From positions 18,512-82,511 of IMG/VR virus record IMGVR_UViG_3300025312_000002: a stretch of DNA of 64,000 nt; one strand, given 5' to 3'. Below are positions 1 to 64,000 of the stretch, in pieces. Origin of the DNA: a virus. The notes under the pieces are model-generated. The model was given only the letters and a program-made list of their open reading frames with translations. It did no database searches and had not been told where the DNA came from. The position numbers were made by a program, and so were the translations under genes. Within the stretch, counting starts at the first letter, position 1. Every line of letters begins with the position of its first letter.

Positions 1-77
1 ATAGGAGGAATATTTTTTCTTTTCCTAAGAACAGGGGCAGGAACTATTTTTCTTTTTCTTAAAATGGGTTTTTCCAA
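1..77 (-). CDS. partial small basic protein (runs off window start)
   Basis: TTG start after GAGG; reads (M)EKPILRKKKIVPAPVLRKRKNIPP; not in ORF track. Confidence 0.4.
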   Translation of the reverse strand, partial: MEKPILRKRKIVPAPVLRKRKNIPP

Positions 78-234
78 TTATCCAATCCTCAATAAAACCC
101 AAATTAAAGTTGATAAATAGTTTCATCCTTCCCCAATTCCTTCTCTAGCTCCTTTATTTTCTTTTCCAAAGTGACCTTTGCTTTAGAATTTTTTGTCAAA
201 GAAAGAATTTGTCTTAATTCAAACAAGCGAGTTT

Positions 235-1077
235 TTACTGAAGTGATAGAATTGTTTTGCATTTTTCTAAATACTCCTTTTCTAGCATTGATCGAAAACC
301 ATATTGAGCAAGTATAGTAACAAAATTTTTATAAGAGAGCACAGGTTTTTTATCAGGAAGTTTAATTGCTGTTGTTCCAGGGTAAGGAAGAGAAACTAAA
401 GGTAAATTAAAATCAATTAATTCCTTGTTCGATACTATTTTCTGATGTGCTGCTGAAGTTATTTTCAGCTCTTTCTTCAGATACTTGATTGCTGTTTTAG
501 TTCCTATTGTAGGAATTCCGGGTATGCTGTCACTATCACATCCCGCTATAGCTTTAACATAAATCCATTGATTAGGAGGAATATTATACTCATCTTCAAA
601 ATTACCCTTGGAGAATTCTACTTTATTGTACAGAGAAACTCTGTCTGATAATAATTGGTAAAGATCATTATCAGTTGAAATAATAAGGAACGGAATGTCT
701 TTCTTTTCGTTTTGGATAATGGAAGCTATTAAATCATCAGCTTCATATCCTTCTTGGGAATAACTAAGAAAACCTATATTTGGAATAACTGATTCTTTCA
801 GCTCATTGAATTGTCGATAGCAAAGAGCATCAAACTCTTTTTCTTGTTCTGTTCTTTCCTGATGTCTTTTTCCTTTGTAACCAGGAAAATGTTCTTTCCG
901 AATAGATGTTTTACTGTCCCAAGTAAATATAAAATCATTTGTTTTGAATATTTTAGCAAGAGAAATGATTTTTCTAAGGAAACCAAAGACAACTCCTACC
1001 TCATTTCCTTCGTAAGAAAGATCAAGCGTGTGTTTTGCTTGGTAACAAATAGAACTGCTGTCAACTATGATTGTCAT
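235..1077 (-). CDS. 5'-3' exonuclease / flap endonuclease (PolI N-terminal/T5 D15-like)
   Basis: N-terminal IIVD, YKGKR, EADD, STDNDL, GCDSDSIPGIPTIGTKTA H3TH motif. Confidence 0.9.
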   Translation of the reverse strand: MTIIVDSSSICYQAKHTLDLSYEGNEVGVVFGFLRKIISLAKIFKTNDFIFTWDSKTSIRKEHFPGYKGKRHQERTEQEKEFDALCYRQFNELKESVIPNIGFLSYSQEGYEADDLIASIIQNEKKDIPFLIISTDNDLYQLLSDRVSLYNKVEFSKGNFEDEYNIPPNQWIYVKAIAGCDSDSIPGIPTIGTKTAIKYLKKELKITSAAHQKIVSNKELIDFNLPLVSLPYPGTTAIKLPDKKPVLSYKNFVTILAQYGFRSMLEKEYLEKCKTILSLQ

Positions 1078-1162
1078 ATGTTCCTTTTAAAGAAGAGGAA
1101 GGCTGGTACATACTTTCGATTTTGCCTTTCAGCAGACACCGCCAGTTCCTTCCTCTTCTAAG

Positions 1163-1339
1163 TTATTTTGTTTTTGCTTCTTGGATTTTAATTCGCACTT
1201 CTTGAGCAAGTCTTTTTACATCCTGTAAAGCAACTCTTGCTTTTGTTCCTGCTGATTTATTGCCTTTCCTCTCAAACTTTTCAATATTTTCTTTTGTTTC
1301 TGTTAAAATGTCTATCATTACATTAATCGTCTCAAGCAT
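1163..1339 (-). CDS. histone H1-like (Hc1-type) small DNA-binding protein
   Basis: 58-aa ORF not in track, overlapping recA stop (TAATG); contains GNKSAGTKARVALQ typical of the Hc1-like family. Confidence 0.65.
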   Translation of the reverse strand: MLETINVMIDILTETKENIEKFERKGNKSAGTKARVALQDVKRLAQEVRIKIQEAKTK

Positions 1340-2400
1340 TACAGCCTCCTTTTTGATGTTCTGTTTTGATTAAATTGTTTCTGAATACTTTCCCATAAAT
1401 CAATTGTTTGCTCCCTCAGTTGTTTTTCTAGTCCCTCACTTTCTATATGTTTTATTGCACTTTCCATTGACATAAACTCTTTTGTGAAAGCATTGTATTT
1501 TGCTGCTTTTGTCATATCTTTAAAATATTGTAAATTTGATCGAACATCATCTAATCCATAGTTGAAAATTATAGAAATAGGAGCTGTTCGATAAGGCTCA
1601 TCAATGGAACTTTTTGCAATTGTGCATGTGCTTTTAATCCCAATCACTTGTTTGACTTTTACTCCTGATTCAAGGGTGATTTCTTTTTCTATTTTACTTC
1701 CTTGAAATTGTGGGGTAATCTGAATTCGTAATGAAGCATAGAAAGGAAGTCCTAAACCTCCCGGAGTCACATTTCTTCCGTCTGTTCCTTGTCTGATTTG
1801 ATTCGTAAAAGCTATAACCCAATTATTATTAGCAATCAATCTACAGTTTTTTCTTAATCCAGCAGATATGTCTTTTGCTCTTTTCATGCCCATCTTATCT
1901 CCTTCTCCCATTTCTAATTCAGTAGAAAGAGCCGCAATTGAATCTCCTGCAAAAAGATTAAGTACTTTTGGGTTCTTAGGCTTCCATGTTTCAATCAGAC
2001 TGAAGATTTCTTCAACTGTATCGGGTCTGCTGTAATCAAAGAAGTCTTCTTGAACAATTACCCCATAAATTTGAGAATAAGCTTGATCCAGTCTTGCTTC
2101 AGGATCAGCAAACCTAACTTCACCTCCTCTCAATTGAGCTGAACCACATAATTCAGATAACACACCCGTTTTACCTGCACCTGAAGGACCAAAGATTTCA
2201 ACAAGAATCCCTCCCGGAACTCCCCCTCCTCTAACCTTCTTTCCTGAGATAGCAAGATCAAGGAGAGTGGAGCCTGTTGAGACAGTTAAATCAAAGTTTC
2301 CCTCGTTAGGCTTAAAGTCTAAATCAGTTTTACTCTCTTCTTTGGCACTTTCTTTGATCTGCTCAATGTCAGATTTTTTCTTCTTTAGTAGGAGAGGCAT
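1339..2400 (-). CDS. recA: RecA/UvsX-like recombinase
   Basis: STGSTLLDLA, Walker A GPSGAGKT, DSIAAL, NQIR, TPGG..FYASLRI. Confidence 0.93.
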   Translation of the reverse strand: MPLLLKKKKSDIEQIKESAKEESKTDLDFKPNEGNFDLTVSTGSTLLDLAISGKKVRGGGVPGGILVEIFGPSGAGKTGVLSELCGSAQLRGGEVRFADPEARLDQAYSQIYGVIVQEDFFDYSRPDTVEEIFSLIETWKPKNPKVLNLFAGDSIAALSTELEMGEGDKMGMKRAKDISAGLRKNCRLIANNNWVIAFTNQIRQGTDGRNVTPGGLGLPFYASLRIQITPQFQGSKIEKEITLESGVKVKQVIGIKSTCTIAKSSIDEPYRTAPISIIFNYGLDDVRSNLQYFKDMTKAAKYNAFTKEFMSMESAIKHIESEGLEKQLREQTIDLWESIQKQFNQNRTSKRRL

Positions 2401-3470
2401 TAGCGGCCTGGCCTTCTTCTTGGCCCTGTAGTTTCGGGTTCTTTTGTTTTAGGAGCAGGAGCTTTTGTTTTAGGTTTTGCTGCTTCGAGCAATGCTTTCT
2501 GCTTGTCTTCACAATAAAGACGGATTTCACATGTGTTGCAATCTTCAAACTCATCAAATTGCTTTCCGAACTCAACTCCTTCAAAAATACACTCTGTCGG
2601 AAGTTCTTCTGTTGCCTCTTCTTTTACGTCAGGTTCAAAAGGAGGAACATCTTCATTATCTTCATGTCTAATTGTTTCTTCTTCTTCTGAACGAACAACA
2701 GTGCTTTCAGGCTCTTCCTGATGCAAAGCTTTGTAAACTTCTTCATAGGTCGGGATGTAGAAAAGCTCATCTAAGCAATGAGCGGACTCAAGGAGTTCAT
2801 CTGTAAGAGGCTCCCTATCAAGGAAGTGGAAAGAAGTATAATCAACTTTATTCCCTGTCTTTCCTGTTTTTTTGTCTTTAAAAGTTCCTCCTTTTACTTT
2901 AAAAGAAATTGTTTTTCCGACTGTCTTGCCTGCATAATTAACAACACCTCCGCCTTTAGGAAGTTCTGCTGCTTCGTCAAGAGGCTTACTAAAAGAAAAT
3001 TGTGCAACTTCAAAAATCTGAACCCCCTTTGCTTGTTCTTTCGGAGAGTCAATAACTTCAACATTGTAAATCATTCTTCTCTTAGGATAGAAAGCATTTA
3101 CTATGTCATTATCTTCTCCGTCCTCTCTAAGTTTTGCTTGGTATTCACAAACCGGACATGCTTTCTTATAGGCTCTTGCAAGGCAAATGTAGGAGTCTTT
3201 TGTTGGGCCTATATTTGTATGAACAGGAACTTCTACATAATGGACAATCTTGCCTTCTGAATGAATCGGATCAAATGCTCCTGCAATATAGGGAATGATA
3301 TTTATTTGATGTTCATCTTCTGCAAACTTTTTGATCATCTTTTCTTTTGGAGCATCATCCTTGAAAATAGTTTTATATATCCCTCCCGCATCTTCTTTTC
3401 TTGCATGGGATTCTTTTACGCTTTCTGCTGTTCCCTGATCCCAAGCTTTGTTGTCAAATTTAGATTTCAT
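2400..3470 (-). CDS. single-stranded DNA-binding protein (T4 gp32-like)
   Basis: H..C..CPVC zinc motif, acidic C-terminal region, position next to recA. Confidence 0.7.
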   Translation of the reverse strand: MKSKFDNKAWDQGTAESVKESHARKEDAGGIYKTIFKDDAPKEKMIKKFAEDEHQINIIPYIAGAFDPIHSEGKIVHYVEVPVHTNIGPTKDSYICLARAYKKACPVCEYQAKLREDGEDNDIVNAFYPKRRMIYNVEVIDSPKEQAKGVQIFEVAQFSFSKPLDEAAELPKGGGVVNYAGKTVGKTISFKVKGGTFKDKKTGKTGNKVDYTSFHFLDREPLTDELLESAHCLDELFYIPTYEEVYKALHQEEPESTVVRSEEEETIRHEDNEDVPPFEPDVKEEATEELPTECIFEGVEFGKQFDEFEDCNTCEIRLYCEDKQKALLEAAKPKTKAPAPKTKEPETTGPRRRPGR

Positions 3471-3603
3471 TTTTTATGCTCCTTTTCTTCTAATTTTTTT
3501 ACTTGAAAATATGCTTTAAATACTGCCCATGCTCCTATTTTGATAATTAGATAAAAACCAGATATTCCTACAATTGCATAGAAAAAATAGCCCCACTTCA
3601 TAT

Positions 3604-4107
3604 TTATGCCTTTCTTTTCAGTGAAGGTTTGAGAGGTTCAGCATTTAAAGCCTCAACCTGTTTTTCCCTTGATTTTTCTGATATGTTGTCTCTAATACTT
3701 TTTCCTCTATTGGCAGAAAAATATCCTGCTGTGAAGAGTTTAGCAGTAATATCCAAAGCTCTTCCCCTTTGTTCAATAGCATCTTTTGCAGCTTGATAAA
3801 GATTGACTTCATATTGAAGATCAATTAAGTGAAGTTGTGCATCTGATACCGATTTATGAAGAGGTATCTTAGAATTGATAAATGTTTCTGTTGGCGCTTT
3901 ATCAGCATCCCATCCATACTTCTCTGCATTTTTTCTAATATCAGCAGAAGCATCAGCAGTAATTACAGTTAAATTTTCTTTTGCTTTATCTCTAGCAAGA
4001 ACAGCTTGAGCATGTTTTTCCGCCCATTCATAATAAAGACTTGCTTGTTCTAAAGCTTGATCATCAAGGTTGCCCTTGTCAAGTTTAAGGCTTTCTTTTA
4101 AATCCAT
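3604..4107 (-). CDS. helical protein, possible UvsY-like recombination mediator
   Basis: Coiled-coil character, size and synteny with SSB/RecA. Confidence 0.45.
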   Translation of the reverse strand: MDLKESLKLDKGNLDDQALEQASLYYEWAEKHAQAVLARDKAKENLTVITADASADIRKNAEKYGWDADKAPTETFINSKIPLHKSVSDAQLHLIDLQYEVNLYQAAKDAIEQRGRALDITAKLFTAGYFSANRGKSIRDNISEKSREKQVEALNAEPLKPSLKRKA

Positions 4108-4788
4108 TTATTCTCCTCCTTCTATGTCTTCAAACACAACAGAGACACTACTTTTTAATTCTTTCAATAAAGGAATCATCAATTCTCTCATCTGAGGATG
4201 GGCAGCTTTTGAAGTTCTCTGTTTTAGAATAAGTCTCCATTCTCTTAAATTTGCCGTTATTACTAGTTCTGTTTTTAATGAGTTAGGAAGAACAGCTCTA
4301 GCTTGTTGAGGAAGCCAGTTATATTTTAAAAGAGATAAATAAAGCTCCTCCGCTTTAACCATAGCTTCTAACCATATAGAATCTTGAAAATATGTAGGAT
4401 ATGAGCTGTATTCTTTTTCAGGAACTTTTTGTAAGAAATCTTTTTTGTAAAGACCTTCAGAAAGATTACTCCATTGAGGGATAATAAATGTAACTCCTCC
4501 GTTATAATCACAATATCTTGTACTTTCCTGAGAAAAGGAACAAAGTCTATGCCGCACAAGTTCATGTGAAACTCCACGATCACAAATGAATTTGATTGAA
4601 AGAAATTCATGTTCAATTACAGACTCATGTCCTGATTTAATTATTTTTCTTACAAACTCTTTTGCAGAACTAGAAGTTATACTCTTCTCAGATTTATAAC
4701 AAATCCTTCCTGCTCTTTCAATATTTTCGAGAATTGTTGAAGAGTCAATGCCTGTTAAAATCTTATAATTTGGTTTTATTAAGAACAT
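4108..4788 (-). CDS. thyX: flavin-dependent thymidylate synthase
   Basis: GHESVIEH, RGVSHELVRHR..SFSQESTRY, ARAVLP, NLREW motifs. Confidence 0.96.
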   Translation of the reverse strand: MFLIKPNYKILTGIDSSTILENIERAGRICYKSEKSITSSSAKEFVRKIIKSGHESVIEHEFLSIKFICDRGVSHELVRHRLCSFSQESTRYCDYNGGVTFIIPQWSNLSEGLYKKDFLQKVPEKEYSSYPTYFQDSIWLEAMVKAEELYLSLLKYNWLPQQARAVLPNSLKTELVITANLREWRLILKQRTSKAAHPQMRELMIPLLKELKSSVSVVFEDIEGGE

Positions 4789-4891
4789 TTATTTTTCCTT
4801 CCCCACAGAAAATAGAGCTGTTATACAAATCCCTATTCCCATCCCTAAATAAAATGCAAGTATCATCCAGTTCCAATGAAGCATAATTACC

Positions 4892-5851
4892 TCATATTTT
4901 ACAAGCATAGTAAAACGATCTGATCATTCCAGACTTTCCTAAATAAAACCAAGAATCAGTGAAACATCCTAACAGTTCAGCTACCCGATCATCTGAGGAA
5001 CGATTAAGTAAAACAGCACCCAAATATCCTAATGTAGAACGCCTTACTTTCTCAGGCTCAAGATCAATTTCTTTAATGGTTGCTCGTATTCTATCCCATT
5101 TCCCTGTTGATTTAGTCTCAAGCAGGATTTGAAACACTTCTTTCAGCTCTTTAATATCATCAGCAATAAAGGAACTGACAGCCTCAACAGCTTCTTGTTC
5201 ATCAGTAATATCTATAACCTGATCTAGAATAACCAATGCTTGTCTTGGACTTCCTTCTGAAGCCTGAATAATTTTATCAATGACTTTTCCTGAAAAATCA
5301 TCAATTCCTTCTCCAACAACAACATCATTGAGAAATTGTTTCATTGTGTTATTCAGTAAAGGATGAACTTGATATGTAGAACATCGTGTATGGATTGTTT
5401 TTAAGAGTTTTTCAGGTTCCGTTGTACAAAGAATAAAGAAAACATGAGACGGGGCATCCTCAAGAAGTTTGAGTAAAGAGTTCTGGAAATCAACAGTTGT
5501 TCTGTGAACTTCGTCCAGAATATAGACTTTTACACTTCCTGAAGAAGGAGCATATCTGCAATTCTGATCTATTTCCCGAACTGTATCAATCCCTCTCATG
5601 TTAGCAGTATTGTATTCAAAAAGATCATCAGGACCACATTTTAAAAGAGAAGCAATGATTCTTCCAAAGGTAGTTTTCCCGCACCCACTTGGGCCGGTAA
5701 ACAGGTAAGCATGAGGGAAATCTGACTTCCTTGCAAAGATTGAAGCCAAGGAAGTCTTGATTGAATCATTTCCATAAACTTCTTCTAATGAAGAAGGACG
5801 TAATGAAATGTGCAAAGGCATATTACTTTCCCTCTTCTTCTTTGGGCTCAA
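4892..5851 (-). CDS. clamp loader AAA+ ATPase (DnaX gamma/tau-like)
   Basis: LRPSSL, HAYLFTGPSGCGKTT, ILDEVH, LLKLLEDAP, TIHTRC. Confidence 0.9.
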   Translation of the reverse strand: MSPKKKRESNMPLHISLRPSSLEEVYGNDSIKTSLASIFARKSDFPHAYLFTGPSGCGKTTFGRIIASLLKCGPDDLFEYNTANMRGIDTVREIDQNCRYAPSSGSVKVYILDEVHRTTVDFQNSLLKLLEDAPSHVFFILCTTEPEKLLKTIHTRCSTYQVHPLLNNTMKQFLNDVVVGEGIDDFSGKVIDKIIQASEGSPRQALVILDQVIDITDEQEAVEAVSSFIADDIKELKEVFQILLETKSTGKWDRIRATIKEIDLEPEKVRRSTLGYLGAVLLNRSSDDRVAELLGCFTDSWFYLGKSGMIRSFYYACKI

Positions 5852-6290
5852 TAAACACTACAATGCACTCAACCTCATTCATACTCGCTGCGGAAAGAGT
5901 GTTTTCAGGAAAGGTAGCAAGATCAATGATGATCTTTTTGAAAGGAAGTTCAGCTTCTTCTTTTAAAAGAACTGTAAATTCTTCTTCAAATTTTATTCTT
6001 TCTGCATCGGGAATAACAAAAGAGCCGTTCTTTTCTTTTTTAGGTTTTCCATTCTCGTCTTTTTCTGAAATTATGTTTAATCGTTCCATTCGTAATTCTT
6101 CAATAGTTTTTGTTATTGAAATTAACTCATTCCTAAAACGTCTGAGCCAATACTTAATAGAAGCAGGAATTACTTCATTGTTAACCAAAGAATTAAATCC
6201 CCTGCTATTCATTAAAGCAATAACTTCTCCCTTTGTTAGTGTAACATCTTGAAACTGTGGAACTTCAATAACATTTGATTTTTTAGTCAT
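5823..6290 (-). CDS. hypothetical protein
   Basis: 155-aa ORF with strong SD and its own promoter. Confidence 0.6.
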   Translation of the reverse strand: MTKKSNVIEVPQFQDVTLTKGEVIALMNSRGFNSLVNNEVIPASIKYWLRRFRNELISITKTIEELRMERLNIISEKDENGKPKKEKNGSFVIPDAERIKFEEEFTVLLKEEAELPFKKIIIDLATFPENTLSAASMNEVECIVVFIEPKEEEGK

Positions 6291-6296
6291 AGCTTC

Positions 6297-6340
6297 CTCC
6301 TTTTATTTTTAATATAACACATTTTCCTAAAAACTGTAAA
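6297..6340 (-). promoter_or_regulatory. sigma70-like promoter plus SD; identical 44-bp copy at 19592-19635
   Basis: TTTACA-N18-TATATT with extended TG, followed by AAAAGGAG. Confidence 0.7.
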
Positions 6341-6345
6341 AATAC

Positions 6346-8934
6346 TTACATTTTAAGTTCTTTTTCATGGTACCAGCTCTCATCAATTTCGGTGATCGAA
6401 AACTCAATTTCTAAAGGTACAATTATCCAAGGAAATACTTTTCTAATCCTTATGGTTGCTACTTCTATTGATAAAGCAACTATTTCTTCCTGTTCTTCTG
6501 GAACTAAATCATAAATACAACAATCATGGATTTGTGCAATTATCTTAGTTTTTAACCTCCTTTTCTTTATTTCTTCAGCAATTTCAATTATAGACCAAAG
6601 CAGTCTATGAAAGGCCGTGCCTTGAAAACGGTAATTAATTATTTCATTTTTACCTAAATACCCTCCTACCCTGAATCCGTCAAACATTTCAACGAGACCT
6701 GTATTAGCAAACTCTTTTATTGCCTGATCTTGCCACTTCTTAAACACATTGAATTTAATCCAGTAATTTTTTTCAACCTTCTTAACATGATCTTCAAACT
6801 GCTGATAAGTCAAAATTCCTTTGGAATTTAAATGTTGAAAAAGAGAAGTTCCGTCAACTAATTTAAGCTTAGGAACTTCAGCCCAAAGAGTCTTGGCTGT
6901 ACTAACATAGTATGATCCATAGAATTCAGGAAATACAAATCCGTTCTTTGCATAAAATCTTATGTCTTTAGAAACTTGCTTTTGATTGAGTTTAAACAAT
7001 TCTGCTGCCGTATCTCTGTGCATATCTGTTGAAGGATCATTAATATAAGCAATTAATGTTGGGTCTTTCGTGTAACATGCTGCTGTCCTGACTTCAATTG
7101 ATCCATAATCCCAATCTAATAATTTATTTCCTTTACTTGGAATAATCCCTAACCTAGTAACTTGTTTAGCTTCTTCATCTCTTACTGGAATGTTTTGCCA
7201 GTTGGGAGAATCTGCACTTGAGCGAAAAGTAATGGGAATATGCAGATTGAAAAAAGGTCTGATTCGATCATCATCGTTAATTTCCTTGAGGAATAAACCT
7301 ACATAGTCTCTCATTTTCTTAATTCTACGCTTTGCAAGGATTATTTTAGCAATTGGATGATTGATTTCATTGACTGCTGTCTTATCTGTTGCATCTAAGC
7401 CTGTTGTTGTTTTGTTCTTGGAAGCTAATTTCATTACAGTGAAGAAAAGTTTTCGTAAATCAGTTGTTGACTCAAAATCAAGCTCTTTGTGAAGCATTGT
7501 TTCGAACTGTTGAACTTCAGGAAATTTCCTTAGCTCCTGCTCTTTCTCTTTTAGCTGTTCAGTCAAATCAAGAAATTCTTGGGAGTAATATCTTGTGTTT
7601 GCATTTATGCCTGTAATTTGAATATCTGCAAATAAATCTAAACCTTTCTGGAAAAACTGCCTTGCTGATTCTTGCTTCGGATGTCTCTCAAAAAACTCTT
7701 TTTGTTTATTAAAAAGCCATTTAGTCATTAATGAATCTGTTGCAGAATAAAGCAAGAGTTCATCAACAGGAGCTTCCATTACTTTATTAAATCCTTTAGT
7801 ATCAGTTGTTTCCAAATACTTCTTGATTGATTTACTATAATCATCAATCCCAAAGTTTATGTATGCTTGGAATTTTAAACTTGTTCCTTTCTGAGGATCA
7901 ATAATATGAGCAGAATTCATTGTGCAATAATCCAAATTGCTTATCTTAGGAATTTTGAACACCCATCTACTCCATACAGATTCAAATTTACTGTTGGCTG
8001 CTATCTTTTTTATATCAGGATCAAGTAGTATTTTTATCCAAAGATCAGTAATAGTTTTAAATTCTTTAAAGTGCCAAGGATGTTTAAAATGATCATAGAG
8101 AAAAGAAAAAGCATACTCGTCATTATCACAACCTGAAATAGCAGCAATTGTATGTCCTTCATTGAATGGTTTTAGCCCTGTTGTTTCATAATCAAAAGAA
8201 AAGTGTTCAGGCTTTTCTTTTAATATGATTTCTAGGATGTCTGTAATGTCAGCAAAGGACTTTAAAGGGAAAAGGTAGTCAAGGTAAGGCTTGTGTTCAA
8301 AAGGCTCTAATTTAGTTCCTCTCACAGCAAAATCTAAATCTCTATTGAATACCCCATTTGTTACAGGATCATTTTCATTCCTAAGCAAATAGGAAGGATG
8401 ATACATCGGGAAAATGTATGCCCCTGTCTTTTTATCAGGGATACAAAGATTTCTCCAATTCCCAACTTCCAAATCAGAAAATCTATCTAGGAAAGTAGAT
8501 TCTAAAGCAGACTTCCCAAACAAGAAAATATAATCAGGCTTCAGTTCTTTAATAGATTTATCAATTTTATCTTTACAGCATTTGATTTCCTGCTTTGTTG
8601 GTTTTCTATTCTCTCCATTTTCTGTGACTCGGCAGCGAATGGAATTGTCTTTCCAACAATCTAAATCTAAATCTATTCCTCTTTCAGCTAATCTTTCTCT
8701 TAGTAATTGACCTGCTCTCCCAACTAATTGAGTGTTCTGCTTGCTTTCAGTTTCTCCAGGAGCTTCACAAAGCATATAGATTTTCTTAGCCCCTTTTCCA
8801 GATACAGGCATTCTAGGATTGATACAGCTTTTATAAGCTCCACATTTAATACAAGCATCTTCAACAATGTTCTTCCCGACATTCATTTCAGCAAGATCAT
8901 CATTGTCAAAAAAGCCTCTTCTAACAATTGTCAT
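6346..8934 (-). CDS. polA: family A DNA polymerase with N-terminal family-4 uracil-DNA-glycosylase-like domain and 3'-5' exonuclease
   Basis: UDG motifs CEAPG, HPSYLLR and Cys cluster; exo DYETTG; Pol motifs PNWQNIP, DYGSIEVR, RFYAKNGFVFPEFYG, QIHD. Confidence 0.93.
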   Translation of the reverse strand: MTIVRRGFFDNDDLAEMNVGKNIVEDACIKCGAYKSCINPRMPVSGKGAKKIYMLCEAPGETESKQNTQLVGRAGQLLRERLAERGIDLDLDCWKDNSIRCRVTENGENRKPTKQEIKCCKDKIDKSIKELKPDYIFLFGKSALESTFLDRFSDLEVGNWRNLCIPDKKTGAYIFPMYHPSYLLRNENDPVTNGVFNRDLDFAVRGTKLEPFEHKPYLDYLFPLKSFADITDILEIILKEKPEHFSFDYETTGLKPFNEGHTIAAISGCDNDEYAFSFLYDHFKHPWHFKEFKTITDLWIKILLDPDIKKIAANSKFESVWSRWVFKIPKISNLDYCTMNSAHIIDPQKGTSLKFQAYINFGIDDYSKSIKKYLETTDTKGFNKVMEAPVDELLLYSATDSLMTKWLFNKQKEFFERHPKQESARQFFQKGLDLFADIQITGINANTRYYSQEFLDLTEQLKEKEQELRKFPEVQQFETMLHKELDFESTTDLRKLFFTVMKLASKNKTTTGLDATDKTAVNEINHPIAKIILAKRRIKKMRDYVGLFLKEINDDDRIRPFFNLHIPITFRSSADSPNWQNIPVRDEEAKQVTRLGIIPSKGNKLLDWDYGSIEVRTAACYTKDPTLIAYINDPSTDMHRDTAAELFKLNQKQVSKDIRFYAKNGFVFPEFYGSYYVSTAKTLWAEVPKLKLVDGTSLFQHLNSKGILTYQQFEDHVKKVEKNYWIKFNVFKKWQDQAIKEFANTGLVEMFDGFRVGGYLGKNEIINYRFQGTAFHRLLWSIIEIAEEIKKRRLKTKIIAQIHDCCIYDLVPEEQEEIVALSIEVATIRIRKVFPWIIVPLEIEFSITEIDESWYHEKELKM

Positions 8935-9980
8935 TAATCCTCCAAGGGCAACATGATTATGTGGGAAAACCCGTCAGATTGAAATAAAGCACAAGTATCA
9001 GACAAAATCATTGAGGTTGTTTTTGAGAGAACTTGAGCAAGGAATATCGGATTAACAAGAAATTGAATTGCTGCCCCTTTATATTTGAAGTCAAGTTTCT
9101 TTTCAATCCATCCAGTTTGTTTCTCTGCTCTACAGATAATTTTGTTCTTGTCAATCTTAATAGAGATTGTTTTATTCATATCAACATCTCCATCACTTAG
9201 GAAGGTGATAGAATTTAGCGTTTCTGCGAGTTCTGAGGGCAGTTCTATAGGAGTTCCTTGAATATTGAACCTCTTTCTTAGGTTTTTAAAAGTCCCTAGT
9301 ATTTTCTTCGCTGAGAAGGTTACATCATCTGCTGTTTTAAAATGTATCCAATTATCAGATTCACAATAATGAGTTAGATTTGTAAATTTGACAAGCTCTT
9401 GAACATCTTTTACCGGAATAAGGAATTCAGGCATTTCACCTGAAATAACTGCCCATGAAGCTCGAATACTATCCGAGGAAAATATATTTTCCTCCTTCAC
9501 ATAAATACAAGAGAGAGTTCCCATTGACAAATCTTTAGCAGCAGAAAACATACACAGGTATAAGCCCTGAATAAAATCTTCAGGAAGTTCAGCCCATTCA
9601 TTCATTTCCTTTTTGAGATTGTTGACAAGTTTTTCAACTTTATCCTTATCATCAAGCAAGGTAGGCATACCGGCACTTGTGCTTTCAGAAGTGATTGTGA
9701 GCTGATCATCTTCAAGTGTGAAATTCAATTCACCTGCTTCAGTACCAGATATGATCTTGTAGAATTCATCTCCTTTAACAGAAAAAGAAACTCTTTCATC
9801 AGCATCTTTTCCTATTTCAAAAGGGTGGATAATTGCAATCTGATCTGAAAAAGTAGCAACATCATCACCGAGAAACATAAAGTGAGTTGATTGTTCTACA
9901 ATACCCTTAGAAGCTAATCCAGGCTTTAATTTCTGTAATGTGCCAAATAGTTCATTTCGATCAATTTTAAAAGCGTTCAT
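8934..9980 (-). CDS. DNA sliding clamp (beta-clamp-like)
   Basis: ~350 aa three-domain pattern, SSDSIRA, C-terminal HIIMLP, adjacent to polymerase. Confidence 0.75.
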   Translation of the reverse strand: MNAFKIDRNELFGTLQKLKPGLASKGIVEQSTHFMFLGDDVATFSDQIAIIHPFEIGKDADERVSFSVKGDEFYKIISGTEAGELNFTLEDDQLTITSESTSAGMPTLLDDKDKVEKLVNNLKKEMNEWAELPEDFIQGLYLCMFSAAKDLSMGTLSCIYVKEENIFSSDSIRASWAVISGEMPEFLIPVKDVQELVKFTNLTHYCESDNWIHFKTADDVTFSAKKILGTFKNLRKRFNIQGTPIELPSELAETLNSITFLSDGDVDMNKTISIKIDKNKIICRAEKQTGWIEKKLDFKYKGAAIQFLVNPIFLAQVLSKTTSMILSDTCALFQSDGFSHIIMLPLED

Positions 9981-10219
9981 TTGTTCTCCTTAATTAAGTG
10001 TAGGATTTCCAGAACTATTTTCTTCATCATATACGTCATTTTCTTGTTTTACTAAATCAGCAATGAGATTATGAGCTACGTTAGTTATAAACTCACGGCT
10101 GAAGTATCCGTCTGAATAAACATCAAATGTATCATTGTCTTTGTCTATTCCTACAGCAACTATAAAATTATCAACTTCTGCGGTTTCTAATAACCCTCGA
10201 ATTTTTGTAAGAACTTCAC

Positions 10220-10417
10220 TTACTTATTTAACCTCTTTTTTAAAATCAGTTTCTTTTGTAAAGCAATTCCGATTTCTGCTTCTTCTCGATGGTAGAAAGT
10301 AACAAGTCTATGATACTCACAACCGTAATCTTTGATCTTTTTAATCAATTTCTTTTCCTCAGCAGGATTTGAAAGAGAGGGGAAATTGCCGGACAAAAAC
10401 AGGATGATTTTACTCAC
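10220..10417 (-). CDS. hypothetical protein
   Basis: 65-aa ORF coupled to HNH gene stop. Confidence 0.5.
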   Translation of the reverse strand: MSKIILFLSGNFPSLSNPAEEKKLIKKIKDYGCEYHRLVTFYHREEAEIGIALQKKLILKKRLNK

Positions 10418-11058
10418 CTCCTTTTAATTAAATTAGGCTTAGCAAATTTTCCGAATAACTCTTTCGCTTTTTTATTATAAGCAAGTCCGGCTTCTTCTTT
10501 TGTATCAAAATAACCCAAATGAAACCTATGATGATTAAAATAGATTTGTGCCATCCATCTACTTGTTTTTCCAGGGTTTACATACCATGTTACACCTCTA
10601 AGTCCTGATGTATTATTATTTTGCATTTTCTTTTTTAGTTGATTTTGTTGCATAGTACAGATTTGTAAATTATTACTCCGTCTATTGTTTAACGTATTTC
10701 CATCAATATGATCAACACACATCATTCTTGAAGGTTTAAAACCCATTAAAAATGTATTTAAATGACCTACTTCATTATTCATTACTCTTTCATTACCATA
10801 ACTATCTGTATATTGACACCATTTATAAGGTTTACATTTTTCATAATCTTCAGCATCTATAATAGCTTCACCTTTTGGATTAGAATATTTATCATATAAA
10901 ATAATTCTACAAATATCTCCCTCAATAATAAATTCGTTTGGATCTCTATTGTTCCTTGTTCTTGTTTCACCATACCTTTTAAATTGATTTGCATGTCTTT
11001 TACAAAAACCATGAACTAAATGTTTTTCATTACATCCTTCAACTATGCATACTCTCAT
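10414..11058 (-). CDS. HNH homing endonuclease with AP2 domain
   Basis: N-terminal C..C..CKRH zinc motif, VDHIDGNTLNNRRSNNL, NTSGLRGV..HLGYFDT..AYN..A..LFG AP2. Confidence 0.9.
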   Translation of the reverse strand: MRVCIVEGCNEKHLVHGFCKRHANQFKRYGETRTRNNRDPNEFIIEGDICRIILYDKYSNPKGEAIIDAEDYEKCKPYKWCQYTDSYGNERVMNNEVGHLNTFLMGFKPSRMMCVDHIDGNTLNNRRSNNLQICTMQQNQLKKKMQNNNTSGLRGVTWYVNPGKTSRWMAQIYFNHHRFHLGYFDTKEEAGLAYNKKAKELFGKFAKPNLIKRR

Positions 11059-11081
11059 AAGAAAATTCCTCCTTATGAAAA

Positions 11082-11110
11082 ATGATACAGGAAAGAAAAT
11101 TGTTTGTCAA
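11082..11110 (-). promoter_or_regulatory. sigma70 promoter upstream of HNH gene
   Basis: TTGACA-N17-TATCAT. Confidence 0.7.
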
Positions 11111-11148
11111 GAAATAATATTACCTATTTTATAACAAAATTATTGTAA

Positions 11149-11346
11149 TCACCTTCCTTTCTTAGTTTTCTTTACTTTTGGAAACAATCTTCTGATCGTT
11201 CCTTTTTCATCAACTTTATAATTTCGATCTGAAGCTATTAACATGTTTGGATCTTTTTCTGAAGGCTTCATAAGGAAAACAGCTTTATTCCTATTAATAG
11301 TTCGTCCATCATCAAGTGTGATTATATCAATTTGAGCAGATTTCAT
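11149..11346 (-). CDS. hypothetical protein
   Basis: 65-aa ORF in operon. Confidence 0.5.
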   Translation of the reverse strand: MKSAQIDIITLDDGRTINRNKAVFLMKPSEKDPNMLIASDRNYKVDEKGTIRRLFPKVKKTKKGR

Positions 11347-11348
11347 AT

Positions 11349-11687
11349 TTAATCTCCTGTAACGTATGCTCCGTTTTCACCGTCTTCATTACACTCAACT
11401 TTTACAACAGGCATATCACATACTTGTAAAAAATAAAAGATTTCAGCAGCTACCATTTCACAAGATTTTTGTCCTAAATTATTTTTGTATTCGTAATGGA
11501 TATGCCAATCAAGAAGTTTTTTCTCCTGAAAAAACTCAATTTCCCGATCATTATGTTTGACTTCAAAATCAACTCGTACATGAAAAATATGTCTATGAGG
11601 GTTTTTAAGGAAAGCAACATCATCAGGAGCATCTTTCCAATAATGTGTAGCAATGAATTGTGTTTGGATGTAGATAAAAGTGCTCAT
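11349..11687 (-). CDS. QueD/PTPS-like T-fold protein (second paralog)
   Basis: HYW..AP..V.FL..PHRHIFHVRV..DREIEF, SCEM, EDGENG; likely start is the Met at 11687 after SD. Confidence 0.7.
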   Translation of the reverse strand: MSTFIYIQTQFIATHYWKDAPDDVAFLKNPHRHIFHVRVDFEVKHNDREIEFFQEKKLLDWHIHYEYKNNLGQKSCEMVAAEIFYFLQVCDMPVVKVECNEDGENGAYVTGD

Positions 11688-11852
11688 ATATTCCTTTCTA
11701 AACAATAGAAAATGAATTATTTTTGTGATTAATATCAATTGATGCATCTTCTAAATCGTCTGTGTCGAATCCACAATTAATGTCAATATATTCAATTTTC
11801 ATATCGTTTGTTACTCCCTTTTCTTCAAGAGCTTTTTTAAATTGTCCCCATG

Positions 11853-12041
11853 TCATAATTTCAAATCCCAATCCTTTCGATATTTTAACTCTTTGTCAAC
11901 AAGAGGAACTAAATCTTTAAACTTTTTACTGAACCAACCTTGTTCTAAAAGCCAGTTCAAATAAGAATCAGGAATGTCAGCAATTAAAGTTCCTTTCCAC
12001 TGCCCGAAAGGAACTACTCGATCAACATATTCATCTTTCAT
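11853..12041 (-). CDS. DUF3820-like small protein
   Basis: VPFGQWKG..IADIPDSYLNWL motif. Confidence 0.7.
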   Translation of the reverse strand: MKDEYVDRVVPFGQWKGTLIADIPDSYLNWLLEQGWFSKKFKDLVPLVDKELKYRKDWDLKL

Positions 12042-12086
12042 AAAAACACTATAACATCCTTTTCTAAAAATTAGAAAATCCGTTTG

Positions 12087-12215
12087 TCAGTCAAATAAGG
12101 TCTTGCTTCTGATTAATTCTTTTTTCACTTTTTGGGTTGGAGTAATATTAAGATAATCATAATCTTCATCATCTACTAAAGCATATTGATTTTGAGTTAA
12201 TTTAATTTGTTTCAT
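12087..12215 (-). pseudogene. truncated HNH endonuclease remnant
   Basis: 42-aa ORF beginning MKQIKLTQNQYALVDDEDYDYLN, matching the N-terminus of the HNH at 17014-17493, then diverging and ending. Confidence 0.6.
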
Positions 12216-12217
12216 AG

Positions 12218-13144
12218 TCAAAACAACCTCCTTGTTTTGTTATAATATGCCCAAGGGTACTCCGGAATTTGCTTTTCCATATCAAGAAAGAAATAAAGAT
12301 TGGCATCATCCCGTTTCCGATAATCATTACAAACACCTGCTTCTATAATAATCTCAACTTCATCTTTCTTTTTAAAATCAAGCCATTTTTCATTTTCTTG
12401 CAGTTTATAACCTTTTTCTACTTTTTTGTATTCAGAAATTCCAAGAGACAGCCCTCTCATTTCAAAATAGGAAACAAGTTCTTTCTTCTGAAGTGCTGTT
12501 ACGTTATCAATATGAGTTCCAGGAATATTGATATGCCAGTTCCTCCAAGATGTTTTGATTAAATAAGGAGGTATTGAGTAATCATATTTTCCTTTTGTTT
12601 TTCTCGGAACAATAATTCCTCCATATTTCCCATAAATGACCCAGCTTGCGCTGTCGATACTCCACCATGGGTATTTAACAATCAATTCAGGCGCTCCAAT
12701 TGCAAAGCCATGAACTTTAACTCTAGGAAGTCGATCAGGAGTGTCACAGATAATATTGAAAATAGGATCACCCATAGTTTTAATCCAAGTCTTCTTTCCT
12801 ACAGTTTGTCCAATTCCTCCTATTCCGATATAATCATAATTATCAATGTATTTATATAGCCATTTAAAATCTTCATAAGAATGAAAGACAGGAAGAGGAT
12901 GAAGCTTATGCGTGTTTTCTAAATACTTTTGTACTTTCCACGTCAATTCGGAGTTAAATATTACATCTATGTTGATATATGTTGTGACTGTGTCTTTGTG
13001 CAGCTTGATAAATTCTGCATACTCATCAACATATTTCCAGAAGGCATCAGTTTCATAAAAACTAAAGTCATTCTTATAAGCTGTTTTTGTGAACTCCTTG
13101 TAAAGACTATGTGCTCCACTGTCTAACATAATCATATTGTCCAA
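12218..13144 (-). CDS. DpdA-like / TGT-fold DNA transglycosylase
   Basis: MLDSGAHS, NIDVI, PVFH, YIGIGG, KVHGFA, WWSIDSASW motifs; near folE/queD/queE. Confidence 0.8.
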   Translation of the reverse strand: MDNMIMLDSGAHSLYKEFTKTAYKNDFSFYETDAFWKYVDEYAEFIKLHKDTVTTYINIDVIFNSELTWKVQKYLENTHKLHPLPVFHSYEDFKWLYKYIDNYDYIGIGGIGQTVGKKTWIKTMGDPIFNIICDTPDRLPRVKVHGFAIGAPELIVKYPWWSIDSASWVIYGKYGGIIVPRKTKGKYDYSIPPYLIKTSWRNWHINIPGTHIDNVTALQKKELVSYFEMRGLSLGISEYKKVEKGYKLQENEKWLDFKKKDEVEIIIEAGVCNDYRKRDDANLYFFLDMEKQIPEYPWAYYNKTRRLF

Positions 13145-13782
13145 AGCCCTTCGTCAGCAAATTGTAACCCATCACAATTCTTACATAGATCATAATTACC
13201 TTTAGGAGCAACCCCTTCCCAAATAGTGCCTATTATTTCTTTCCCATCATAATCGCAGCAACAAGGAACAATATCTCCGTTCCAAAGCACACATACATAA
13301 TTATACTTTTTGAAATAACAGGTTCCAGATACTTCAGATTTGCCTTCAATAGCTCCTGCAAAGTTTATAAAAGGTTTACTGCCTTTATCTACACTGTGAT
13401 AGCGAAATTTTACGTTCTCAATTTCACATATTGCTGAATAGGTTTTTATGATGTTCTCTGTTTCAAACGAGTCTGTAGCTAATTGGACAAGGTAAGGGTG
13501 AGCTAAGATAGCTTTAGTTAGTGCTGAAAGGTTTGACCCGTTTGTAGAAAACCCTACCTTTTTATTGCTCCTGTTTGCTAGCCGAATAAAATCAGGAAGC
13601 AACGAATTCAGAGTAGGTTCTCCAAAATGATGTAAGGCAAAATAATCATTGTCCATGACTTTCAAAACCTGAAGAAAAGTTTTATGGGGCATATTGCCTT
13701 GTTTTCTTGTCATCTTACTGTGTGGGCAATAAGAACAAGCGGCATTGCAGTGAGCTGATGTTTCTACTTGATATATGTTCAA
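13132..13782 (-). CDS. radical SAM protein with SPASM/twitch domain
   Basis: CNAACSYC, HFGEP, STNG, NGDIVPCCCD, LCKNC. Confidence 0.88.
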   Translation of the reverse strand: MNIYQVETSAHCNAACSYCPHSKMTRKQGNMPHKTFLQVLKVMDNDYFALHHFGEPTLNSLLPDFIRLANRSNKKVGFSTNGSNLSALTKAILAHPYLVQLATDSFETENIIKTYSAICEIENVKFRYHSVDKGSKPFINFAGAIEGKSEVSGTCYFKKYNYVCVLWNGDIVPCCCDYDGKEIIGTIWEGVAPKGNYDLCKNCDGLQFADEGLWTI

Positions 13783-14783
13783 AATGATTTTATCTCCTTA
13801 ATCATTTTTCCAATTGCTGAAGAGCCGATAAGCTCAAGTTTTTTCTTTTGTCTTACTCGTGCTTCTTCAAAAGCAAAAGGAGCTTCCATCATTGTAGATA
13901 AAAGATGAACACCTTCTTGTTTAGAAGTATATTTAAAAACAGACTCATAGAGTTCAGCATATGCAAGAGCATCAGGAACTAAAACAAGACAATCAGCAAA
14001 AACAGCTTCAATCATAGCAAACCCGAAGGTTTCCTGCTCTGCAAAGGAAACCGCAATTTTAGATTTTTGGAGCAGATCATAATATTCTCTTTTATTGTGG
14101 CATACTTCTTTTGTTTTGATAAATTTATAATCAGTTCCTTTCATTCGAGAACTCGTTTCAAGTTCATTAAACAAATGAGGGTTCTTTTCGGAATCAAGTC
14201 GATGTGGAAAAACAACAATGTTTTCTTTAGGAGCTGTTCTGTTAGGAACTTCCCAATACACAGGATGTCCTGTTACAATTAATTTCTTCGGATCACAATC
14301 TCTATGCTCAAGTATTAATCTCTTGTGAAACTCAGTAGCAACAAATATTTTATCAAGGATTTTAAACCAGGAATTTTCTAAGTCCTTCCCCCAATAACCC
14401 ATTCCTCTTTTGAAAGTAAAATCATAGGGATCATAAGTTCCTGCAAAAATACATCCACATATCTTTACATCTCGATTTAATCCGTCTCTCATATAAGCTG
14501 CTGCTTCAAGTCCTGGATGCCAAATATCGTGGAAGAAAAGAACATCTCCATCAGTAATTTCATCTTTATAGAACATTGATGCAATGACGGCATTCTGAGT
14601 TGCCTTGAAATAATTTGTTGCAGCTACATCTAAAAAACTCCCGCGTTCAATTTTATTTGTAAGTGGAGTTGGATGAATCGTAATAAAAGGAAAATCATGC
14701 TTTGTAAATTCTTCTGGAAACCATGAATTCCACTGTTGGGAATAGCGTTCTTCTAAACTTTCGATCGGGATATTTATAAGCAT
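13779..14783 (-). CDS. GT-B (GT4-like) glycosyltransferase
   Basis: IESLEERY, FPHRLDSEK, QETFGFAMIEA; likely start MLINIPIE at 14783. Confidence 0.85.
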   Translation of the reverse strand: MLINIPIESLEERYSQQWNSWFPEEFTKHDFPFITIHPTPLTNKIERGSFLDVAATNYFKATQNAVIASMFYKDEITDGDVLFFHDIWHPGLEAAAYMRDGLNRDVKICGCIFAGTYDPYDFTFKRGMGYWGKDLENSWFKILDKIFVATEFHKRLILEHRDCDPKKLIVTGHPVYWEVPNRTAPKENIVVFPHRLDSEKNPHLFNELETSSRMKGTDYKFIKTKEVCHNKREYYDLLQKSKIAVSFAEQETFGFAMIEAVFADCLVLVPDALAYAELYESVFKYTSKQEGVHLLSTMMEAPFAFEEARVRQKKKLELIGSSAIGKMIKEIKSF

Positions 14784-14784
14784 A

Positions 14785-15696
14785 TTACAAATCCCATCCT
14801 TCTCTGATTTTAAGAACTTTAGGCATCCTTGGCTTATCAATACTTCCGTACTTTTGATACTTGATGGATACAATACGACCAATGAAATCTTCTTTATGAT
14901 TCCAAATATCTTGTTTCAGAACATCAGTAAAACCTGAACCTGGGCCTGCTTTGAATGATTCAACAGTAGGCCACATAGGTGATCGACAAATAAAATTGCC
15001 TAAAGTTCCTTTTGGATGTTTGTTCTCTTGATGGGAAGAACGATGACTTAATCCTCTACTATCAGTAATCTTCTCATTAAGATTTTCCGTTGCTTCTTCA
15101 AAACCAATTATTTCTGCATCACATTCTTCAAAGGGTTTCCGTTTGAAAATATTTTGCTCTCTCAGAGTAGTTCTCCCTTCTTTATATTTTCCCCATAAAG
15201 AACGGATCATAGCTCCTTCGTATCCTTTTTCTACCATTTCTTGCTCAAAAGCTATGACTTCATCAGCATTCTTAAGGAATTTTTGTTCTAATACAATTAT
15301 TCTTCCTTCTTCAGTAGGAAGAGATTGTATCCATCTATCATTATAAGATGATCCTCCATACTTCCAATTATCAAAGACAAACAGTTTGAAGTTAGGTTCT
15401 CCGTCAAATCTCCGAATAGGGCCAGATGTTCTATGAAAAACATCATCGTCATCATTTTCTTTATATGGAGCACCGACTACTATCTCCCCATCAAGTCCTA
15501 AATAGGTAGGATTTTTTAGTGTTTCAGCTACAAAACGATTTGTAAATGGTTTCATGGAAGAAGTTAATCCTCCTCTTTCGTCAACAAGACATCTGAATCC
15601 ATCTAGTTTAGGACTTCCTACAACGGGAAATTTGATTGATTTGAGTTCTGCATCTGTAATTGGATCGGTGGGTGCTTTCATAGGCCGAAGTAGCAT
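14785..15696 (-). CDS. ATP-dependent DNA ligase
   Basis: PKLDGFR, LDGEI, VFD, GYEGAMIR, KRKP, PRMP motifs. Confidence 0.93.
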   Translation of the reverse strand: MLLRPMKAPTDPITDAELKSIKFPVVGSPKLDGFRCLVDERGGLTSSMKPFTNRFVAETLKNPTYLGLDGEIVVGAPYKENDDDDVFHRTSGPIRRFDGEPNFKLFVFDNWKYGGSSYNDRWIQSLPTEEGRIIVLEQKFLKNADEVIAFEQEMVEKGYEGAMIRSLWGKYKEGRTTLREQNIFKRKPFEECDAEIIGFEEATENLNEKITDSRGLSHRSSHQENKHPKGTLGNFICRSPMWPTVESFKAGPGSGFTDVLKQDIWNHKEDFIGRIVSIKYQKYGSIDKPRMPKVLKIREGWDL

Positions 15697-15727
15697 ACAT
15701 TTTCCTTTTTCACCTGTAAGATGATTG

Positions 15728-16300
15728 TTATTTTGTCATTTGGATAAGAGCTAAACCTTTTGCTTCAAGTTCCCGACTTGTTCTAAAAACTCCCCGTGTT
15801 ATTGATGTAGTTAATCCTGCATTTAATCCTGTTTTTACTCCTCTGGAAGACATACACGAATGAACAGCTCTCATAACTAACATACAGCCTTTAGGAGCAA
15901 TTATTTTTTCAAAGGCATCAACAATCTCAATTCCTAAATTCTCTTGAATTTGAGGCTTGCTGCTGTAAAAATTGATGAGTCTTGCAACCTTTGAAGCACC
16001 TATCAACAGTTTGTTAGGAAGATAAAGAAAATAAGCAAGGCCACTGAAGAAAACTAGATGATGAGAACATAGAGAAGTAAAGGGAATATTATCTAGCATT
16101 ATAATTTCATCATAGTTTTTATCATTTGAGAAGGTTGTAACTTCTTCTTCCGTCGGCTCATCTGCATCAATGTTTTTAGTAAGTTCGATCAGCATCTTTG
16201 CTACTCGCATTGGGGTTTCTTTTAGATTTGCATCCTCAAGATTTAAACCCAATGCGAGTAAAGCATCACTAATTGATTTTTCAATTAGTTGTTGTTTCAT
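15728..16300 (-). CDS. folE: GTP cyclohydrolase I
   Basis: ETPMRVA, SLCSHHL, GASKVAR, QIQE, HSCMSSRG. Confidence 0.95.
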   Translation of the reverse strand: MKQQLIEKSISDALLALGLNLEDANLKETPMRVAKMLIELTKNIDADEPTEEEVTTFSNDKNYDEIIMLDNIPFTSLCSHHLVFFSGLAYFLYLPNKLLIGASKVARLINFYSSKPQIQENLGIEIVDAFEKIIAPKGCMLVMRAVHSCMSSRGVKTGLNAGLTTSITRGVFRTSRELEAKGLALIQMTK

Positions 16301-16965
16301 TACTTCTTACCTTTCGGAGCAGGCTTCGGAGCTAGAGCTGCTTTCTTCTTCATTCCTTCAGGCTCATAATAAAATCTGCCTTCTCTTTGAACAACCGGAA
16401 TTTTTTTCAGGTGGATAATAGCATATAAATGAGAATTAGCAGTTCTTCCACTTGCTGCTTCCATCTCGGCTTTTGTTGTTCCTGCATCACCTGAATCAAT
16501 GATTGCCCTATTGATCAGATTTGCTCCTGTTCCGACAACATAACCAAATTCATCCTTTTCAAAAACTCTCGGAGCAGGCACTTTACGTTCTTTCTTTTCT
16601 TTAACAGGAGCTTCTTCTTTTGCTTTAGGAGCAGGCTCAACTTTTTTTGCTTCTTCTTTTGCTTTAGGAGCAGGCTTCTTTGCAGCAGGAGTCGGAGCTT
16701 TCTCTTCAGCAGATTCATCATTAGCTGATTCATCATCAGCAGATTCATCATCAGCAGTAACTTTATTGTAGAAAACAATAACTTCCGAAGGAAGGTCATT
16801 AGCTTTTTCATCAGGAATGCTCTCTACTGTTGAAACAAAAAGGGACAACAAATCTTCTTTCTTTTTACCAATTACAATGATCTTCTTTTCAGCAAGGCCA
16901 CTTTCATTAAGAAGTTTGATGGTGCTTCTCACCTCACTCAAATCTACTGTTTCTGCATTTACCAT
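16300..16965 (-). CDS. hypothetical protein with low-complexity linker and possible C-terminal DNA-binding domain
   Basis: ADDES x3 and PAPKAKEEA x2 repeats; basic C-terminus. Confidence 0.6.
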   Translation of the reverse strand: MVNAETVDLSEVRSTIKLLNESGLAEKKIIVIGKKKEDLLSLFVSTVESIPDEKANDLPSEVIVFYNKVTADDESADDESANDESAEEKAPTPAAKKPAPKAKEEAKKVEPAPKAKEEAPVKEKKERKVPAPRVFEKDEFGYVVGTGANLINRAIIDSGDAGTTKAEMEAASGRTANSHLYAIIHLKKIPVVQREGRFYYEPEGMKKKAALAPKPAPKGKK

Positions 16966-17013
16966 TGTTCTTTCCTCCTTAAAATTGTTAATAAAATTAG
17001 ATTTCTAGGAAAT

Positions 17014-17493
17014 CTATTGACTGAAATTCAAACAAGCAAATTCACCAAATTCTTTTTTAGCTGCTTCATTATATGCTAAAGCTGCTTCAATTTCTGTGGT
17101 ATAAAGACCCAAATGAATTTTTATTTTATTTATTCTAATTTGGGCTCTCCATTTTTGAGAGAATAAATGCCAAGAAACACCTTTCAAAGGTGATGTTGCT
17201 TTTTTTGTTTTTCTTCTGTTTCCTTGATTTTGCTGATCAGTACAACGCCTTAAATTGTATTTTTGATTATTTAATCCATAATGATCTTTATGATCCACTT
17301 TTTGATTCCTCGGAGTATTCATAAGAACTCTGTGCATACGAATAGTTGTCCACATTCCTTTTATTTGGATGTTTCTAGAAGCATAGAATGTGTATTTTGT
17401 TTTAAGAGCAAACCAATTAAACTGATTCAAATATTCAAAATCTTCATCATCGACTTGAGCAAATACTCCTTGTGTTAATGGAATTAGTTTCAT
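17014..17493 (-). CDS. HNH homing endonuclease with AP2 domain
   Basis: MHR..VDHKDHYGLNNQKYNLR; KGVSW..HLGLY..AALAYNEAA..FGEFA. Confidence 0.9.
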   Translation of the reverse strand: MKLIPLTQGVFAQVDDEDFEYLNQFNWFALKTKYTFYASRNIQIKGMWTTIRMHRVLMNTPRNQKVDHKDHYGLNNQKYNLRRCTDQQNQGNRRKTKKATSPLKGVSWHLFSQKWRAQIRINKIKIHLGLYTTEIEAALAYNEAAKKEFGEFACLNFSQ

Positions 17494-17582
17494 TTTTTAT
17501 TTTCCTGTTTCTTGATTACTTATATCATAGCATAGTCCACTCAAAATTGTAAAGATTTATTTGGGCTTATAATGTATTGAAA

Positions 17583-18248
17583 TCATGTAGGTTCCGCAAT
17601 ATTCAAAAGCTTATGTAATTGGACATTTAAAATTGCATCATTTAAATTTGCTTCTTTCATCCAATTTAGAAGATCATTAGGCTCTATTTTTCCAAATACA
17701 GGAGAAAATGAAAAATCACAATAACCAAAAGAAGTATATTTTATTTTTTTCATAGCTGTAAGAGCCTCCGCAAAATCATCCTTTGTTTCTATAACAAACT
17801 TTACAGTGTCTTTGGTGCGAAGTTCAGAAAAAGATGCAAGTTTCATCAGAGCAGAAACACTACTACTTTTTAATTTCCAATCTATAACGTAACGGCTCCT
17901 TAAAAAAAGGGCAGGAAAAAGAGTACCGTTTGTTTCAATTACTACTGAATACCCTTGTCCTTCTAGACTCTTTACAAGATTTTCAAGTTCTTTTCTCTGG
18001 AATAATGGTTCTCCCCCTGTTATCGTGATATATTTACAATTCAATAGTTTTACTTTTTTTATAATTGAAGGAAGAGACATACTTTTTCCTTCTTTTGGAT
18101 CAAATGCAAAAGGTGTATCACAATAACTACATTTTTTTCCTTCTGAGTAAAGGTTACATCCCTGCATCCGAATAAATGTTGTCATTCTTCCTTGTCCATT
18201 GCTTGATACTTCTCCATTTATTGATTTAAAAATGCTGTTAATTCTCAT
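17583..18248 (-). CDS. queE: 7-carboxy-7-deazaguanine synthase
   Basis: IFKSINGE, FIRMQGCNL..CSYCDT, ITGGEP, IETNG, QLHK. Confidence 0.93.
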   Translation of the reverse strand: MRINSIFKSINGEVSSNGQGRMTTFIRMQGCNLYSEGKKCSYCDTPFAFDPKEGKSMSLPSIIKKVKLLNCKYITITGGEPLFQRKELENLVKSLEGQGYSVVIETNGTLFPALFLRSRYVIDWKLKSSSVSALMKLASFSELRTKDTVKFVIETKDDFAEALTAMKKIKYTSFGYCDFSFSPVFGKIEPNDLLNWMKEANLNDAILNVQLHKLLNIAEPT

Positions 18249-18269
18249 TTTCCTACTCCTTTACATATT

Positions 18270-18470
18270 TTATGGTCTTTCTTTTAAATCGTAAACTTTA
18301 TCGTTAAGAACAACTCCTCCGAGTTTAACAGAATCAGACAATCTCTTTTCGATAATAAATCTATTTGCTCCGTATCCTCCAACAAAACAGCCTAGTAAAA
18401 ATACAGATAAAAACCAGAAGCATATTTTATGAACTATTTCAGATGTTAGTTTCATGCCGTGTAAATTCAT
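18270..18470 (-). CDS. small membrane protein
   Basis: Single hydrophobic helix. Confidence 0.5.
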   Translation of the reverse strand: MNLHGMKLTSEIVHKICFWFLSVFLLGCFVGGYGANRFIIEKRLSDSVKLGGVVLNDKVYDLKERP

Positions 18471-18952
18471 ATTACCTCCTTTAGTTTTCTTGTTAAGCTC
18501 AAAACTTTTTGAGCTTCTTGTTTTCCTCTTTGGCTAGTTATTGGCCACCCCTTGTAAAGAATTAACGCCAATGTTAAATTTCCTTTGGTTTGGATCAGTT
18601 TGTTTGCCAGGATATGGCTTCCTTCTAATGTATTGGCTGTCAATGATTCGAGTCTTGCCGGTATCTGCATCAATCCCCGATAATTCTTGCTGCTTATTGC
18701 TTTGGGTTGGAATCCTGATTCCGAGTGCATTAATGCTAGGATAAGTTCTTTTGAAATTCCTGTCTGAGTTGCTGAGATTGATACAGCTTTTGCTATCCGC
18801 TCTCCTGGATCGGGCAATCCCGCTTTGATTGCTGCTAGTCTCAATGTTTCTGTTGTTTTCACAGCCATCATTACTGGTGTTATTGCCACACTCATTATGT
18901 GTGTTTGATAGAGTAGGGCTGTTAATAGAATTATTACCAAAATGGGTTTCAT
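18467..18952 (-). CDS. lytic transglycosylase (SLT domain) with N-terminal signal/anchor
   Basis: LALMHSESGF, AISSKNYRGLMQI, ALILYKG. Confidence 0.85.
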   Translation of the reverse strand: MKPILVIILLTALLYQTHIMSVAITPVMMAVKTTETLRLAAIKAGLPDPGERIAKAVSISATQTGISKELILALMHSESGFQPKAISSKNYRGLMQIPARLESLTANTLEGSHILANKLIQTKGNLTLALILYKGWPITSQRGKQEAQKVLSLTRKLKEVI

Positions 18953-19074
18953 CTATTCCCTCCTTACGATTTAGAATTTTGCCTAGAAATAAATTAGTTT
19001 TATTCCCACAGAAAGGGCAGTATCTTGTTTGAGAATAATCAAAAACTTCTGAACAACCGGGGCATAAAAAAGTA

Positions 19075-19452
19075 TTAGCTAATTTCATTATTTCTCCACT
19101 CAGCATAAGAATCTTCTGTTTCCCAAAGCTTAACATTCACTAGTATTATTTTGTGTTTTATACATTCCGCATATAAATTATGTACAATGAATAAAAGCAT
19201 TTCTTCTGCTGTGGGATTGTCAAAAAAAGCATTTAAGTCACTATGATCTAATTTACCAACTATACCCGCTACAATTTTTTTAAGATCAACAAAATCAATG
19301 ATCATTCCTTGTTTATGTCCTTCTTTAATAATATTTCCTGTTACAGACACATCAAGAAAAAAACGATGTCCATGTGGTCTAAAACATTTTCCTTCATAAT
19401 AAGGAAGATGATGGGCAGCATCAAACTTAAATCTTTTTGTTACTGAAAGCAT
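19075..19452 (-). CDS. queD: 6-carboxytetrahydropterin synthase
   Basis: FDAAHHL, C.RPHGH, DF..LK, LDH..LN, PTAE, LWET; likely start MLSVTK at 19452. Confidence 0.93.
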   Translation of the reverse strand: MLSVTKRFKFDAAHHLPYYEGKCFRPHGHRFFLDVSVTGNIIKEGHKQGMIIDFVDLKKIVAGIVGKLDHSDLNAFFDNPTAEEMLLFIVHNLYAECIKHKIILVNVKLWETEDSYAEWRNNEIS

Positions 19453-19591
19453 AGTTTTCTCCTTTTTCCCTAAAAACAGAAATTCTTTTTGTGAAGCATT
19501 TTGGACAAAGAAAATTCTCTTCCGCTTGTTCATACTCTTTTTCAGTTATTTCGTAACTACAGTTTGGACAAAGATGAACTGACATATTGCT

Positions 19592-19635
19592 CTCCTTTTA
19601 TTTTTAATATAACACATTTTCCTAAAAACTGTAAA
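19592..19635 (-). promoter_or_regulatory. second copy of 44-bp promoter/SD element
   Basis: Identical to 6297-6340. Confidence 0.7.
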
Positions 19636-19665
19636 TTAACCCATTAAAGTTTTCTTACACTTTCA

Positions 19666-21204
19666 CTATCTCCCCCCCTTTGCTTTTACAATTTCTGAAT
19701 CTAACACAGATTGCCCAATGCTTAAATTTTGTAACACATAACAAGTTTCCAGTTCATTAAAATCATTGTGTCTATCAGCAAGTTTGTTCCATCTCAACAA
19801 ACCCCTTACTTTTTCATCCTTCTTTTGATTCAAAGCAAAAGATTTATCCACATGTCCTTCTTGTCCAACCCATCCTGCTAATCCTCCTTCTTCAATATTC
19901 CCTTTTGATAATTCTCCTCTATTAATCTGGGAACCTGTAATTATTAAAGCATGACGTTCCTCTCCTAATCCAGCAACTTCTTTCCACATATTATCAAGGG
20001 CTAGATAGTCCTGGGAATACTTCTTATCAGGCTTAATTATTCCTAAATAATCAATTGTTATTATATCTGGAACATACCCTTCAGAATATTCTAATAAATC
20101 AAGGTCACGTTTTATGTCTGAAATTGTTGCTGAGAATCTTGGGTAGGAAATAGCTCTGTAATTATCTCCCCGCATTTCTCTAAAGCCCTCTATAGCTTTT
20201 AAAACATTCTGCTCAGTAAATTTTTCTTTTACAACAGTCTCCCACCAGGTTGTAAGTTCATAGTTACCAGGTTGCTCATAATCTTTCAAATTTCTACACG
20301 CTGTACAAGGCTTATAAATTGATGTCGGATTGTATGCTGTTCCAACTAAAGCATGAAAATTAGTTCTTATTTGAAGATCACAAGTTCCTTCCTGATTCGC
20401 TTGACAATCAAAACAAGGAATCACAGTATCCCCCCCATCGTCTGAGAAGGCCGTTATTCGTTTATATAGTCTTTTATTAACATTCGTAGCATTCATTTCT
20501 AAAGAGACAGCAGCGACCTTTATATTCGATGTAGAGGTTGCTTGCTGAATAGCTCCCCTAAAAGCAAGTTCCATCATACCCCAGCTTTTGCCTCTTTTAA
20601 ATCCTCCTATAATAGAAATGAGCCATCCTCTCTCAAGAGGGCCTATAAATTCTCCTAATCTGCCCGGCATCTGTAAAACCACATCTGATGATGTATCAAA
20701 TGCTCTTTTTACAGTTTCAGGTGTATATGGATCAATCCACATAGAAACTTGTTTTGCTACTTTTTTGAAATTTACAATCTCTGCTTCAGCCTCATCAATT
20801 TTCCCGTTAAGCAGGAATTTGCCCATTCGATCATTTACAATTTCCAGTTCTCTTTTCTTGAAAAAACTAATAACCTTATCAATAAAATACTCTTCATTAA
20901 TTTCTTGCTCTTCTGTGTACTGTTTGGACAGCTTGGACAAATATACTTCAATTATTTTTTCGTCTGCTTCTTCAATTCCTGCTCGTTCAATTTCAAAAAC
21001 ATCTTTGATGTGGAATTTAGGAGCTTCTTCATATCCTTCATAATACTCTATAACCCAATTACAAATAATCTTTGCAAAGGAGTTAGTCATATATTCGGGT
21101 TTATATAATGGAACTATATCTTTTAAGAACCTTGTTGACATAATCATGCCTATTATGACTTTGTCTTCTAATGATTTTTCCACTGTTTTTCTAGCAATAA
21201 CCAT
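19666..21204 (-). CDS. DnaB-like replicative helicase with Cys-rich insertion
   Basis: Walker A-like GGFKRGKS, SLEM, IDYLG, TGSQINR; internal CFDC..C..CTAC. Confidence 0.85.
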   Translation of the reverse strand: MVIARKTVEKSLEDKVIIGMIMSTRFLKDIVPLYKPEYMTNSFAKIICNWVIEYYEGYEEAPKFHIKDVFEIERAGIEEADEKIIEVYLSKLSKQYTEEQEINEEYFIDKVISFFKKRELEIVNDRMGKFLLNGKIDEAEAEIVNFKKVAKQVSMWIDPYTPETVKRAFDTSSDVVLQMPGRLGEFIGPLERGWLISIIGGFKRGKSWGMMELAFRGAIQQATSTSNIKVAAVSLEMNATNVNKRLYKRITAFSDDGGDTVIPCFDCQANQEGTCDLQIRTNFHALVGTAYNPTSIYKPCTACRNLKDYEQPGNYELTTWWETVVKEKFTEQNVLKAIEGFREMRGDNYRAISYPRFSATISDIKRDLDLLEYSEGYVPDIITIDYLGIIKPDKKYSQDYLALDNMWKEVAGLGEERHALIITGSQINRGELSKGNIEEGGLAGWVGQEGHVDKSFALNQKKDEKVRGLLRWNKLADRHNDFNELETCYVLQNLSIGQSVLDSEIVKAKGGR

Positions 21205-21219
21205 TCAAAAACCTCCTGA

Positions 21220-22509
21220 TTAGTTAATTTCTCTTATTGATCGTTGCTGTAGTAAATATTGTGGAAAGTATGTTTCATAGGTTTTTTTATCTACAAAGTA
21301 AACCGGATGAATTTCCATTCCTGTATTGCTTTTCTTTTGGAAATATTCGCAAAGCTCTCTTGCAAGACTTACTTCAGTAAATCCCACTGAAGTAAATTGA
21401 TGTTTATATTCTTTATAAAATTCTGTTACCTTGTTTGCTCCTTTAACAAACTGATTTTCTTGTTCTGCGGTAAAATTCCCTCCTATCCCGCCTAGAACAG
21501 AATGTCTGTACCAATCAACAATTGTTTTGTGAACAACAGGATTGATGGGTTTTAGATTGTTGTCAAAGCTTTTCAACAATTGAGGTTCAGTTTCAAGATA
21601 CTTCTGGAACAATGATCTATCTCCATTAGTTGAGTAGTTGTTCCAAACAAACTGATGGAAATATTGCTTTTGCAAGAAATCTTTATTCATAGGTTGAAAC
21701 TTTAAATTCAATGCTGCCAAACTATAATTTTCAATTGCTTTCAAAATGTCCTGTTTTGAATATTGCTTATCAAATAATTTCCCATTCAAGATGTTTTTAC
21801 AAGAGGCAAGGTTTGTTTTAGATGTTTCTGTAGTTTCTTTTGGAACCTTCAAACCTTTGTTTTCCCAATAATCAAGGATTGATTTTACTTCAGCAGCATA
21901 GTTTGTTTGTTTAACAAGAACTTTATTCTTTGGGGTGGGTTTAGATTTAACAAGTGTTTCTTTTCTTTTCATTAATATAGGTCTTGCAATATTAGCAATA
22001 CAAGAAGTGTTGGAAGAAACTTGTTTCTTTACACTTTCTTCTTTAGAAGAAAGATTATTTATATTCTTATTATTTATATTCTTATTAGGATGTAAAACAG
22101 AGTTGTCATTAGAGTGTAAAATGGGTTTGTCTTCCTGATGTAAAATGGACTTTACATCTGAAACACTACTCTCAGGTAAGATTTCAAGAATGGGATGAAG
22201 AAGAAAAGAGTAAGAATTATTGAAATGGAGTAGAACTTCTTGTCCTTGAGGTTTATTAATCTTAATAAACTTTGCTTGGACAAGCTCCCTAATTAAATTG
22301 TTAATTTGTTGTCGGGATAAACTCATCTCTTCAGCCAGTAGCTCTTGGGACGGAAAACATTTTCCGTCCCTTCCTGCATGATACACTAAAATTGACCATA
22401 AGATTTTTGCTGATGAAGATAAACCAGGAAATTTTGTAAGACAAAAAGGCAGATTAAAACTATTATAAGTGCCATAAGGATTAAATGTTTTTTGGGTATC
22501 GTTTTCCAT
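21220..22509 (-). CDS. phage replication initiator-like protein (N-terminal HTH)
   Basis: LSSSAKIL..CFPSQELLAEEMSLSRQQI..LV; Asn-rich linker; likely start MENDTQ. Confidence 0.75.
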   Translation of the reverse strand: MENDTQKTFNPYGTYNSFNLPFCLTKFPGLSSSAKILWSILVYHAGRDGKCFPSQELLAEEMSLSRQQINNLIRELVQAKFIKINKPQGQEVLLHFNNSYSFLLHPILEILPESSVSDVKSILHQEDKPILHSNDNSVLHPNKNINNKNINNLSSKEESVKKQVSSNTSCIANIARPILMKRKETLVKSKPTPKNKVLVKQTNYAAEVKSILDYWENKGLKVPKETTETSKTNLASCKNILNGKLFDKQYSKQDILKAIENYSLAALNLKFQPMNKDFLQKQYFHQFVWNNYSTNGDRSLFQKYLETEPQLLKSFDNNLKPINPVVHKTIVDWYRHSVLGGIGGNFTAEQENQFVKGANKVTEFYKEYKHQFTSVGFTEVSLARELCEYFQKKSNTGMEIHPVYFVDKKTYETYFPQYLLQQRSIREIN

Positions 22510-22663
22510 ATTTGCTTTTATCCTCCGTTGAATCGAAACAAACCGAGTGACATTTGGGACACATGTGAACCTCATATTTTCTAGGAAGCCATTTGTGAGT
22601 GCACTGCAAGCATTTCATTTCTTTGATTGTCCGTAGTTTCATAGTGTTAGCTCCTCCTTTCAT
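22481..22663 (-). CDS. small zinc-ribbon protein
   Basis: CLQC.H.W..CPKCHS. Confidence 0.6.
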   Translation of the reverse strand: MKGGANTMKLRTIKEMKCLQCTHKWLPRKYEVHMCPKCHSVCFDSTEDKSKYGKRYPKNI

Positions 22664-22671
22664 TATCTATA

Positions 22672-22700
22672 GCTATACCTACGTTTAAATTGATTGTCAA
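22672..22700 (-). promoter_or_regulatory. sigma70 promoter
   Basis: TTGACA-N17-TATAGC. Confidence 0.6.
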
Positions 22701-22710
22701 GCAAATATTT

Positions 22711-23604
22711 TTAAAATCCTAAAAATGCTTTTAATTTCAATGCTTCAATAGGGGACATATCAGCAGGATCGCCTTTGTCCAACGACAGAATTTCAACAGA
22801 GCCAATAAAGCAAGAAAGCTCATTTGCAAGTTTTTCAGATTGAGCAGCAGCATCTTGATCATAAAGAACAAACACTTTCTTTAACCCAATCAATAAAGAT
22901 AGTTGCTGTCGAGTATATTGAACACCAAAAGTAGCAATAGCTCCTGCACCCAATCTCCAAACATCAGTAACACCTTCAACAATAATTGCTTTGTCTCGAA
23001 CAGCATCAAGATTATAAAGACATTCTTTAATTGGAATCTTGCTTAACTCAACGGGACAATTCAGATATTTTAGAGTGTTTTTTTCTGTGGCATCTCTGCC
23101 CAAATAGGCAACAAGTTCATATTGTTGATAAATAGGAATAATAATTCTATAAGCAAAATCTGTTCCAATTGCTCCTGCATACAAATCATAGGTTTTAATG
23201 ATTGTATCAGGTTGAAAATTCCTCTTAAAAAGGTAATTCGTAAAAACTCCAGTAAAATTCTTACTGCTTCCTTTGGGTAGATCAACTGAACTTTGGGGCC
23301 TCACTTCTTCTTTTGGGTTCAAATAAGCCAAAGAAGAGTCTTGGAATTTATAGAAGATGGCTATAGCTTGGTTATAAGAAACTAGGGATACTTCTTGGAT
23401 CAGTTTAAGCACATTGCTTCTCACCCCACACTTCCAGCAGGATATGGTTTTGGACTGCTTATGTATTCCTAGATGGAAGGAATTGTCATCACAGAAAGGA
23501 CAGCAAACCCCAATATAGTTCTTGCTGATATTCTTTCCAGATTCCCGATATTCAATTCCAAGAGATTCAAGGTATGCAATTGTGTCAAATGATTCCAGGT
23601 TCAT
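22711..23604 (-). CDS. DNA primase (CHC2 zinc finger + TOPRIM)
   Basis: CPFCDD..CWKCG, RIIIP, KYLN, VEGVTD, YDQD, KGDP. Confidence 0.88.
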   Translation of the reverse strand: MNLESFDTIAYLESLGIEYRESGKNISKNYIGVCCPFCDDNSFHLGIHKQSKTISCWKCGVRSNVLKLIQEVSLVSYNQAIAIFYKFQDSSLAYLNPKEEVRPQSSVDLPKGSSKNFTGVFTNYLFKRNFQPDTIIKTYDLYAGAIGTDFAYRIIIPIYQQYELVAYLGRDATEKNTLKYLNCPVELSKIPIKECLYNLDAVRDKAIIVEGVTDVWRLGAGAIATFGVQYTRQQLSLLIGLKKVFVLYDQDAAAQSEKLANELSCFIGSVEILSLDKGDPADMSPIEALKLKAFLGF

Positions 23605-24960
23605 CTACATCCAACCTTGATCCATGTAAGTGCAAATACGTTCTCCTGAATGCTCAATTAAAAATCTATGGCTAACATCCCAAAGGTCATAAATAATAAC
23701 ATCTTTCTTATCCTTTGTTACTCGTAAGCCTCTTCCGATTGTTTGGAGCGTTCTGATTTCTGATTTCCCTCCCGCAGCATTGATAATCACGTTAAGAGAA
23801 CGGATAGAAATTCCTTCATACCATATTACTGTCGAAATAACGCATTTGATATGTTTAGCATCTAGTGCTTCTTTAGTTTCCACACGCACATCATTGCCTG
23901 TACTCCCTTGAACAAAAAGGATAGGTAGGTTCTTCTCTCTCCCAATTTCAAGTAAATTATTTCCGTGCTCAATGTGATTAACAAGAATGAGAACGCTGTC
24001 ACCTTTATTAACATGTTCCAGAGCTTTATCAATAATCAGATTGTTTCTTACTGAACTGTGGACAACCCCTTCTGCATAAACGTCTTGATATTGTCGCAGT
24101 TCATTAACAGAATGATTTTTAGGCACTCTGAGAAGGCTTATAACAGGCTTTGCAATAATGCCTAAGTCATTGCCTTCTTGAACTGATAAAGAAGCTACAA
24201 GAGGCCCTATAAGCCCTTCCGAGGCAAGTTTTCCTTCTTCTGTATCAATAGGAGTAGCAGTTAAACCAAATCGTAAAGGTGCAGGCAATTTCGTAAGTAT
24301 GTCAAAATAATCCGATTTAAAGGAATTACAATGATGGGCTTCATCCACAATGATCATATCATAATCGTCTTGATTGACCTTCTTGAATGTTTGACGGGTA
24401 GCAATTGTTATTTGCTTATTCAATTCTAGCTTCCCATCACCTACTAAACCTATTGAAGTGAAACCAAACTTCTTGAATTCGTTTGCTGTTTGGATCATTA
24501 AATCCTTTGTGTGACAAAGCCAAAGGAGTTTACAATTATCGAAACAGGAGTAAAGGGCAATCCCTATTATGGTTTTTCCACTGCCTGTGGGTGCTTGTAT
24601 GATTCCTCTCTGGGCAACACAAGCTTGTTGGATTAACTTTTCCTGATCTTCTCTTAGGACTAGATTTTTTACTTTGTACTTATGATGCTGAATAGGTGCA
24701 GATATGCCTAAACTTTCAACTGAGAGCGTCGGCAAGGGGCTTATCTTTTTTAAATGAGCAATGACCCTAGGCAGCAATCCTGTAAGGAAATAATATGATC
24801 CACTATCATCTTTAGTTAAAGATGATTTTTGGTACTCTTTTCTTATTTTCCTAAAAGCTGTTTGTTGGTAAAAAACAGATGTGTAAGATAAGATGGGTCG
24901 GATTAAAGTTGCTGTTTTTGCATCTACTTTACATTCTATTGGATTAAGATAATTAATCAT
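23605..24960 (-). CDS. SF2 DEAH helicase (UvsW-like)
   Basis: APTGSGKT, VDEAHH, GLTATP, QTIGRGLR. Confidence 0.92.
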   Translation of the reverse strand: MINYLNPIECKVDAKTATLIRPILSYTSVFYQQTAFRKIRKEYQKSSLTKDDSGSYYFLTGLLPRVIAHLKKISPLPTLSVESLGISAPIQHHKYKVKNLVLREDQEKLIQQACVAQRGIIQAPTGSGKTIIGIALYSCFDNCKLLWLCHTKDLMIQTANEFKKFGFTSIGLVGDGKLELNKQITIATRQTFKKVNQDDYDMIIVDEAHHCNSFKSDYFDILTKLPAPLRFGLTATPIDTEEGKLASEGLIGPLVASLSVQEGNDLGIIAKPVISLLRVPKNHSVNELRQYQDVYAEGVVHSSVRNNLIIDKALEHVNKGDSVLILVNHIEHGNNLLEIGREKNLPILFVQGSTGNDVRVETKEALDAKHIKCVISTVIWYEGISIRSLNVIINAAGGKSEIRTLQTIGRGLRVTKDKKDVIIYDLWDVSHRFLIEHSGERICTYMDQGWM

Positions 24961-24962
24961 TG

Positions 24963-25208
24963 TTACTCCTTTGCTGCTGTTATGGCATCAATTGTTTCTT
25001 CAAGGGAATTTTCTGCTTCGTCCATACTGTCTATTGCAGATTGCATTTCTTCCCCCCGTTCCGCTTGCTGTAGTCCTTCTGGAAGATTATCGTATGCTTC
25101 TTGTTCCCCGTTTCTAATCTCTCCCAATTGGTTTTTAATTTCATCAAGTTTATCGCTCAATTGTTGAAGCTGTGAACGTCTAGATTTATTCATGGTTTTC
25201 CTTTCCAC
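24963..25208 (-). CDS. acidic helical phage protein
   Basis: EQEAYDNLPEGLQ..RGE motif common in phage hypotheticals. Confidence 0.6.
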   Translation of the reverse strand: MERKTMNKSRRSQLQQLSDKLDEIKNQLGEIRNGEQEAYDNLPEGLQQAERGEEMQSAIDSMDEAENSLEETIDAITAAKE

Positions 25209-25421
25209 ACCTTTCGGTGTTTGTCAAAAATGCAATCTGTATCATAACTACCATTAGGGAAGAAGATAGAAAATGTGTCTTTTTCTTTTGGAATGATAGC
25301 AGCTACAGTTTTTATAGGATCGCTAAATATATCATGTTCAAAAAATATGGTTTTAACTGTTATATCTTTTAAAAGAATCACGGCAATTTCTCCTTTTATA
25401 TTATAACCTCTTTTTTCAAAG

Positions 25422-25724
25422 CTAGAAACTCCGAGAGAATTCTTTTAGTTCTTCTATTACAGAAAATACTTTTTTAAATGCCCAACCTTGATCTCGAAGC
25501 ATTTGACGGATTTTCATATGTCGCAGTTTTCCATTTCCTAAAAAACAATCATCTGCTGCTTCAATGAAAATATCCAGAGCTTGTTTAGCATCTTCAGATA
25601 GACCTTGCAAAATTTGACTTCCAATAAGAATTGATTCCGGAGTTTCATTTGAAACTAAATTAGCATCTTCGATAGGAACAAATTCTCCAAAATAAACATT
25701 AGCAGCCATTTCTAAATCCATCAT
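25422..25724 (-). CDS. hypothetical protein
   Basis: ORF in operon with SD. Confidence 0.55.
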   Translation of the reverse strand: MMDLEMAANVYFGEFVPIEDANLVSNETPESILIGSQILQGLSEDAKQALDIFIEAADDCFLGNGKLRHMKIRQMLRDQGWAFKKVFSVIEELKEFSRSF

Positions 25725-26077
25725 AGTGTCCTCCTTTTCTTCAAAATGATTGATTTAACTTCTGCCTCTGCACGTTTTCTCAACACAGGTTTTGGGACAG
25801 CAAAATCATTGATTGCTTTTTTCTGCTTGCAGGTTTTACATCCAATAGACTCATGCTTTTGGGATGATAAACAAGCTGTTATATCTTTCCAACAAATAAA
25901 TATATCACACCAAAAGATTGTTGCAGCAGAAAAATGTTCACATCTTTTATTATGCTTATCAAACATATTGTCTTTTGAAGGACAATATCTTGTTTGATAG
26001 ATAATAGCTCCTTTCCCATTCCTGCTATTTTCTCGCAGTTCTGCTTCTTGGAATTTCTTACAATACTGACAGGACAT
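25721..26077 (-). CDS. Cys-rich hypothetical protein
   Basis: Multiple CxxC, basic tail. Confidence 0.55.
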   Translation of the reverse strand: MSCQYCKKFQEAELRENSRNGKGAIIYQTRYCPSKDNMFDKHNKRCEHFSAATIFWCDIFICWKDITACLSSQKHESIGCKTCKQKKAINDFAVPKPVLRKRAEAEVKSIILKKRRTL

Positions 26078-26299
26078 TTCCTTTCCTCCTATTCCAATTC
26101 ATAATTTTTCTGTTTGTTAAATTTCCGAGGAATTTTTGGCACTTCCCTTTGGATTTTAAAGTTGTCCTTCTCACCTGAAAAATAATTTCTGATTGTCCAG
26201 TGAATAACACCCAGCTTTTTTGCCAAGGCGTTTGTCAGAGTCATCCATTCCTGTCCTTCGGGGGCATGTCTATATAAGACATGAGTTTCCCCTTGGTAG

Positions 26300-26482
26300 T
26301 TAAATTCGCCCTTGAACAAATCGTTTTGTCGGCTCATTGCTCTCAAGCTCTTCCAGCACTTTAACTATCCCTTGACGTATCAAGGCTGATTTGCTTGTGG
26401 ACATTCTTTCAACTTGGAGATCAAGTCGATCATCTAAGCTTTCTGGCAATCTCAAAAAAATACTTTTTCCTGTGCTTTTCAT
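26300..26482 (-). CDS. ribbon-helix-helix transcriptional regulator
   Basis: IFLRLPESL..L..S KSALIRQGI pattern. Confidence 0.7.
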   Translation of the reverse strand: MKSTGKSIFLRLPESLDDRLDLQVERMSTSKSALIRQGIVKVLEELESNEPTKRFVQGRI

Positions 26483-26688
26483 CTGGTTCTCCTTTTAAGG
26501 TAGTTGATGGTAAGTTATTCTTCTTCATTACAAATGGTTTCAAGCTGTGCTTCTGTCACACCTTGCATCAAAGCAGGAAACTCTTGTTTTAAGGCAAGGT
26601 AAAGGATTGTAAAAGGCACTTCTTCAACACCTTTAGACATAGCAAGCTTATTAAAAACGATCTCAACAGCTTCTTTTAAATTCATATT

Positions 26689-28873
26689 TCACCCCTTTGC
26701 CCAAATGATAGATTTTTCAGTTCTGTTCAACTCAATTGCTTCATGCTGGGCTTTTTCTTCTGTAGTGAATGATTTGGCTATTGTGTATTTAAGATAATCA
26801 TATACATGGGTTTTAAAAGCTATGAATCTTTCGGTTTTGCTTTTGTAATGCTCTTTAAAATTAATTTCTTTTTCCATTAGCTTCCCCTTTTCTTTAATGT
26901 GGGTTTAACTTCTTTTCTTGATTCCATAAAAGCAATCATGTCTTTTTGTTCTGACGGATGTTTCTTCCAGTAATCAAACCAGTTCTTCGTTCCGGGAACT
27001 AATTGCTGAAAAGCAATCTTTTCTTCTTCTTCAAGTATTCTTTTGGTTCTCATGTCTTCACCTGTAATCAAGAATATAATTACTAGCTATCAATTGTCAA
27101 GGTACTTTTTCAATTCATTATCTTTAGCAGCAATTCTCCAGGTGCAGTTATTGTGTTTAGGACTTCCTTGAAATACACCGGGCTTTTCAAAGTCAACACA
27201 ACTAAATTCTGAATGGGAATTTACTGATGGAACATTTATTACTTTTATTTTTCCTACTTCTCCTGGCTGAATAACAACTTCTGGGTTTCCTCCATAAGAG
27301 GAGTAATATGCAGTTATCGGCTTTGTTATTGTGACTTTATCTCCCACTTTAAATTTTGTCATTTTTCCTCTCCTTCTTAATTGGTTTAAACATCGTATTT
27401 TCGGGAATCACAATGCTTGAAAGAATCTCTCCCATTATATGTTCCCATATACATGTAATCTCCGGCAAAATTCTTATCCTCCAGATTTATTGTTAATCTT
27501 CCTTCTGCAATAGCTTGATTAAATGCTTCATTTGGATTTCTATTTGTATACTCTTTTTTCATAGACTTCACCTTATTTTTTAGTATATTAATCCAGCTAA
27601 AAAATCTCCTTCTTCTACTGATAGCTTTCCTACAAACCAAGGAAAAATTTCCACATTGTAAAACACTTTCTTTTTGAAGGTAATGGTTGTTTCTTTTCTG
27701 ATATACAAAAGAGCTCCAATTAAAGACTCATAACCCATTCCTGAATCTAAAGCACCCGTTTTGAGCATTTCCTTTGCTTCGGTTTTTAATGCTCTTAAAG
27801 AAGAAAACCCAGACAGCTCTGTTGCTGCATATCTACACTTTCCTCCTCCCCAACAATTTCCATAAACAACTCCTGTTGCTGAATAACTTTTGCTCATTTT
27901 CTTTTCCTCCTTTCTGGTTGATGGTATGCCCCTCTACGAGTTAAAAAACAACACCACATATGCCAACGCACCAACCCCCAGGAGCAAGATCACGCCCCCG
28001 GCAATGTCCCGCCACGAGTATTTTGGCAAGGGGTCCATGTACGGATGCCTCATATTTTTTAGCTCATTTTTTGTCATTGGTATGCCCCCTTTTCAGCAAG
28101 TACCCGTTCCATTAATTCAAGATCCCTCTGCGCTATTTCGATTTGATTTTTCTGCCGCCTTATCATCGCCTGTAATTCTTCCTGTGTCCTGTCCCGCAAT
28201 CTATCAATAAAATGTTTCATGGTATGCCCTCCTTGTCATCGTTTGATTTTCATTCTCCATTATATCTAACAAAAGCTTCTTGTGTTTTTGCTTGGGAAAT
28301 AAAAGCAAAAGGAGGCCAATGCCTCCACCTTCCTAAAATCATTTTTAAGCAAGCACCCCTTGTTTGCCAATCTGTCATTATAGAATATTTCTCATTCATG
28401 TTTTTTGTCCAAACTCTATATATAATTTTCTTCTCCTTTCATTAGCAGTAGGTATCATCCCACAATTTGATTTCATCCTTCTCATCCATTGTCAATGTTT
28501 TTCCCTCTTGGAGCAGAGTGTGAATGTGTTGCAAAACCAGCAATTCCGTTTCCCTTTGTTCTTCTGATTTTTCAATTTCTAGGGACTTTTTTGCTAATCT
28601 CACAAGAGTATCAATAGTTACAAACTCCATTTCATTTCTCCTTTTACATCTCAATATAAAGCGTTTTTAAATAGCTGTCAGTTCTTCTGAATGGATCAGA
28701 CAGATCACCCTCTTTTGATCGGACAAGGCATTTTTCTTTTCATATTGACAAAAGACAGGATTAAAATTCCCGATCGCTTCTGCTCGGAGCACTCGCTTTA
28801 TTGTTTTTATGAGTTCTCCGGGTTCAAAATAGTTTTCTCCTTTTTTCCGAACTTCTACAGTATGGCGTTTCAT
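26689..28873 (-). other. run of small early hypothetical genes (26689-26877, 26877-27071, 27090-27362, 27386-, 27580-27897, 27934-28077, 28074-28220, 28442-, 28667-28873)
   Basis: Tightly packed minus-strand ORFs mostly with AGGAG-type SD. Confidence 0.6.
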
Positions 28874-29349
28874 ATTTTTCTCTCCTTCTCTTTAAGGTTG
28901 GCTTTTCCTTTCTTTACTTTGAAAATAGGATAAGGAGCTTTCCCACTTTCAAACCAATCATCACCAAAACAATAAGTTTTAGGCCCAAGATTATCAGGAG
29001 ACATTAAATCCCCTGCACCAGGAGCACAGGGAGAACAATAAGCACAACGGGTGTAGAAAGGTGATCTGAGTATGAAAATATCCATATCATCATAATCCTG
29101 GGTGCAAATGTAGCCTTCTTTTTCATACTGAAAACCGTCTGCTTCACAATCAGGACACTCGTCATATTGAACATCACCACTACTGTCGGGCTTGTGTTCA
29201 CAGTTTCCACAAATGTAAATAGGTTCTGAACTATCTGCCCACACTTGAAGAACTTCCTTTTGGTTAATAACTCCATAATGAATAATTCCTGTTTTTACAT
29301 CTACATTTGTTGTTCCATTTCCATAGTGATCTACAAGTTCTTTTTTCAT
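28870..29349 (-). CDS. Cys-rich early protein
   Basis: CGNC, CPDC, CAYCSPC; start after extended SD at 29349. Confidence 0.65.
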   Translation of the reverse strand: MKKELVDHYGNGTTNVDVKTGIIHYGVINQKEVLQVWADSSEPIYICGNCEHKPDSSGDVQYDECPDCEADGFQYEKEGYICTQDYDDMDIFILRSPFYTRCAYCSPCAPGAGDLMSPDNLGPKTYCFGDDWFESGKAPYPIFKVKKGKANLKEKERKI

Positions 29350-29430
29350 TTTTATTCTCTCCTTCTCTTTATTGGGAACGTAAATGTTCCAGCGAATTGC
29401 AAAAGTTTCCCTTTGCAATTCAAGCAACAT

Positions 29431-29709
29431 TTACAGACTCTTTAGAACCCAGGACAGGAAATATTTGAGCCACTCAAAACCTTTTGGAGCAGAAACACTT
29501 ATTCCTGTTCTTACTTTTCCATCATGACAAAGTACAGCAGTTGAATAATTCTTCCAAAGAGCATAATTTTTGTTGAGTGTATAATACCTATACAAGATTT
29601 TCCCGTAGTAAATCTTTTTGTGGTTTGCATGTAAAACTATTTTCATTCCTTTTGGGTAAAGAGCTGAACTTATTTTATGCCAATTTTTATTTCTTGCTTT
29701 ATGTTCCAT
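29431..29709 (-). CDS. hypothetical early protein
   Basis: ORF with SD. Confidence 0.5.
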   Translation of the reverse strand: MEHKARNKNWHKISSALYPKGMKIVLHANHKKIYYGKILYRYYTLNKNYALWKNYSTAVLCHDGKVRTGISVSAPKGFEWLKYFLSWVLKSL

Positions 29710-29723
29710 TTTCCTCTCCTCCT

Positions 29724-29936
29724 TTAAAACATTGAATGAAGTAGGTCCAGGAAGTCCTGGGCTTCTTGCTGTGAATTAAAACCCCCAAAATTGAAGCTGT
29801 TAGTTTCATTGTACCAACCTTTAACACTCCAGATTCCGGGATAGGCGGCACTTTCTTCCACAGTAAACTCCTTGAGCTTTGCCAGAACAACACTGGCTGT
29901 TTTCTTTCTGTTCCATGCTACTCTCTGTTTTAGCAT
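29724..29936 (-). CDS. hypothetical early protein
   Basis: Start after extended SD at 29936. Confidence 0.55.
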   Translation of the reverse strand: MLKQRVAWNRKKTASVVLAKLKEFTVEESAAYPGIWSVKGWYNETNSFNFGGFNSQQEAQDFLDLLHSMF

Positions 29937-30017
29937 TTTCTCTCCTATTCTTTTGTTGGGAACATAAGTGTTCCAGGAAAAGCACATCTGTTTCTTGATA
30001 TGCTTAACCCGCAGCAC

Positions 30018-30224
30018 TTATATTACTGACGATTCTTCTAAAATAAAATCAGGACATTGTTTTCTAAGCTTCTTGTGGAATGCTTTTTCTTTCATCGAGG
30101 AAGATGTTTGTATTGGCATTGTACTTCCTTCCTGATAAACAGCAATGTATAATCCCATTTCATACTGCTGAGTAATGAACTTGTTTTTTCCATCAGGAGC
30201 AGGAATAACGGTTATCATGGACAT
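30018..30224 (-). CDS. hypothetical early protein
   Basis: Start after SD at 30224. Confidence 0.55.
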   Translation of the reverse strand: MSMITVIPAPDGKNKFITQQYEMGLYIAVYQEGSTMPIQTSSSMKEKAFHKKLRKQCPDFILEESSVI

Positions 30225-30278
30225 TTCTTTTCTCCTTTCTTGAATCATAAATTTCCCAGGGAAATCTAAATAACATCC

Positions 30279-30722
30279 TTATGGCATCAAACCTTCTTCT
30301 CGAAAACTAAAAACTGCATCATCTAAACCCAAAATGATATGATCATACACACTAATATCCAGTGCTTTTGCAACATCCGCAATCTGTTTGGTCATCCGAA
30401 TATCAGATTCAGATGGGCGTAAGTGACCAGAAGGATGATTGTGTACAAGGATCATGGCACATGAGCAGGAAACAATGCTTGTTTTTATGACTTCTCTTGG
30501 GTAAATACCAGCTTGATTTAATGAACCAACAGCCACTTGCACACAATTCAGCACATTTTGTGCATTTAGATGGAGAACAATGAATTTTTCTACATCAGAA
30601 TCTTGCAATGATCTACAAAAGTTTAGTGTATCTTTAGTAGTTCCAAGAGTTTCTCGATTGTATGGAAAATCCTGCTCCCTAACCATTCTTGTTTGCAACT
30701 TTACAGCATACTTGGTTGTCAT
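30279..30722 (-). CDS. RadC-like JAB domain protein
   Basis: E.F.VLHL, GSLN..YPREV, HNHPSG..PSESD, DHIIL. Confidence 0.92.
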   Translation of the reverse strand: MTTKYAVKLQTRMVREQDFPYNRETLGTTKDTLNFCRSLQDSDVEKFIVLHLNAQNVLNCVQVAVGSLNQAGIYPREVIKTSIVSCSCAMILVHNHPSGHLRPSESDIRMTKQIADVAKALDISVYDHIILGLDDAVFSFREEGLMP

Positions 30723-30803
30723 TTTTCTCTCCTTCTCTTTAGTTAGTCCTTAATTGGACTATCAAGCTCTCTACTCCTCCAAGTAAAGAGCAAGACACTA
30801 CAA

Positions 30804-31640
30804 TTAATGAACCATCTCAAACGCTCTTGCAATAGCAGGTTCCAATTCAGCTCTTCTTACTTCTGAAGTAACATTGTGGGTTACAAACTGTGTTAAAACA
30901 GAATTGAAATCCCACATTGTAGCTTCACCTTGAGAAATTGCATCAGGTAAAAGCAGATTTGAAGAAATCTCCGGCAATTTTTCGATTTTTTCCTTTTCTC
31001 CTCCAGAAAAGGGAAGAGCCTCCCACATAGCTTGATATGTATCAGCCGTCAATTTCTTTTCAGCCCACTGCTTCCACAATCCTACTTGATCGGAATAGGA
31101 TTGCATTCCGTCTTGTATGCTTTTTGTTAATTGTTCGGGATCAAGTGATAGGATGTGACGCTTGGCAAACTTGCTGAAAGTTTTACCTACTGCCATCCCG
31201 TTTGAACACACAATCCTGAAAGCTCCAAACATCGAAATATATTTCCAACCTAAATCGTAGGATGTCCGGATTGTGATTTGGGGGTTAACAAAATCATCTT
31301 TTTTAATCTCATACTTTGTATCACCCATTAAAGCTTTGATTGACATCTTGCCTCCATCAGCAATAATATTGGGTTCAACTGTGATTGTCCCAAATTCAGG
31401 AAGTTTAGCTACAGAATCTTCCACCATTTTGATAATATCTTCATAGTGGACAACTCTGTACTGATCAGAACAAATTCCAAACACAGTGTTTGTGTTCTGA
31501 TCTACAATAGCTTTCTTTCCATCAATCCTGAATTCAGGACGCTTCCCAAACCAAACAGGCTCCAATACAGGATCAGGAAATTCTAGTGTTGCATACCTTG
31601 TTCTTACTTCCATTCTTTGTTCTTGTGTTAAACTTTCCAT
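30804..31640 (-). CDS. DUF932-like protein
   Basis: S..Y.VV, TSYD, FRIVCSNG..H motif. Confidence 0.75.
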   Translation of the reverse strand: MESLTQEQRMEVRTRYATLEFPDPVLEPVWFGKRPEFRIDGKKAIVDQNTNTVFGICSDQYRVVHYEDIIKMVEDSVAKLPEFGTITVEPNIIADGGKMSIKALMGDTKYEIKKDDFVNPQITIRTSYDLGWKYISMFGAFRIVCSNGMAVGKTFSKFAKRHILSLDPEQLTKSIQDGMQSYSDQVGLWKQWAEKKLTADTYQAMWEALPFSGGEKEKIEKLPEISSNLLLPDAISQGEATMWDFNSVLTQFVTHNVTSEVRRAELEPAIARAFEMVH

Positions 31641-31677
31641 TTTTCTCTCCTTTTCTTTAAATTGTTTTTACACCTCC

Positions 31678-31736
31678 AGCAAGACTTTGGACTTGCTTGT
31701 GCATTAGCAGGAATTTTGCTATTCCTGCCCATCTGC
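31678..31736 (-). ncRNA. candidate twister ribozyme (permuted, P5-type-like), copy 1
   Basis: GCA-GA-UGG-[P1 GCAGGAAU/AUUCCUGC]-UAA-UGC-AC-[P4 AGCAAG-U-CCA-AA-GU-CUUGCU]; UGG/CCA and AC/GU pseudoknots. Confidence 0.65.
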
Positions 31737-32458
31737 TATTCAGTTACTGTGCTAAGTACATGAATTGTTCTTGCTCTCCATTTGTTGCCTGCTTTGTGAA
31801 TATCAATTATTCTGGCTTTTACTTTAATAATTTCATCCCTATTCCAGTCAAAAGCAGCTTGATAAGAAGGCCAAAGGTACCAACCGGGATGGCATTCTGT
31901 ATCTGCTGTGGAAAATACTTCACATCCGTAGATTCGATCATTAACTAAAAATTTTCCTGCTATTGGAGAAGTTCTTAATCTATATCCAAACACATAAGCA
32001 TCATCCACTTCTTTGAAATCAGAAACATCAGCATTTGGAATATTATTCGGATCAAGGCAGGTTTTTTCTAAGTTTGCACCCCACAAGTCTGCATTCCGCA
32101 AGTTTGCACCCCACAAGTTTGCATTCTGCAAGTTTGCATTCTGCAAGTCCGCATTCCGCAAGTTTGCACCCCACAAGTCTGCATTCCGAAAGTTTGCATT
32201 CTGCAAGTCCGCATTCCGCAAGTTTGCACCCCACAAGTCTGCATTCTGCAAGTTTGCATTCTGCAAGTCTGCATTCTGCAAGTTTGCATTCCGAAAGTCT
32301 GCACCCCACAAGTCTGCATTCTGCAAGTTTGCATTCTGCAAGTCTGCATTCTGCAAGTTTGCATTCCGAAAGTTTGCATTCTGCAAGTTTGCATTCCGCA
32401 AGTCTGCTTCCGGCACACTAAAAAGCACTGCTCCAGTATTTTTATGCTTGATTTCCAT
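31736..32458 (-). CDS. pentapeptide repeat protein
   Basis: A(D/N)L(R/Q/W)(N/G) repeats encoded by 15-bp tandem units. Confidence 0.92.
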   Translation of the reverse strand: MEIKHKNTGAVLFSVPEADLRNANLQNANFRNANLQNADLQNANLQNADLWGADFRNANLQNADLQNANLQNADLWGANLRNADLQNANFRNADLWGANLRNADLQNANLQNANLWGANLRNADLWGANLEKTCLDPNNIPNADVSDFKEVDDAYVFGYRLRTSPIAGKFLVNDRIYGCEVFSTADTECHPGWYLWPSYQAAFDWNRDEIIKVKARIIDIHKAGNKWRARTIHVLSTVTE

Positions 32459-32495
32459 TTTTCTCTCCTTTTCTTTAAATTGTTTTTACACCTCC

Positions 32496-32554
32496 AGCAA
32501 GACTTTGGACTTGCTTGTGCATTAACAGGCTGTTTCCACAGCCTGCCCATCTGC
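32496..32554 (-). ncRNA. candidate twister ribozyme, copy 2
   Basis: Same core as copy 1; P1 replaced by GCAGGCUGU-GGAA-ACAGCCUGU. Confidence 0.65.
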
Positions 32555-32557
32555 TAT

Positions 32558-32998
32558 TTATTTGTTGATTGGAAAATGTTTTTGCTTTTCCTTTACTGCT
32601 TGGATAAACAGTAAATACAAAGCAATACGTTCTTTTGGTGTGTTGTGGGGGGTGAGTATTTTCTCAATAGAGGAATCCCATTCCTCTATTGAGTGTATTT
32701 CACACCCTATTTTCACAAACCCTTGGGAATATTCATTTGCTATGAATATTCCACTGCTCACTAATATGCTGTTGTTTTTTCTAACAACAACATTATTGCC
32801 AAGCTCAACATTATTGCCAAGCTCAACATAATTGCCAAGCTTAACACCTTTGCCAAGCTTAACACCTTCGCCAAGCTCAACATAATTGCCAAGCTTAACA
32901 CCTTTGCCAAGCTTAACACCTTTGCCAAGCTTAACACCTTCGCCAAGCTTAACATCTACTACATCTCCACCAGGATTCGTGTGCTTCTTGTTTTCCAT
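32558..32998 (-). CDS. hexapeptide (left-handed beta-helix-like) repeat protein
   Basis: V(K/E)LG(K/E/N)x repeats, C-terminal IGCEIH.IEEW; start after extended SD. Confidence 0.75.
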   Translation of the reverse strand: MENKKHTNPGGDVVDVKLGEGVKLGKGVKLGKGVKLGNYVELGEGVKLGKGVKLGNYVELGNNVELGNNVVVRKNNSILVSSGIFIANEYSQGFVKIGCEIHSIEEWDSSIEKILTPHNTPKERIALYLLFIQAVKEKQKHFPINK

Positions 32999-33072
32999 TT
33001 TTCTCTCCTTTTCTTTATGAAGCAGAATTGCTCCAGCAAATGCTCCTCCGAGAAGGAGCATTTAAGCAACAA

Positions 33073-33699
33073 TCATGCAACCGTTCCTTTGTAAATCCCA
33101 TGTACATCCTTAACAATCGTAATTCCATGCAACTTTTTAAGATCATCAAAATGGCGCATAGTTCTCATCCAAAGGTCATAATCAGGTAAAGCATTCTTAT
33201 TCAACCCAACATCATTGATGTGCTTTAGAATGTCCACTTTGGACATCCCTGCTTGTAAACAAACATCAATAGCAGCCGCTTGTGTTCCTTCAACATGACC
33301 AAATCCTACCTTAACACGCCCAGAAGGTCTTCCTGTTCCTGTTTTCGACGCTTTCGGAGCTGATTTTGCTGCTTTCGATTGTAAAGCACATTCCGAAGTT
33401 TTTGCTTTGCAGACAGCCGTCGTATCAGGAAAATCTTTTTCGCAGGCGGAACAGTACTTAGAATCAGGATTATAACACTTAACATCCTTACCCCATTCAT
33501 CCTGCAATTCTTGACAAGCATTACTTGGGCATTCCTGATTTGCAGAATTTTCCGAGGAAGTCTCGTCAACAACCTTTGGAGGCAGAGCATTTTCAGCGGT
33601 TGTAACTGCAAGCTGAATCCGCTCAAGAGTCCAAAACTTACTGACTTTAATTCCAAGTTCATCTGCACGATCCATCAACTTCTTTTTCGCTTCATCCAT
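33073..33699 (-). CDS. hypothetical early protein with Cys cluster
   Basis: ORF with extended SD. Confidence 0.65.
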   Translation of the reverse strand: MDEAKKKLMDRADELGIKVSKFWTLERIQLAVTTAENALPPKVVDETSSENSANQECPSNACQELQDEWGKDVKCYNPDSKYCSACEKDFPDTTAVCKAKTSECALQSKAAKSAPKASKTGTGRPSGRVKVGFGHVEGTQAAAIDVCLQAGMSKVDILKHINDVGLNKNALPDYDLWMRTMRHFDDLKKLHGITIVKDVHGIYKGTVA

Positions 33700-33781
33700 T
33701 TTCTCTCCTTTTCTTTAGTTTTGGAGTATAATTACTCCATCAATTCCTCTATCCCAAAGGATAAAGGAAAAGATGCAATCT

Positions 33782-34498
33782 TCATGCTCCGAGCTGTGCA
33801 GCAGACTTTGAATTTCCATTGCCTATTGGACGTGACAAATTAACTCTGTGTCCATCATCTCGACCTCTTGAATAAGCAGCCGAATCTTTCCCGATAGAGA
33901 TACTTGTCATCTTGAGGTTTGGGTATTGCTCCTTCATAAATGAATCCAACTCCTTACCTTTGACAACCATCAACTCTTTACAATCACTCGGGATAAACTC
34001 TTCCCTACGCGCAAAGAGATCATCCAACCTATCCTTTAAAGTCATAGTCATCCCAAAAGCGTAAGTGTTAGCAGAATTTTTGTTGGAATAATATTTGCTT
34101 TCACTCATTTTTCCAACAGTCCTTCTCAGGTATTGGAAAAAGAAGATTGCAACATCCAAATCACCTTTCGTTCCCAGAAAGGAGAAGCCCCAAATGTTTT
34201 TTACCCATTCAGTTCTTCCAACAATCTTACAATCAAAAACTTTTGCAATACATCCTGCAAGATTGAATTCCCAATTCACTCTGACACCCTCAGCTCCATC
34301 AACATCAATTTTGACAAAGTTCTCCGATTTGTTGATATTAGCTTTGAGATCAGCAAATTCCAGGGAATAATCAGCCATAAGCTTTGCTGCCATTCTTTTT
34401 GCGCTTTCAGCTTCATTGCTATTGGAATTCTTATCATCATTCCCAAGCTCCAACAACTTCAAAACCTTTTGGATCATTTCTTGCTTCTTGTTTTCCAT
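33782..34498 (-). CDS. DUF2786-like protein
   Basis: KVLKLLEL..N.NEAESA..MA.KLM..Y; C-terminal AY.RG..G. Confidence 0.8.
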   Translation of the reverse strand: MENKKQEMIQKVLKLLELGNDDKNSNSNEAESAKRMAAKLMADYSLEFADLKANINKSENFVKIDVDGAEGVRVNWEFNLAGCIAKVFDCKIVGRTEWVKNIWGFSFLGTKGDLDVAIFFFQYLRRTVGKMSESKYYSNKNSANTYAFGMTMTLKDRLDDLFARREEFIPSDCKELMVVKGKELDSFMKEQYPNLKMTSISIGKDSAAYSRGRDDGHRVNLSRPIGNGNSKSAAQLGA

Positions 34499-34696
34499 CT
34501 TTTCTCTCCTTTTCTTTAGTGGAACATAATCGTTCCAGAATTGCTTCATACCTTAGCATGAAACAACTCCGCAATGATTACTTTTGGATGATTTTGTAAA
34601 TGAAATATGCAAGTACATAGCTGATTCCAAACAGAACCAGAAAAGCAAGACTGTAGCCCATAATCACTTTACTGCAAAGCATTGTGTTTTCCATTG

Positions 34697-34876
34697 CTAT
34701 TCTCCCAGGGTCTGTGCAAGGCCATTTATTTTCCGACACTCTTCTTGAACAACAGGGTGCCAAACAGGATTGATTTCTGAGCCAACGACATATTCCTTGT
34801 GAGCCCACATTCTGAATTGTTTTTCCTCTTTGTTCGACAAACTACGAAACATTGGATTATTACTTTTGTATTCCAT
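34697..34876 (-). CDS. small early protein
   Basis: MFRSLS..EEKQFR.WA..WHPVVQEEC; extended SD. Confidence 0.6.
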   Translation of the reverse strand: MEYKSNNPMFRSLSNKEEKQFRMWAHKEYVVGSEINPVWHPVVQEECRKINGLAQTLGE

Positions 34877-35528
34877 TTTTCTCTCCTTTTCTTTTTCATA
34901 AGTTTCCCAGGACAATTACTGTAATTGTCCTTTTGGGATTCAAGCACCTCAATAGACATCCGAAAAGATGTATATTCAAGAACTTGGGATATGAACTCTA
35001 TCTAAGCAGTTCATACCCTTCAGCCCCAAAGAAAAAAGAGAGAGAAAACCCTACCCATCATGTTGTTCCTTCCTTCCGGTTCGCTGCAAGCTCAAAAACT
35101 TTAAGAAAACCTTTGGAAATCCTGTCAATTCAGGCGCATTCTCGGGAAACTACCCTTCCCTGCTTTGGATCAATTTTGTTGTAGGACGGGACTCAGGCTC
35201 ACTGGAGGCTACTGCCTGACGACATAAAAGGGAAACAATGTCATCATCCCCTTATGGGTGCAAGCTGTTTATTCAGGAAAAAATCCTTATTGACAACTTA
35301 CAGAATGAGAAAGACAATTGAAGTGGGCAGCACGATTATTACCTGTTTCACCCTTACTTACATGGGAAAGTGTTATCCTGTATCTCATGTTTTCATGAGC
35401 GCTGATAATAATCTAAAGAGCCTTGACTATGACACGGATAAAGTGTCATAGGAACGTGTCAATCGCACGTCCTATAATTGATAACCTCTTAAAATATTGA
35501 CTATCAATTACCTATCTAATATACGCCC

Positions 35529-35557
35529 TATATATATATAGTCTATTTCGTTGTCAA
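35529..35557 (-). promoter_or_regulatory. strong leftward early sigma70 promoter
   Basis: TTGACA-N17-TATATA with A-tract upstream. Confidence 0.7.
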
Positions 35558-35736
35558 GCGTTTTTTTTACTTTCCTTAGTATTTCTTTTGGAGCTCAATT
35601 ATTTCCTATACATAGCAAGGTTTATGGGCTTCTAATATAACAAATTCCGAACTCGTAAAAACCCCAGCAAAATTACACAATTTACCCTTTGCTCCACTTC
35701 TCGGCCCTGAATTCCTGCTCCAAAACCTGAAAATGC

Positions 35737-35833
35737 AAGCTGCTAACTTATTGATTTTGCTAAGATATAAAATGCATAGCAAAATCAATAAGTTAGCAGC
35801 TTATGAATAAAATCAATAAGTTAGCAGCTTATG
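35737..35833. repeat. 26-bp perfect inverted repeat plus 25-bp direct repeat, each unit containing IHF consensus
   Basis: AAGCTGCTAACTTATTGATTTTGCTA (35737-35762) / complement (35777-35802); AAAATCAATAAGTTAGCAGCTTATG at 35781 and 35809. Confidence 0.85.
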
Positions 35834-35884
35834 TCCAGTATAGCCCCTAGCTATAAAAAATATATCAAAATGCAAAGAAAACGC

Positions 35885-35914
35885 TTGACATCCTATATAA
35901 TAGCATGATAAAGG
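35885..35914 (+). promoter_or_regulatory. possible rightward promoter
   Basis: AAAACGCTTGACA, mirror of the leftward -35 context; -10 weak. Confidence 0.4.
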
Positions 35915-36072
35915 AAAAGCGTAAAAAATAATGATCTTTGACAATAAGCTTTTGATTGCAAGAAACTGCACTCAGAACGATATATTGAGAAAGGAAACAA
36001 GCAAGCTCTAAATGCTTGCAAAAGCCTTTTTACGATACTGTATAAACAAACTATGAGAAAAGGGGAAAAATC

Positions 36073-36414
36073 ATGACAAAAATCGTAAAAAGAGGCGAAA
36101 AAGGGAATTTGATTGTCGTATCAGGTGATGCTAGTGATAATGCGATTAGAGCGTTTTTTTCTAAAGCGTCTGTTACTAACTATAGACTCAAAGAAACCTC
36201 TAAAGTGAGCCAATGCAGTGTCATTAATAACATGATCAAGGCTGAGAAAAAAATTTCTGAGATTGCAACAAAATTGATCAGTATGAAGTTATTCCCTGCT
36301 AATCCTGAAAAGTACGAAGGGCAGGAAGAAACAAGGATTTTTAAAGCTTGCGTGCAAAGAGTCAACACGCACTTAGCAGCAAGCAGAGCAAGGGGAATTG
36401 ATTTGAGAGCATAG
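36073..36414 (+). CDS. isolated basic hypothetical protein
   Basis: 113-aa ORF with SD, own promoter and terminator. Confidence 0.65.
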   Translation: MTKIVKRGEKGNLIVVSGDASDNAIRAFFSKASVTNYRLKETSKVSQCSVINNMIKAEKKISEIATKLISMKLFPANPEKYEGQEETRIFKACVQRVNTHLAASRARGIDLRA

Positions 36415-36422
36415 AGTAAACT

Positions 36423-36460
36423 AGGGTAATATCAAAGATAAATGATATTGCCCTTTTTCT
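36423..36460 (+). terminator. intrinsic terminator
   Basis: AGGGTAATATC/GATATTGCCCT stem followed by T-run. Confidence 0.7.
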
Positions 36461-37084
36461 TTGCCTAAAAAACAGGAAAAGAAGACCTCATAAACACCTA
36501 AAATTAGCAATTCTTGACAACAAACCTAAGCATAAAACAGGGTAAACGATAGAAGACAAAGGTAAGAAAAAATAAAGCCTTTAAGGGGCATTAGAATTGA
36601 TTGCCCTCTGTATTGCAGTGATAGCAAGGATTGTAGAAGGTAAAAAACGAGGTAAATTTGAGTTATCAACAGCCTAAAACAGCCTAAAACAGTAAACTAC
36701 CCTCTTAAAGGCACTTTTAAGGCGCGGGATAGGCTAATATAGCTAATAGATAGCTGCAAAGAAAATAGAGAAAAGCTCAGGTCTAAAAGAAGGAAAAGAG
36801 TAAAAGGGGAAGCATAAGAGTAAAAGGGAATAGATACTGAGAAGAAAAGGAAAGATCGTAAAAGCTTTTGAAGAAGTGATGCTAAGAGAAATGTAAAAGA
36901 GAAAATATAAATGTAAAAGAGAAATGACTAAGCAAAATGCTTGAGAGTCTTTTTCCCCTTCTTTTATCCTGTTCTTCATTCCAGAATAGCATAATGATAT
37001 ATATTTGATAGTCAAGGCAGGGTAAAAAACAAAAAACCTAGTAATATCAATGAAGTTTACATAATGTATCTTATAGGACGCAAC

Positions 37085-37171
37085 ATCTAAGTCCCTGTTA
37101 TCATTACCTTAGTGTTTAACTGTCTGTTATCATTCCCTTCGTATCTAACTATCTGTTATCATTAGCTTTCC
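37085..37171 (+). repeat. three 29-bp tandem repeats
   Basis: Core CTGTTATCATT at 37095, 37124, 37153. Confidence 0.8.
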
Positions 37172-37687
37172 ACCCCCCTCGATCTATCTGGATATGGGGG
37201 CGGAAGTTTTTTCAGACAGGGACCACCCCACAATTTATTTCCCATTACTACTAGCCCTTCTTACCTATTCCGTTCTATTAAAAGGAGTAAAACCATACTC
37301 TACTATCTAGAGCAATACATCTATTCCCGACTCAATATAAGATTCCCAGAACAGAAAAGAAACAATTGCTTCTATCTCCTCTACTGCTCTGTTTGGAACA
37401 ATGTATATTCCAATTGCATAGAACACTTAAAAATGAAACCCAAAGACAATAAAATAAAAGAGCTTAAAATACTCAACCTTCCCCTCTGTAGTTTGCAAAA
37501 TTTTATTTCTTTAAATCAAGCACTTACAAACGGGTCATTTTTACCTGTTATCCTTTTTCACTATCGTTAATTTTAACGGAAATGCAGTTTTATGATATAA
37601 TGCTTTTACAGGAAGATTTGACATTAAGTGTCCGTTGTGTTATCTTGCTCGTGAATAAATTTTTTATTGGAAAAGGAATCTTGATTA

Positions 37688-38274
37688 TGGGAATGGACTT
37701 AACTAAAAACAGTTTTGATTTTAATAAAGGGGACATCCGAGAAGGGATGAAGTTGTTTGCCTGGGATGGGATACAAGATTGCTCTGCTGTCCTCTGCTGT
37801 GTTTTTGATAAGTGTTTGTTTCTGAAACGCGGGAAGTGTGCAGTGCATGTAAACTATATCCGTCAACTTACAGACACAATTGCTTGTTCTTATAAATACC
37901 TTGATGAGATGCAGTATTTTAAGATTGGGATGCAGATAGTTCCTTTGTATTCCCATTTGCTTAGATTGAAATTACTCGAAATGTCTTTATCTCAAATCGT
38001 GTTTGAGAATAATAAAGGGATTAAGTTTATTCATCCTGTGTATAAAGAGATAAGGCAGACGTTAATCACAATTCATATGATGTGGAAAGACTTGGAAATA
38101 ACTCCACACATAGCAGACCCTTCATTAGTTCCTCTTTCTTCTAGCAAGATGGAATCCGATCATCTGAAAAGCGAAGAGGATATGATGTTGAATGGAGACG
38201 GGACACATTATGAGCGGATTTCTCAATTAAGTGAAACTAATCCCGACGGAACGCGGAAAAGGAAGATTCGATGA
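37688..38274 (+). CDS. probable terminase small subunit
   Basis: Directly upstream of terL; IHPVY motif reminiscent of P27-type TerS; start uncertain. Confidence 0.55.
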
Positions 38275-40397
38275 CAATTGCTAAGACTCTTTGGAGTCCC
38301 ACTGAAGGTATAAGAAAACCTGTGCTTAAGAAAAGAACTAAAGAACAGCGGGTTTTGAAAGGTAAGTCTATTGAAGATGTTTTTCATGATCAACGAGTAG
38401 CTGAAGAGGTCTTGGAATCAAAGGTGAAGCACACGGAAGCTCTTGAAAAAGAAAATGCAGTAGATGACCTGCCTATTGATGATATTCCTTCTCTTGACGT
38501 TCTTGATTCAGTTGTTGCTGACGGGATTGATATTGATACTCTTCCTCCTTATGAGATATATGAACCTGAGAATTATAAAGATGGGCCTGAAGGATTTATT
38601 CGCTGGGTTGAAGATAATGTATCTATTCCTATTTATCCTGAAGGAAATGACATTGCTGTTTGGACTCCTGTGAAAGATTTGCCTAAAGAGCTTAGTACTG
38701 AGACAGGCAGAAGCTATTGGGGCTTTTGGAACTCACAAAAACCTGTTTTCCGTCAAGCTTTGCGAATGATTGATAGCAGGTTTATTTATAAGTTGATTAT
38801 CTTATGCTGGCCTCGTGGGGACGGGAAGTCCCTCATTGCTTGTTTAATTCAACTCTGGAAGTTTTGTAACTGGCCTAGACAGCAGATTGTTTTGGGTGCT
38901 AATTCTAAGGAACAAACTAAATTTGTCCATTACGATATAATCAAAGATATTATTCTCAACAGTCCTCCTCTTTTGAGAGTTATTGGGAAACGAAATATCT
39001 TAGAAAAAGAAATTCGTCTTAAAGACAGCAAAGGAAATGTATCTTCTGTTATTCGGGCAATATCTTCCTTTTCGGGTATTGTTTCTAATATAACAGGATA
39101 CACCTTCTCGGAAATGTTTGATATGAAGAACCCAAAGTTCTTTGTACAGCTTGACGGGTCAATGAGAAACGTCCCAAACTCGTTAGGTGTAATTGATTCT
39201 ACAGTATCAACTAAAACTCATATCCTTTATTCTCTGTTTACCTCTTTTGTTAAGAAGCAGAGCAAGACATTGTATTTTAGTTATCGGTACAGTCGGGAAG
39301 CAAATTATCAAGACTATTGGTCACCCAATATGACCCAGAAGCAGCTTGATGATTATAAGATAAAGTTTCCTTTAGGTGATTTTGAAAGGTACTTTAAGAA
39401 CACCTGGGGTAGTGTTGCTGATAAAATATTTTCTGAAGAGATAATTGAATCTATGGCTTATGCTGGGTATAATAATCGAGTCGGGAATTTTGAAGAAATC
39501 AATAAAGCTGTTACTACTCGATCAAAAACGAGAGAGCAGATGGAAATGCTTATTATGGAATCGCAAGGTGCTTTTGCAGGAGAAGATTATTTACTTTCCA
39601 ATAGAAAAGTAATTGAGGAAACAACCCAAGGACTTATTCCAATTGAAAAGTATTATAAATTAACAGACGGGTTCTCTCCTAGCTTTGCTTCTGTTTCTGA
39701 TCTTCAAGTAATGAGCGATCTATTTGATACGAACTGGGCTATATTATGTGGATTTGATAGAGCTGATCCTATGAAGGGAAGTAAACACGGGGCAAGAACA
39801 ATGTTTACTTGTGTTGCTAAAGGGCTTCCGGGAAGCAGAACTCATTATAGACCTTATGATGAACAGGGAGTGACACCAAATTATATATATTTGTTGATTC
39901 ATTTGGTTAATGTGGAAACTCATTCTTCTGAAGATTTAAAAGCAGTGATTGAAACTTGCCATAAGGAGTATGATGGGATTGATTCAATGTGTTCTGAAAG
40001 ATGGGCTTCTTGGGACATTGATCCTTGGTGTAAGGAAGAGGATATTCCCCTTGAGATTATTTTTCCTGTTTATGATAAACAGAAATCAGCTTTTTCGGAT
40101 TTATTCCTTGCTGTGTCAAAAGGAAGATTCAAAGCACCTACAGTTTATATTTCTGGAAGCAAAGAAGAAGACATCCTGCGGGAAGAAATGACTATTTTTT
40201 ACCATGATCCTGATAAACGATGGTTTGGAAGTCCTGAGAAGAATGAAAAATATGGTGTGCAGGATGATACAATGTTTGCTCTTGCTTGGACTGTGTATGG
40301 AGGGAGAAATCTCTTTGTTGATAATTTTAGAGTACGAAAAGGGAATGTTTGGTTTGGAAGTATGATAGAGAACAAACAATTACTAGGTAAATGGTAA
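38271..40397 (+). CDS. terminase large subunit
   Basis: PRGDGKS Walker A, ANSKEQ, GFDRA nuclease Asp, QDDTMFALAW. Confidence 0.85.
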   Translation: MTIAKTLWSPTEGIRKPVLKKRTKEQRVLKGKSIEDVFHDQRVAEEVLESKVKHTEALEKENAVDDLPIDDIPSLDVLDSVVADGIDIDTLPPYEIYEPENYKDGPEGFIRWVEDNVSIPIYPEGNDIAVWTPVKDLPKELSTETGRSYWGFWNSQKPVFRQALRMIDSRFIYKLIILCWPRGDGKSLIACLIQLWKFCNWPRQQIVLGANSKEQTKFVHYDIIKDIILNSPPLLRVIGKRNILEKEIRLKDSKGNVSSVIRAISSFSGIVSNITGYTFSEMFDMKNPKFFVQLDGSMRNVPNSLGVIDSTVSTKTHILYSLFTSFVKKQSKTLYFSYRYSREANYQDYWSPNMTQKQLDDYKIKFPLGDFERYFKNTWGSVADKIFSEEIIESMAYAGYNNRVGNFEEINKAVTTRSKTREQMEMLIMESQGAFAGEDYLLSNRKVIEETTQGLIPIEKYYKLTDGFSPSFASVSDLQVMSDLFDTNWAILCGFDRADPMKGSKHGARTMFTCVAKGLPGSRTHYRPYDEQGVTPNYIYLLIHLVNVETHSSEDLKAVIETCHKEYDGIDSMCSERWASWDIDPWCKEEDIPLEIIFPVYDKQKSAFSDLFLAVSKGRFKAPTVYISGSKEEDILREEMTIFYHDPDKRWFGSPEKNEKYGVQDDTMFALAWTVYGGRNLFVDNFRVRKGNVWFGSMIENKQLLGKW

Positions 40398-40627
40398 AAG
40401 GAGGCACAAGATGGGTTTTCTAATCAAATTGTTAGGTTTTTTCTTAATTTACAATTGGCAGTATAAGAAACGCGGGCCTGTTAAAAGAAAGAAAATTCCT
40501 TTTATTTTAAGGTAAAAAGGCTTAGAAAATAGGTAAAACTAAGATTTTTTAAGAAAAAGCAATCTTTTCTTGACTTTGGCAGCAAACCCTACTATTGTTT
40601 TCTCACTAGACTTTGAGAGGAAACAAT

Positions 40628-42253
40628 ATGGTTAAACAAAAAGTAAATTCTTCTTTACAAGCTCTCAATAAGCTTTCTGATGATGATCTAGCTCTACTTT
40701 CTTTTTCTTTGCCTTTACAGTATGGTTCAGGTGTAGAAGTGGATAGTTCTAAAGATGCAGATGGTTTTTCTATCTCCGGAAAAGATAAGTACATAAAATA
40801 CACAAGAGAACAATTACAAGAAGAGTGTTGGAACAAATTCAATACTTCTCCTCATTTAAATACGGCTGTTCGTGGAGAAGTGGGAAGACATGCAGGATTC
40901 GGATTTGAAATCACTTCTGAGTTACGAGAGATTCAAGATGTTATTGATGAAGAATACTATGATCAGAGAAATAGGCTTTATAATTTTCTTCCTAAGTATG
41001 TTGGAAGAGCAATCATTGAAGGGGAGCTTTTTCTTAATCTGACCGTCCATGATGATTCATTTATTGAAATAGATTTTGTTGATCCCGGTGTTATTTCGGG
41101 GGGAACAGGATGTAAGGACGGTATTCTTTATCATCCTTCAAAAACATTAATGCCTGTTATTTATAATGTAAATGGACAGGATGTTAATGGTTTGGCAGTT
41201 AATGAACAAATTCCCTCTATAAATGTTGCTCGGTATCCTAATATTCTTAGTGAAATAAAAGGAGCTGTAGGAGCAGGAGCAATAAGTGAAGAATTATTAC
41301 AGAACAGCAAGACCCCAAAAACAAAGTTTAAAGGAATAGGCGGATTTAAAAGGTTTATTGTTTCTTGGGATCGTTCTTTTATTTCTGATCGAAACATTCC
41401 TTATTTAAGAACAGTCATTGAATGGTTGAATTTTTATGAGCAATTAAAGAAGTATGAGATTGATCATAAGAAGTCTTCTGGTTCTTATTTATGGATTGTA
41501 ACAATTGAAGACCCAAAAGCATTTAGAACTTGGTTGGGCATGACAGATGAGGATAGACGGAAGACGGGGATTATGGCGAAGAAGTCTCCTGGCTCTACTA
41601 TTATTCTTCCTCCTGGAATGAAAATGGTAGCTTCTAATCCTAATCTGCCAAAGATTTCTGATTCAGACACAGACATACTTCATATGATAACTTCAGGATT
41701 AAATGAACCTGAAGATATTGCTACCGGGCAATCAAAAGGCACATTTGCTTCTGTTAAAGCAAGCAGAGGGCCAATGTCTGATCGTACTGCTGATGAATTA
41801 TCTTATTTTGAACGATATTTGAAGCATGATTTATTTAGTGCTATTTTCTTTTTGAAGTCAGCAGTTGGAAGTTTTCCTTCTGAGTTTAAGAGGAGAGAAG
41901 CAATTGACTTTAAGAAAGGAGGGGAACCGGTATTTGAGAATGTAAAGAAAAAGCCTGAATTTTTGATTGAGATTCAATTTCCTGCTTCTGAAATTAATGA
42001 TTCGGCTGATAAAGCTTCTGCATTGCTCGGAGTTAAGCACGGTTCTCTTTATGATACGCTAGGAATACCTAATCAAAGGATTGCTAAGAAACTTGGGTTT
42101 GGCAATTATAAGAAAATGAGGTTAGAACAACAGACAGAAGAAGAAATCTACCCTGAACTTGCTCCTCCTGTGGATGCAGGTAATCAGCAATTAGAACCAA
42201 ATGCAATAAAACCCACATTGAAGAAAAAAGCAAAAGGAGGAGCAAATGAGTAA
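40628..42253 (+). CDS. portal protein
   Basis: Size, position after terL, IEGELFL and TFASVK segments. Confidence 0.75.
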   Translation: MVKQKVNSSLQALNKLSDDDLALLSFSLPLQYGSGVEVDSSKDADGFSISGKDKYIKYTREQLQEECWNKFNTSPHLNTAVRGEVGRHAGFGFEITSELREIQDVIDEEYYDQRNRLYNFLPKYVGRAIIEGELFLNLTVHDDSFIEIDFVDPGVISGGTGCKDGILYHPSKTLMPVIYNVNGQDVNGLAVNEQIPSINVARYPNILSEIKGAVGAGAISEELLQNSKTPKTKFKGIGGFKRFIVSWDRSFISDRNIPYLRTVIEWLNFYEQLKKYEIDHKKSSGSYLWIVTIEDPKAFRTWLGMTDEDRRKTGIMAKKSPGSTIILPPGMKMVASNPNLPKISDSDTDILHMITSGLNEPEDIATGQSKGTFASVKASRGPMSDRTADELSYFERYLKHDLFSAIFFLKSAVGSFPSEFKRREAIDFKKGGEPVFENVKKKPEFLIEIQFPASEINDSADKASALLGVKHGSLYDTLGIPNQRIAKKLGFGNYKKMRLEQQTEEEIYPELAPPVDAGNQQLEPNAIKPTLKKKAKGGANE

Positions 42254-42578
42254 GATAAGACCTAGTTTTGTTGCTGATGGACATGGGGAAGCAATTCAAG
42301 GAGTGTTAAAACCCACAGTTGCACAGAAAATGACACTTAGCGGTCTTCCAAACGCAAGAACATCAGTTGACTTAACAACAATGATTGTGGAGGTAACACC
42401 TACAGTAGCTTGCAATTTTGATATAGGAGATGCTTCCATTGTTGCAAAGAGCGGGGAAGGTTTTTACCTAGCTGCAAATGTTCCTCAATTATTTAATGTT
42501 GGGGAACATACTAGAATCGGAGCACAGGCTTCTGTTTCTGGAGAAATAGGAACTTTGTTTATTACTGAATTGTCTTAA
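42246..42578 (+). CDS. small beta-rich virion protein
   Basis: Position and composition. Confidence 0.45.
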   Translation: MSKIRPSFVADGHGEAIQGVLKPTVAQKMTLSGLPNARTSVDLTTMIVEVTPTVACNFDIGDASIVAKSGEGFYLAANVPQLFNVGEHTRIGAQASVSGEIGTLFITELS

Positions 42579-42643
42579 AATAAAATTTTATTTGACAGTG
42601 GTTTTAAATAAGTGTAATAGAATAATCAACGGGGGTAGAGAGC

Positions 42644-43786
42644 ATGAACAAAGACAAAAAGGGAAAACAAACTGTTCCTGTTTCCGCTTTTAGTTTTACG
42701 GATTCAGACGCCTTTGCTAAGGTAGATGCTGAAGGGAATGTTGACATTCTTGCTTATTCGGGAAAGCCCTTTCAGCATTGGTACTGGGGAAATTTTGCAA
42801 TTGATGTAAGTGGAGCTCTGTTTGCACAAAAATTTTATCCTGTTTTAGAGCAACACAGTGTAATGGCAAAGGTTGGTTTTTCAACGAAGCCTTTGATCGA
42901 CAATGGTCAACTTTCTATTAAGAGTATGTCTTTTTTAAACACTCCTGAATCTTTAGCTTTTCAAGAAAATAGTAAAGCGGGCTTTCCTTACCAGGCAAGT
43001 ATTCAGGGAAGACCTACAATTCTGGAGGATATTGCAGAAGGGGAAAGTGTTGAGGTAAATGGGCATACTTTAAAGGGGCCGGGTACTGTTTGGCGTAAAT
43101 GGTCTTATATGGAAACTTCAGTTTGTGTGTTCGGAGCTGATCCTAATACAAAATCGAAAGCTCTTTCTGATGAACAGGAAGAGATTGAAGTTGATTTTCT
43201 GAAAAAAGAAGACCTCTTTGATTCAGAAGAGGAAGAAGTGGAGAATAATAAATCAAAGGAGGTGACTAGAGTGGACTTAAAAGAGTTGAAGGAAAAAGAT
43301 TTAGCTGCTTACTCTGCATTGATGCAGGAAGCAAGAGATTCTGTTAAGCTGGAAGTTAAGACGGAGATTGAAACTCCTCTTACTGCTAAATTGACGGAAT
43401 TGAGCACAGTGGTTTCTCAGCAGTCCGAGAAGATTCTTTCTTTTGAAAAGACTGAATTGATTCGGAAAGAGGGGGAGAGGAAAGCAAAGGCTGATTCTAT
43501 TTGGGCTAGCAAACTTGCTTCTTCTGATATTCCTGAACATCTTTTTGCTAAGGTACAGGCACATGTATCTTATGTGAAATTTGTTTCAGAGGCGGGTTTT
43601 GATGAAACTGCGTTTGCTGCTGCTATTGATGCAGAGATTGCAGATTGGACGAAGGGCGGAGTGAGCAAATCTATCATTGGGATGGGCTTTACTCAAAAAG
43701 AAGTAGAGGGACAAACTGCTCAGTTCGTAGCTGATAATGTTTGGATAAAGGACATGGCTAAGTTAGCTGGTCAGACAATTCAATAA
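42644..43786 (+). CDS. prohead protease with C-terminal scaffold
   Basis: AYSG, PVLEQH, YQASI, ETSVCVFGAD; coiled C-terminus. Confidence 0.85.
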   Translation: MNKDKKGKQTVPVSAFSFTDSDAFAKVDAEGNVDILAYSGKPFQHWYWGNFAIDVSGALFAQKFYPVLEQHSVMAKVGFSTKPLIDNGQLSIKSMSFLNTPESLAFQENSKAGFPYQASIQGRPTILEDIAEGESVEVNGHTLKGPGTVWRKWSYMETSVCVFGADPNTKSKALSDEQEEIEVDFLKKEDLFDSEEEEVENNKSKEVTRVDLKELKEKDLAAYSALMQEARDSVKLEVKTEIETPLTAKLTELSTVVSQQSEKILSFEKTELIRKEGERKAKADSIWASKLASSDIPEHLFAKVQAHVSYVKFVSEAGFDETAFAAAIDAEIADWTKGGVSKSIIGMGFTQKEVEGQTAQFVADNVWIKDMAKLAGQTIQ

Positions 43787-43809
43787 TATAAAAAGGAGGT
43801 GAGCTTTAG

Positions 43810-44508
43810 ATGACGATACATGGAGAAACTCCTTATCAGGTTCAGGGTGCAGAAGGCTCTTACAAGAGACTTTTTTATTCTAATCCCGAAAACGCTTTGA
43901 TAAGAGAAGTAACTATTGCAGCGGGATATGGTATATTAAGGGCAGGTACTCCTCTTGCAAAGAATGTGAGTGCTGCCGGTAATGTTGGGAAGTATGTTCC
44001 TTATGCTCCTTCTGTTCCTGATTCTTCTAGTGAGATTCAGAAAGCAAATGCTTTCATTGTTTCTGATGGAACTGCTGCTTTGTTTTGTTATGTAACGATG
44101 GAGGATAGCTACAAATTTGTTGTTGGGGATGATCTGATTGCATATGATACTGATTCAGCAACGTCAAGTGCAGTAAACATGGGTGCAATTACTGCAATCG
44201 ACCGGACAACGCATGTTCATATGGCAAAGATCACTGCAACAGCAAATATTACGACGGGCATCACTGTTGCTTTGAGCGGTGCTGTTCATGTTGAAATGGG
44301 TGCTGACAATACGAATGGTTGGAGTGACTGTGCAGGCATTTTAATGAGTTCAGTTGATACTGGAACAGGTGTAAATGCTAAAGGGGCGTTAGCTCCAATG
44401 CTGTTGTCCAATGCTATTTTGTATGAGGGAAGTTGTGAAGGACTTGATGCTGCTGCTAAGACGGATATTTCTGCTACTAGCAACGGTAATTTGCTTGTAA
44501 TTAAATAA
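43810..44508 (+). CDS. head decoration protein
   Basis: VTIAAGYGILRAGT..CAGIL pattern of lambda gpD-like decoration; precedes MCP. Confidence 0.7.
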   Translation: MTIHGETPYQVQGAEGSYKRLFYSNPENALIREVTIAAGYGILRAGTPLAKNVSAAGNVGKYVPYAPSVPDSSSEIQKANAFIVSDGTAALFCYVTMEDSYKFVVGDDLIAYDTDSATSSAVNMGAITAIDRTTHVHMAKITATANITTGITVALSGAVHVEMGADNTNGWSDCAGILMSSVDTGTGVNAKGALAPMLLSNAILYEGSCEGLDAAAKTDISATSNGNLLVIK

Positions 44509-44526
44509 AAAGGAGGTGAATTCTAC

Positions 44527-45750
44527 ATGCCGACAGGTAAAAGTGATATTCCTGATCTAAGACTTGAGCGACTTCAGGGACTAATAACCGCGTTCACGAC
44601 TTCTCCCAATTTGGTTTTGATGAATATGTTTTCTGAAGAAGATGCAGATTCAGATACAATTAAGTGGGAAAGTCAGGTAGGGAATAGAGGGATGACACCA
44701 TTTGCTGCTCCTGGTGCTCCTTCTCAAACTGTTGCTCCTATAGGGGTGAAACAGGAATCAGCTATGACAGCTTACTGGAAAGAGAAGATGTACTTTGATG
44801 AAGTGTTCCTGAATAACCTTCGCAAAGAGGGAACTGTTGATCAGTATTTTTCTTCTCAGGCTCGTCTTGCAAGAGAGACTTTGATGTTGCGGAATCGTTG
44901 TGATCGTCGTAAAGAGTGGATGTTTGCTCAAATGCTTTCAGGCGGAACAATGACTTATTCCGCTCCCGGCGGAGTAAAAATCTCCCTTGATTATAGTGTT
45001 CCTTCTGCAAATCTTGTGACTCTTGCTGCTGCATATCAGTGGGATACGGGTTCGTCTGTGAATGTTCTTCAGGACATCATGGATGCTCAGTTAGTTCTTC
45101 AGAATTCGATAGGGGCAAAGATTGATTATGCTTTGTGTACGACTGAAGTTCTACAGATGTTGATTATGGATAAGGGAATTCAGACCTTGCTCTCAAAATC
45201 TACTTTCGGTCAGGGGGATTTGTTTACCCGTCCGGTGGCAGTTCTTGGTTCTTTGCTGAATATTCCTAATCTAATGATCTATGATGAGCAGTATGTAATT
45301 TCTGCGTGGTTGACTGCAAAAGTTACAGGAGCTTCTACCACGTCTGTAAGTGTAGATGATGCTACGGACTTTGTTGTAGGGGAAACTTTGAGATTTCATG
45401 ACATTTCAGCAGGCACATATGAAGATGAAACGATTGCTTCTATAGATGTTGAGGCTGGAACGGTTACTGTGTCGTCTGCTCCTACAGCGTCTTTCAAATC
45501 AGGGGAAGATAAGGTCACTATGACTCGCAAATTCCTTGATAAAACAAAGTTTTGTATGTTTGCTTCTGCGGTTGAAGGACAGAAAATAGCTAAGTTTATT
45601 CGGGCTCCTTTTGGTCTTAATCGTTTAAGGGGAATGCAAATTGATACTGAGACTACTTGGGATCCAGATGGCATTTGGCTGCGTGTTCAGAATAAGGGTT
45701 TGCCGGTTCTGCTTAATAGGGATGCAATCTATGTTCTGACGGTAACTTAA
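44527..45750 (+). CDS. major capsid protein (lambda gpE-like HK97 fold) with inserted beta domain
   Basis: RRKEWMFAQML..G, W..DPDG....V....LP motifs. Confidence 0.88.
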   Translation: MPTGKSDIPDLRLERLQGLITAFTTSPNLVLMNMFSEEDADSDTIKWESQVGNRGMTPFAAPGAPSQTVAPIGVKQESAMTAYWKEKMYFDEVFLNNLRKEGTVDQYFSSQARLARETLMLRNRCDRRKEWMFAQMLSGGTMTYSAPGGVKISLDYSVPSANLVTLAAAYQWDTGSSVNVLQDIMDAQLVLQNSIGAKIDYALCTTEVLQMLIMDKGIQTLLSKSTFGQGDLFTRPVAVLGSLLNIPNLMIYDEQYVISAWLTAKVTGASTTSVSVDDATDFVVGETLRFHDISAGTYEDETIASIDVEAGTVTVSSAPTASFKSGEDKVTMTRKFLDKTKFCMFASAVEGQKIAKFIRAPFGLNRLRGMQIDTETTWDPDGIWLRVQNKGLPVLLNRDAIYVLTVT

Positions 45751-45767
45751 TAGAAGGAGGTAGATAA

Positions 45768-46259
45768 ATGGCAAGAAAAGGTTATCAAGGGCCACTTCCT
45801 TCTTCTGATTTTAGAAAACAGGTGGCAACGGAAGTTTTAACTCCTTTTACTGATATAATTTCAGGTGAGTTTGCTGCTTCTGTTAGCAGACCTCTTGGAA
45901 TTGCTCGATTTAAGGGCAGAGTTACAAATGTAATTCTTTCTGTTGCTAAAGACGGATCGTCTGCTTCTGTTGCTGATACTCCTAGATTTTCTGGAGAAGT
46001 GACTATTAATAAGGTTTCAATTTTCACAACGAAGCCATCTATTGGTCATGTTTCAGGGGAGTCTGCTACAATAGGTCAAAAGACTACGTGGGCAGAAGCA
46101 GGGGATACAGGGATAATTCAACCTGTTATAAATCAGGCAACTGCTTCATTTGTTATCGGGGATGTTTTAGATTGGACAGCTATCTATTCAGGCAGCGGAA
46201 GTCCTACTGAAAAGATTCAGAGTCCCGGTATTGTTGTTGAAGTAGAGCCTGATATTTAA
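45768..46259 (+). CDS. probable minor capsid/decoration protein
   Basis: Beta-rich, follows MCP. Confidence 0.5.
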   Translation: MARKGYQGPLPSSDFRKQVATEVLTPFTDIISGEFAASVSRPLGIARFKGRVTNVILSVAKDGSSASVADTPRFSGEVTINKVSIFTTKPSIGHVSGESATIGQKTTWAEAGDTGIIQPVINQATASFVIGDVLDWTAIYSGSGSPTEKIQSPGIVVEVEPDI

Positions 46260-46278
46260 AGAAGGAGGGCAATCAGAA

Positions 46279-46542
46279 ATGAATATTAAAAAGATACAAT
46301 TACTGGTGACAGTCAAAGGTGGGCAGGTGTGGGAAAAAGGAGGAGTTTATTCTGCTCCTTTTCCCGCTGACCTGCAAGGTTTATTGAAGGATGTTCGTTG
46401 TGTGCGAATACTTGAGATAGATAAGGAGGTTGTTAATGGGACAGAAGAAAACAGGGAAGAAGCCAAAGAAGGAAGTAATCAAGAAGCCAAAGAAGAAGTA
46501 AGTGTTAAATCTGCTGTTAAATTAAAGAAGAAAGTAAAGTAA
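46279..46542 (+). CDS. small head-associated protein
   Basis: Position; acidic then basic tail. Confidence 0.45.
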   Translation: MNIKKIQLLVTVKGGQVWEKGGVYSAPFPADLQGLLKDVRCVRILEIDKEVVNGTEENREEAKEGSNQEAKEEVSVKSAVKLKKKVK

Positions 46543-46543
46543 G

Positions 46544-46999
46544 ATGACTTCTTCTGATGCTGTTATATTGATTAAGAGAGAGTTAAAAGCTCTTTCTTCC
46601 AATTTTGTTGAGGATGATTATACTGATGCAATTTCAAATGCTCAAAGGGAATTGAGCCCGTTTATTTTCCCTACATCTGACGACTTTCAAATCCTATGGC
46701 TGATTAAGCGAACTAAGCGGGCTTTATTTTTTGCTCTTCTAGCAGAAAATCTTTTGTCTTTTAAATTCAAGCAACTTTCATTACAAGACAAGTTTAAAAA
46801 TCTTCAATCCATTGTTCAGGCAATGGATGATGAGTTTAGACAGGCAATGGATGATGATCCTTATAAATTTGCAAATGTATCAGCATATCAAATGTTTTCG
46901 CATGTAGTAGGAGCAGGATTTGCTTATGATGCTTTAGGAAGAGATGTTTCTTCTTGTTCTGAGATTTTAGTAAGTGTACATCCAAATGAAGAGGATTAA
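46544..46999 (+). CDS. probable head-tail adaptor
   Basis: Helical, synteny. Confidence 0.55.
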   Translation: MTSSDAVILIKRELKALSSNFVEDDYTDAISNAQRELSPFIFPTSDDFQILWLIKRTKRALFFALLAENLLSFKFKQLSLQDKFKNLQSIVQAMDDEFRQAMDDDPYKFANVSAYQMFSHVVGAGFAYDALGRDVSSCSEILVSVHPNEED

Positions 47000-47004
47000 T
47001 AAAA

Positions 47005-47634
47005 GTGTCTGTTGGAGCCGATGTAAAAAAAGCCTTAGAAGATGTTGGGGTTTCTTTTATCACAAGGAGAGACACAGGCAATTTCTCGGGGGAATTTTTA
47101 ATCTATGATATTCCAAAAGCTTCTTCAGGAATTGGAAATCCATCAGCTTTTGCAAAAGAGACAATACTTGAAGGGGCATTGTCGTATGATACAATAGTTG
47201 TAGAAGGGGATGTTCTTGAACTTAGCAATAGTAAAAGGGTTCTTGTTGCTTCAAAAATTCCTGATATGTTTCAGGATTCTATTGTTATTTACGAAACACA
47301 ATTTCTTAAAGCAAATATTGTTAGTGGTGAGATTTTACGATCATCAGGTGAAGTTTGGGAAGATCAGACGTATCATAAAGTTCAAATATGGGAATCTATT
47401 AAAGCCGGAATTAATAGTGTGTTGGTTGAGGTATCCGGCAATCAATTATCAGACCGAGATGAGCTTGGCCTGCTGACAGTATCGAGAATAGAGATGTACA
47501 TAGCGAGCGGAGAGAACATAAAATTGTTAGATAGGTTCCAAGCACGTTCTGGAGAATATTATCAAGTTGACGTGATTAAGAAAAGCATCTATCCTGCAAT
47601 TAGTGTTATTGAGATGAGCCAAGATACAAGATAA
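47005..47634 (+). CDS. probable head closure protein
   Basis: Duplicated beta-barrel pattern (..GD.L..; D.F..YYQV), synteny. Confidence 0.5.
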   Translation: MSVGADVKKALEDVGVSFITRRDTGNFSGEFLIYDIPKASSGIGNPSAFAKETILEGALSYDTIVVEGDVLELSNSKRVLVASKIPDMFQDSIVIYETQFLKANIVSGEILRSSGEVWEDQTYHKVQIWESIKAGINSVLVEVSGNQLSDRDELGLLTVSRIEMYIASGENIKLLDRFQARSGEYYQVDVIKKSIYPAISVIEMSQDTR

Positions 47635-47671
47635 AATGTTTTAAATACAATTGAATAGGAGAAAACAATCT

Positions 47672-49729
47672 ATGAAGAAACTTTTATTGGTGGGGGATCA
47701 TCCTTATGGCCATTCAGGAAATTCCCATATGATTAACGCTTGTTTACAACAAATTGATTTAACTAAGTATGATATAACAGTTTTTGCTGCTTTTCCCGTT
47801 TCGTGTCCTGTTTCTTCTGAAGTTAGAATCATTGAAGGAGGGAATAATCCTTATGATGATTTTGGTGCTTCACAGCTTGTTTCTTTTTTGAATCAAAATA
47901 AATTTGATGTTGTTTGTTTTATCGGATTAGATATTTGGACCTATTCTAAAGTCTATCCTCAGTTACTTGAACTAAAAAGAAGAGATAAATTTATTTGGGC
48001 TTCAATTTTTCCTTATGATGCACATTTTGTTAGACAGGATTGGCTATCTCTTTTTAATCCAATTGATATTCCGTGTGTATATTCAGCATATGGCTATGAG
48101 ATGTTAGTAGAGAGTGTTCCAAATCTTTATTATTTTAGACCCCCTCTTTTTGATGCAAAAAAATTTAAATTGTTTTCTGATGCAAAAAAGAAAGAAACAA
48201 GAGAAAAATTATTTCATGAACATGTGAATGAGGACACTTTGCTTTTTGGTTTTTTTGGTCACAATCAATTTAGGAAAGACCCTCTTCGAGTAATAAAAGC
48301 ATTTTTTGAAGTTAAAAAGGAAATTCCTAATTCAGCTTTATATTTGCACACTGAACTTGCTAGTCAAAGAGGAATTTTTAATATAGAACAGTACATAAGG
48401 GATTGTGGAGGAAAACTAGGAGATGTGCTCGTTAAAAAACAGGGGCACTACTATTCTACGGAAACTCTTATTGAAGTCTATAATGCTGTTGATTGTGTTG
48501 TGAATGTTTCTTTGCAGGAAGGTTTGAGTTGGACGGTCCTTGAATCTATGCTTTGTGGAACACCTGTAATTGCTTCAAATAATACAGCACACATAGAATT
48601 AATTGAAGAAGGGGCCGGAATAGGTGTTGCATCTACAGAATTAGCTTATATTCCTCTCTTAGCAGCAAATGGAGCTTCTACATTCATTGAAAGCAAAGCT
48701 TGTTCTTTTCCTGATCTTGTAAGAGCAATGAAATCAGTACAAGATGTTACTCTTAGAAAAGATTTAAAATATCGAGGGATACGAAGAGCAACTGAGTGGT
48801 TACAAAGAGTTTCAGATATAACGAACCTTCTTGATAAAGCATGTAATTATGTGTCTCCTGTACGCAAGGAGAAGGCACGGAAGGAGGCTATTCTTTTTGC
48901 TCAACACTCTTCAGCAGGGGATGTGATTATGACTACCCGTTGCTTTAAAGACCTTAAAAAAAGAAATCCTGACATTCCTTTTTATTACATGACACAAAAG
49001 AAGTATCAGGACATTATTGTAGGCAATCCTTATATTGATGAGATATTTGATTGGGATGAAGCAAAACTACAGGAATACAAGTTTGTTTATAATCCTCACG
49101 GAGAGAGAATACTTCCTGGACACTGGGGAAGAAACAGCAATTCAATCCTTGCTGATTTCTATTGGAAAGTATTAATGATTGATGAGCCTGATGATTTCTT
49201 TATTGATTTGAAAGTTCCTGAGAATCCAATTGCTGATGAAATTTTAGACACAAAGCTCCCTATTTGTATTCTCCACACAACTGGCGGGGATGCTGAGTTC
49301 CGCACCTACGAATATATGGGAGATGTTGCTGAAGGTTTGAGAGACAGATATTTTACTATTCAAGTGGGAGGGAAAGATGATTTTCCTGCAAAAGCTGATC
49401 TTGATTTGAGAGGTAAATTATCTTTTAGAGAAAGTGCTTGGGTAGTCTCGAAAGCTGCTATTGCTGTAACAGTTGATTCTTTTATATCACATCTTTGTGG
49501 GGCATTAGGAGTATCACAAGTATGCTTATTTGGAAGTGGAAATGCATCAGTTGTAAAACCTTTGCAGGTTAAGGGAAAACTCATTGAGATGTCTCCAGAC
49601 TATATAAAAAATTGTATGGGTTTGGGGCCTTGCAGTGCAGGAGTAAGGGAGTGTCCAATAAAGTGCACTGGGTCACACAACCCAAACACAATTTTAGAGA
49701 ATATTAAGAAGTTGGAGGAAACAATCTAA
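47672..49729 (+). CDS. two-domain glycosyltransferase (GT4-like + GT9 heptosyltransferase-like)
   Basis: NQFRKD, EGLSWTVLESM.CGTPVI; SAGDVIMTT, NPYIDE, DLRGKLS, VDS..SHL. Confidence 0.9.
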   Translation: MKKLLLVGDHPYGHSGNSHMINACLQQIDLTKYDITVFAAFPVSCPVSSEVRIIEGGNNPYDDFGASQLVSFLNQNKFDVVCFIGLDIWTYSKVYPQLLELKRRDKFIWASIFPYDAHFVRQDWLSLFNPIDIPCVYSAYGYEMLVESVPNLYYFRPPLFDAKKFKLFSDAKKKETREKLFHEHVNEDTLLFGFFGHNQFRKDPLRVIKAFFEVKKEIPNSALYLHTELASQRGIFNIEQYIRDCGGKLGDVLVKKQGHYYSTETLIEVYNAVDCVVNVSLQEGLSWTVLESMLCGTPVIASNNTAHIELIEEGAGIGVASTELAYIPLLAANGASTFIESKACSFPDLVRAMKSVQDVTLRKDLKYRGIRRATEWLQRVSDITNLLDKACNYVSPVRKEKARKEAILFAQHSSAGDVIMTTRCFKDLKKRNPDIPFYYMTQKKYQDIIVGNPYIDEIFDWDEAKLQEYKFVYNPHGERILPGHWGRNSNSILADFYWKVLMIDEPDDFFIDLKVPENPIADEILDTKLPICILHTTGGDAEFRTYEYMGDVAEGLRDRYFTIQVGGKDDFPAKADLDLRGKLSFRESAWVVSKAAIAVTVDSFISHLCGALGVSQVCLFGSGNASVVKPLQVKGKLIEMSPDYIKNCMGLGPCSAGVRECPIKCTGSHNPNTILENIKKLEETI

Positions 49730-50415
49730 TGAGAAAATTAACAGTGTGCTCAAACATTTTTAATGAGATTAAACAACTCCCCAAGTGGTTTAATTGGGTA
49801 AAAAAAGTAGCTGACGGAGGAATTATAATTGTTGATTCTGGTAGTACAGATGGATCAGTAGAGTATGCAACAGATCAGGGAGCTTTAGTTGTCGTGAGTA
49901 AAATTATCCAGACTGAAGGATATGGGCCTGCAAGAACTCAGTTGAGAGAACTTACGAAAGAATTTCATCCAGATAGCAAATGGATGGTTTACTTCGATGC
50001 GGATGAAACTATAGATGAAAAAGAATTTCATCAATTAAGATGGATAAAGGACTCTTTAATTGATGCTTATGATGTTGTTGCATTTCCTAGAATTGATTGG
50101 CATGATTTTGAGAAGACAAAAGCAGAGAATGATTTTCGCAATGCTCCTGATTGGCAGGCTAGAATGACAAGAATAGAAAGTCCAATTAAGTATGTGCGAA
50201 AACTTCATGAACAAATAACAGGACACAAAAACATTTATTGTAATTTAACTACTCCTAAGCTCAATCATTACCACAGAGCAGTAAAAGATAAGAGAGACAC
50301 AATTGGAAAACTGTGTGCAAAGCTCCATTATGAGGATGTTGCTTTAGGAGCAACTTATCCAAAACATCACAAAGAAGATTATTACTATGAACAGTATTTA
50401 CGGGAAGGTTTATGA
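49729..50415 (+). CDS. GT2-family glycosyltransferase
   Basis: NE, IVDSGSTDGS, FDADE, PDWQ.R, LHE. Confidence 0.88.
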   Translation: MRKLTVCSNIFNEIKQLPKWFNWVKKVADGGIIIVDSGSTDGSVEYATDQGALVVVSKIIQTEGYGPARTQLRELTKEFHPDSKWMVYFDADETIDEKEFHQLRWIKDSLIDAYDVVAFPRIDWHDFEKTKAENDFRNAPDWQARMTRIESPIKYVRKLHEQITGHKNIYCNLTTPKLNHYHRAVKDKRDTIGKLCAKLHYEDVALGATYPKHHKEDYYYEQYLREGL

Positions 50416-51143
50416 ACTTAACAGTCTTTGCAAACTCAACTTTATACACTCCAATGCCTGATGAGGATATTACTCTAGGCAAAGGAAGCACTTTAGATTA
50501 TTTGCAAGAAAAGTATCCTTTTCTTATTGAGGGAAATTGGATAAACGGATTAACTGTTATGAACGTAAAAAATATTTTGCAGAACTATCTTAAAGAACGA
50601 CATAGAAAGAACTGGGTGATTCTAAATGTAGGGGCTGTTGAGTGTTATTCACATCCAGCAAAGAATTTCATTTACTGGTGTTGCCAATATCTTAATTTCT
50701 ATGGGTTAGATTCTTTGTTTACAGCATATGTTCTTCCGAAGATGCTGTTAGCTGCAAAGGATTTGAATGAACAAAATAATCAATATTTTCAAACTCTTAC
50801 AGCAGAACAATTTGGAGAAATCTTCGCATCTGTTTTACCTATGCTTGAGGGATTCTCAGTTATTGTTATTGGGTTAAGTAAACCGAATGTAGAAAGTAAA
50901 AGAATTCATTCTCATTGGAGAATTCAAGCTGAAGAGTACAAGAATGTAATTGAGTGTTTTGCAAAGCAATATAACAACATCACTTACATTGATTGTTGGA
51001 ATAAATATGATCAATATGTTGTTGATACAACTCATTTAACGCCTGAAGGTCATTTTATACTATTTCAAGAAATACAATCTGTTATAGAAGCTGAAAGGGG
51101 AAAGTATGAACAAAGAGGCAGAATTTACTTCAATGGGAAATAA
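50412..51143 (+). CDS. SGNH/GDSL-like hydrolase or O-acyltransferase
   Basis: FANS block I, LNVGAVE, D.THL..EGH. Confidence 0.65.
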   Translation: MNLTVFANSTLYTPMPDEDITLGKGSTLDYLQEKYPFLIEGNWINGLTVMNVKNILQNYLKERHRKNWVILNVGAVECYSHPAKNFIYWCCQYLNFYGLDSLFTAYVLPKMLLAAKDLNEQNNQYFQTLTAEQFGEIFASVLPMLEGFSVIVIGLSKPNVESKRIHSHWRIQAEEYKNVIECFAKQYNNITYIDCWNKYDQYVVDTTHLTPEGHFILFQEIQSVIEAERGKYEQRGRIYFNGK

Positions 51144-52047
51144 GCTTATACATCATCCCAATATTGTTGAGTTACTTCAACATAATAGAGTTTCTCCTAT
51201 TTCCATTCAAATAGCACCTACTTCAAGATGTCAGTTGAATTGTTGTTTTTGCTCTAATACAAACAGAGACAAACAAGAAGAGTTGGAGTATATAAAACTT
51301 ATAGATTTTCTTGCTGATATGAAGTCTTTAGGAGCAAAAACAGTTGAGTGGACAGGAGGAGGTGATCCTTCTTTATATTCCAACATAAATCAAGTAATAA
51401 TTGCATCAGGAATAGCAGGATTTGAACAGGGCTTTATTACTAATGGTTTAGGCTTTGATAAGATAGAGAAAAATGCACTTAATTTCCTGAAGTGGATTCG
51501 CATTTCGATGAATTGTTTAGATTATGTTGAGGAAGTAGAAATCCCTGAACTGCCTAAAGACACAACACTTGGTTTTAGCTATGTTATTAATGCTAAATCT
51601 ACTTTAAAAAGTATGCTCAAATTGAAAACTCATGTTAAAAAATATTCCCCTGCCTATGTGCGTGTTGTCCCTGATTGCCAAACAACTGAGGAGCAGCAAC
51701 AGAAAAATAATAAACTATATGTAAGATGGGTTGAAAAGTGGGGGGAACCTTTTTTTTACCAAGCAAAGATATTTGAGAAACCAAAATTATGTTATTGGGG
51801 AATGGTAAAACCCTTCCTTCTTCACGATGAGTTTGTTTACAGATGTTCCTCTGTTGTGTTGAATAATGATGCTGAAAGAAGTTTTCATGAAAAATATAGA
51901 TGGTGTAAGATGGAAGAGTTAAAAGATGAATATAAAACAGAGATTGTTCCTTTTAAAACAAACAACTGTGAACATTGTGTTTTTACAAAACAAAATGATT
52001 TAGTGCATGAAATTATAAATCCTTCAGCAATGAAGAATTTTATTTAA
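51106..52047 (+). CDS. radical SAM protein
   Basis: CQLNCCFC, WTGGGDP, ITNG, C-terminal Cys cluster. Confidence 0.88.
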   Translation: MNKEAEFTSMGNKLIHHPNIVELLQHNRVSPISIQIAPTSRCQLNCCFCSNTNRDKQEELEYIKLIDFLADMKSLGAKTVEWTGGGDPSLYSNINQVIIASGIAGFEQGFITNGLGFDKIEKNALNFLKWIRISMNCLDYVEEVEIPELPKDTTLGFSYVINAKSTLKSMLKLKTHVKKYSPAYVRVVPDCQTTEEQQQKNNKLYVRWVEKWGEPFFYQAKIFEKPKLCYWGMVKPFLLHDEFVYRCSSVVLNNDAERSFHEKYRWCKMEELKDEYKTEIVPFKTNNCEHCVFTKQNDLVHEIINPSAMKNFI

Positions 52048-52054
52048 GGAGGAA

Positions 52055-52858
52055 ATGATAATGTTTATAATGCCTAAAGAATGGTTGCTGAAATATTATG
52101 GAAGCAAAGAAAATCAAATTCAGCAAACAAAAGAATGGCTTTTACAATACGGGCATAATGTGACTGTTCGACAAATTGAGGAATGGAAAAACTATAAACA
52201 CCTTGCAGAATATCAACCCAACACCAATGATATTGTTCAACAATGTGTTGATAAGGTGATAGGCTGTTTTGAGTTTGAAACTGAACTTCAAGCACATAGG
52301 TTTGTAAATATGCTTAGAGTTCCCCTTTCCGCGAGTTATGAGGGGGCTTTAGACGTAGTTCAGCCTAAAATCATGCTTGAGTTAGGTGTAGGAGGAGATT
52401 CAGGAATTTCGACCTCTGTGTTCCTTGCATATATTGAGAAGAGCGGGAATTATTTACAATCAGTAGAAATAAATCCTCTTGGAATGACAGGAGTGAGATA
52501 TGAACAGTATATGAACACTATTTGGAGATTTAAATATGATGACAGTGTGACTTTTCTTAATGAGAAGGTGGCAAAGGATCAGAGATATGATATGATTTTC
52601 ATTGATACTTCTCATACCTATGAGCATACGATGTCGGAAATGAAATCAGCTTCTTTAATAACAAGTAATATGCTGATGGATGATGCTTTGTTTGAAGGAA
52701 ATGAAACAGACAAAATTCAAGGAGGGGTAAAACGAGCAATTGCTGAGTGGGTAGAAGTAAATAAGAATTGGGAAAAGATTGATTTTTGGCAAGGGAATAC
52801 AGTTTTATTGAGAAAAGAAAATGAATTGAAAGCAAAGAAAGTTAAGGCTGTAAAATGA
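52055..52858 (+). CDS. class I SAM methyltransferase (Methyltransf_24-like)
   Basis: LELGV..G.ST, FIDTSHTYE, MDD, GGVKRAI. Confidence 0.85.
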   Translation: MIMFIMPKEWLLKYYGSKENQIQQTKEWLLQYGHNVTVRQIEEWKNYKHLAEYQPNTNDIVQQCVDKVIGCFEFETELQAHRFVNMLRVPLSASYEGALDVVQPKIMLELGVGGDSGISTSVFLAYIEKSGNYLQSVEINPLGMTGVRYEQYMNTIWRFKYDDSVTFLNEKVAKDQRYDMIFIDTSHTYEHTMSEMKSASLITSNMLMDDALFEGNETDKIQGGVKRAIAEWVEVNKNWEKIDFWQGNTVLLRKENELKAKKVKAVK

Positions 52859-53526
52859 AAGACTGGCAAAAATTCGCAATTGAGAGTTTTGATAAAGAAA
52901 AGTTTTATGAGTTTCCTGCTTTCATAAGTGCTGAAGATACTGCATTTCAACGGTATCGTACTTATGAAAGATTTGTTTGGGATACTGTAGAACGATGCGG
53001 ATGTATTGCTGCTGCAACTTTAAGTATGCTATTCAAACCGAAAGTCATTGTTGAGATGGGTGTTAATGTAGGGTGGACTTCCTTACTTTTGTGCAAATTG
53101 AATCCTGAAGCAAGGATATACGGGGTTGATATTTCAGGGGTATTTCAGAACGGAGATTTTTCTTATCTTCCGACAGGGTATACTCCATTTATGCACAATT
53201 GCCAAAATTATTCTTTAACAATTGTTAATTCTTATGAGTGTGTTATGCCCAATCAAGTTGATTTATGCTTTATAGATGCTTGTCATTTTTTGCCTGAAGT
53301 TGAGTTAGATACTTGGAGAGCTTGGGAAAATAGAAACACAAAAGGGGATTGGTGTATTGCTTGGGATGACTATCATGAGAATAATCCTGATGTTTTTAAT
53401 ACAGTGAATAAATTTGTAGAGGAAGTTGGAATGCCTTTACAAAAAATAGGCAGTTGGTATTGGATAGGCACAAAAATTGTGTCTGAAGATGAACTTTCTA
53501 ACATTCAATCCGAAGGAGGAAATTGA
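52855..53526 (+). CDS. class I SAM methyltransferase (Methyltransf_24-like)
   Basis: VEMGV..G.TS, GVDI, FIDACH, WDDY. Confidence 0.85.
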   Translation: MKDWQKFAIESFDKEKFYEFPAFISAEDTAFQRYRTYERFVWDTVERCGCIAAATLSMLFKPKVIVEMGVNVGWTSLLLCKLNPEARIYGVDISGVFQNGDFSYLPTGYTPFMHNCQNYSLTIVNSYECVMPNQVDLCFIDACHFLPEVELDTWRAWENRNTKGDWCIAWDDYHENNPDVFNTVNKFVEEVGMPLQKIGSWYWIGTKIVSEDELSNIQSEGGN

Positions 53527-53527
53527 A

Positions 53528-54532
53528 ATGACAAAGGTGGCAATTGCAATCGCACATGGGCACACAGCAAAATATTTGCAGATAGCAGTTCATAGTTTAC
53601 AGACACTAGAGAATATAATTGAGCCTGATATTTATATTGCAGAAACTTGGCCTGGACATCCTTCAATAAAAGCTGTTACTGAATCTGATTTGGGTCATAA
53701 TATAACAGTAATTCCTTGTGTGAGACGAAAACATAGTCATGCTACAGCTCTTGAGGAGATATTAGAAGCAATTGAAGGCAAAGGGTATGATTTTTTATTT
53801 GCAATGGAAACGGATACACAAGCTATGAAGGTGGGATGGCTTGATTGGTATGTTAATTTTATGAAAGATGAACCAACAATAGGGCTTGCGGGTTTCTTTT
53901 GGCATGAGGGAGATCATCATTATAATATCAATCCTTCTGCTACTCTTTATCGAGTAGATATGCTTCAACAATACCATAAAGAAGCAAGGGCAAATAATGA
54001 AGGAATGTTTTGGCATCCTAGAGGAAATAAACCTGATAATACTCCTGGGATGGATAATACAATTAAAGATGTTGTGGGGTGTTTTGCTGAAACAAGAGGA
54101 ATTAAAAATCCGACAGATGTTCAGAAAGATGCTATAGTAAGAGGAGTTCCTGAAGCAGCATGGTTTGAACCTGGACAATGGTTATATTGTAGATTGCAGG
54201 GAGAATGGAAAGAAGCGAGAGTGCCTGTAGATCATATTTATATGCAGTTTCCTGGGCACACTGCTCCTGAAGGTACTTATTATGGAAGTAAAGCTGATCC
54301 TCAGTTTATCCATCGGTGGGGTGGAACCCGTGCCTACGATTGGAAAAAACATAGAGTGGATGACCATTTTGTTAAATCATGTGCTCCAATGTGGATTGCA
54401 CGAGAAGATAAACTTTGGAAAGAATTTGTTCCAGAAAGTTATAGAGGAATAGTACATGAATTGAATCAGGAAGAGGACATATTGAAACTTATGAATGATA
54501 ACTTAGGTTTTATTATTCCAGAGGCGTTATAA
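53528..54532 (+). CDS. putative GT-A fold glycosyltransferase
   Basis: HATAL, FAMETD (DxD-like), HRWGGT; cluster context. Confidence 0.55.
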   Translation: MTKVAIAIAHGHTAKYLQIAVHSLQTLENIIEPDIYIAETWPGHPSIKAVTESDLGHNITVIPCVRRKHSHATALEEILEAIEGKGYDFLFAMETDTQAMKVGWLDWYVNFMKDEPTIGLAGFFWHEGDHHYNINPSATLYRVDMLQQYHKEARANNEGMFWHPRGNKPDNTPGMDNTIKDVVGCFAETRGIKNPTDVQKDAIVRGVPEAAWFEPGQWLYCRLQGEWKEARVPVDHIYMQFPGHTAPEGTYYGSKADPQFIHRWGGTRAYDWKKHRVDDHFVKSCAPMWIAREDKLWKEFVPESYRGIVHELNQEEDILKLMNDNLGFIIPEAL

Positions 54533-55371
54533 TGAATATTCAAATCGAGTCTTCCAACTGCTGTAATTTAGCATGTAGTGAATGCCCACAACATTTAATG
54601 AAACGCAAGAGACAAGTAATGTCAAAAGAAGTTTTTGATGTTGTCCTTGATAAATACATTGCTCCTTTAAAGAATGAAGAAGATAGATTAGGCTATCCTC
54701 CGACTGTCATATGGCACAAAGACGGGGAGCCGCTAACTAATTGTAATTTAAAGGATTTTATGATTAAGGTTGCAATGAGAAAGCCTGAATTCAGATTTAA
54801 TCTATATACAAACGGGTTATTACTGACAGAGGACTTCCTTGATTTTTTGAATAGACTTCCTAATCTAACTTGGCTTTTCATTTCTTATCATTTTTTTAAT
54901 TTTAATGGAGAAAGAAATGATTATTCAAAACTTGATGAATTGATTATCAAGGCATTGAATAGTAGAGAAAAGAAGTATGAGCACATCAAGTTTGTTTTTA
55001 CTTCTCATGTCACAAGATTTATCACAAAAGATGATTTGAATATGTGGGGAACAATTTGGAAAACAAAAGTTCCTGAAGACAGGTTAACAATTGGAATCAA
55101 CGATTGTATTAACCCTTGGACAGGTTTAATTGATGAACCTAACTGTGTCAAGTTTGATGGGTGTCCTTATGCTGATTTTGGTCATTTGTTTATAGGTGTG
55201 ACAGGCAATGTACTCCCGTGTTGTATGTGCCTTGAAGAAGATATTATATTTGGGAATATTATGACTGATGTTCCTGAAGATATTTATTCAAAAGCAAATG
55301 ATTTTTATACTCGTTTAAGAGAAAAGGATTTGCCCCATGATCTTTGTAAGAATTGTTTAGGAGTGAAATAA
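54532..55371 (+). CDS. radical SAM/SPASM protein
   Basis: CNLACSEC, DGEP, YTNG, GNVLPCC, LCKNC. Confidence 0.88.
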   Translation: MNIQIESSNCCNLACSECPQHLMKRKRQVMSKEVFDVVLDKYIAPLKNEEDRLGYPPTVIWHKDGEPLTNCNLKDFMIKVAMRKPEFRFNLYTNGLLLTEDFLDFLNRLPNLTWLFISYHFFNFNGERNDYSKLDELIIKALNSREKKYEHIKFVFTSHVTRFITKDDLNMWGTIWKTKVPEDRLTIGINDCINPWTGLIDEPNCVKFDGCPYADFGHLFIGVTGNVLPCCMCLEEDIIFGNIMTDVPEDIYSKANDFYTRLREKDLPHDLCKNCLGVK

Positions 55372-55988
55372 TGAACTCAAGTTTTTATGATCGTGAATAT
55401 TATGAAGAAGGTTTGGAGTCGGGTAAGAGTGCTTATCAGCAATATCGCTGGGTGCCTGAGCTTACAATTCCTCTTGCAATGACTTTGATTGATTATCTTC
55501 AGATTAAAAAGGAACAAACAATTTTAGATTTTGGCTGTTCAAAAGGATACTTAGTTAAAGCATTACGAATTTTGCGTAGAGAGGCATGGGGAATTGATAT
55601 TTCAGACTATGCGTTAAAGTGTGTGCCTGAAGATGTTAAAGCTTTCTGCCGCCCTCCTAGTTTATTGGAAACTTCTTCTTTTGATTTCTGTATAGCAAAG
55701 GATGTTTTTGAACACATTCCTTTGAGGGATTTAGCAGAGGTTTTACAGAAGTTACACACAAGCACTTTGTTTGCTGTTATTCCTTTAGGAGAAAATGGGA
55801 AGTATAATGCAGAAGTAAACAACCTTGATAAATCCCATTTGATTTGTGAAAGTGCAGCATTTTGGGGGACATTTTTTTCTACAGTAGGATGGCAAGTGAT
55901 AAATTTTTCATATCATGTAGATGGAATTAAAGAAAGTTATATTCATATTCCTAAAGCTCATGGGTTCTTCACATTGGAGAAAAGATAA
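55371..55988 (+). CDS. class I SAM methyltransferase
   Basis: ILDFGCSKG, GIDIS, DVFEHI. Confidence 0.88.
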   Translation: MNSSFYDREYYEEGLESGKSAYQQYRWVPELTIPLAMTLIDYLQIKKEQTILDFGCSKGYLVKALRILRREAWGIDISDYALKCVPEDVKAFCRPPSLLETSSFDFCIAKDVFEHIPLRDLAEVLQKLHTSTLFAVIPLGENGKYNAEVNNLDKSHLICESAAFWGTFFSTVGWQVINFSYHVDGIKESYIHIPKAHGFFTLEKR

Positions 55989-56356
55989 TGCTGACTGTGT
56001 TTATTATTCCTTTAGCTGATAGTAGGACTGAAAAAACAATAGAATCATTTGTTGGAATTGAGTGTGATGTGAAAGTATTGGAAGATAGAAATTTTAATGA
56101 AGTAGCAAAAACTAAATGGAAAATGTTTATGTTTAACAATGAAGTTCTTACTGAGGAATTAAATGTAGCAATCCCAATCTTTCTTAAAGAAGGGACAGCA
56201 GATATTTATAAGATTTATAAACAGAAAGGGAAGGAAATAACAATTGCACCAAGGCTGTTTAAATCAGAAATTGAATTAAAAAAAGATTGTCTTCTTCCTG
56301 TTAAAGGAATTGAGAAATATAAAATTGAAACAATACTAAATGGGTTTATAAATTGA
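55988..56356 (+). CDS. degenerate GT2-like small protein
   Basis: LTVFII..KTIES, AKTKW.MF..NE, PRLF resemble a reduced GT-A domain. Confidence 0.4.
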   Translation: MLTVFIIPLADSRTEKTIESFVGIECDVKVLEDRNFNEVAKTKWKMFMFNNEVLTEELNVAIPIFLKEGTADIYKIYKQKGKEITIAPRLFKSEIELKKDCLLPVKGIEKYKIETILNGFIN

Positions 56357-56383
56357 AGTGTATTTTCTCTAACGGAATAAAGT

Positions 56384-56959
56384 ATGATAGAAATAGATGC
56401 TCAGTACGATAAAAAAGAACTTCAAAACATACTTGACAAGATCAAGGCTGTTGATAAGGAAGTTCGGTATCAAATTGCAGGCCCAGGTGAATTACCAAGA
56501 CAGTTATCAATCAAATATGCTGAGGAAGTAAGAATTTCTCTTACAAGACAAGAATTTGTGGGAAAATATAAAGCATATAATGCTAAATATGCAGAATGGA
56601 AAGCAGAGCACGGAAAAGGAGGGGGTTTTTGGCAGTTGATGGGAGATTTGCTTATGAGTATAAGAGGGGGATTTAGAGTAGCAGACGGTTTTTATGGGGG
56701 CATTCCTTTTGGATCAAGGGATTCAGGAGGAAAGAATTGGACAGGAAGTGGGCCTTCTAAGAGTATAGTTATGTACACTAATGTGATGGAAGAAGGCATT
56801 CCTAAAAGCATAAGAGGTTCAGGGGTTCATTCTAAGCGTCCATTATTTGAACCTTCTTTTAGGAAATTTGTTTTTTCTGCTTCAAGAGGGAATTCAGGAC
56901 TTGCTTGGAGGCTTGCTGATAATGCTATGATGAAAATTGCAGACGGGTGGACAAAATGA
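56384..56959 (+). CDS. HK97 gp10-like neck/tail completion protein
   Basis: Y..VMEEG, RPLFEP motif, synteny. Confidence 0.6.
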   Translation: MIEIDAQYDKKELQNILDKIKAVDKEVRYQIAGPGELPRQLSIKYAEEVRISLTRQEFVGKYKAYNAKYAEWKAEHGKGGGFWQLMGDLLMSIRGGFRVADGFYGGIPFGSRDSGGKNWTGSGPSKSIVMYTNVMEEGIPKSIRGSGVHSKRPLFEPSFRKFVFSASRGNSGLAWRLADNAMMKIADGWTK

Positions 56960-57161
56960 AAATTTTAGAGGTACAGGCAAGATCAGTAGTTGTGATTTTT
57001 GAAGAAACTATTGAAGGGCTTGAGAAAATTAAATCTGCACTTGATTGTGCCGTATTGAAATCTTCAACAGATGAAGAGAAAGAAGCCATATCTTACTTGA
57101 CTATGGTTGTGTATCCTTTTATACTACAGACGTTAGAAGGCATTAAAGGAAAGGAAGAAAA

Positions 57162-57491
57162 ATGACTTGGGAGTACCGAGGACAAGTATATAACGATTCC
57201 GATCTTGAAGAAGGATTAACTTGGGAATTAGTTGAGGCTATTCATTGTGGTACTTTAATTGATGATGTTGTAAATTGGACATATACAGTCCTTGATTCTG
57301 TTTCAAGCAATCCGATTCAAGATGTAACAGTAAAAATAACAACTGATATTCTCGGAGCGAATATGATTGCTACATCAACAACGAATCAACAGGGAATTGC
57401 TTCTTTTCAATTAAATAGAGGAACTGTATATATTTGGTGTTTTAAATATGGGTACAGTTTTTCTAATCCGCAAAGTGAGGTAATTGCATGA
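57162..57491 (+). CDS. small Ig/transthyretin-like beta-sandwich virion protein
   Basis: PIQDVTV..TTNQQG.A.F.L..G..K.GY pattern. Confidence 0.55.
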   Translation: MTWEYRGQVYNDSDLEEGLTWELVEAIHCGTLIDDVVNWTYTVLDSVSSNPIQDVTVKITTDILGANMIATSTTNQQGIASFQLNRGTVYIWCFKYGYSFSNPQSEVIA

Positions 57492-58000
57492 GCGGAGCAA
57501 CAGGATATGGAACAAGTGTAATTGAAGCATCAGGACTTGATTCTACGGCAAGAGAAAGTAATATTAGAGACAGCATAAAAAAATATTTTGTTGATAATAT
57601 CAGCAGAATTGAAGGAATAGCTTTATTGTTTGATGAGTATCTTACAACTCCTAAAGTGCAGGGAATAGAAGTTGATAAATGGGTTGCAGTGATGATGGGG
57701 GAAATTGATCTCGGAACTCTATCAGATATTACTTTAGAAATATATTGTTGTACAAAAAAGGATTCGGAAGGATTTAAACTTGCTCAGGTAAGAGATAAGG
57801 TTATGAATTACCTTATTGATACAACACAAACAGACGGGTTTGCAAGAATTACTTTATATAGGTCTTCTGCAACGCTTGCTTGGGGAAATATAGGAACAAT
57901 GATTGTTCAAATTCAATCAGAATCAAGACAAATGAAAGCTGAGGACAATAGTAAATTTAAAGTAATTACTGTTAGATTGTTATGGGCCGCCAAAGTCTAA
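57488..58000 (+). CDS. probable tail terminator
   Basis: Size, alpha/beta pattern, synteny before tail tube. Confidence 0.55.
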   Translation: MSGATGYGTSVIEASGLDSTARESNIRDSIKKYFVDNISRIEGIALLFDEYLTTPKVQGIEVDKWVAVMMGEIDLGTLSDITLEIYCCTKKDSEGFKLAQVRDKVMNYLIDTTQTDGFARITLYRSSATLAWGNIGTMIVQIQSESRQMKAEDNSKFKVITVRLLWAAKV

Positions 58001-58009
58001 GGAATTGTT

Positions 58010-58300
58010 ATGATAAATGAAACAGAACCTAAAATATTCCTTGTTTGTGAAAAATGCGGGAAAAAATTGATTGAGAGAAAACCTAACGGGTTATTTCATT
58101 TCATATTTGGAAAGAAGAAAGATGGAAACGGAAGATTATATGAATTTTGTCCTGTTGAGATTATGATTCATGGATCAATAAGAATGAGGTGTATTGCAAG
58201 AGAATGTGGATATTGGAATGTATTTAACTATTTTTCTTTTGAGGATAAAATCAATCGCAATGCGAATAATCAATCATTGGAAACAAATAAAACATTTTAG
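58010..58300 (+). CDS. Com-like zinc-finger protein
   Basis: CEKCGKKL..RC...CGYWN. Confidence 0.6.
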   Translation: MINETEPKIFLVCEKCGKKLIERKPNGLFHFIFGKKKDGNGRLYEFCPVEIMIHGSIRMRCIARECGYWNVFNYFSFEDKINRNANNQSLETNKTF

Positions 58301-58315
58301 AAGGAGGAAATAAAG

Positions 58316-58909
58316 ATGCCAAGAAGCGGGCCCATTACGAAAGATGTTTCAACAGTTGCATTAGGATTAGCACAAGTAAGAATAGGTGCTTCTGCTGCTA
58401 ATGTGACAAGTCTAGCTCCTGTATTGACTTCTACATCGTCAATCGGAGCTCTTGCTAACACAAAATTCACATCTGCTGTTGAATTTTGGAGGTTAGAATC
58501 AGGCTTCCCTCTTGTAGAGGATACTTCAATTCCTCTTAGGGAGAAAGCCCAACTTGAGTGTGCATTTAAAGAAATAACCCCGATGAATGTAGCCTTTGCA
58601 AAAGGCATTGATGCTACATCAGGGTACACAACTGTACACTCAGGCGAAATTCCTTTGGGGAATATTGATTCTCCTGATTTTATCAGAATGGAGGCTTTTT
58701 ATACTTATCCTGATGGAGTTAATGAGATGGTTATTATCTTCCCAAGAGCGCAAGTTGTGTCCAATGTTGACATTGACTTGAAAGATAGTGATGCTGTTGC
58801 TGTTCCTATCACTATTGAAGCAAAAAATGCTGATTCAAATGTTTCAGGTGGAAGTTCTATTTGGGATTCTAAGCCTTTAGGCAGAATTTTATTTAGACCC
58901 AAACCCTAA
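58316..58909 (+). CDS. tail tube (major tail) protein
   Basis: Position before chaperone and tape measure; strong SD; siphovirus tube-like beta pattern. Confidence 0.75.
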   Translation: MPRSGPITKDVSTVALGLAQVRIGASAANVTSLAPVLTSTSSIGALANTKFTSAVEFWRLESGFPLVEDTSIPLREKAQLECAFKEITPMNVAFAKGIDATSGYTTVHSGEIPLGNIDSPDFIRMEAFYTYPDGVNEMVIIFPRAQVVSNVDIDLKDSDAVAVPITIEAKNADSNVSGGSSIWDSKPLGRILFRPKP

Positions 58910-58931
58910 TCTTTAGAAAAACTTAATCTGC

Positions 58932-58960
58932 TGCTCCTCTGGAAACAGGGGAGCAGTTTA
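58932..58960 (+). terminator. GC-rich hairpin after tail tube gene
   Basis: CTGCTCCTCTG-GAAA-CAGGGGAGCAG then TTT. Confidence 0.6.
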
Positions 58961-58993
58961 GAAAAACAATCAAAACACAAAAGGAGAAATACA

Positions 58994-59467
58994 ATGGAAG
59001 ACAAAGATGAATTGAAAATGCTTAACCCACAAATTTCTGAGGTTATAATAGGAGTTCGTAACCTTAGAAAAATCAAAATCTACCCTTTATCTATGGCAGA
59101 TCAACTACAAATGACTTCTTTGATTGTTACAACTTTGCAAGAACTATTTTCAAAGAAGGAAGAAAACAATTTACTGTTTGCTGAAGTTATTCGGAAAACA
59201 CTTTCTGCTAATATTGGAAAGATCATGTCCTTTGTAACTGATGAAGGAGAGAGTTTACTGAAGGATATAAGTAATGTTCAAGCATGTGATATTGCGGAAT
59301 TGATTTATGATACAAATTATGGAGCACTTGAAAAAAAAGTACGGAGCCTGATCGAGAAAATAAAGACAGCATTTCACTTGCCAAAGTCACAACAGCAGTC
59401 CTCAGAGGATACCCCCAATACAACCTTGAGCACCTCTATAAAAGAGGGTACAGAGAGGGAGGAGTAA
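58994..59467 (+). CDS. tail assembly chaperone (gpG-like)
   Basis: Position; Ser/Thr-rich tail; slippery site. Confidence 0.75.
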   Translation: MEDKDELKMLNPQISEVIIGVRNLRKIKIYPLSMADQLQMTSLIVTTLQELFSKKEENNLLFAEVIRKTLSANIGKIMSFVTDEGESLLKDISNVQACDIAELIYDTNYGALEKKVRSLIEKIKTAFHLPKSQQQSSEDTPNTTLSTSIKEGTEREE

Positions 59468-59727
59468 CGATTGGGCAATTTATGGTGCTTTGTGATCATC
59501 TTTATCAGGCTGAATTTGATAAGTTAAAAATACAGGCCGCATTCTTTGGAGTTGATATTGATAAGGAAGTAAAAAAAGAAGTGAAGGACATGAAGAAAGA
59601 GGATTTGTTTATGTTTAAAGATCCAAAAGAGTATGAAGGTTACTCAGAAGAAGAGAAAAAGGAATTAACAGAGAAAATGACAGGAGTCCATAAGAGATGG
59701 GCAGAAGGAAAACTTGCTAAGGGGTAA
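59332..59727 (+). CDS. tail assembly chaperone frameshift extension (gpT-like)
   Basis: -1 frame open from the A8 run to 59727. Confidence 0.7.
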   Translation, partial: KKSTEPDRENKDSISLAKVTTAVLRGYPQYNLEHLYKRGYREGGVTIGQFMVLCDHLYQAEFDKLKIQAAFFGVDIDKEVKKEVKDMKKEDLFMFKDPKEYEGYSEEEKKELTEKMTGVHKRWAEGKLAKG

Positions 59728-59730
59728 AGT

Positions 59731-62700
59731 ATGAAGTCGGAATTAAATCTTGGTGTACTTTTCACAGGTAAAATTGACAGCAGTTTTGATGCTGTTTTGA
59801 AGAAGATTCAAACAAGTCTTGGACAACTTCAGGGAGCAACAGCAAAAGTAACTGCTGCTCAGAAACAACAGCAATCTCAAACTTTATCTATGCAAAACGG
59901 ATTGAAGAGCTACATAAAAGATGTAGAAAAACTTCTTCAGATTCAAGCAAGATGGTATGGAGCAAAGATGATTTTGTTTACTGCTGTTAGTCTTCCTTTT
60001 GAAACAATGAAGAAGGGCTTAGATTTTTTTGTGCAAGTTGATCAGGCTGAAGCAAAGATAAGACGTTATAGTGTAATGTTGGAAGAGTTGAATGAATCAT
60101 CAAAAGGAGCTGCTCATGAATTAATTCTCCTTGCTCGTCAATTGAACCTCAAGTATGCAACCCCTTTTGAAGATATTGTTAAAGGAGCTGATAGGCTTAT
60201 TGCTGCTGGTGTGGAGGCTACACTTGTCATGGGGGGATTGTTAGAGGAGTTTGTAAAGTTTCAAACTGCTTGGCCTGAAGTTGAGATGGATAAGTTTACT
60301 AAGGCTGTAGTGGGAATGGAAAATACATTCAAGAATATGCCTGGAATGAAAGAGTTAAGCTCAGACCTTGAACGCTACAAAGCAATCCTTGATAAAGTAA
60401 CGGTTGCAATGGGTGTGGGTGTTATGGAACCTAGAGATTTGCCTAAAGTTATGCAACATTTTGGGCAGATGGCACAGTCAATAGGTCTTTCTGTTGATGA
60501 AATGATGGCTCTTTCAGTTCTTGTTACAAACTTGGGAAGCAATGCTTCTACTGCTGCTAGAGCTTTACGTGGGCTATCTTCAAGTCTTGTACAAGAAGAT
60601 AAAATGAAATTATTTAAAGAATTAGGAATTGAGATTAACAGAAATATTCCTCTTGGACGGCAGCTAATTAGTGTCCTTGATCAGATAAGAGCAAAAGTAA
60701 CAGGTTCTGGGGAACAGGGAATTTCAGTTGGTGCTCAGACAATACTTGGAAAATTAACATCTGTTGAACGAGTTGGGCCTTTGATCGCTTTAATTCGTGA
60801 TATGGAATCTTATAAAGAGATACTTGACCAAGTACAAAAATCAACAGGAGCAAATGATAGAGCTTCAAAAGAGATGAATAGTACATTTGGAGCACAATGG
60901 AAAGTATTTGTTGAATTGATTAAGGAAATAGGAGCAGCATTATACAATTCTGAACTACTGGGAGAGGTAATGTTTGCTTTGAAGTTAGTTGTTCTAGGAT
61001 TAGGAAAAGCTTTTTTTGTAATTTCTGAAGTGCTTAAACAATTTAATTTTGGATTAATATCAAGTATTACTTTAGTTTATGCTATTGGAAAAGCCATATC
61101 TGAATTAAGTATGAAGCCTCTTCAGGATTGGTCTGATTGGATTGAAAAAAAGAAATTCGGAGAAATTGAAAGATTTTTACAAACAAGAGCGTTGTTGTTT
61201 GGGGAAACTCCTGAAGGCAGACCAACTCAACCAACTGTTTTAACTCCTGCTGCTGCAAGATTAGCAGGAAGAAAGAGTAAAGCAGGAAAGGAAGATTTAT
61301 TTGTTCCTAATGAACTTTCTAAGGACAAGAATTCTTATCCTGCTTTAATAGCTTCTCAAAAGGCTATAGCAAATGCAAGGCTAGAGATTCAAAAGCAGTA
61401 TGATTCTCTTCAACTAAAATTACTTGAAAATGTTCATAAACTTGGATTAATATCTGATGAAAAGTACTACACCCGTAAATTGTCTTTATTGGAATCTTCT
61501 CTTAAAAAAGAAAAAGCTATACTTGCAAATGAATGGGCTGTAACTGAGAAAGTGCATGATGAAGCAATTTCAAAAGCTGAGGGGAATGCTAATTTGATAA
61601 AAGCAAACGCAGCTAAAGATGCTGATTACGCTCGGATGCTTTTGAAGAAGAAATCCCTTGATTATCAATTAGAGGCTGCTAAAGATGATACTATAACCCA
61701 GAGAAAAATAGATAATATTGAACGAGTAAAATTGGATTCTGAAGCAGCTTATAAAGTTTCTGAAATTCTAAGAAAAAAGGATGTTGATAAAGAGAAATTT
61801 ACAATTGATCAGCGTCAAACTCTTAATGAATGGAGATTTCAGAATGGGTTAAAGAATGAGAAAGATTTTTATGCTGATAGTAAGGTTTTGATTGAAGAAA
61901 ATAAAAACACTGAAATTAAGGCGTTGGAGGATGCTCATGCTGCATTTACGAAAAAAGCCTATGCTGAAATTGATGCTAAAGGCACAATGGACAAACGAAT
62001 ATTAGAGATACGTCGAGATATTCGTGAAAAGGATGCTCAGTTACCTGCTGATATAGCAAGTGCAGAGCGTAAAGCAAATCAAGAAACAAATCAGATTACT
62101 TTAACTGATTCTTCAAATACTTTGGAACAGAAAAGAAGGATGATTGAAAATGATTACAAAATCCTTGAAATCATTCGACAATTTGATACTACTCAAGAGA
62201 AAATGTCAATTGAGGATAAACAGAGTCTTAATGAATGGATGTATTCTCAATTGTTGATTAAAGCTTCTGATTACTATTCTGAAGCGAAAAAACTTTCTGA
62301 TAAAAATCATGAAGCCACAAAAATTAATATTACAAAAGAGTATGAGAATTTTAAAACAGCTAATGACTCTTTACAGAAAGAGGAAGCTGAGGGGAGTACA
62401 AGGAAGAAAGCATTACAAGATGATTTACGCCAGAGAACTACTCAGTATTATGCTGATTTAAAGATAGCAGGATTTGATTATTCAAGAGTACAAGAGCAAC
62501 TTCGACAGAAAGAATATGAAGATTTTGAAAAGCTCTATGCTGATGAGGGAATAGTAGGGGTTGTTCAAAGAAGTCTTGGGAATATAACAAGGGAATTTGA
62601 ACAATATGGGAATAGATGGAAAACCTTTGCTGAAACAATTGCAACAGGAATGTCAGATGCTTTTGAAACATTTTTTACTGATTCAATGAAATTGCAATTA

Positions 62701-63192
62701 CAAAGTTTAGGTGATTACTTCAATTTGTTTATTGGCAGTATTCAGAAAGCAATGGCAAGGTTTTTAGCAGAAGAAACAACGATGTATTTTTTGAAAGCTT
62801 TTAAATCAGGAATTAGTATGATGATGGGGCAACAAATGGGGCAAGATGTTCCTATGTCTGCCATACAAAAACATTCAGGAGGTGTTGTAGGAAGTAATGA
62901 TACAAGGGTGAATGTTCCTTCTTGGCTATTTGCTAATGCTCCTAGATTACACGGGGGATTGAAAGCAGATGAGTTTCCTGCAATCCTCCAATCAGGAGAA
63001 ACAGTAATTCCTAAAGGAAGATCAGCTTCTCCGAATATAGAAGTAAATATTCAAAATGAAACGGGAACTCCGGTAGGAAAAGGTGATGTAAAGATCGACT
63101 TTAATCTTGATAAAATGGTTGTTGGAATTATTCTGAAAAACATTGCTCAGAACGGTCCTTTGAGAGGATTAATGAATGGGAGGGCTGCATAA
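59731..63192 (+). CDS. tail tape measure protein
   Basis: 1153 aa helical, TP901-like core (G..ASTAARALR), C-terminal HSGG..PRLHGG..LQSGETVIP. Confidence 0.92.
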   Translation: MKSELNLGVLFTGKIDSSFDAVLKKIQTSLGQLQGATAKVTAAQKQQQSQTLSMQNGLKSYIKDVEKLLQIQARWYGAKMILFTAVSLPFETMKKGLDFFVQVDQAEAKIRRYSVMLEELNESSKGAAHELILLARQLNLKYATPFEDIVKGADRLIAAGVEATLVMGGLLEEFVKFQTAWPEVEMDKFTKAVVGMENTFKNMPGMKELSSDLERYKAILDKVTVAMGVGVMEPRDLPKVMQHFGQMAQSIGLSVDEMMALSVLVTNLGSNASTAARALRGLSSSLVQEDKMKLFKELGIEINRNIPLGRQLISVLDQIRAKVTGSGEQGISVGAQTILGKLTSVERVGPLIALIRDMESYKEILDQVQKSTGANDRASKEMNSTFGAQWKVFVELIKEIGAALYNSELLGEVMFALKLVVLGLGKAFFVISEVLKQFNFGLISSITLVYAIGKAISELSMKPLQDWSDWIEKKKFGEIERFLQTRALLFGETPEGRPTQPTVLTPAAARLAGRKSKAGKEDLFVPNELSKDKNSYPALIASQKAIANARLEIQKQYDSLQLKLLENVHKLGLISDEKYYTRKLSLLESSLKKEKAILANEWAVTEKVHDEAISKAEGNANLIKANAAKDADYARMLLKKKSLDYQLEAAKDDTITQRKIDNIERVKLDSEAAYKVSEILRKKDVDKEKFTIDQRQTLNEWRFQNGLKNEKDFYADSKVLIEENKNTEIKALEDAHAAFTKKAYAEIDAKGTMDKRILEIRRDIREKDAQLPADIASAERKANQETNQITLTDSSNTLEQKRRMIENDYKILEIIRQFDTTQEKMSIEDKQSLNEWMYSQLLIKASDYYSEAKKLSDKNHEATKINITKEYENFKTANDSLQKEEAEGSTRKKALQDDLRQRTTQYYADLKIAGFDYSRVQEQLRQKEYEDFEKLYADEGIVGVVQRSLGNITREFEQYGNRWKTFAETIATGMSDAFETFFTDSMKLQLQSLGDYFNLFIGSIQKAMARFLAEETTMYFLKAFKSGISMMMGQQMGQDVPMSAIQKHSGGVVGSNDTRVNVPSWLFANAPRLHGGLKADEFPAILQSGETVIPKGRSASPNIEVNIQNETGTPVGKGDVKIDFNLDKMVVGIILKNIAQNGPLRGLMNGRAA

Positions 63193-63558
63193 ATGCCTAG
63201 TTTTCCTAGTTTAACAAGTTTTACACTAACTGAAGATGTTCTTGATTCTTGGGAGGAAGGTGTTGTGACTGATCCTACTTTAAAAGACCCAAAAGAAGGA
63301 GGGTATGTTACGACACGGGCAAAGTTTACAAGGATTCCGAGATTCTTTAAATACTCTTTTCCTTATTACTCAGCAGCAGACAAAGCAACATTGTTTACAT
63401 TTGAACGGACAACTGTAGTTATGGGAACAAGTTCTTTTACTTGGCTTAATCCTATTGATGGAAATTATTACACTGTAAGATTTGAGGAGCCTGTAGAATA
63501 TAAACCAAACAAAGGAACAGTGTATTGGGAAATCACAATCAGAGTTGCAGAGGTGTAG
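63193..63558 (+). CDS. distal tail protein (lambda gpM-like)
   Basis: GG...R..TR.PR, SFTWLNP, VRF; follows TMP. Confidence 0.7.
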   Translation: MPSFPSLTSFTLTEDVLDSWEEGVVTDPTLKDPKEGGYVTTRAKFTRIPRFFKYSFPYYSAADKATLFTFERTTVVMGTSSFTWLNPIDGNYYTVRFEEPVEYKPNKGTVYWEITIRVAEV

Positions 63559-63561
63559 AAA

Positions 63562-64000
63562 ATGCCTTTATCTTTGCCCTCAGTTCTTGTTATTGAAAAA
63601 AATCAGATAGCAACTAAGTCTGCTTGGATATTATTAGTTGAAATAACTCTTCCTGATGCAATTACGGTATTAAGATTTGCTCGGAATAATGAGGATGTTA
63701 TTTTTGACAGTGACACTTACTATAAACTGCCTTTTGAAATTGATCCCATTGATAATCAATCAAGAGGACAAATCCCACAAGTCAATTTAAAGATGAGTAA
63801 TGTGACAAGAACACTTCAGACCTATCTTGAGCAGTTCTCAGGCGGAATAGGGTCTGTAGTGAGGCTAATAGTTATTAATTCAGATCATCTGAACGATGTA
63901 CCACCTGCTGAGTATGCAGAACTTGAATTGAACTTTGAAGTTGTAGGTGCTGAAGCAGATGCTAACTATGCAACATTTACTTTAGGTGTTCCTAACCCAT
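63562..64000 (+). CDS. tail tip protein (DUF1833/gpL-like), partial
   Basis: LRFARNNEDV..Y..LPFEI..P.VNL..SNV; open to window end. Confidence 0.7.
   Translation, partial: MPLSLPSVLVIEKNQIATKSAWILLVEITLPDAITVLRFARNNEDVIFDSDTYYKLPFEIDPIDNQSRGQIPQVNLKMSNVTRTLQTYLEQFSGGIGSVVRLIVINSDHLNDVPPAEYAELELNFEVVGAEADANYATFTLGVPNP

Follow-up and report, generated by a model that had tools for sequence, protein, structure and literature searches.

Two-state hairpins in early-gene spacers of an uncultured phage occupy the slots of twister ribozymes in related phages

Six gaps between early genes of an uncultured 82-kb phage (genome length, 82.5 kb) carry, on the minus strand, one RNA architecture in differing sequences. 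The family is uncatalogued, being absent from Rfam, and we found no published description of it. Two conserved folds, a fixed stop-codon register, strand specificity, a length of two helical turns and a slot common with twister ribozymes were observed. Our best reading, a tentative one, is that each element may be an RNase III-type intercistronic processing signal that would refold after the cut to cap the downstream mRNA.

A covariance model (CM) was built from the six elements, with the second hairpin (H2) left out, and then searched against the window, i.e., the whole 64,000-nucleotide stretch of DNA analyzed here, and against the genome. The six elements scored 54 to 72 bits, the next-best match in the window scored 11.8 bits, and no match beyond the six was found in the whole 82.5-kb genome (Table 1). 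An earlier note on this DNA had described at least six spacers sharing one architecture, and all six were recovered as CM matches at those minus-strand places. The motifs that it had listed were also borne out: a stop codon followed by N4 and UGC is present in five of the six, with AGU in S7 as the exception; UGG precedes the second hairpin in five, S7 having UAG; and the UU flanks of the upper stem, which it had called frequent, occur in three. In S7, the pairs flanking a central G-G mismatch are changed on both sides compared to the other five elements. Two degenerate copies that the note had listed stood in part; by eye, what both retain is a short hairpin together with an H2-like segment cut down to its first half, one without an upstream stop codon (34895-34952) and the other without an upper stem (30238-30286), but neither was matched by the CM at E values up to 10.

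Table 1. Hairpin elements, degenerate relatives, twister ribozymes and leaders of the early operon
Feature	Position (strand)	Stop codon	Mismatch	Long hairpin	H2	Context	Evidence
S2	34513..34585 (-)	UAA 34580-34578	G 34572 vs G 34535	34581-34526	34536-34521		CM, 54.3 bits
S3	33715..33789 (-)	UGA 33784-33782	G 33776 vs G 33737	33790-33723	33738-33723		CM, 61.8 bits
S4	33011..33080 (-)	UGA 33075-33073	G 33067 vs G 33033	33081-33019	33035-33018		CM, 54.5 bits
S7	30737..30811 (-)	UAA 30806-30804	G 30798 vs G 30759	30812-30746	30760-30745		CM, 66.5 bits
S9	29951..30025 (-)	UAA 30020-30018	G 30012 vs G 29973	30024-29961	29974-29959		CM, 71.9 bits
S11	29367..29438 (-)	UAA 29433-29431	G 29425 vs G 29389	29435-29379	29390-29375		CM, 54.3 bits
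Degenerate relative	34895..34952 (-)					5' leader of first gene	Sequence and fold
Degenerate relative	30238..30286 (-)						Sequence and fold
Twister-P5 ribozyme	32498..32555 (-)					Stop-codon-to-leader slot	Rfam RF02684, 49.6 bits (gathering 37.6)
Twister-P5 ribozyme	31680..31737 (-)					Stop-codon-to-leader slot	Rfam RF02684, 48.0 bits
Near-identical Shine-Dalgarno leaders (n = 10)	28877..34887 (-); starts 34887, 34510, 33709, 33009, 32469, 31651, 30733, 29946, 29363, 28886					One after each element or tight junction	Pattern search

In the six elements, a lower stem of 7 to 12 bp holds the upstream stop codon, with the G-G mismatch above it and then a variable upper stem of 12 to 16 bp. 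H2 is a 5-bp hairpin that uses the 3' strand of the lower stem and lies 12 to 16 nt ahead of the Shine-Dalgarno sequence. The minimum-free-energy fold of each element is a single long hairpin (-28 to -34 kcal/mol), and because the 5' strand of H2 belongs to the lower stem, the long hairpin and H2 are mutually exclusive, as had been claimed. Covariation was counted on an alignment, A3, of 22 rows, 19 of them distinct; two of the rows are truncated duplicates, one is a degenerate copy, and one pair is doubtful. For the long hairpin, 84.4% of cells were paired compared to 61.9% in shuffles and 36 to 43% in slid controls, and both sides had changed in 13 of 16 pairs, a count that leans towards this fold because A3 was fitted to it. 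For H2, the corresponding values were 91.4%, 69.2% and 25 to 52%, with both sides changed in all 5 pairs. The proposed covariation of the stop-codon segment with the second hairpin is upheld in that both folds covary on A3, and both are under selection. Once the 5' strand was removed, H2 formed in 13 of 15 folds; against a cut-and-refold reading, the lowest-energy fold of L209 8135 in one longer construct was already H2 and not the lower stem.

The folds are strand specific, in agreement with the suggestion that G-U pairs favor structure on the mRNA strand. Predicted stems contain 55 G-U pairs in the sense orientation versus 16 in the antisense one, summed fold energies are -517 kcal/mol for the mRNA strand versus -371 kcal/mol for the opposite strand, and 16 of 17 elements fold more stably in the sense orientation. 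This much stronger, G-U-rich structure on the mRNA strand speaks against a DNA-level alternative, in which the elements are attC-like or other recombination sites bordering gene cassettes. For such sites are the differing genes that lie between elements in related phages, and the contigs of four runs that diverge from the window at 29332-29338, barely within the gene that follows S11, a weak hint because these are single contigs of low depth; the run-off points also fall in the shared leader and start codon, outside the hairpin. By eye, the conserved attC cores appear to be absent, and a search of the 82.5-kb genome for tyrosine recombinase (PF00589) gave no match, with the control positive in 14 of 14 genomes. 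An integron attC site was rejected on the strand preference and the missing recombinase, and we consider recombination sites of any kind highly improbable.

The geometry of the long hairpin was examined in 17 elements from six phage contigs. The stem below the mismatch measures 7 to 12 bp (median, 11) and the stem above it 10 to 27 bp (median, 13), with 27 bp in one element, 10 bp in another and 12 to 16 bp in the remaining 15; total predicted pairs number 21 to 27 in 16 elements and 38 in one, or about two helical turns. A 1x1 G-G mismatch with covarying neighboring pairs is present in 15 of the 17; a G-C pair replaces it in L209 6454, and a G-U in L208 4973, in which the stop-codon spacing also differs. 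According to an excerpt of PMC1540722, E. coli RNase III substrates typically span two helical turns, internal loops or bulges can confine cleavage to a single phosphodiester, with a protective 3' hairpin left behind, and the shortest reactive length is 11 bp between cut and loop. By the rule in that excerpt, the two-turn geometry of the elements fits RNase III substrates, and the upper stems of 12 to 16 bp would be the lengths to compare with the 11-bp cut-to-loop minimum if the cut is at the mismatch, as assumed here. Against the RNase III reading, the internal loops of T7 sites are larger irregularities than the 1x1 G-G mismatch, whose cut-directing role is putative; the same operons keep ribozymes, which would be unexplained if host RNase III sufficed; and no RNase III gene of its own was found in the phage genome.

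The retained mismatch with its covarying neighbors would also suit a protein-binding site, in which a regulator or another nuclease, from the phage or from the host, recognizes the groove widened at the mismatch. A second hairpin family, in the related phage L213, likewise has a G-G mismatch in three of four copies by eye. Against this, a Pfam scan of the ten early proteins, whose families include DUF2786, pentapeptide, DUF932 and RadC, revealed no RNA-binding candidate, and both H2 and the stop-codon register are left unexplained. We consider a protein-binding site improbable.

The stop codon lies exactly 8 nt ahead of the mismatch G in 15 of the 17 elements; the twisters that share these arrays, by contrast, begin 0 to 15 nt past stop codons. 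According to an excerpt of PMC7282821, the bacterial mRNA channel holds 11 nt past the first P-site nucleotide, and a stem-loop 12 to 13 nt past that nucleotide is located at the entry to the channel, where it can interfere with A-site binding. A stop codon in the A site would therefore put the mismatch G at the mouth of the channel, and a terminating ribosome would melt the lower stem alone. The upper stem would then start 12 to 13 nt past the first P-site nucleotide, which, together with the fixed register and the covariation in both folds, speaks for a switch without a cut: opening of the lower stem by the terminating ribosome would let H2 form, and this refolding would itself be the function, which might be to pass ribosomes to the next cistron, to slow termination, or to keep Rho or single-strand nucleases off the spacer. 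Against it, both folds leave the Shine-Dalgarno sequence and start codon unhidden, complementarity between the Shine-Dalgarno sequence and the 3' strand of H2 is inconsistent across the family, and the slot otherwise holds self-cutting ribozymes or promoters, both of which make new 5' ends while a pure switch makes none. We regard this switch as unlikely. The fixed register could also stem from inheritance of stop codon and element as one module, without a ribosome-linked function.

The elements span stop codon to leader, between cistrons of a predicted polycistronic early mRNA; the leader pattern search gave 26 matches in the window compared to 11.8 expected, ten of them within the early operon. 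As read from the sequence and gene list, a hairpin or twister occupies 8 of the 11 junctions from 34876 to 28870 (six hairpins and two twister-P5 copies in all), so that the notion of a processed end for nearly every early gene is roughly right, if the putative processing occurs. On the gene strand, the spacers of the window contain no promoter-like or terminator-like site. Intrinsic terminators, i.e., a G+C-rich hairpin with a U run, were rejected as candidates, since the 12 terminator-like sites in 28800-36500 all lie outside the six spacers.

In related phages, 7 to 13 twister-P5 copies per locus lie in the same slots as the hairpin elements. L209 has 7 twisters and 7 hairpin elements in alternation, in array spacers of 74 to 117 nt that each begin at a stop codon, and twisters number 11 in L208, 8 in L210, 13 in L243, 11 in L229 and 12 in L238. 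Other relatives have promoters or the second hairpin family at orthologous junctions; ahead of the DUF932 gene, for example, there is a twister in five phages, a perfect sigma-70 promoter in L212 and another long hairpin in L213. Because the element is located where sister phages carry self-cutting twisters, it probably marks cut sites, with end protection, in the early message. The presence of twister, promoter and two-state hairpin at the same junctions indicates that all three probably serve one purpose, to give each small early gene its own message end. Like twister-P5 (RF02684), the hairpin element fills a stop-codon-to-A-rich-leader slot at similar length; the two occur in one phage group and share arrays, and the outcome would plausibly be the same, i.e., messages of one gene each, with a hairpin close to either new end. 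Unlike twister-P5, it has far fewer conserved unpaired nucleotides, two exclusive folds and the fixed register.

This equivalence of slot and size, with alternation inside single arrays, could also point to a new self-cleaving ribozyme class, in which the 5' strand, H2 loop and two hairpins form a pseudoknotted core around a conserved G, C, U, G and G and cut without protein. Variable stems go with a small number of nearly invariant nucleotides, pairing of the 5' strand with the H2 loop makes an H-type pseudoknot topologically possible, and, according to an excerpt of PMC5737381, three ribozyme classes came from searches beside known ribozymes. However, conservation outside the helices is limited to about five positions and does not extend to the terminal loops of the upper stem, covariation is seen in the very pairs that would preclude the pseudoknot (columns 2 to 4 with 84 to 86, and 14 with 75), and the regular two-turn length better suits a helix-measuring protein. 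Among the 4,227 models of Rfam 15, only the two twister-P5 ribozymes were found in the early operon; the six elements matched neither the twister models (clan CL00120) nor any other ribozyme family at E values up to 10, a search that circular permutations would escape. The sole overlap at that threshold, a microRNA precursor over S9, was at chance level (20.1 bits, gathering 98, E = 2.4). We judge a new ribozyme class to be quite unlikely.

The earlier suggestion of an RNA-level processing or switch element is supported by the two covarying folds, the strand specificity and the slot common with twister-P5. In the tentatively preferred RNase III-type reading, each element would act as a signal within a single long early transcript. 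Until a ribosome reaches it, the RNA would form the two-turn hairpin, in which the central mismatch separates a lower stem of about 11 bp from an upper one of about 13 bp, and an RNase III-type, double-strand-specific nuclease of the host, whose RNase III we assume, would cut at or near the mismatch. The upper hairpin would stay at the 3' end of the upstream mRNA, and the freed 3' strand of the lower stem, starting with the conserved GG, would refold into H2 at the extreme 5' end of the downstream mRNA, 12 to 16 nt ahead of its ribosome-binding site. A ribosome terminating at the stop codon would unwind only the lower stem, so that the products separate and H2 can form. What we infer in this model is that the RNA is cut, by which enzyme and at which position, and what part the ribosome plays. 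A bolder version, a ribosome-gated "cut and refold" punctuation mark whose tiers match the footprint of the terminating ribosome, with the cut perhaps made by the RNA itself in place of twisters, is in our estimate unlikely.

The early-gene RNase III sites of T7 are named R0.3 to R1.3, and R1.1 is a model substrate. Like these signals, the elements lie between cistrons of phage early polycistronic mRNA, form a hairpin of about two turns with an irregularity midway, and would have the upstream message end in a 3' hairpin. They differ in that the irregularity is a single G-G mismatch and not an internal loop, that the lower stem holds the upstream stop codon in fixed register, and that its 3' strand can pair instead within H2, an alternative that is conserved and covaries; cleavage, here, is proposed from sequence and predicted folds. 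The Bs-RNase III sites in early mRNA of the Bacillus phage SP82 (Panganiban and Whiteley 1983, as cited in an excerpt of PMC4838370) are, by description, likewise repeated related hairpins, at which the early mRNA is cut, in a phage whose host relies on strong Shine-Dalgarno sites. Clustered hammerhead ribozymes that flank prophage genes, proposed in an excerpt of PMC3088659 to cut long phage transcripts into gene-length mRNAs, similarly place multiple processing elements around single genes or short blocks, but those are proven ribozymes, and the element here has no hammerhead core or Rfam match.

What twister ribozymes do biologically in bacteria and phages is, according to an excerpt of PMC6765202, still unsettled. 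The hairpin family offers a simple, testable system for the coupling of RNA cutting, refolding and translation termination, and could test whether a mid-helix G-G mismatch in a two-turn helix steers a nuclease; its elements are also candidate compact gene insulators for synthetic operons. If the RNA cuts itself, the family would be a new self-cleaving class replacing twisters. If the ribosome-gated reading is true, translation of the upstream gene would time both the severing of the message and the 5' cap hairpin of the next gene.

Six minus-strand spacers in the early operon of this phage carry a real and conserved two-state RNA element that neither Rfam nor the searched literature contains. 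The genome is 82.5 kb long with direct terminal repeats, the window being its bases 18512-82511, and the phage is present in DNA runs from sediment, soil and groundwater. The sign of the GC skew flips at around 36 kb of the window, and a leftward run of small genes starts from approximately 34.9 kb, with a near-identical Shine-Dalgarno leader before each gene. When ten early proteins were scanned with Pfam, five could be named (DUF2786/DUF7168, hexapeptide-repeat, pentapeptide-repeat and RadC proteins); the eleventh gene encodes a DUF932 protein (PF06067). Pentapeptide proteins are often DNA mimics.

As the earlier note had claimed, the six spacers follow one plan with differing sequences. At lowest energy, each of the six elements folds into one long hairpin (-28 to -34 kcal/mol), with the upstream stop codon within the lower stem, at columns 7-9 of our 22-row alignment A3, followed by a G opposite G. 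Above this G-G mismatch there are usually four pairs, then a UU/UU loop in three of the six elements, where UU flanks had been called frequent, and then a variable closing upper stem. Alternatively, the lower stem can give up its 3' strand, which then pairs with the next five bases as a second hairpin, H2, leaving 12-16 nt to the Shine-Dalgarno. R1, a covariance model built on the long hairpin, recovered the six seeds at 54-72 bits, with no further match above 12 bits in the window and no match in the rest of the genome. Of two segments described as degenerate copies, neither was matched by R1, and inspection by eye shows that each retains just a short hairpin plus the opening half of an H2-like segment.

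Both folds were then scored on A3, whose 22 rows (19 distinct) from five phage contigs were all kept, including truncated duplicates of the window elements S2 and S4, a degenerate copy in L195 and a doubtful pair (L210 8717 and L211 13563). In the long hairpin, 84.4% of cells were paired compared to 61.9% in shuffled alignments, and 13 of 16 pairs had changed on both sides, a count that leans towards this hairpin because A3 was fitted to it; when the partner was slid by 1-3 columns, pairing fell to 36-43%. For H2, which lies outside the model, 91.4% of cells were paired compared to 69.2% in shuffled alignments, with all five pairs changed on both sides and only 25-52% pairing in slid versions. 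Therefore, the two mutually exclusive folds proposed earlier are both conserved. Covariation was also present in pairs that bar a simple pseudoknot, namely A3 columns 2-4 with 84-86 and column 14 with 75.

To compare the strands, 17 elements were folded in both orientations: six from the window, seven from the relatives' contig L209 and one each from L023, L210, L213 and L208, with L209 7693, L209 9150 and L208 4973 (3 of 17) chosen by eye from spacer listings and not by R1. The sense strand was more stable in 16 of the 17, with a summed energy of -517 compared to -371 kcal/mol for the antisense strand, and it formed 55 predicted G-U pairs against 16, in line with the G-U bias first noticed in the window. 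Stability and G-U excess together point to a structure formed in the mRNA rather than to a DNA cruciform or an antisense RNA. This strand preference, and the lack of any tyrosine recombinase in the genome, speak against the attC-like DNA recombination site that had been offered as an alternative, and such a site is unlikely; weak signs of gene replacement fall in the shared leader and not in the hairpin. Contigs of four DNA runs exit the window at 29332-29338, within the leader/start region, a weak hint that relatives swap genes there, since these loose ends belong to single low-depth contigs that may derive from other organisms. Of the 99 low-depth contig pieces from the four runs, the 32 compared all depart from the window by one letter at most, and one joint leads from 29357 to 31287 through 16 extra letters, on a single contig that is possibly another organism's.

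On the window, Rfam 15 detected only two twister-P5 ribozymes (RF02684) in the operon. Searching the six elements against Rfam with E up to 10 gave, as the sole overlap, a chance-level miRNA-precursor match on S9 far below the gathering score. Neither promoter-like nor terminator-like sites were found on the gene strand of the six spacers; a terminator was rejected on this ground, and a sigma-70 or sigma-54 promoter was rejected as unsupported by the site scan and by inspection by eye. An anti-Shine-Dalgarno switch was likewise rejected: the 3' strand of H2 weakly pairs with the Shine-Dalgarno in two of the six window folds, but the family as a whole shows no such complementarity. The genome has no RNase III gene.

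Searches for further copies returned little. The 6-kb region had no match among phage GenBank records (blastn, distant mode), nor did the 22-nt leader in IMG/VR. The H2 pattern occurs in at least 117 IMG/VR stretches; among the 80 matches listed, several copies were found only in L023, and the remaining listed stretches are presumed to be chance single matches. A tighter pattern gave 14 metagenome stretches, with true elements only in L192, the same contig as L023, and weak matches in L182, L186, L188 and L189 were rejected as an unrelated palindrome. No element was detected in 61 terminase-relative loci (E up to 1), in the whole records of five relatives (G002-G006; E up to 0.1) or in 30 loci found with the DUF2786 protein (E up to 0.1, default filters), and three MAG loci had neither element nor Rfam match. 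These largely empty searches indicate that the sub-family is narrow, comprising genome records G000, G001, G007, G008/G009 and G011, plus a variant in G006. No published description of the hairpin was found; PMC10690425 describes a catalogue with over 10,000 candidate structured RNAs from viruses, and the family may be among its unnamed entries.

We also surveyed what occupies the same junctions in relatives, using ten IMG/VR loci obtained via the DUF932 protein and more loci obtained via the DUF2786 protein. Relatives of the DUF932 protein are numerous on 80-93 kb contigs, the closer ones, known only as proteins, sharing 60-72% identity and lying on contigs of up to 87 kb. The features are collected in the table together with those of the window.

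Features of the early operon and of the corresponding spacers in relatives (L numbers denote loci or contigs from IMG/VR and metagenomes)
Sequence	Position (strand)	Feature	Remarks
Window	28877-34887 (minus)	A-rich leader, ~21 nt, strong Shine-Dalgarno	Almost identical in ten genes
Window	~29367-34585 (minus)	Elements S2, S3, S4, S7, S9, S11	
Window	30238-30286; 34895-34952	Degenerate copies	
Window	31680-31737; 32498-32555	Twister-P5	
Window	31736-32998 (minus)	Adjacent early genes for pentapeptide and hexapeptide repeat proteins, processing elements bracketing each	May be anti-defence genes
Window	35738-35800	Near-perfect hairpin, 26 predicted pairs (two non-standard), in the divergent region separating both arms	Chance miRNA-like Rfam match (32.5 bits, gathering score 80); may be an operator, origin or bidirectional terminator
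L203	12500-14500 (minus; bases of this genome before window start)	Second structured-spacer family between small genes	Stop codon first, complementary segment last, directly before next gene; no Rfam match, E up to 0.1
L023	1-2400	~2.4 kb without long ORFs upstream of element array	Many short direct repeats and pyrimidine-rich tracts
L208, L210, L209, L204		Twister-P5	28 matches in 4 of 7 loci (11, 8, 7 and 2)
L211		Twister-P5	8 matches
L243, L238, L229, L237, L230		Twister-P5, further loci	50 matches in 5 of 7 loci (13, 12, 11, 7 and 7)
L209		Twister-P5 and hairpin	Alternating in 74-117 nt spacers, from stop codon to leader
L210 (= L211), L213		Hairpin	One copy each
L208		Hairpin variant	Without mismatch
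L208	8388-8496	Twister-like start and end, long insertion between; without Rfam match	May be a disrupted or split twister
L212		Sigma-70 promoters in spacers	Four perfect 12/12 extended promoters (formal scan)
L204 to L207		Repeated promoter-like segments	
L204; L206 and L207	2993-8112 (L204); spacers	~60-nt repeats with -35-like box, small embedded hairpin and extended -10-like box	Look like per-gene early promoters in the twister slots of sister phages
L213	9526-16100	Second long-hairpin family, four spacers, conserved purine-rich and pyrimidine-rich middle	Own G-G mismatch in 3 of 4 copies by eye; no stop-codon register

Five of the L209 hairpins are R1 matches and two more were recognized by eye. 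The junction before the DUF932 gene holds a twister in five phages (the window's phage, L204, L208, L209 and L210), a promoter in L212 and the second hairpin family in L213. Twister and promoter each give an mRNA a fresh 5' end, and it is simplest to suppose that the hairpin has this effect as well, through a putative cut. PMC3088659 proposes that clustered prophage hammerheads cut long transcripts into gene-length mRNAs, and the review PMC6765202 still lists a transcript-cutting role for twisters as a suggestion.

The geometry of the element is regular. The G-G mismatch was present in 15 of 17 folds (L209 6454 pairs G-C at this position and L208 4973 pairs G-U), with 7-12 pairs below it (median 11), 10-27 above it (median 13) and a total of 21-27 in 16 of 17. 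According to PMC1540722, E. coli RNase III substrates typically span two helical turns, the shortest reactive length is 11 pairs from cut to loop, and internal loops or bulges can limit cutting to one bond, leaving a protective 3' hairpin; a putative cut located at the mismatch would conform to all three. Such a cut would place the conserved GG first on the downstream RNA, where it would form pairs one and two of H2. Deleting the 5' strand as far as the base preceding the mismatch let H2 form, in a direct stack on the upper hairpin, in 13 of 15 folds; the other two were S9, a mis-anchored construct, and L213 9149, in which H2 was not formed. A new class of self-cleaving ribozyme would fit the slot as well, and is kept in consideration because a circularly permuted known class would be missed by Rfam, but with conservation outside the helices limited to about five positions, loops that are not conserved and a regular two-turn length suggestive of a helix-measuring protein, we consider it improbable. 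The mismatch is possibly a protein-binding site, although the Pfam scan of the ten early proteins yielded no candidate.

In 15 of 17 elements, the mismatch G lies exactly 8 nt downstream of the first base of the stop codon (7 nt in L210, 10 nt in L208 4973), and the complement of this codon is always in the middle of the H2 loop, including the matching change for the one UAG and for one of the UGA codons; twisters of the same arrays start 0-15 nt past their stop codons. According to PMC7282821, the bacterial mRNA channel extends 11 nt past the first P-site nucleotide, and its entry is where stem-loops 11-12 nt downstream are located. A stop codon placed in the A site puts the mismatch G at nucleotide +12 and the upper stem's first pair at +13; from this register and the channel size, a terminating ribosome would melt the lower stem completely but leave the upper stem intact, and we infer that the two tiers of the element are matched to it. 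That ribosome would make the 3' strand available to H2 and could pull apart the putative cut products, which would otherwise be joined by 7-12 pairs. Inheritance of stop codon and element as one module could also keep the register. A switch without cutting, in which the termination-linked change of fold is itself the function, agrees with the register, yet it is at odds with the ribozymes and promoters in the same slots, and the ribosome-binding site is hidden by neither fold; we regard it as rather unlikely, if less so than the ribozyme.

RNase III-like processing, suggested in the earlier note, agrees with the geometry and with a slot held in common with twisters and promoters, and the cut is inferred from these. 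Most likely, the element acts in the manner of a phage RNase III processing signal, combining a putative cut with refolding that would be tied to translation termination.

Follow-up and report, generated by a model that had tools for sequence, protein, structure and literature searches.

Two type-P5 twister ribozymes bracket a pentapeptide-repeat gene in a phage operon and probably divide its transcript

Two twister ribozyme sequences of type P5 lie on either side of a gene for a pentapeptide-repeat protein in a leftward phage operon, and it is likely that they cut the polycistronic RNA of this operon at the gene junctions in which they reside. The source record is a complete 82.5-kb genome of an uncultured phage in which these are the only two twisters; the stretch of 64 kb that was analysed is hereafter called the window. 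The operon is presumably early, as judged from gene order alone, and presumably co-transcribed. The twister pair would then probably split a long early message into separate pieces, and release of a monocistronic pentapeptide mRNA can reasonably be inferred. Cleavage, co-transcription and any effect on mRNA stability or translation are predicted here from the nucleotide sequence. The twister class itself is attributed to Roth et al. 2014 in statements of two later papers (PMC6765202, PMC5408937).

Identification and fold of the two twisters

The preliminary description had proposed a check with Infernal and the Rfam twister models, and this check was positive for both copies. Each copy aligns over the full length of the Twister-P5 model (RF02684, model positions 1–58 of 58), with scores of 49.6 bits for copy A and 48.0 bits for copy B against a gathering score of 37.6; the E-values on the 64-kb window are 2.5e-07 and 6.8e-07, respectively. 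On the evidence of this model, both copies are genuine type-P5 twister ribozymes of a catalogued family. A search of the window and the other 18.6 kb of the genome at Rfam gathering scores returned no match besides these two twisters. A lax Rfam search (E up to 1) of positions 24000–38000 gave no other credible ribozyme, and its miRNA, sRNA and rne5 rows fell far below their gathering scores. The features of the region, all on the minus strand, are as follows.

32558..33061, minus strand: upstream gene, hexapeptide-repeat (left-handed beta-helix) protein, 167 aa, Pfam PF00132, E = 5.9e-14
32452..32558, minus strand: repeat copy A, 107 nt: twister A, then 37 nt of leader including the Shine-Dalgarno sequence, then the opening 7 nt of the pentapeptide gene
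32496..32555, minus strand: twister A, RF02684 match at 32555-32498; model R1, built here, 74.0 bits at 32555-32495
32554-32552 with 32521-32519, minus strand: P2 of twister A, followed by the conserved GA at 32551-32550
32549-32547, minus strand: T1 strand UGG of twister A, complementary to CCA at 32508-32506
32546-32525, minus strand: P1 of twister A, 9 bp, GGAA loop
U32524 / A32523, minus strand: predicted cleavage site of twister A, from the UAA position in the Rfam alignment
32518-32517, minus strand: T2 strand AC of twister A, pairing with GU at 32503-32502
32515-32510 with 32501-32496, minus strand: P4 of twister A, with loop L4 (UCCAAAGU) at 32509-32502
32459..32495, minus strand: leader after twister A, including the 18-nt motif AAAGAAAAGGAGAGAAAA
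31736..32458, minus strand: bracketed gene, pentapeptide-repeat protein, 240 aa, Pfam PF00805, E = 5.3e-61
31634..31740, minus strand: repeat copy B, 107 nt: twister B and the same leader, running 7 nt into the DUF932 gene
31678..31737, minus strand: twister B, RF02684 match at 31737-31680; R1 74.8 bits
Each 818 nt lower than in copy A, minus strand: elements of twister B, with P1 at 31728-31707, 8 bp, AGCAAA loop
U31706 / A31705, minus strand: predicted cleavage site of twister B, from the UAA position in the Rfam alignment
31641..31677, minus strand: leader after twister B, identical to that after twister A
30804..31640, minus strand: downstream gene, DUF932 protein, 278 aa, Pfam PF06067, E = 4.5e-13

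The minus-strand reading first put forward, GCA-GA-UGG-[P1]-UAA-UGC-AC-A-[AGCAAG-U-CCAAAGU-CUUGCU], is borne out, and the assignments of P1, P2, P4, T1 and T2 together with the placement of the cleavage site between U and A agree with the Rfam alignment. The order of strands, P2(5')-T1-P1 hairpin-UAA-P2(3')-T2-P4 hairpin, is that of the type-P5 permutation in the same alignment: loops close P1 and P4, and the ends sit at the P5 position. What had been taken for a permuted twister variant is not new, being the permutation already catalogued as RF02684.

Both pseudoknots, T1 (UGG/CCA) and T2 (AC/GU), are Watson-Crick complementary in each copy. When compared with the Rfam consensus and with alignment A3, neither copy departs at the G or A of the GA, at the UAA, at the L4 bases G, U, A, A, G and C or at the UGC of P2; the bases of GA, UAA and L4 are invariant or nearly so in A3 (148–150 of 150 rows). 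The conserved nucleotides of L1 and L4, with the adenine 3' of the scissile bond, number about ten at >97% according to a passage of PMC5408937.

The 71-nt elements fold at z = -3.45 (A) and -2.97 (B) relative to 200 shuffles. Their minimum-energy and centroid folds contain a P2 of 3 bp, a P1 of 9 bp (A) or 8 bp (B), with one extra G-U gained in the computed fold, and a P4 of 6 bp. With 150 nt of context, P2, P1 and P4 of copy A are retained in the minimum-energy fold; that of copy B loses P4 to a CUUGCU/GCAAGA pairing with the upstream ORF, and the centroid retains it.

The elements share with RF02684 (clan CL00120) P1, P2, P4, T1, T2, the UAA junction, the GA and the L4 pattern G-U-NNN-A-A-G-N-C. 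They depart from its consensus in four respects: U-A replaces G-C at the third T1 pair, A-U replaces G-C at the first T2 pair, P2 is one pair shorter (three, not four), and the base before T2 is absent, the last two being the norm among members from phage contigs. In contrast to the type-P5 model, no P5 helix is evident on inspection of the flanks.

Pairing in related twisters

A degenerate ribozyme pattern, in which the pattern letters are fixed and only the N positions and stems are free, matched 232 unique related twisters in phage and metagenome contigs. All 232 are paired at the free T1 position (G-C 191, A-U 20, U-A 15, C-G 6), and 231 of the 232 at the free T2 position (A-U 176, G-C 46, G-U 9, A-C 1). 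Of the cells in a model alignment of 150 matches, 131 of whose rows are distinct, 98.5% are paired, compared with 69.1% in shuffles, and the covariation score is 0.737 versus 0.166 shuffled, with 0 of 500 shuffles reaching 0.737; slid controls gave 31–42%. T1 is 100% and T2 99.6% paired in the 131 rows, although neither is part of the alignment model, and all three T1 pairs show two-sided changes across these rows. The family helices P2, P1 and P4 are 100%, 96.5% and 99.2% paired, with two-sided changes in 2, 8 and 5 pairs. In a crude count of P1 over the 232 pattern matches, made in a fixed register, the outermost position is unpaired in 23.

Two features that had seemed deviant prove to be common. 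The AC/GU form of T2 is the majority form, as the A-U pair occurs in 176 of the 232 pattern matches and in 104 of the 131 alignment rows, the remaining rows having G-C (24) or G-U (3). The P2-T2 linker, described earlier as one base shorter than usual, is likewise the norm: the extra base of the Rfam consensus is missing in 146/150 aligned matches. An AC/GU T2 with a 3-bp P2 is the usual form of phage-borne type-P5 twisters. The U-A third pair of T1 is rare (15/232 pattern matches, 4/131 alignment rows) and covaries perfectly; we know of no tested twister with this pair. Across 12 related loci, all 88 of the 88 Rfam gathering-score matches are to Twister-P5 and span 41.9–66.2 bits, a range within which the scores of the two copies are typical.

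The repeat pair

A repeat search gave a direct repeat of 112 nt with 90% identity (31634-31745 and 32452-32563). Base-by-base comparison places the true repeat unit at 107 nt (32558-32452 versus 31740-31634), in agreement with the direct repeat of about 107 bp first noticed around the pentapeptide gene. The repeat pair is far beyond chance. The two copies had been said to differ almost only in P1, and nine of their nine differences fall within the 22-nt P1 hairpin (P = 1.5e-7, hypergeometric, over 106 positions counted by script). Preservation of the P1 stem by compensatory changes, also claimed at the outset, holds for most of the altered pairs: three are changed on both sides between the copies (C-G to A-U, U-A to A-U and G-C to U-A) and one changes from G-U to G-C. 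It does not extend to one U-A pair, which is lost to an unpaired A/A.

The pair is unusual on two points, namely that the differences are confined to P1 and that, among 202 within-locus twister pairs, it is the sole near-identical twister-plus-leader pair. Its 45-nt leader is near-identical (0.98), and the next best pair reaches 0.69.

Four DNA runs (X10, X12, X14 and X18) compared with positions 30800-33100 gave twister-covering contigs without differing letters. Loose contig ends were considered as strain variants joining the RadC and DUF2786 starts to other leaders; this was rejected because the contigs come from other parts of the same phage and carry similar leaders that aligned at the 80% likeness limit.

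Gene junctions and leaders

Both twisters are situated between co-oriented minus-strand genes. The stop codon UAA of the hexapeptide gene (32560-32558) is 3 nt ahead of P2 of twister A, and the G of the stop codon UAG at 31738-31736 is the first base of P2 of twister B. The start codons at 32458 and 31640 are each 65 nt downstream of the predicted cleavage site. The proposed placement of the ribozymes, just past a stop and some 65 nt ahead of the next start, is thus found at both junctions, with the stop 0–3 nt before and the start 65 nt after. The C-terminal ~100 aa of the pentapeptide protein gave no family match. No promoter-like or terminator-like sites were seen beside either twister on the minus strand.

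The 18-nt leader motif is common to 10 consecutive junctions. Twisters occur at only two of at least ten junctions with the shared leader, and ribozyme cutting is therefore not the general solution of the operon. Six other operon junctions carry long hairpins that begin at the stop codon.

Occurrence in distant relatives

An exact-variant pattern gave 0 matches in viral_contigs, and neither blastn of 4.4 kb against 50,697 phage records nor tblastn with the large terminase gave a match. Relatives were also approached via the DUF932 and DUF2786 proteins, where 0/7 and 0/3 pattern stretches were confirmed. As these searches found no close relative of the phage, conservation rests on the distant relatives reached by the degenerate ribozyme pattern. 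These share DUF2786/DUF7168, DUF932 and RadC genes, and their gene order differs.

Homologues of the DUF932 protein occur in 12 twister loci at 34–54% identity. A twister is found 45–67 nt upstream of the DUF932 start in 7/9 evaluable homologues (34–48% protein identity). This and the other junction tallies (8/12 and 2/2) were counted by hand and include near-duplicate loci from different samples (L005 with L051, L021 with L031 and possibly L051 with L181), so that the independent lineages are fewer than tallied. Junction slots with long hairpins in the present phage often hold twisters in its relatives. The junctions before DUF2786/DUF7168, DUF932 and RadC, which carry either a twister or a long hairpin starting at the stop codon, amount to natural 'swap' data, and the exchange of one for the other at the same junctions argues that both devices do the same job.

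More generally, 165 related twisters are flanked by 450 nt or more in either direction, and 160 of them have a same-strand ORF stop within 400 nt upstream; that stop codon is -5 to +9 nt from the ribozyme start in 104/160, with ORFs called simply, as 60 aa or longer from the first start codon. Most of the downstream ORFs scanned with Pfam (150 of 185) are without a match, and the matches comprise DUF7168 (4), DUF2786 (4), Radical_SAM (4), DUF932 (3) and RadC (1).

Proposed processing and alternative readings

In the mechanism that we favour, each ribozyme would fold during RNA synthesis into P2, P1 and P4, locked by the pseudoknots T1 and T2, and would cut the UAA junction after its U. This would leave the P1 hairpin and a 2',3'-cyclic phosphate at the end of the upstream fragment, while the downstream fragment would start at a 5'-OH that precedes the P4 hairpin by 8 nt and would have an identical 65-nt 5' UTR in which the 37-nt leader supplies a strong ribosome-binding site after each twister. 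By this route the pentapeptide-repeat gene would be freed as a single-gene mRNA, while DUF932 and the genes after it would gain a defined 5' end and be uncoupled from the upstream RNA.

Decay is another possible fate of an RNA with a 5'-OH end: the cleavage product of the glmS ribozyme is degraded by RNase J1. It is conceivable, if rather unlikely, that the twisters are active and that cleavage limits expression, the genes being cut from their upstream context and the 5'-OH end degraded by a host nuclease, so that expression of both downstream genes, pentapeptide and DUF932, would be timed or reduced. The structural evidence given above fits this equally, and PMC6765202 states that processing could give transcripts differing in stability or translation efficiency, with its purpose undefined. 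However, the position of P4 close to the new 5' end and of P1 at the new 3' end looks protective, and the strong Shine-Dalgarno sequence of the leader is identical to that of neighbouring genes, which suggests that these genes are meant for good translation. The two copies, differing in P1 only, are ready-made constructs for asking whether ribozyme cutting raises or lowers expression of the bracketed gene.

The repeats may also have a history at the DNA level. Under the processing model, insertion of an accessory pentapeptide gene most likely duplicated the DUF932-leader cassette to give copy A, or the other way round, and P1 was re-made later. A stronger form of this idea, to which we give little credence, holds that the 107-nt repeats are mainly the footprint or substrate of cassette insertion and exchange, with the ribozyme-leader module carried along and without selection for processing here. 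The sole near-identical leader pair among 202 would fit, as would the variable gene order of the relatives. The pentapeptide and hexapeptide proteins, moreover, have no homologue in the fetched twister loci, unlike DUF2786, DUF932 and RadC, a pattern that suggests accessory insertion. Left unexplained is the confinement of all differences to P1 with the stem kept, which points to selection on RNA structure, and retention of the twister before DUF932 in distant relatives (7/9) points to function. A DNA-level origin of the repeats is compatible with the processing model and need not replace it.

That the RNA excised by two cuts is circularised to yield a circular, exonuclease-proof pentapeptide mRNA seems improbable. 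Its 5' end would bring in the 3' half of twister A, and its 3' end the 5' half of twister B; these could re-form one fold, to be sealed by reversal of the cleavage or by a host ligase of the RtcB type. Since the cores differ nowhere but in P1, and P1 sits entirely on one fragment, P2 and T1 could form between the two ends; a circle would fit with P1 alone being free to diverge and would be a natural counterpart of the twister-based systems that have been engineered for circular-RNA expression. Yet a re-formed twister would cleave again, the phage has 0 matches to RtcB (PF01139), and nothing in the sequence demands a circle. For clustered hammerheads, Perreault et al. raised circular or spliced products, looked for them and, by their account, detected no such product (PMC3088659).

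Least probable of all, and very hard to credit, is that the elements are decayed, inactive relics whose remaining role is that of a stable hairpin, such as a barrier to nucleases. P2 is short, the T1 pair rare and cleavage here predicted, but neither copy has lost any of the (nearly) invariant positions of the 150-row alignment, complementarity holds in both pseudoknots, the scores exceed gathering by 10–12 bits and the copies are identical outside P1.

Comparison with known systems

A gene flanked by twisters is an arrangement of a kind known from other phages. In prophages, single genes such as ardA are flanked by hammerheads for which PMC3088659 reports cleavage both in vitro and in E. coli. 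The closest parallel is the triple hammerhead around ardA in Agrobacterium tumefaciens (Perreault et al. 2011; PMC3088659), where, in the description given there, ribozymes bracket a gene or short block in a phage transcript and are proposed to convert polycistronic RNA into single-gene mRNAs. The present locus has the same arrangement, with ribozymes between co-oriented genes and flanking a single gene, co-transcription being presumed. It differs in that the ribozymes are twisters, and in that the hammerheads' cleavage was demonstrated in vitro and in E. coli, as that paper reports, whereas here cleavage is predicted from the letters of the genome. Statements in PMC6765202 likewise place bacterial twisters in the same gene contexts as hammerheads, near phage genes, where they may process polycistronic RNAs. 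A full-text literature search brought up twister arrays in phage genomes at the level of review statements and does not establish absence from print. The two twisters are additional members of a catalogued ribozyme family in a phage setting proposed since 2011, and taken alone are of modest value.

ArdA is a DNA mimic, and some pentapeptide-repeat proteins (of the Qnr/MfpA type) mimic DNA as well, so that the bracketed genes of the two systems may be similar in kind. The bracketed pentapeptide gene may act against host defence.

The early transcript of phage T7 has RNase III processing hairpins between its genes, at which intercistronic cuts give hairpin-capped mRNAs. Six other junctions of the present operon have long irregular hairpins that resemble these; the twisters, in contrast, would work without a host enzyme and leave RNA ends of a different chemistry. 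The phage differs also from three related phage loci (L024, L051 and L031), which have 11–15 twister copies each: here there are only two, nearly identical to each other, and long hairpins occupy the other junctions.

Two Twister-P5 ribozymes flank the pentapeptide-repeat gene

A scan of the whole window with Rfam at gathering thresholds returned exactly two matches, both to Twister-P5 (RF02684), scoring 49.6 and 48.0 bits where the threshold is 37.6. The preliminary description had read the two copies of a direct repeat as variant twister ribozymes and had suggested a search with the Rfam twister models. Both copies exceed the gathering threshold over the full model; the repeat is confirmed and the twister reading is supported, although the permutation is not a variant, being the catalogued type P5. 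Nothing further of credible quality was found in a lax Rfam scan of 24000–38000, the 18.6 kb of genome outside the window gave no Rfam match, and our own covariance model found no further copy in the genome, leaving a twister count of two. Copy A precedes the pentapeptide-repeat gene and copy B the DUF932 gene, and the proposed layout of stems (P1, P2 and P4) and pseudoknots (T1 and T2) is seen in each copy on the minus strand.

Genes and ribozyme features, in coordinate order along the minus strand (cleavage sites by position count on the sequence ruler)
33782–34549, minus, DUF2786/DUF7168 protein (first listed in transcription order)
33073–33699, minus, protein without a family
32558–33061, minus, hexapeptide-repeat protein
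32560–32558, minus, UAA stop codon upstream of copy A
32524/32523, minus, predicted U|A cleavage site of copy A
31736–32458, minus, pentapeptide-repeat protein
31738–31736, minus, UAG stop codon upstream of copy B
31706/31705, minus, predicted U|A cleavage site of copy B
30804–31640, minus, DUF932 protein
30279–30722, minus, RadC

For each 71-nt element the minimum-energy and centroid structures alike contain P2 (3 bp), P1 and P4 (z = −3.45 and −2.97). Within a 150-nt context the P2/P1/P4 fold of copy A is retained; for copy B the minimum-energy structure trades P4 for pairing with the upstream ORF, and the centroid retains P4. The G of the UAG stop is the first base of P2 in copy B, and the start codons lie 65 nt downstream of each predicted cleavage site.

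Related twisters share the pairings of the two copies

Public viral contigs, metagenome contigs and one-genome-per-species prokaryote assemblies were searched with a pattern in which the conserved letters were fixed and four positions, both sides of the third T1 pair and of the first T2 pair, were left free. It matched 74 stretches in viral contigs, at least 120 in metagenome contigs and only 13 in the prokaryote assemblies, all of the latter in MAGs from many phyla. Among the 232 unique matches listed, the free T1 position always forms a Watson-Crick pair (G-C 191, A-U 20, U-A 15, C-G 6), and the free T2 position is paired in 231 of these (A-U 176, G-C 46, G-U 9, with one A-C). The UGG/CCA and AC/GU pairings described for T1 and T2 are therefore upheld, but AC/GU is no deviation: it is the majority form among the matches listed, where UGG/CCA is a covarying minority. 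In the same 232 matches P1 takes 220 distinct sequences, with a mean of 6.9 consecutive pairs versus 0.93 in chimeric controls; the corresponding values for P4 are 6.0 and 2.0. The pattern matches are confirmed as twisters by Rfam, since all 88 gathering-score matches in 12 loci (125.7 kb) were to Twister-P5 (41.9–66.2 bits).

Five IMG/VR contigs of uncultured phages (L024, L051, L031, L072 and L047) each carry 8–15 Rfam-scored Twister-P5 copies within 12–15 kb, and no other Rfam family reached gathering score in them.

Our own model, built from 8 gap-free sequences with T1 and T2 left out, gave 238 matches in 683 kb. In an alignment of 150 of these (131 distinct rows) 98.5% of cells are paired, versus 69.1% in shuffles, and the covariation score of 0.737 (0.166 in shuffles) was equalled by none of 500 shuffles; slid controls were 31–42% paired. 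T1 is 100% and T2 99.6% paired in the 131 distinct rows, though neither pseudoknot was modelled. The P2–T2 linker is indeed one base shorter than the Rfam consensus, but as that base is missing in 146 of 150 rows the short linker is the norm for the aligned set.

A putative operon with a common leader

The phage record is 82,511 bp long with direct terminal repeats and is rated 100% complete. A helicase lies further downstream on the minus strand, whereas the opposite arm holds the terminase. Ten consecutive minus-strand genes, from 34877 to 28876, are each preceded by the 18-nt leader AAAGAAAAGGAGAGAAAA with at most 2 mismatches (region 28876–34894); window-wide there are 12 matches at up to 3 mismatches, versus 1.05 expected. 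Given this common leader, and as no promoter-like or terminator-like site was found adjoining either twister on the minus strand, it is plausible that the genes form one transcription unit.

The conservation of AAAGAAAAGGAGAGAAAA far exceeds what Shine-Dalgarno pairing requires. Immediately 3' of P4 in both twisters is GGAGGUGUAAAAAC (32481–32494 and 31663–31676, minus). It contains a further GGAGGUG, a perfect Shine-Dalgarno-like sequence that lies some 40 nt from the start codon and is too distant to act on it; the sequence could be a standby site for ribosomes or a coincidence. It is no general trait of the family: by eye, GGAGGUGUAAAAAC is missing from 13 other T1-variant sequences. Rfam rows below threshold (mir-8186 at 32.5 bits, MIR1023, rne5) cluster on about 120 nt at 35711–35831, within the gene-poor 34.9–37.5 kb between the two divergent arms, which suggests a long hairpin, perhaps in a control or origin region.

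By tblastn of the operon proteins against the related twister loci, DUF2786/DUF7168 and DUF932 each have homologues in 12 loci (40–51% and 34–54% identity, respectively). RadC and three family-less proteins also have homologues there; no homologue was found for either the pentapeptide or the hexapeptide gene.

The two copies diverge only in P1

A repeat search of the window returned 112 nt in two direct copies (31634–31745 and 32452–32563) with 90% identity, and base-by-base comparison reduced the common unit to 107 nt (32558–32452 versus 31740–31634), in agreement with the length first described. Divergence confined almost to P1, with compensatory change, had also been claimed and is borne out: the P1 hairpin, 22 nt long, contains all 9 differences (hypergeometric p = 1.5e-7 on 106 positions). 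Between copies A and B three pairs are altered on both sides, one G-U pair becomes G-C and one pair is opened into the loop. The 45 nt after P4 are 0.98 identical, the sole near-identical case among 202 within-locus twister pairs (next best 0.69). This near-identity, the P1-only divergence and the bracketed gene without homologues suggest that a twister–leader cassette was recently duplicated upon insertion of an accessory gene. P1 would have been re-made after the duplication with its stem retained, conceivably by template switching within the hairpin.

Twisters and long hairpins occupy the same junctions

Sufficient flank was available for 165 related twisters from the matches listed. In 160 of them an ORF on the same strand terminates no more than 400 nt upstream, and for 104 of these 160 its stop is located −5 to +9 nt from the ribozyme. 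The median distance from the pattern to the next ORF start is 31 nt.

Six other operon junctions carry long irregular hairpins of about 55–65 nt (z −3.1 to −6.2). The upstream stop codon lies within the outer stem and a UGGA motif on the 3' side, preceded by GC in 2 of 6. These hairpins sit in the slot that holds twisters before DUF2786 and RadC in relatives, and they resemble processing sites of the RNase III type. A seventh junction (30224–30290) has no significant fold (z = 0.45).

Long hairpins at junctions
34515–34580, minus
33715–33784, minus
33015–33075, minus
30736–30806, minus
29950–30020, minus
29365–29433, minus

Junction occupancy in evaluable related loci (hand tallies from tblastn and own-model matches; near-duplicate loci from different samples are included, so independent lineages are fewer)
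Before DUF932: twister just upstream in 7/9; here, twister B
Before DUF2786: twister just upstream in 8/12; here, long hairpin
Before RadC: twister just upstream in 2/2; here, long hairpin

At twister-less junctions of three related loci (L053, L039 and L138) the minimum-energy fold of the surrounding 146 nt includes a similar long hairpin just before the leader. Since the same junctions hold either element in this phage and its relatives, twister and long hairpin are interchangeable in the slot between stop codon and leader. This interchange supports a function common to both, by which the message would be cut or insulated.

Predicted processing and relation to known systems

The direct evidence comprises family membership, fold, covariation and placement. 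Cleavage at U|A would be co-transcriptional, giving a 5' product with the P1 hairpin and a cyclic phosphate at its end, and a 3' product whose 5'-OH start lies 8 nt ahead of the P4 hairpin, within a standard 65-nt UTR. By the two predicted cuts the pentapeptide mRNA would be freed as a single-gene RNA, which may raise or lower its expression.

The twister class and its type-P5 permutation are already catalogued (Rfam; PMC5408937), and reviews place bacterial twisters in the same gene contexts, near phage genes (PMC6765202; PMC8782182). Perreault et al. 2011 (PMC3088659) described prophage single genes flanked by ribozymes, including the anti-restriction gene ardA, and proposed processing into single-gene mRNAs; circular products were weighed and none was detected. 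Here a single gene is likewise flanked, by twisters. The value of the locus is modest; it comes mainly from gene junctions at which a twister and a hairpin have been swapped in nature, and from a pair differing only in P1.

The large terminase has no match in 50,697 deposited phage records, and the phage is therefore from an undescribed lineage. At least half of the sampled words of 30800–33100 are carried by 11 DNA runs (soil/sediment metagenome), and smaller shares by groundwater-metagenome runs.

What the first reader, a model, noticed from the sequence alone, without database searches (positions are those of the whole stretch)
47651..56356. Ten-gene glycan-tailoring block inserted inside the head-tail morphogenesis operon
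Seen: between head closure and neck genes lie a GT4+GT9 fusion, a GT2, an SGNH-like protein, two radical SAM proteins, three methyltransferases, a further GT-A-like gene and a degenerate GT. All are co-oriented and most overlap stop/start codons. Knowledge: some actinobacteriophages glycosylate capsid and tail proteins with GTs encoded among virion genes. Inference: late-expressed synthesis of an elaborate methylated/acylated, radical-SAM-modified virion glycan, more complex than GT-only systems. Alternatively it remodels the host surface.
Basis: partly seen in the sequence, partly recalled or inferred. Interest (0 to 1): 0.75.

Follow-up and report, generated by a model that had tools for sequence, protein, structure and literature searches.

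The report
Swappable glycan-tailoring island in phage virion genes
An uncultured soil and groundwater phage carries ten sugar-building and sugar-tailoring enzyme genes between its head and tail genes; related phages hold very different enzyme sets at the same spot, so the phage probably coats its own particle with a variable sugar layer, though no sugar has been measured.

Summary
Window 47651-56356 has ten co-oriented, tightly coupled ORFs between the major head gene (44527) and the major tail gene (58316) of a complete 82.5-kb phage. They are:
- a GT4+GT9 fusion
- a GT2
- an SGNH-fold protein
- two radical SAM proteins, one BtrN-like with a SPASM domain
- three SAM methyltransferases
- a 351-aa protein of unassigned fold
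- a 122-aa mini GT-A fold

New here: the block is one allele of a hypervariable island at a fixed site.
- **Site:** in 89 of 99 related loci that carry the fusion, it starts within 250 nt of the same head-side gene.
- **Frame:** 27 complete islands span about 3 to 11 kb. The fusion opens them, a GT2 follows in 24 of 27, and the mini GT-A usually closes them.
- **Cargo:** relatives carry GT8, GT4, sugar aminotransferase, NDP-sugar dehydratase, carbamoyl- and pyruvyl-transferases and B12 radical SAM enzymes.
- **Exchange:** the window-type island, fusion included, has moved between capsid lineages (AU p 7e-12).

The enzymes are soluble. The genome has no integrase and no thymidylate-synthase or C5-methylase route.

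Virion glycosylation is the best reading (about 0.55), but the acceptor is inferred only. A 163-aa head-side protein found only in island-bearing phages is a candidate.

This scan has often noted other GT/methyltransferase cassettes in virion modules of other phages, with different enzymes. I rate this a new variant of a known kind.

The parts
44527..45750 (+). Major head protein; upstream landmark and possible acceptor
   Evidence: phrog_29, E 2.3e-34. 73 IMG/VR relatives at 42-69% identity. Only one column (T220) is Ser/Thr in 77% of island-bearing rows against 17% and 0% in the two island-free clades.
45768..46259 (+). h163: 163-aa Ser/Thr-rich (21%) head-side protein of unknown fold; candidate acceptor or glycan-dependent decoration protein
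   Evidence: The family was found by jackhmmer in 65 of 84 island-bearing loci and 0 of 29 island-free loci. In the set fetched by MCP alone: 14 of 22 against 0 of 29. There are only 3 independent contrasts on the MCP tree (p 0.25). No PDB, Pfam or PHROG assignment.
47005..47634 (+). h209: conserved head-side gene that marks the 5' border of the island site
   Evidence: A homologue lies within 250 nt upstream of the fusion gene in 89 of 99 loci. In island-free relatives it is followed by the n191 homologue. No family hit.
47651..49729 (+). B1: fusion of two GT-B glycosyltransferases, GT4 (about residues 9-402) and GT9-like (about 410-692). It is the first gene of every island examined. The true start is probably ATG 47672.
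   Evidence: Pfam. AF2 model pLDDT 89.7. Best PDB match for the N half is 3oy2_A, a chlorovirus NY-2A putative GT: Z 36.6, rmsd 3.1, 368 aligned. A profile of the C half hits 3tov 1.3e-10, WaaF 6.6e-8 and WaaC 1.8e-7. E290 is invariant and E298 is kept in at least 90% of 31 homologues, spaced as in E-x7-E (motif name recalled). Four invariant C-terminal Cys: 655, 661, 668, 672. 313 full-length fused homologues, all metagenomic.
49729..50415 (+). B2: GT2 (GT-A) glycosyltransferase; second core gene
   Evidence: Pfam Glyco_tranf_2_4 and Glycos_transf_2, both above cut-off. The family is present in 24 of 27 complete islands. D90 is invariant; D92 and E93 are nearly so.
50412..51143 (+). B3: SGNH-fold protein, a putative glycan O-acyl esterase or transferase
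   Evidence: No Pfam hit. Atlas structural match TM 0.77 to a Lipase_GDSL_2 cluster. Ser, G-x-V-E and D-x-x-H are kept in the 5 distinct sequences aligned, window included. tblastn hits in 5 of 148 loci.
51106..52047 (+). B4: radical SAM enzyme of a distinct ~315-aa family with a second Cys cluster; substrate unknown
   Evidence: Pfam Radical_SAM 31.4 bits. C42, C46 and C49 plus C229, C247, C288 and C291 are invariant in 41 homologues. 81 representative clusters at E<=1e-30. The PDB profile gives only generic radical SAM cores. Hits in 23 of 148 loci.
52055..52858 (+). B5: Methyltransf_24 / CmcI-like methyltransferase (sugar O-methyltransferase type)
   Evidence: Pfam 33.4 bits vs 26.3. Hits in 3 of 148 loci.
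52855..53526 (+). B6: second CmcI / Methyltransf_24-like methyltransferase
   Evidence: RMNT_CmcI 23.7 vs 23.2; Methyltransf_24 25.2 vs 26.3. Hits in 2 of 148 loci.
53477..54532 (+). B7: 334-351-aa protein of unassigned fold, possibly GT-A-like; probable start ATG 53528
   Evidence: 80 homologues, none with Pfam and all metagenomic. Atlas neighbours carry GT2 in 11-20% of members. Nothing in PDB by profile.
54532..55371 (+). B8: small radical SAM enzyme with a SPASM/twitch-type auxiliary domain; BtrN-like
   Evidence: Pfam Radical_SAM plus SPASM. Best PDB sequence match is BtrN 4m7s, E 6.2e-11, over residues 3-111 and 220-278. The next match is 5wgg at 0.0025.
55353..55988 (+). B9: class I SAM methyltransferase; probable start ATG 55371
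   Evidence: Pfam Methyltransf_23, 34.5 bits. phrog_27380, 1.1e-30. Hits in 11 of 148 loci.
55988..56356 (+). B10: 122-aa mini GT-A fold without a conserved DxD; last gene of most islands
   Evidence: AF2 pLDDT 95.6. Foldseek: SunS 5.1e-4, TarP, STIV A197 1e-3, TarS, SpsA. E52, R89, F91, L117 and G119 are invariant. It ends within 250 nt of n191 in 22 of 24 loci. hhalign against GT2 gives probability 10%.
56384..56959 (+). n191: conserved gene that marks the 3' border of the island site
   Evidence: tblastn hits in 42 of 148 loci. It follows h209 in island-free relatives. No family hit.
58316..58909 (+). Major tail protein; downstream landmark
   Evidence: phrog_476, 8.2e-5. 52-68% identical in relatives.

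Best explanation
The block is a late-operon, cytoplasmic glycan synthesis and tailoring island that decorates a protein of the phage's own particle.

Proposed course (inferred):
1. The GT4+GT9 fusion (B1) primes and extends a glycan on a virion protein, using host nucleotide sugars. The acceptor is most likely a head-surface protein such as h163 or the capsid protein.
2. GT2 (B2) elongates the glycan, and B7 and B10 may do so too.
3. Two CmcI-type methyltransferases and one class I methyltransferase methylate it.
4. The SGNH protein adds or trims an acyl group.
5. The BtrN-like radical SAM enzyme (B8) oxidises a sugar hydroxyl, and B4 performs a further radical step.

Shown here:
- the enzyme families
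- the fixed position of the island in the virion module
- the sugar-pathway nature of the islands in relatives
- exchange of whole islands between capsid lineages

The acceptor, the order of steps and the chemistry are inferred. The diversity resembles that of a serotype locus, which suggests selection on what the particle surface displays.
For: 1. **Fixed site in the virion module.**
   - B1 starts within 250 nt of the h209 homologue in 89 of 99 B1-bearing loci.
   - B10 ends within 250 nt of n191 in 22 of 24 loci.
   - Island-free relatives join h209 to n191.

2. **No room for separate transcription.** Gaps are at most 27 nt. Promoter-like sites number 55 against 56.1 in shuffles. All terminator-like hits fall inside ORFs.

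3. **Sugar chemistry in relatives.** Pfam census of 150 cargo ORFs from 27 islands:
   - Radical_SAM 24
   - GT2 22
   - Methyltransf_11 18, _23 17, _24 13
   - B12-binding 12
   - GT1 10
   - GT8 6
   - PS_pyruv_trans 4
   - DegT 3
   - GDP_Man_Dehyd 3
   - Two carbamoyltransferases were seen separately.

4. **Soluble enzymes.** The block proteins have no clear membrane helix; the one hydrophobic 19-mer lies in the SGNH core of ORF3. Only 2 of 200 cargo ORFs have even one strongly hydrophobic 19-mer.

5. **Not a temperate phage.** The genome is rated 100% complete and has no Phage_integrase or Resolvase hit; both controls rang.

6. **No known acceptor route for DNA glycans.** No Thymidylat_synt and no C5 DNA_methylase; both controls rang.

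7. **Closest structure for the B1 N half.** It is a chlorovirus GT (3oy2, Z 36.6, next 32.6). Chloroviruses glycosylate their capsid protein with soluble virus-encoded GTs and methyltransferases (passages of PMC9614988).

8. **B8 resembles a sugar enzyme.** It matches BtrN, an aminocyclitol-oxidising radical SAM enzyme, better than any peptide maturase in PDB.

9. **h163 tracks the island.** It occurs only in island-bearing phages: 65 of 84 against 0 of 29.

10. **Precedent.** Cluster O mycobacteriophages have three GTs and an O-methyltransferase that modify capsid and tail tube (passage of PMC11600133, which cites Freeman 2023).
Against: - There is no direct evidence for a glycan on any protein.
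- No RNA run is listed, so expression timing is unknown.
- The h163 association rests on 3 independent contrasts (p 0.25). 19 of 84 island-bearing loci lack h163, so it cannot be the sole acceptor.
- The capsid protein shows almost no island-linked Ser/Thr signal: one column.
- GT4 and GT9 are the families that build the LPS core, and those enzymes are also soluble. Solubility therefore does not exclude a lipid-linked host acceptor.
- The acceptor of the chlorovirus protein 3oy2 is itself unknown (PMC9614988 passage).
- In chloroviruses the GT genes are expressed early (same paper), so gene position is not a rule for this function.
- The functions of B4, B7 and B10 are unassigned.
Confidence: 0.55

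Rival explanations
1. Remodelling of the host envelope. The enzymes act at the cytoplasmic face on a host lipid-linked glycan (LPS core, O-antigen or capsule precursor) or on a host surface glycoprotein. The effect would be to change the surface of the infected cell, for instance to stop progeny or competitors from adsorbing to it.
For: - B1 joins the two families that build the LPS core. Its GT9 half matches WaaF and WaaC, and WaaG structures are among the matches of its GT4 half.
- Methylated, pyruvylated and carbamoylated sugars, and this kind of locus diversity, are typical of surface polysaccharides (established knowledge).
- The two MAG bins that hold related phage contigs are from Gram-negative groups, which is weak evidence.
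Against: - None of the 27 islands has a polytopic membrane protein: 2 of 200 cargo ORFs have a single hydrophobic stretch. So none has a flippase, a polymerase or a Gtr-type protein.
- There is no integrase or resolvase, so no lysogenic conversion.
- The island sits inside the head-tail operon with no spacing for control of its own.
- h163, a head-side protein, tracks the island.
Confidence: 0.2
2. DNA hypermodification. The transferases add and tailor sugars on a modified base of the phage genome, as in T-even phages and the 5hmC-glycan clusters, or on the 7-deazaguanine made by this phage's separate DpdA module.
For: - Phage GTs related to LPS and teichoic-acid enzymes glycosylate DNA, and some such clusters lie near structural genes (abstract and passages of preprint 10.1101/2023.12.21.572611).
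- B10's fold matches include TarP, which that paper reports as the top PDB match of its GT-A DNA transferases.
- An earlier unchecked note (e1-6115143) says this genome has a deazaguanine module with its own GT-B and radical SAM gene.
Against: - The genome has no thymidylate-synthase-family gene and no C5 DNA methylase. Those mark the hydroxymethyl-pyrimidine route used in the known clusters. The Tet_JBP search is uninformative because its control was silent.
- The block lies about 28 kb from the DNA-metabolism genes, on the other strand block, inside the morphogenesis operon.
- The deazaguanine module already has its own transferase.
Confidence: 0.07
3. Modification of a peptide or small molecule. 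The two radical SAM enzymes with auxiliary clusters act as RiPP-type maturases on a virion protein or a small peptide, which is then glycosylated and methylated. Alternatively, the island makes a free methylated oligosaccharide.
For: - NCBIfam and PDB matches of B4 and B8 include peptide maturases such as PqqE, SuiB, SkfB, YydG and CteB.
- B10's best fold match is SunS, a peptide S-glycosyltransferase.
- B1 weakly matches TIGR04157, a GT family linked to radical SAM peptide systems (8e-7).
Against: - All NCBIfam scores lie far below their cut-offs, for example 37.1 against 381.
- The matches cover mainly the generic radical SAM core.
- B8 is nearest to BtrN, a carbohydrate-type enzyme.
- Relatives replace B4 and B8 with B12 radical SAM enzymes and NDP-sugar enzymes.
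- I did not look for a precursor peptide.
Confidence: 0.08

Closest known systems
Virion O-glycosylation of mycobacteriophages (clusters O, F1 and others; Freeman et al. 2023, Cell Host Microbe). I saw it only through citing passages in PMC11600133 and PMC12619734; the paper itself is not held.
   Same: - Glycosyltransferase genes sit together with an O-methyltransferase in a siphovirus genome.
- The enzymes are reported to modify capsid and tail tube subunits.
- The enzymes here are soluble, with no export machinery.
   Different: - The host group and phage lineage differ: the major head protein has only one weak match in 50,697 deposited phage records.
- The priming enzyme here is a GT4+GT9 fusion.
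- The island is larger (10 genes, and up to about 11 kb in relatives). It adds radical SAM enzymes and an SGNH protein; in relatives it adds sugar aminotransferase, dehydratase, carbamoyl- and pyruvyl-transferases.
- The island is hypervariable and exchanged between backbones.
- Glycans and acceptor sites are unproven here.
Chlorovirus (PBCV-1, NY-2A) capsid glycosylation by virus-encoded enzymes: A064R with two GT domains and a methyltransferase domain, A061L, A111/114R, and B736L (PDB 3OY2). Source: passages of PMC9614988.
   Same: - The virus encodes soluble, cytoplasmic GTs and sugar O-methyltransferases that build its own capsid glycan.
- The proteins are multidomain transferases.
- The N half of B1 has B736L as its best structural match (Z 36.6).
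   Different: - That is a eukaryotic giant virus with N-linked glycans.
- Its genes are dispersed and expressed early.
- No radical SAM enzymes are reported in the passages I read.
- The acceptor of B736L is unknown.
- Sequence identity to B1 is only 16-18%.
LPS inner- and outer-core glycosyltransferases (WaaC and WaaF of GT9; WaaG of GT4)
   Same: The families and folds of the two halves of B1 are the same.
   Different: Those are separate cellular enzymes that act on lipid A-Kdo. Here the two are fused, encoded by a phage, placed in a morphogenesis operon, and have four invariant C-terminal cysteines.
BtrN, the radical SAM 2-deoxy-scyllo-inosamine dehydrogenase of butirosin biosynthesis (PDB 4M7S/4M7T). 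Its function is recalled; the match is.
   Same: - The size is similar (279 against about 250-270 aa).
- Both have a CX3CX2C core plus a C-terminal auxiliary-cluster domain.
- The two align over both parts (E 6.2e-11).
   Different: The similarity is low and the substrate here is unknown. The context is a phage glycan island, not an aminoglycoside cluster.
Phage DNA glycan hypermodification clusters (preprint 10.1101/2023.12.21.572611; abstract and passages)
   Same: Phage-encoded GT-A and GT-B enzymes are recruited from cell-envelope pathways, and some lie near structural genes.
   Different: Those clusters are defined by an adjacent C5-methyltransferase with 5mYOX, or by a ThyS-type enzyme. 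Both Pfam families tested for these are absent from this complete genome.

Membership tests
Phage-encoded virion glycosylation system (mycobacteriophage type) | Glycosyltransferase genes lie within or next to the virion structural genes | tested here: met
   The block lies between the major head gene (44527) and the major tail gene (58316), on one strand, with gaps of at most 27 nt. The site is conserved in 89 of 99 loci.
Phage-encoded virion glycosylation system (mycobacteriophage type) | Glycan covalently attached to capsid and/or tail tube subunits | not testable with these tools
   This needs glycostain or mass spectrometry of particles. The phage is uncultured, and the listed runs that hold it are on record as soil, sediment and groundwater metagenomes (four of them laid).
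Phage-encoded virion glycosylation system (mycobacteriophage type) | An identifiable acceptor segment on a virion protein that tracks the enzymes | tested here: inconclusive
   h163 occurs in 65 of 84 island-bearing loci and 0 of 29 island-free loci, but with only 3 independent contrasts (p 0.25). The capsid protein shows a single discriminating Ser/Thr column.
GT4 (retaining GT-B), N half of B1 | GT-B fold, family HMM above cut-off, and two Glu spaced as in the E-x7-E motif (motif name recalled) | tested here: met
   PF13692 47.5 bits vs 27 and PF00534 40.6 vs 26.4. Z 36.6 to 3oy2 and 32.5 to MshA. In 31 homologues E290 is invariant and E298 is at least 90% conserved.
GT9 (heptosyltransferase family), C half of B1 | Family HMM above cut-off and similarity to WaaC and WaaF | tested here: met
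   PF01075 29.4 bits vs 22. Profile against PDB: 3tov 1.3e-10, WaaF 6.6e-8, WaaC 1.8e-7. All NCBIfam heptosyltransferase equivalogs score far below cut-off (38.4 vs 170), so it is not an orthologue of any named one.
GT9 (heptosyltransferase family), C half of B1 | Uses ADP-heptose as donor | not testable with these tools
   This needs an enzyme assay.
SGNH/GDSL hydrolase (B3) | Family HMM match | tested here: not met
   No Pfam or NCBIfam hit at E<=0.01.
SGNH/GDSL hydrolase (B3) | SGNH fold with Ser nucleophile and Asp-x-x-His | tested here: met
   Atlas model TM 0.77 to a Lipase_GDSL_2 cluster. Ser near the N-terminus and D-x-x-H are kept in the 5 distinct sequences aligned, window included. 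The Gly-x-Asn-Asp block reads G-x-V-E.
Radical SAM / SPASM-twitch enzymes (B4, B8) | CX3CX2C motif, family HMM above cut-off, and additional Cys for an auxiliary cluster | tested here: met
   - PF04055 31.4 and 31.3 bits vs 29.5.
- B8: SPASM 38.2 vs 21.5.
- B4 family: C42, C46 and C49 plus four more invariant Cys.
- B8 aligns with both parts of BtrN.
RiPP maturase system | Equivalog-level match to a peptide maturase, with an adjacent precursor peptide | tested here: not met
   The best NCBIfam scores are 37-41 bits against cut-offs of 250-650. I did not search for a precursor peptide.
Gtr-type or lysogenic-conversion O-antigen modification | Membrane flippase, bactoprenol GT and serotype-specific membrane GT, on a temperate phage | tested here: not met
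   No clear membrane helix in the block; one hydrophobic 19-mer in the SGNH core of ORF3. 2 of 200 cargo ORFs have one hydrophobic stretch. No integrase or resolvase in the complete genome.
Phage DNA glycosylation cluster (5hmC/5hmU type) | A hydroxymethyl-pyrimidine-forming enzyme (ThyS-family, or C5-MT plus 5mYOX) in the genome | tested here: not met
   PF00303 and PF00145 are absent and their controls rang. PF12851 is absent, but its control was silent, so that part is inconclusive.

The most novel reading that the evidence does not exclude
Phage particles of this widespread uncultured lineage carry a serotype-like glycan coat.
- **Cassette structure.** The coat is encoded by a swappable cassette framed by a GT4+GT9 primer enzyme and a mini GT-A protein.
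- **Exchange.** Whole cassettes move between capsid backbones. Homing endonucleases seen inside some islands may help. The result is O-antigen-like surface diversity on virions.
- **Chemistry.** The diversity would include radical-SAM-made sugars (keto or C-methylated) not yet known on any virus particle.
- **Selection.** This implies strong diversifying selection on the virion surface in soil and groundwater. Possible agents are glycan-reading host defences, grazers, or adhesion to matrices.
Probability: 0.35. Interest if true: 0.75.

Novelty: new variant of a known kind. Interest (0 to 1): 0.6.

Why it matters
Virion glycosylation is experimentally established in phages only for actinobacteriophages, as far as the passages I read show. 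There it changes antibody recognition of the particle.

If this reading is right, three things follow:
- The trait extends to a large environmental siphovirus lineage, probably of Gram-negative hosts.
- The chemistry is much richer: three methyltransferases, an acyl enzyme and two radical SAM enzymes here, with amino, carbamoyl and pyruvyl decorations in relatives.
- The locus behaves like a bacterial serotype locus, with a fixed site, conserved frame genes, variable cargo and lateral replacement.

That would make phage surface glycans a variable trait under selection. It would bear on adsorption, environmental persistence, recognition by hosts or predators, and phage engineering. It also offers a defined pair (B1 plus h163 or the capsid protein) for a simple co-expression test, and new radical SAM and mini GT-A families to characterise.

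Tried and rejected
- **BAHT lead.** From memory, the GT9 half with its four invariant C-terminal cysteines recalled the autotransporter protein heptosyltransferases (TibC/AAH). A profile of that half found only 3tov, WaaF and WaaC in PDB at E<=10. No such chain was among the listed Foldseek rows. The lead is unsupported, though not excluded.
- **B10 as a truncated GT2 paralogue.** hhalign against the island GT2 profile gave probability 10%. Only the fold search supports a GT-A relation.
- **B7.** phmmer and profile searches of PDB found nothing, and hhalign against GT2 gave 0.2%.
- **h163.** No hit in Pfam, PHROGs (31 members scanned) or PDB by profile.
- **Close relatives among deposited phages.** megablast of 14.4 kb found nothing. 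tblastn of the head protein found one weak hit, Cylindrospermopsis phage Cr-LKS3, at 25.8% over 51%.
- **First scan with B1 alone.** It found no locus. The same scan with an alignment found 175 relatives, of which 80 were kept.
- **Host.** A genome-contig scan gave two MAG contigs, binned as an Alphaproteobacteria bacterium and a Melioribacter roseus MAG. Both are phage contigs of this lineage, and binning is weak evidence. No tRNA.
- **Expression.** No RNA holder is listed among 23 runs, so there is no evidence either way.
- **Laid contigs.** Contigs of runs X14-X17 laid on 44527-58909 show cover in all 30 bins, with 33 of 47 (X14) to 39 of 40 (X17) laid contigs at least 99% alike, and no joint that skips the block. 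One odd X14 joint (51771 to 45241) was not followed.
- **Signals.** The promoter and terminator scan shows no signal above shuffles in intergenic space.
- **Capsid Ser/Thr covariation.** One column only.
- **Tet_JBP.** The control genomes were silent, so the result is uninformative.
- **Papers.**
  - Freeman et al. 2023 is not held and is known here only from citing passages.
  - Supplements were not opened. Table S1 of the Pyle preprint and any supplements of Freeman might list GT families that bear on the comparison.
  - Three full-text searches found no description of this lineage or of a GT4+GT9 fusion in a virion module: (listings only). In one search, 2 papers held all five terms. One was read in passages; the other, on Pasteurella, was seen in the listing only.
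- **Earlier scan notes by sequence.** No relevant hit.

Full report
**Setting**

The window is the last 64 kb of a single 82,511-bp contig whose first 30 bases recur 99 bases before its end. The genome service rates it a virus record with direct terminal repeats, 100% complete.

From about 36 kb onward all long ORFs are on the + strand. By PHROGs the order is:

| Gene | Start | Match |
|---|---|---|
| Large terminase | 38271 | |
| 546-aa protein | 40613 | weak lambda-portal match |
| Head maturation protease | 42644 | |
| Major head protein | 44527 | E 2.3e-34 |
| Four unassigned genes (here h163, h87, h151, h209) | | |
| The ten-gene block | 47651 | |
| Five unassigned genes (n191, n72, n109, n170, n96) | | |
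| Major tail protein | 58316 | E 8.2e-5 |
| Two small genes | | |
| Tape measure | 59731 | |

The position between head and tail genes is real.

**The ten genes**

- a GT4 plus GT9 fusion (B1)
- a GT2 (B2)
- two radical SAM proteins (B4, and B8 with a SPASM domain)
- three methyltransferases (B5 and B6 of the Methyltransf_24/CmcI kind; B9 class I)

The other three genes have no family hit.
- **B3** has an SGNH fold by the Atlas's own model (TM 0.77). The Ser, G-x-V-E and Asp-x-x-His positions are kept in the 5 distinct sequences aligned, window included.
- **B10** folds with pLDDT 95.6 into a small alpha/beta domain. All its listed PDB matches but one (IspDF, rank 48) are GT-A glycosyltransferases: SunS, TarP, STIV A197, TarS, SpsA. 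The E-values are borderline, 5e-4 to 1.6e-2. The DxD position is not conserved; only Glu52 is invariant. 'Degenerate or minimal GT-A' is therefore a fair description.
- **B7** stays unassigned. Its Atlas neighbours carry GT2 in only 11-20% of members, and profile searches found nothing.

Seven of the nine internal junctions overlap, and the flanking gaps are 16 and 27 nt. The block's G+C is 0.346 against 0.357 for the window.

**Closer look at key enzymes**

*B1.*
- It models at pLDDT 89.7.
- Its N half (residues 9-402) is closest to PDB 3oy2, a putative GT of chlorovirus NY-2A. The match is Z 36.6, rmsd 3.1 Å over 368 residues, and the next entry scores 32.6.
- A profile of its C half matches a Veillonella GT9 protein, WaaF and WaaC.
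- In 31 homologues E290 is invariant and E298 is at least 90% conserved. They are spaced as in the E-x7-E motif of retaining GT4 enzymes (motif name recalled). Four C-terminal cysteines are also invariant.

*B8.*
- It aligns with BtrN over both the radical SAM core and the auxiliary-cluster domain (E 6.2e-11).
- The best peptide maturase scores 0.0025.

*B4.*
- It belongs to a broad family of about 315 aa: 81 representative clusters at E<=1e-30.
- The family has seven invariant cysteines.
- Only generic radical SAM relatives appear in PDB.

**Relatives**

Nothing similar exists among 50,697 deposited phage records. IMG/VR, however, holds many relatives: 73 loci were found with the head protein. 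With a B1 alignment, 175 stretches encode a relative and the best 80 loci were kept. B1 has 313 full-length fused homologues in the large protein collection, all on metagenomic contigs of at most 92.6 kb.

tblastn of the window's proteins on all 148 loci shows two states.
- **Island-free.** h209 is followed by n191 and the tail genes.
- **Island-bearing.** In 99 loci, B1 begins within 250 nt of h209 in 89 of them. Four have 1.3-1.7 kb in between, and six have no detectable h209.

In the set fetched by the head protein alone, 22 of 51 judgeable loci carry B1.

**What the islands hold**

Of 33 loci with both borders, 27 remained after I dropped four with identical B1 DNA and two near-copies (L072, L122). 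From the start of B1 to the first downstream anchor, the islands span about 3.1 to 11.1 kb. The anchors differ, so sizes are approximate. The window's island is 8.7 kb.

Conserved frame:
- A GT2 of the B2 family follows B1 in 24 of 27.
- B10 ends within 250 nt of n191 in 22 of 24 loci that have both.

Cargo between the frame genes differs widely. A Pfam scan covered the 150 longest of the 185 cargo ORFs of at least 100 aa. It returned 44 families, of which 25 were shown. Counts of ORFs matching each:
- Radical_SAM 24
- Glycos_transf_2 22
- Methyltransf_11 18
- Methyltransf_23 17
- Methyltransf_24 13
- B12-binding 12
- Glycos_transf_1 10
- Glyco_transf_8 6
- SPASM 4
- PS_pyruv_trans 4
- DegT aminotransferase 3
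- GDP_Man_Dehyd 3

Single scans added carbamoyltransferase, RMNT_CmcI, and HNH and GIY-YIG endonucleases.

By content the islands fall into three groups:

| Type | Defining content | Number |
|---|---|---|
| A (window type) | B4 radical SAM, usually with B9 and often B8 | 7 loci plus the window |
| B | B12-binding radical SAM | 12 loci |
| N | no radical SAM | 8 loci |

B4 and the B12 enzyme never occur together. Loci L086 and L101 carry nearly the window's full set, so the window's block is not unique.

**Exchange**

- On a head-protein tree of 25 rows, island type needs 12 changes, which equals the shuffled mean of 12.0. Rows dropped: L084, L111 and L135, which lack a full head gene in the locus.
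- On a B1 tree of 26 rows, all 7 type-A rows form one clade with SH-aLRT 100. Rows dropped: L101 and L053, which have a stop inside the matched stretch.
- The head-protein alignment rejects a tree that holds the type-A rows together (lnL lower by 586.7, AU p 7.4e-12). The group had been defined from gene content, before the tree was made.
- So the type-A island, its B1 allele included, has moved between capsid backbones.
- B1 is also far more diverged than the head protein (median end branch 0.53 against 0.21).

These are quick trees with SH-aLRT support only.

On a larger head-protein tree (90 distinct rows, 65 of them with B1), the presence of B1 needs at least 3 changes. Two island-free clades are nested among island-bearing rows.

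**What is the target?**

*For a cytoplasmic, phage-directed target:*
- The block proteins have no clear membrane helix. One hydrophobic 19-mer lies in the SGNH core of B3. Only 2 of 200 cargo ORFs have a single strongly hydrophobic stretch.
- The complete genome lacks integrase and resolvase, which argues against lysogenic conversion.
- It lacks thymidylate-synthase-family and C5-methylase genes. These mark the known DNA-glycan clusters (preprint passages).
- h163, a 21% Ser/Thr protein encoded right after the head gene, was found in 65 of 84 island-bearing loci and 0 of 29 island-free loci. The loci were not deduplicated, and many had been fetched by B1. In the set fetched by the head protein the figures are 14 of 22 against 0 of 29.

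*Against, or limiting:*
- Only three independent contrasts support the h163 link (p 0.25).
- 19 island-bearing loci lack h163.
- The head protein shows one discriminating Ser/Thr column.
- No RNA data exist.
- GT4 and GT9 enzymes of the LPS core are soluble too, so a lipid-linked host acceptor stays possible.

**Comparison with known systems**

- **Closest experimentally known system.** This is virion glycosylation of mycobacteriophages. I saw it only through citing passages: three GTs and an O-methyltransferase that modify capsid and tail tube in cluster O (PMC11600133), and glycans at the C-termini of capsid and tail tube (PMC12619734).
- **Closest in logic.** This is chlorovirus capsid glycosylation, with soluble virus-encoded GTs and methyltransferases, including the three-domain A064R. 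The same review notes that the acceptor of B736L (3OY2) is unknown and that those genes are expressed early (PMC9614988 passages).
- **Earlier scan notes.** They show many GT/methyltransferase cassettes in virion modules of other phages, with other enzymes: 837 notes hold the search words, and eight were listed. The general kind is therefore not rare.

Distinctive here are the GT4+GT9 primer, the mini GT-A end gene, the frequency of radical SAM enzymes, and the serotype-locus behaviour.

**Verdict**

- It is a new variant of a known kind.
- Interest is 0.6.

Noticed in passing
L052:15518-16405 and L056:13285-14172: In two island-free relatives the major tail protein match is split into two in-frame-looking pieces, separated by about 310-345 bp (query residues 1-99 and 100/112-193). 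This could be an inserted domain, an intron or an intein in the tail tube gene.
   Followed up: no
window 58010-58300: n96 is a 96-aa protein with five cysteines in paired C-x-x-C-like spacing, lying between n170 and the major tail gene. It has matches in 47 of 148 loci. It looks like a zinc-ribbon protein in a tail module, and no family was found.
   Followed up: no
L016:5821-6399, L136:12024-12875, L086:12030-12710: Homing-endonuclease-type genes sit inside or at the edge of islands in relatives, directly after B1: HNH_3 at 2.7e-14, and weak GIY-YIG/NUMOD3 matches. They may take part in island exchange.
   Followed up: partly
window 49613-49666 (B1 residues 655-672): Four cysteines at the C-terminal end of the GT9-like half are invariant in 31 and 33 homologues. 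This may be a metal site that is not a listed feature of WaaC or WaaF. A recalled likeness to autotransporter heptosyltransferases was not supported.
   Followed up: partly
L149 (MNUG01000004.1) and L150 (DYLN01000029.1): Two contigs filed in bacterial MAGs (an Alphaproteobacteria bacterium and a Melioribacter roseus MAG) are phage contigs of this lineage with the same gene order. L149 has a type-A island. They are probably binning carry-over and at best a weak host hint.
   Followed up: partly
window 57162-57491: n109 has a weak Ig-like (Big_1) match (3.4e-4, below cut-off) and 19% Ser/Thr. Unlike its neighbours, it has a match in only 1 of 148 loci. It is a variable surface-domain gene next to the island.
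   Followed up: no
window 11349-19452: An earlier, unchecked note of this scan reports a 7-deazaguanine/DpdA module with its own GT-B and radical SAM/SPASM genes on the other strand. That would be a second transferase plus radical SAM pair in the same genome, and it bears on the DNA-modification rival.
   Followed up: no
L010:5537-6514; L081, L096 and L117 upstream of B1: In four loci, 1.3-1.7 kb of other genes lie between h209 and B1. One is a 325-aa ORF with no Pfam hit. The left border of the island is therefore not absolutely fixed.
   Followed up: no
window 51771 and 45241, run X14: One contig of a groundwater run joins 51771 back to 45241, with 26 other letters between. This may be an assembly chimera or a rearranged relative (table 5c).
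   Followed up: no
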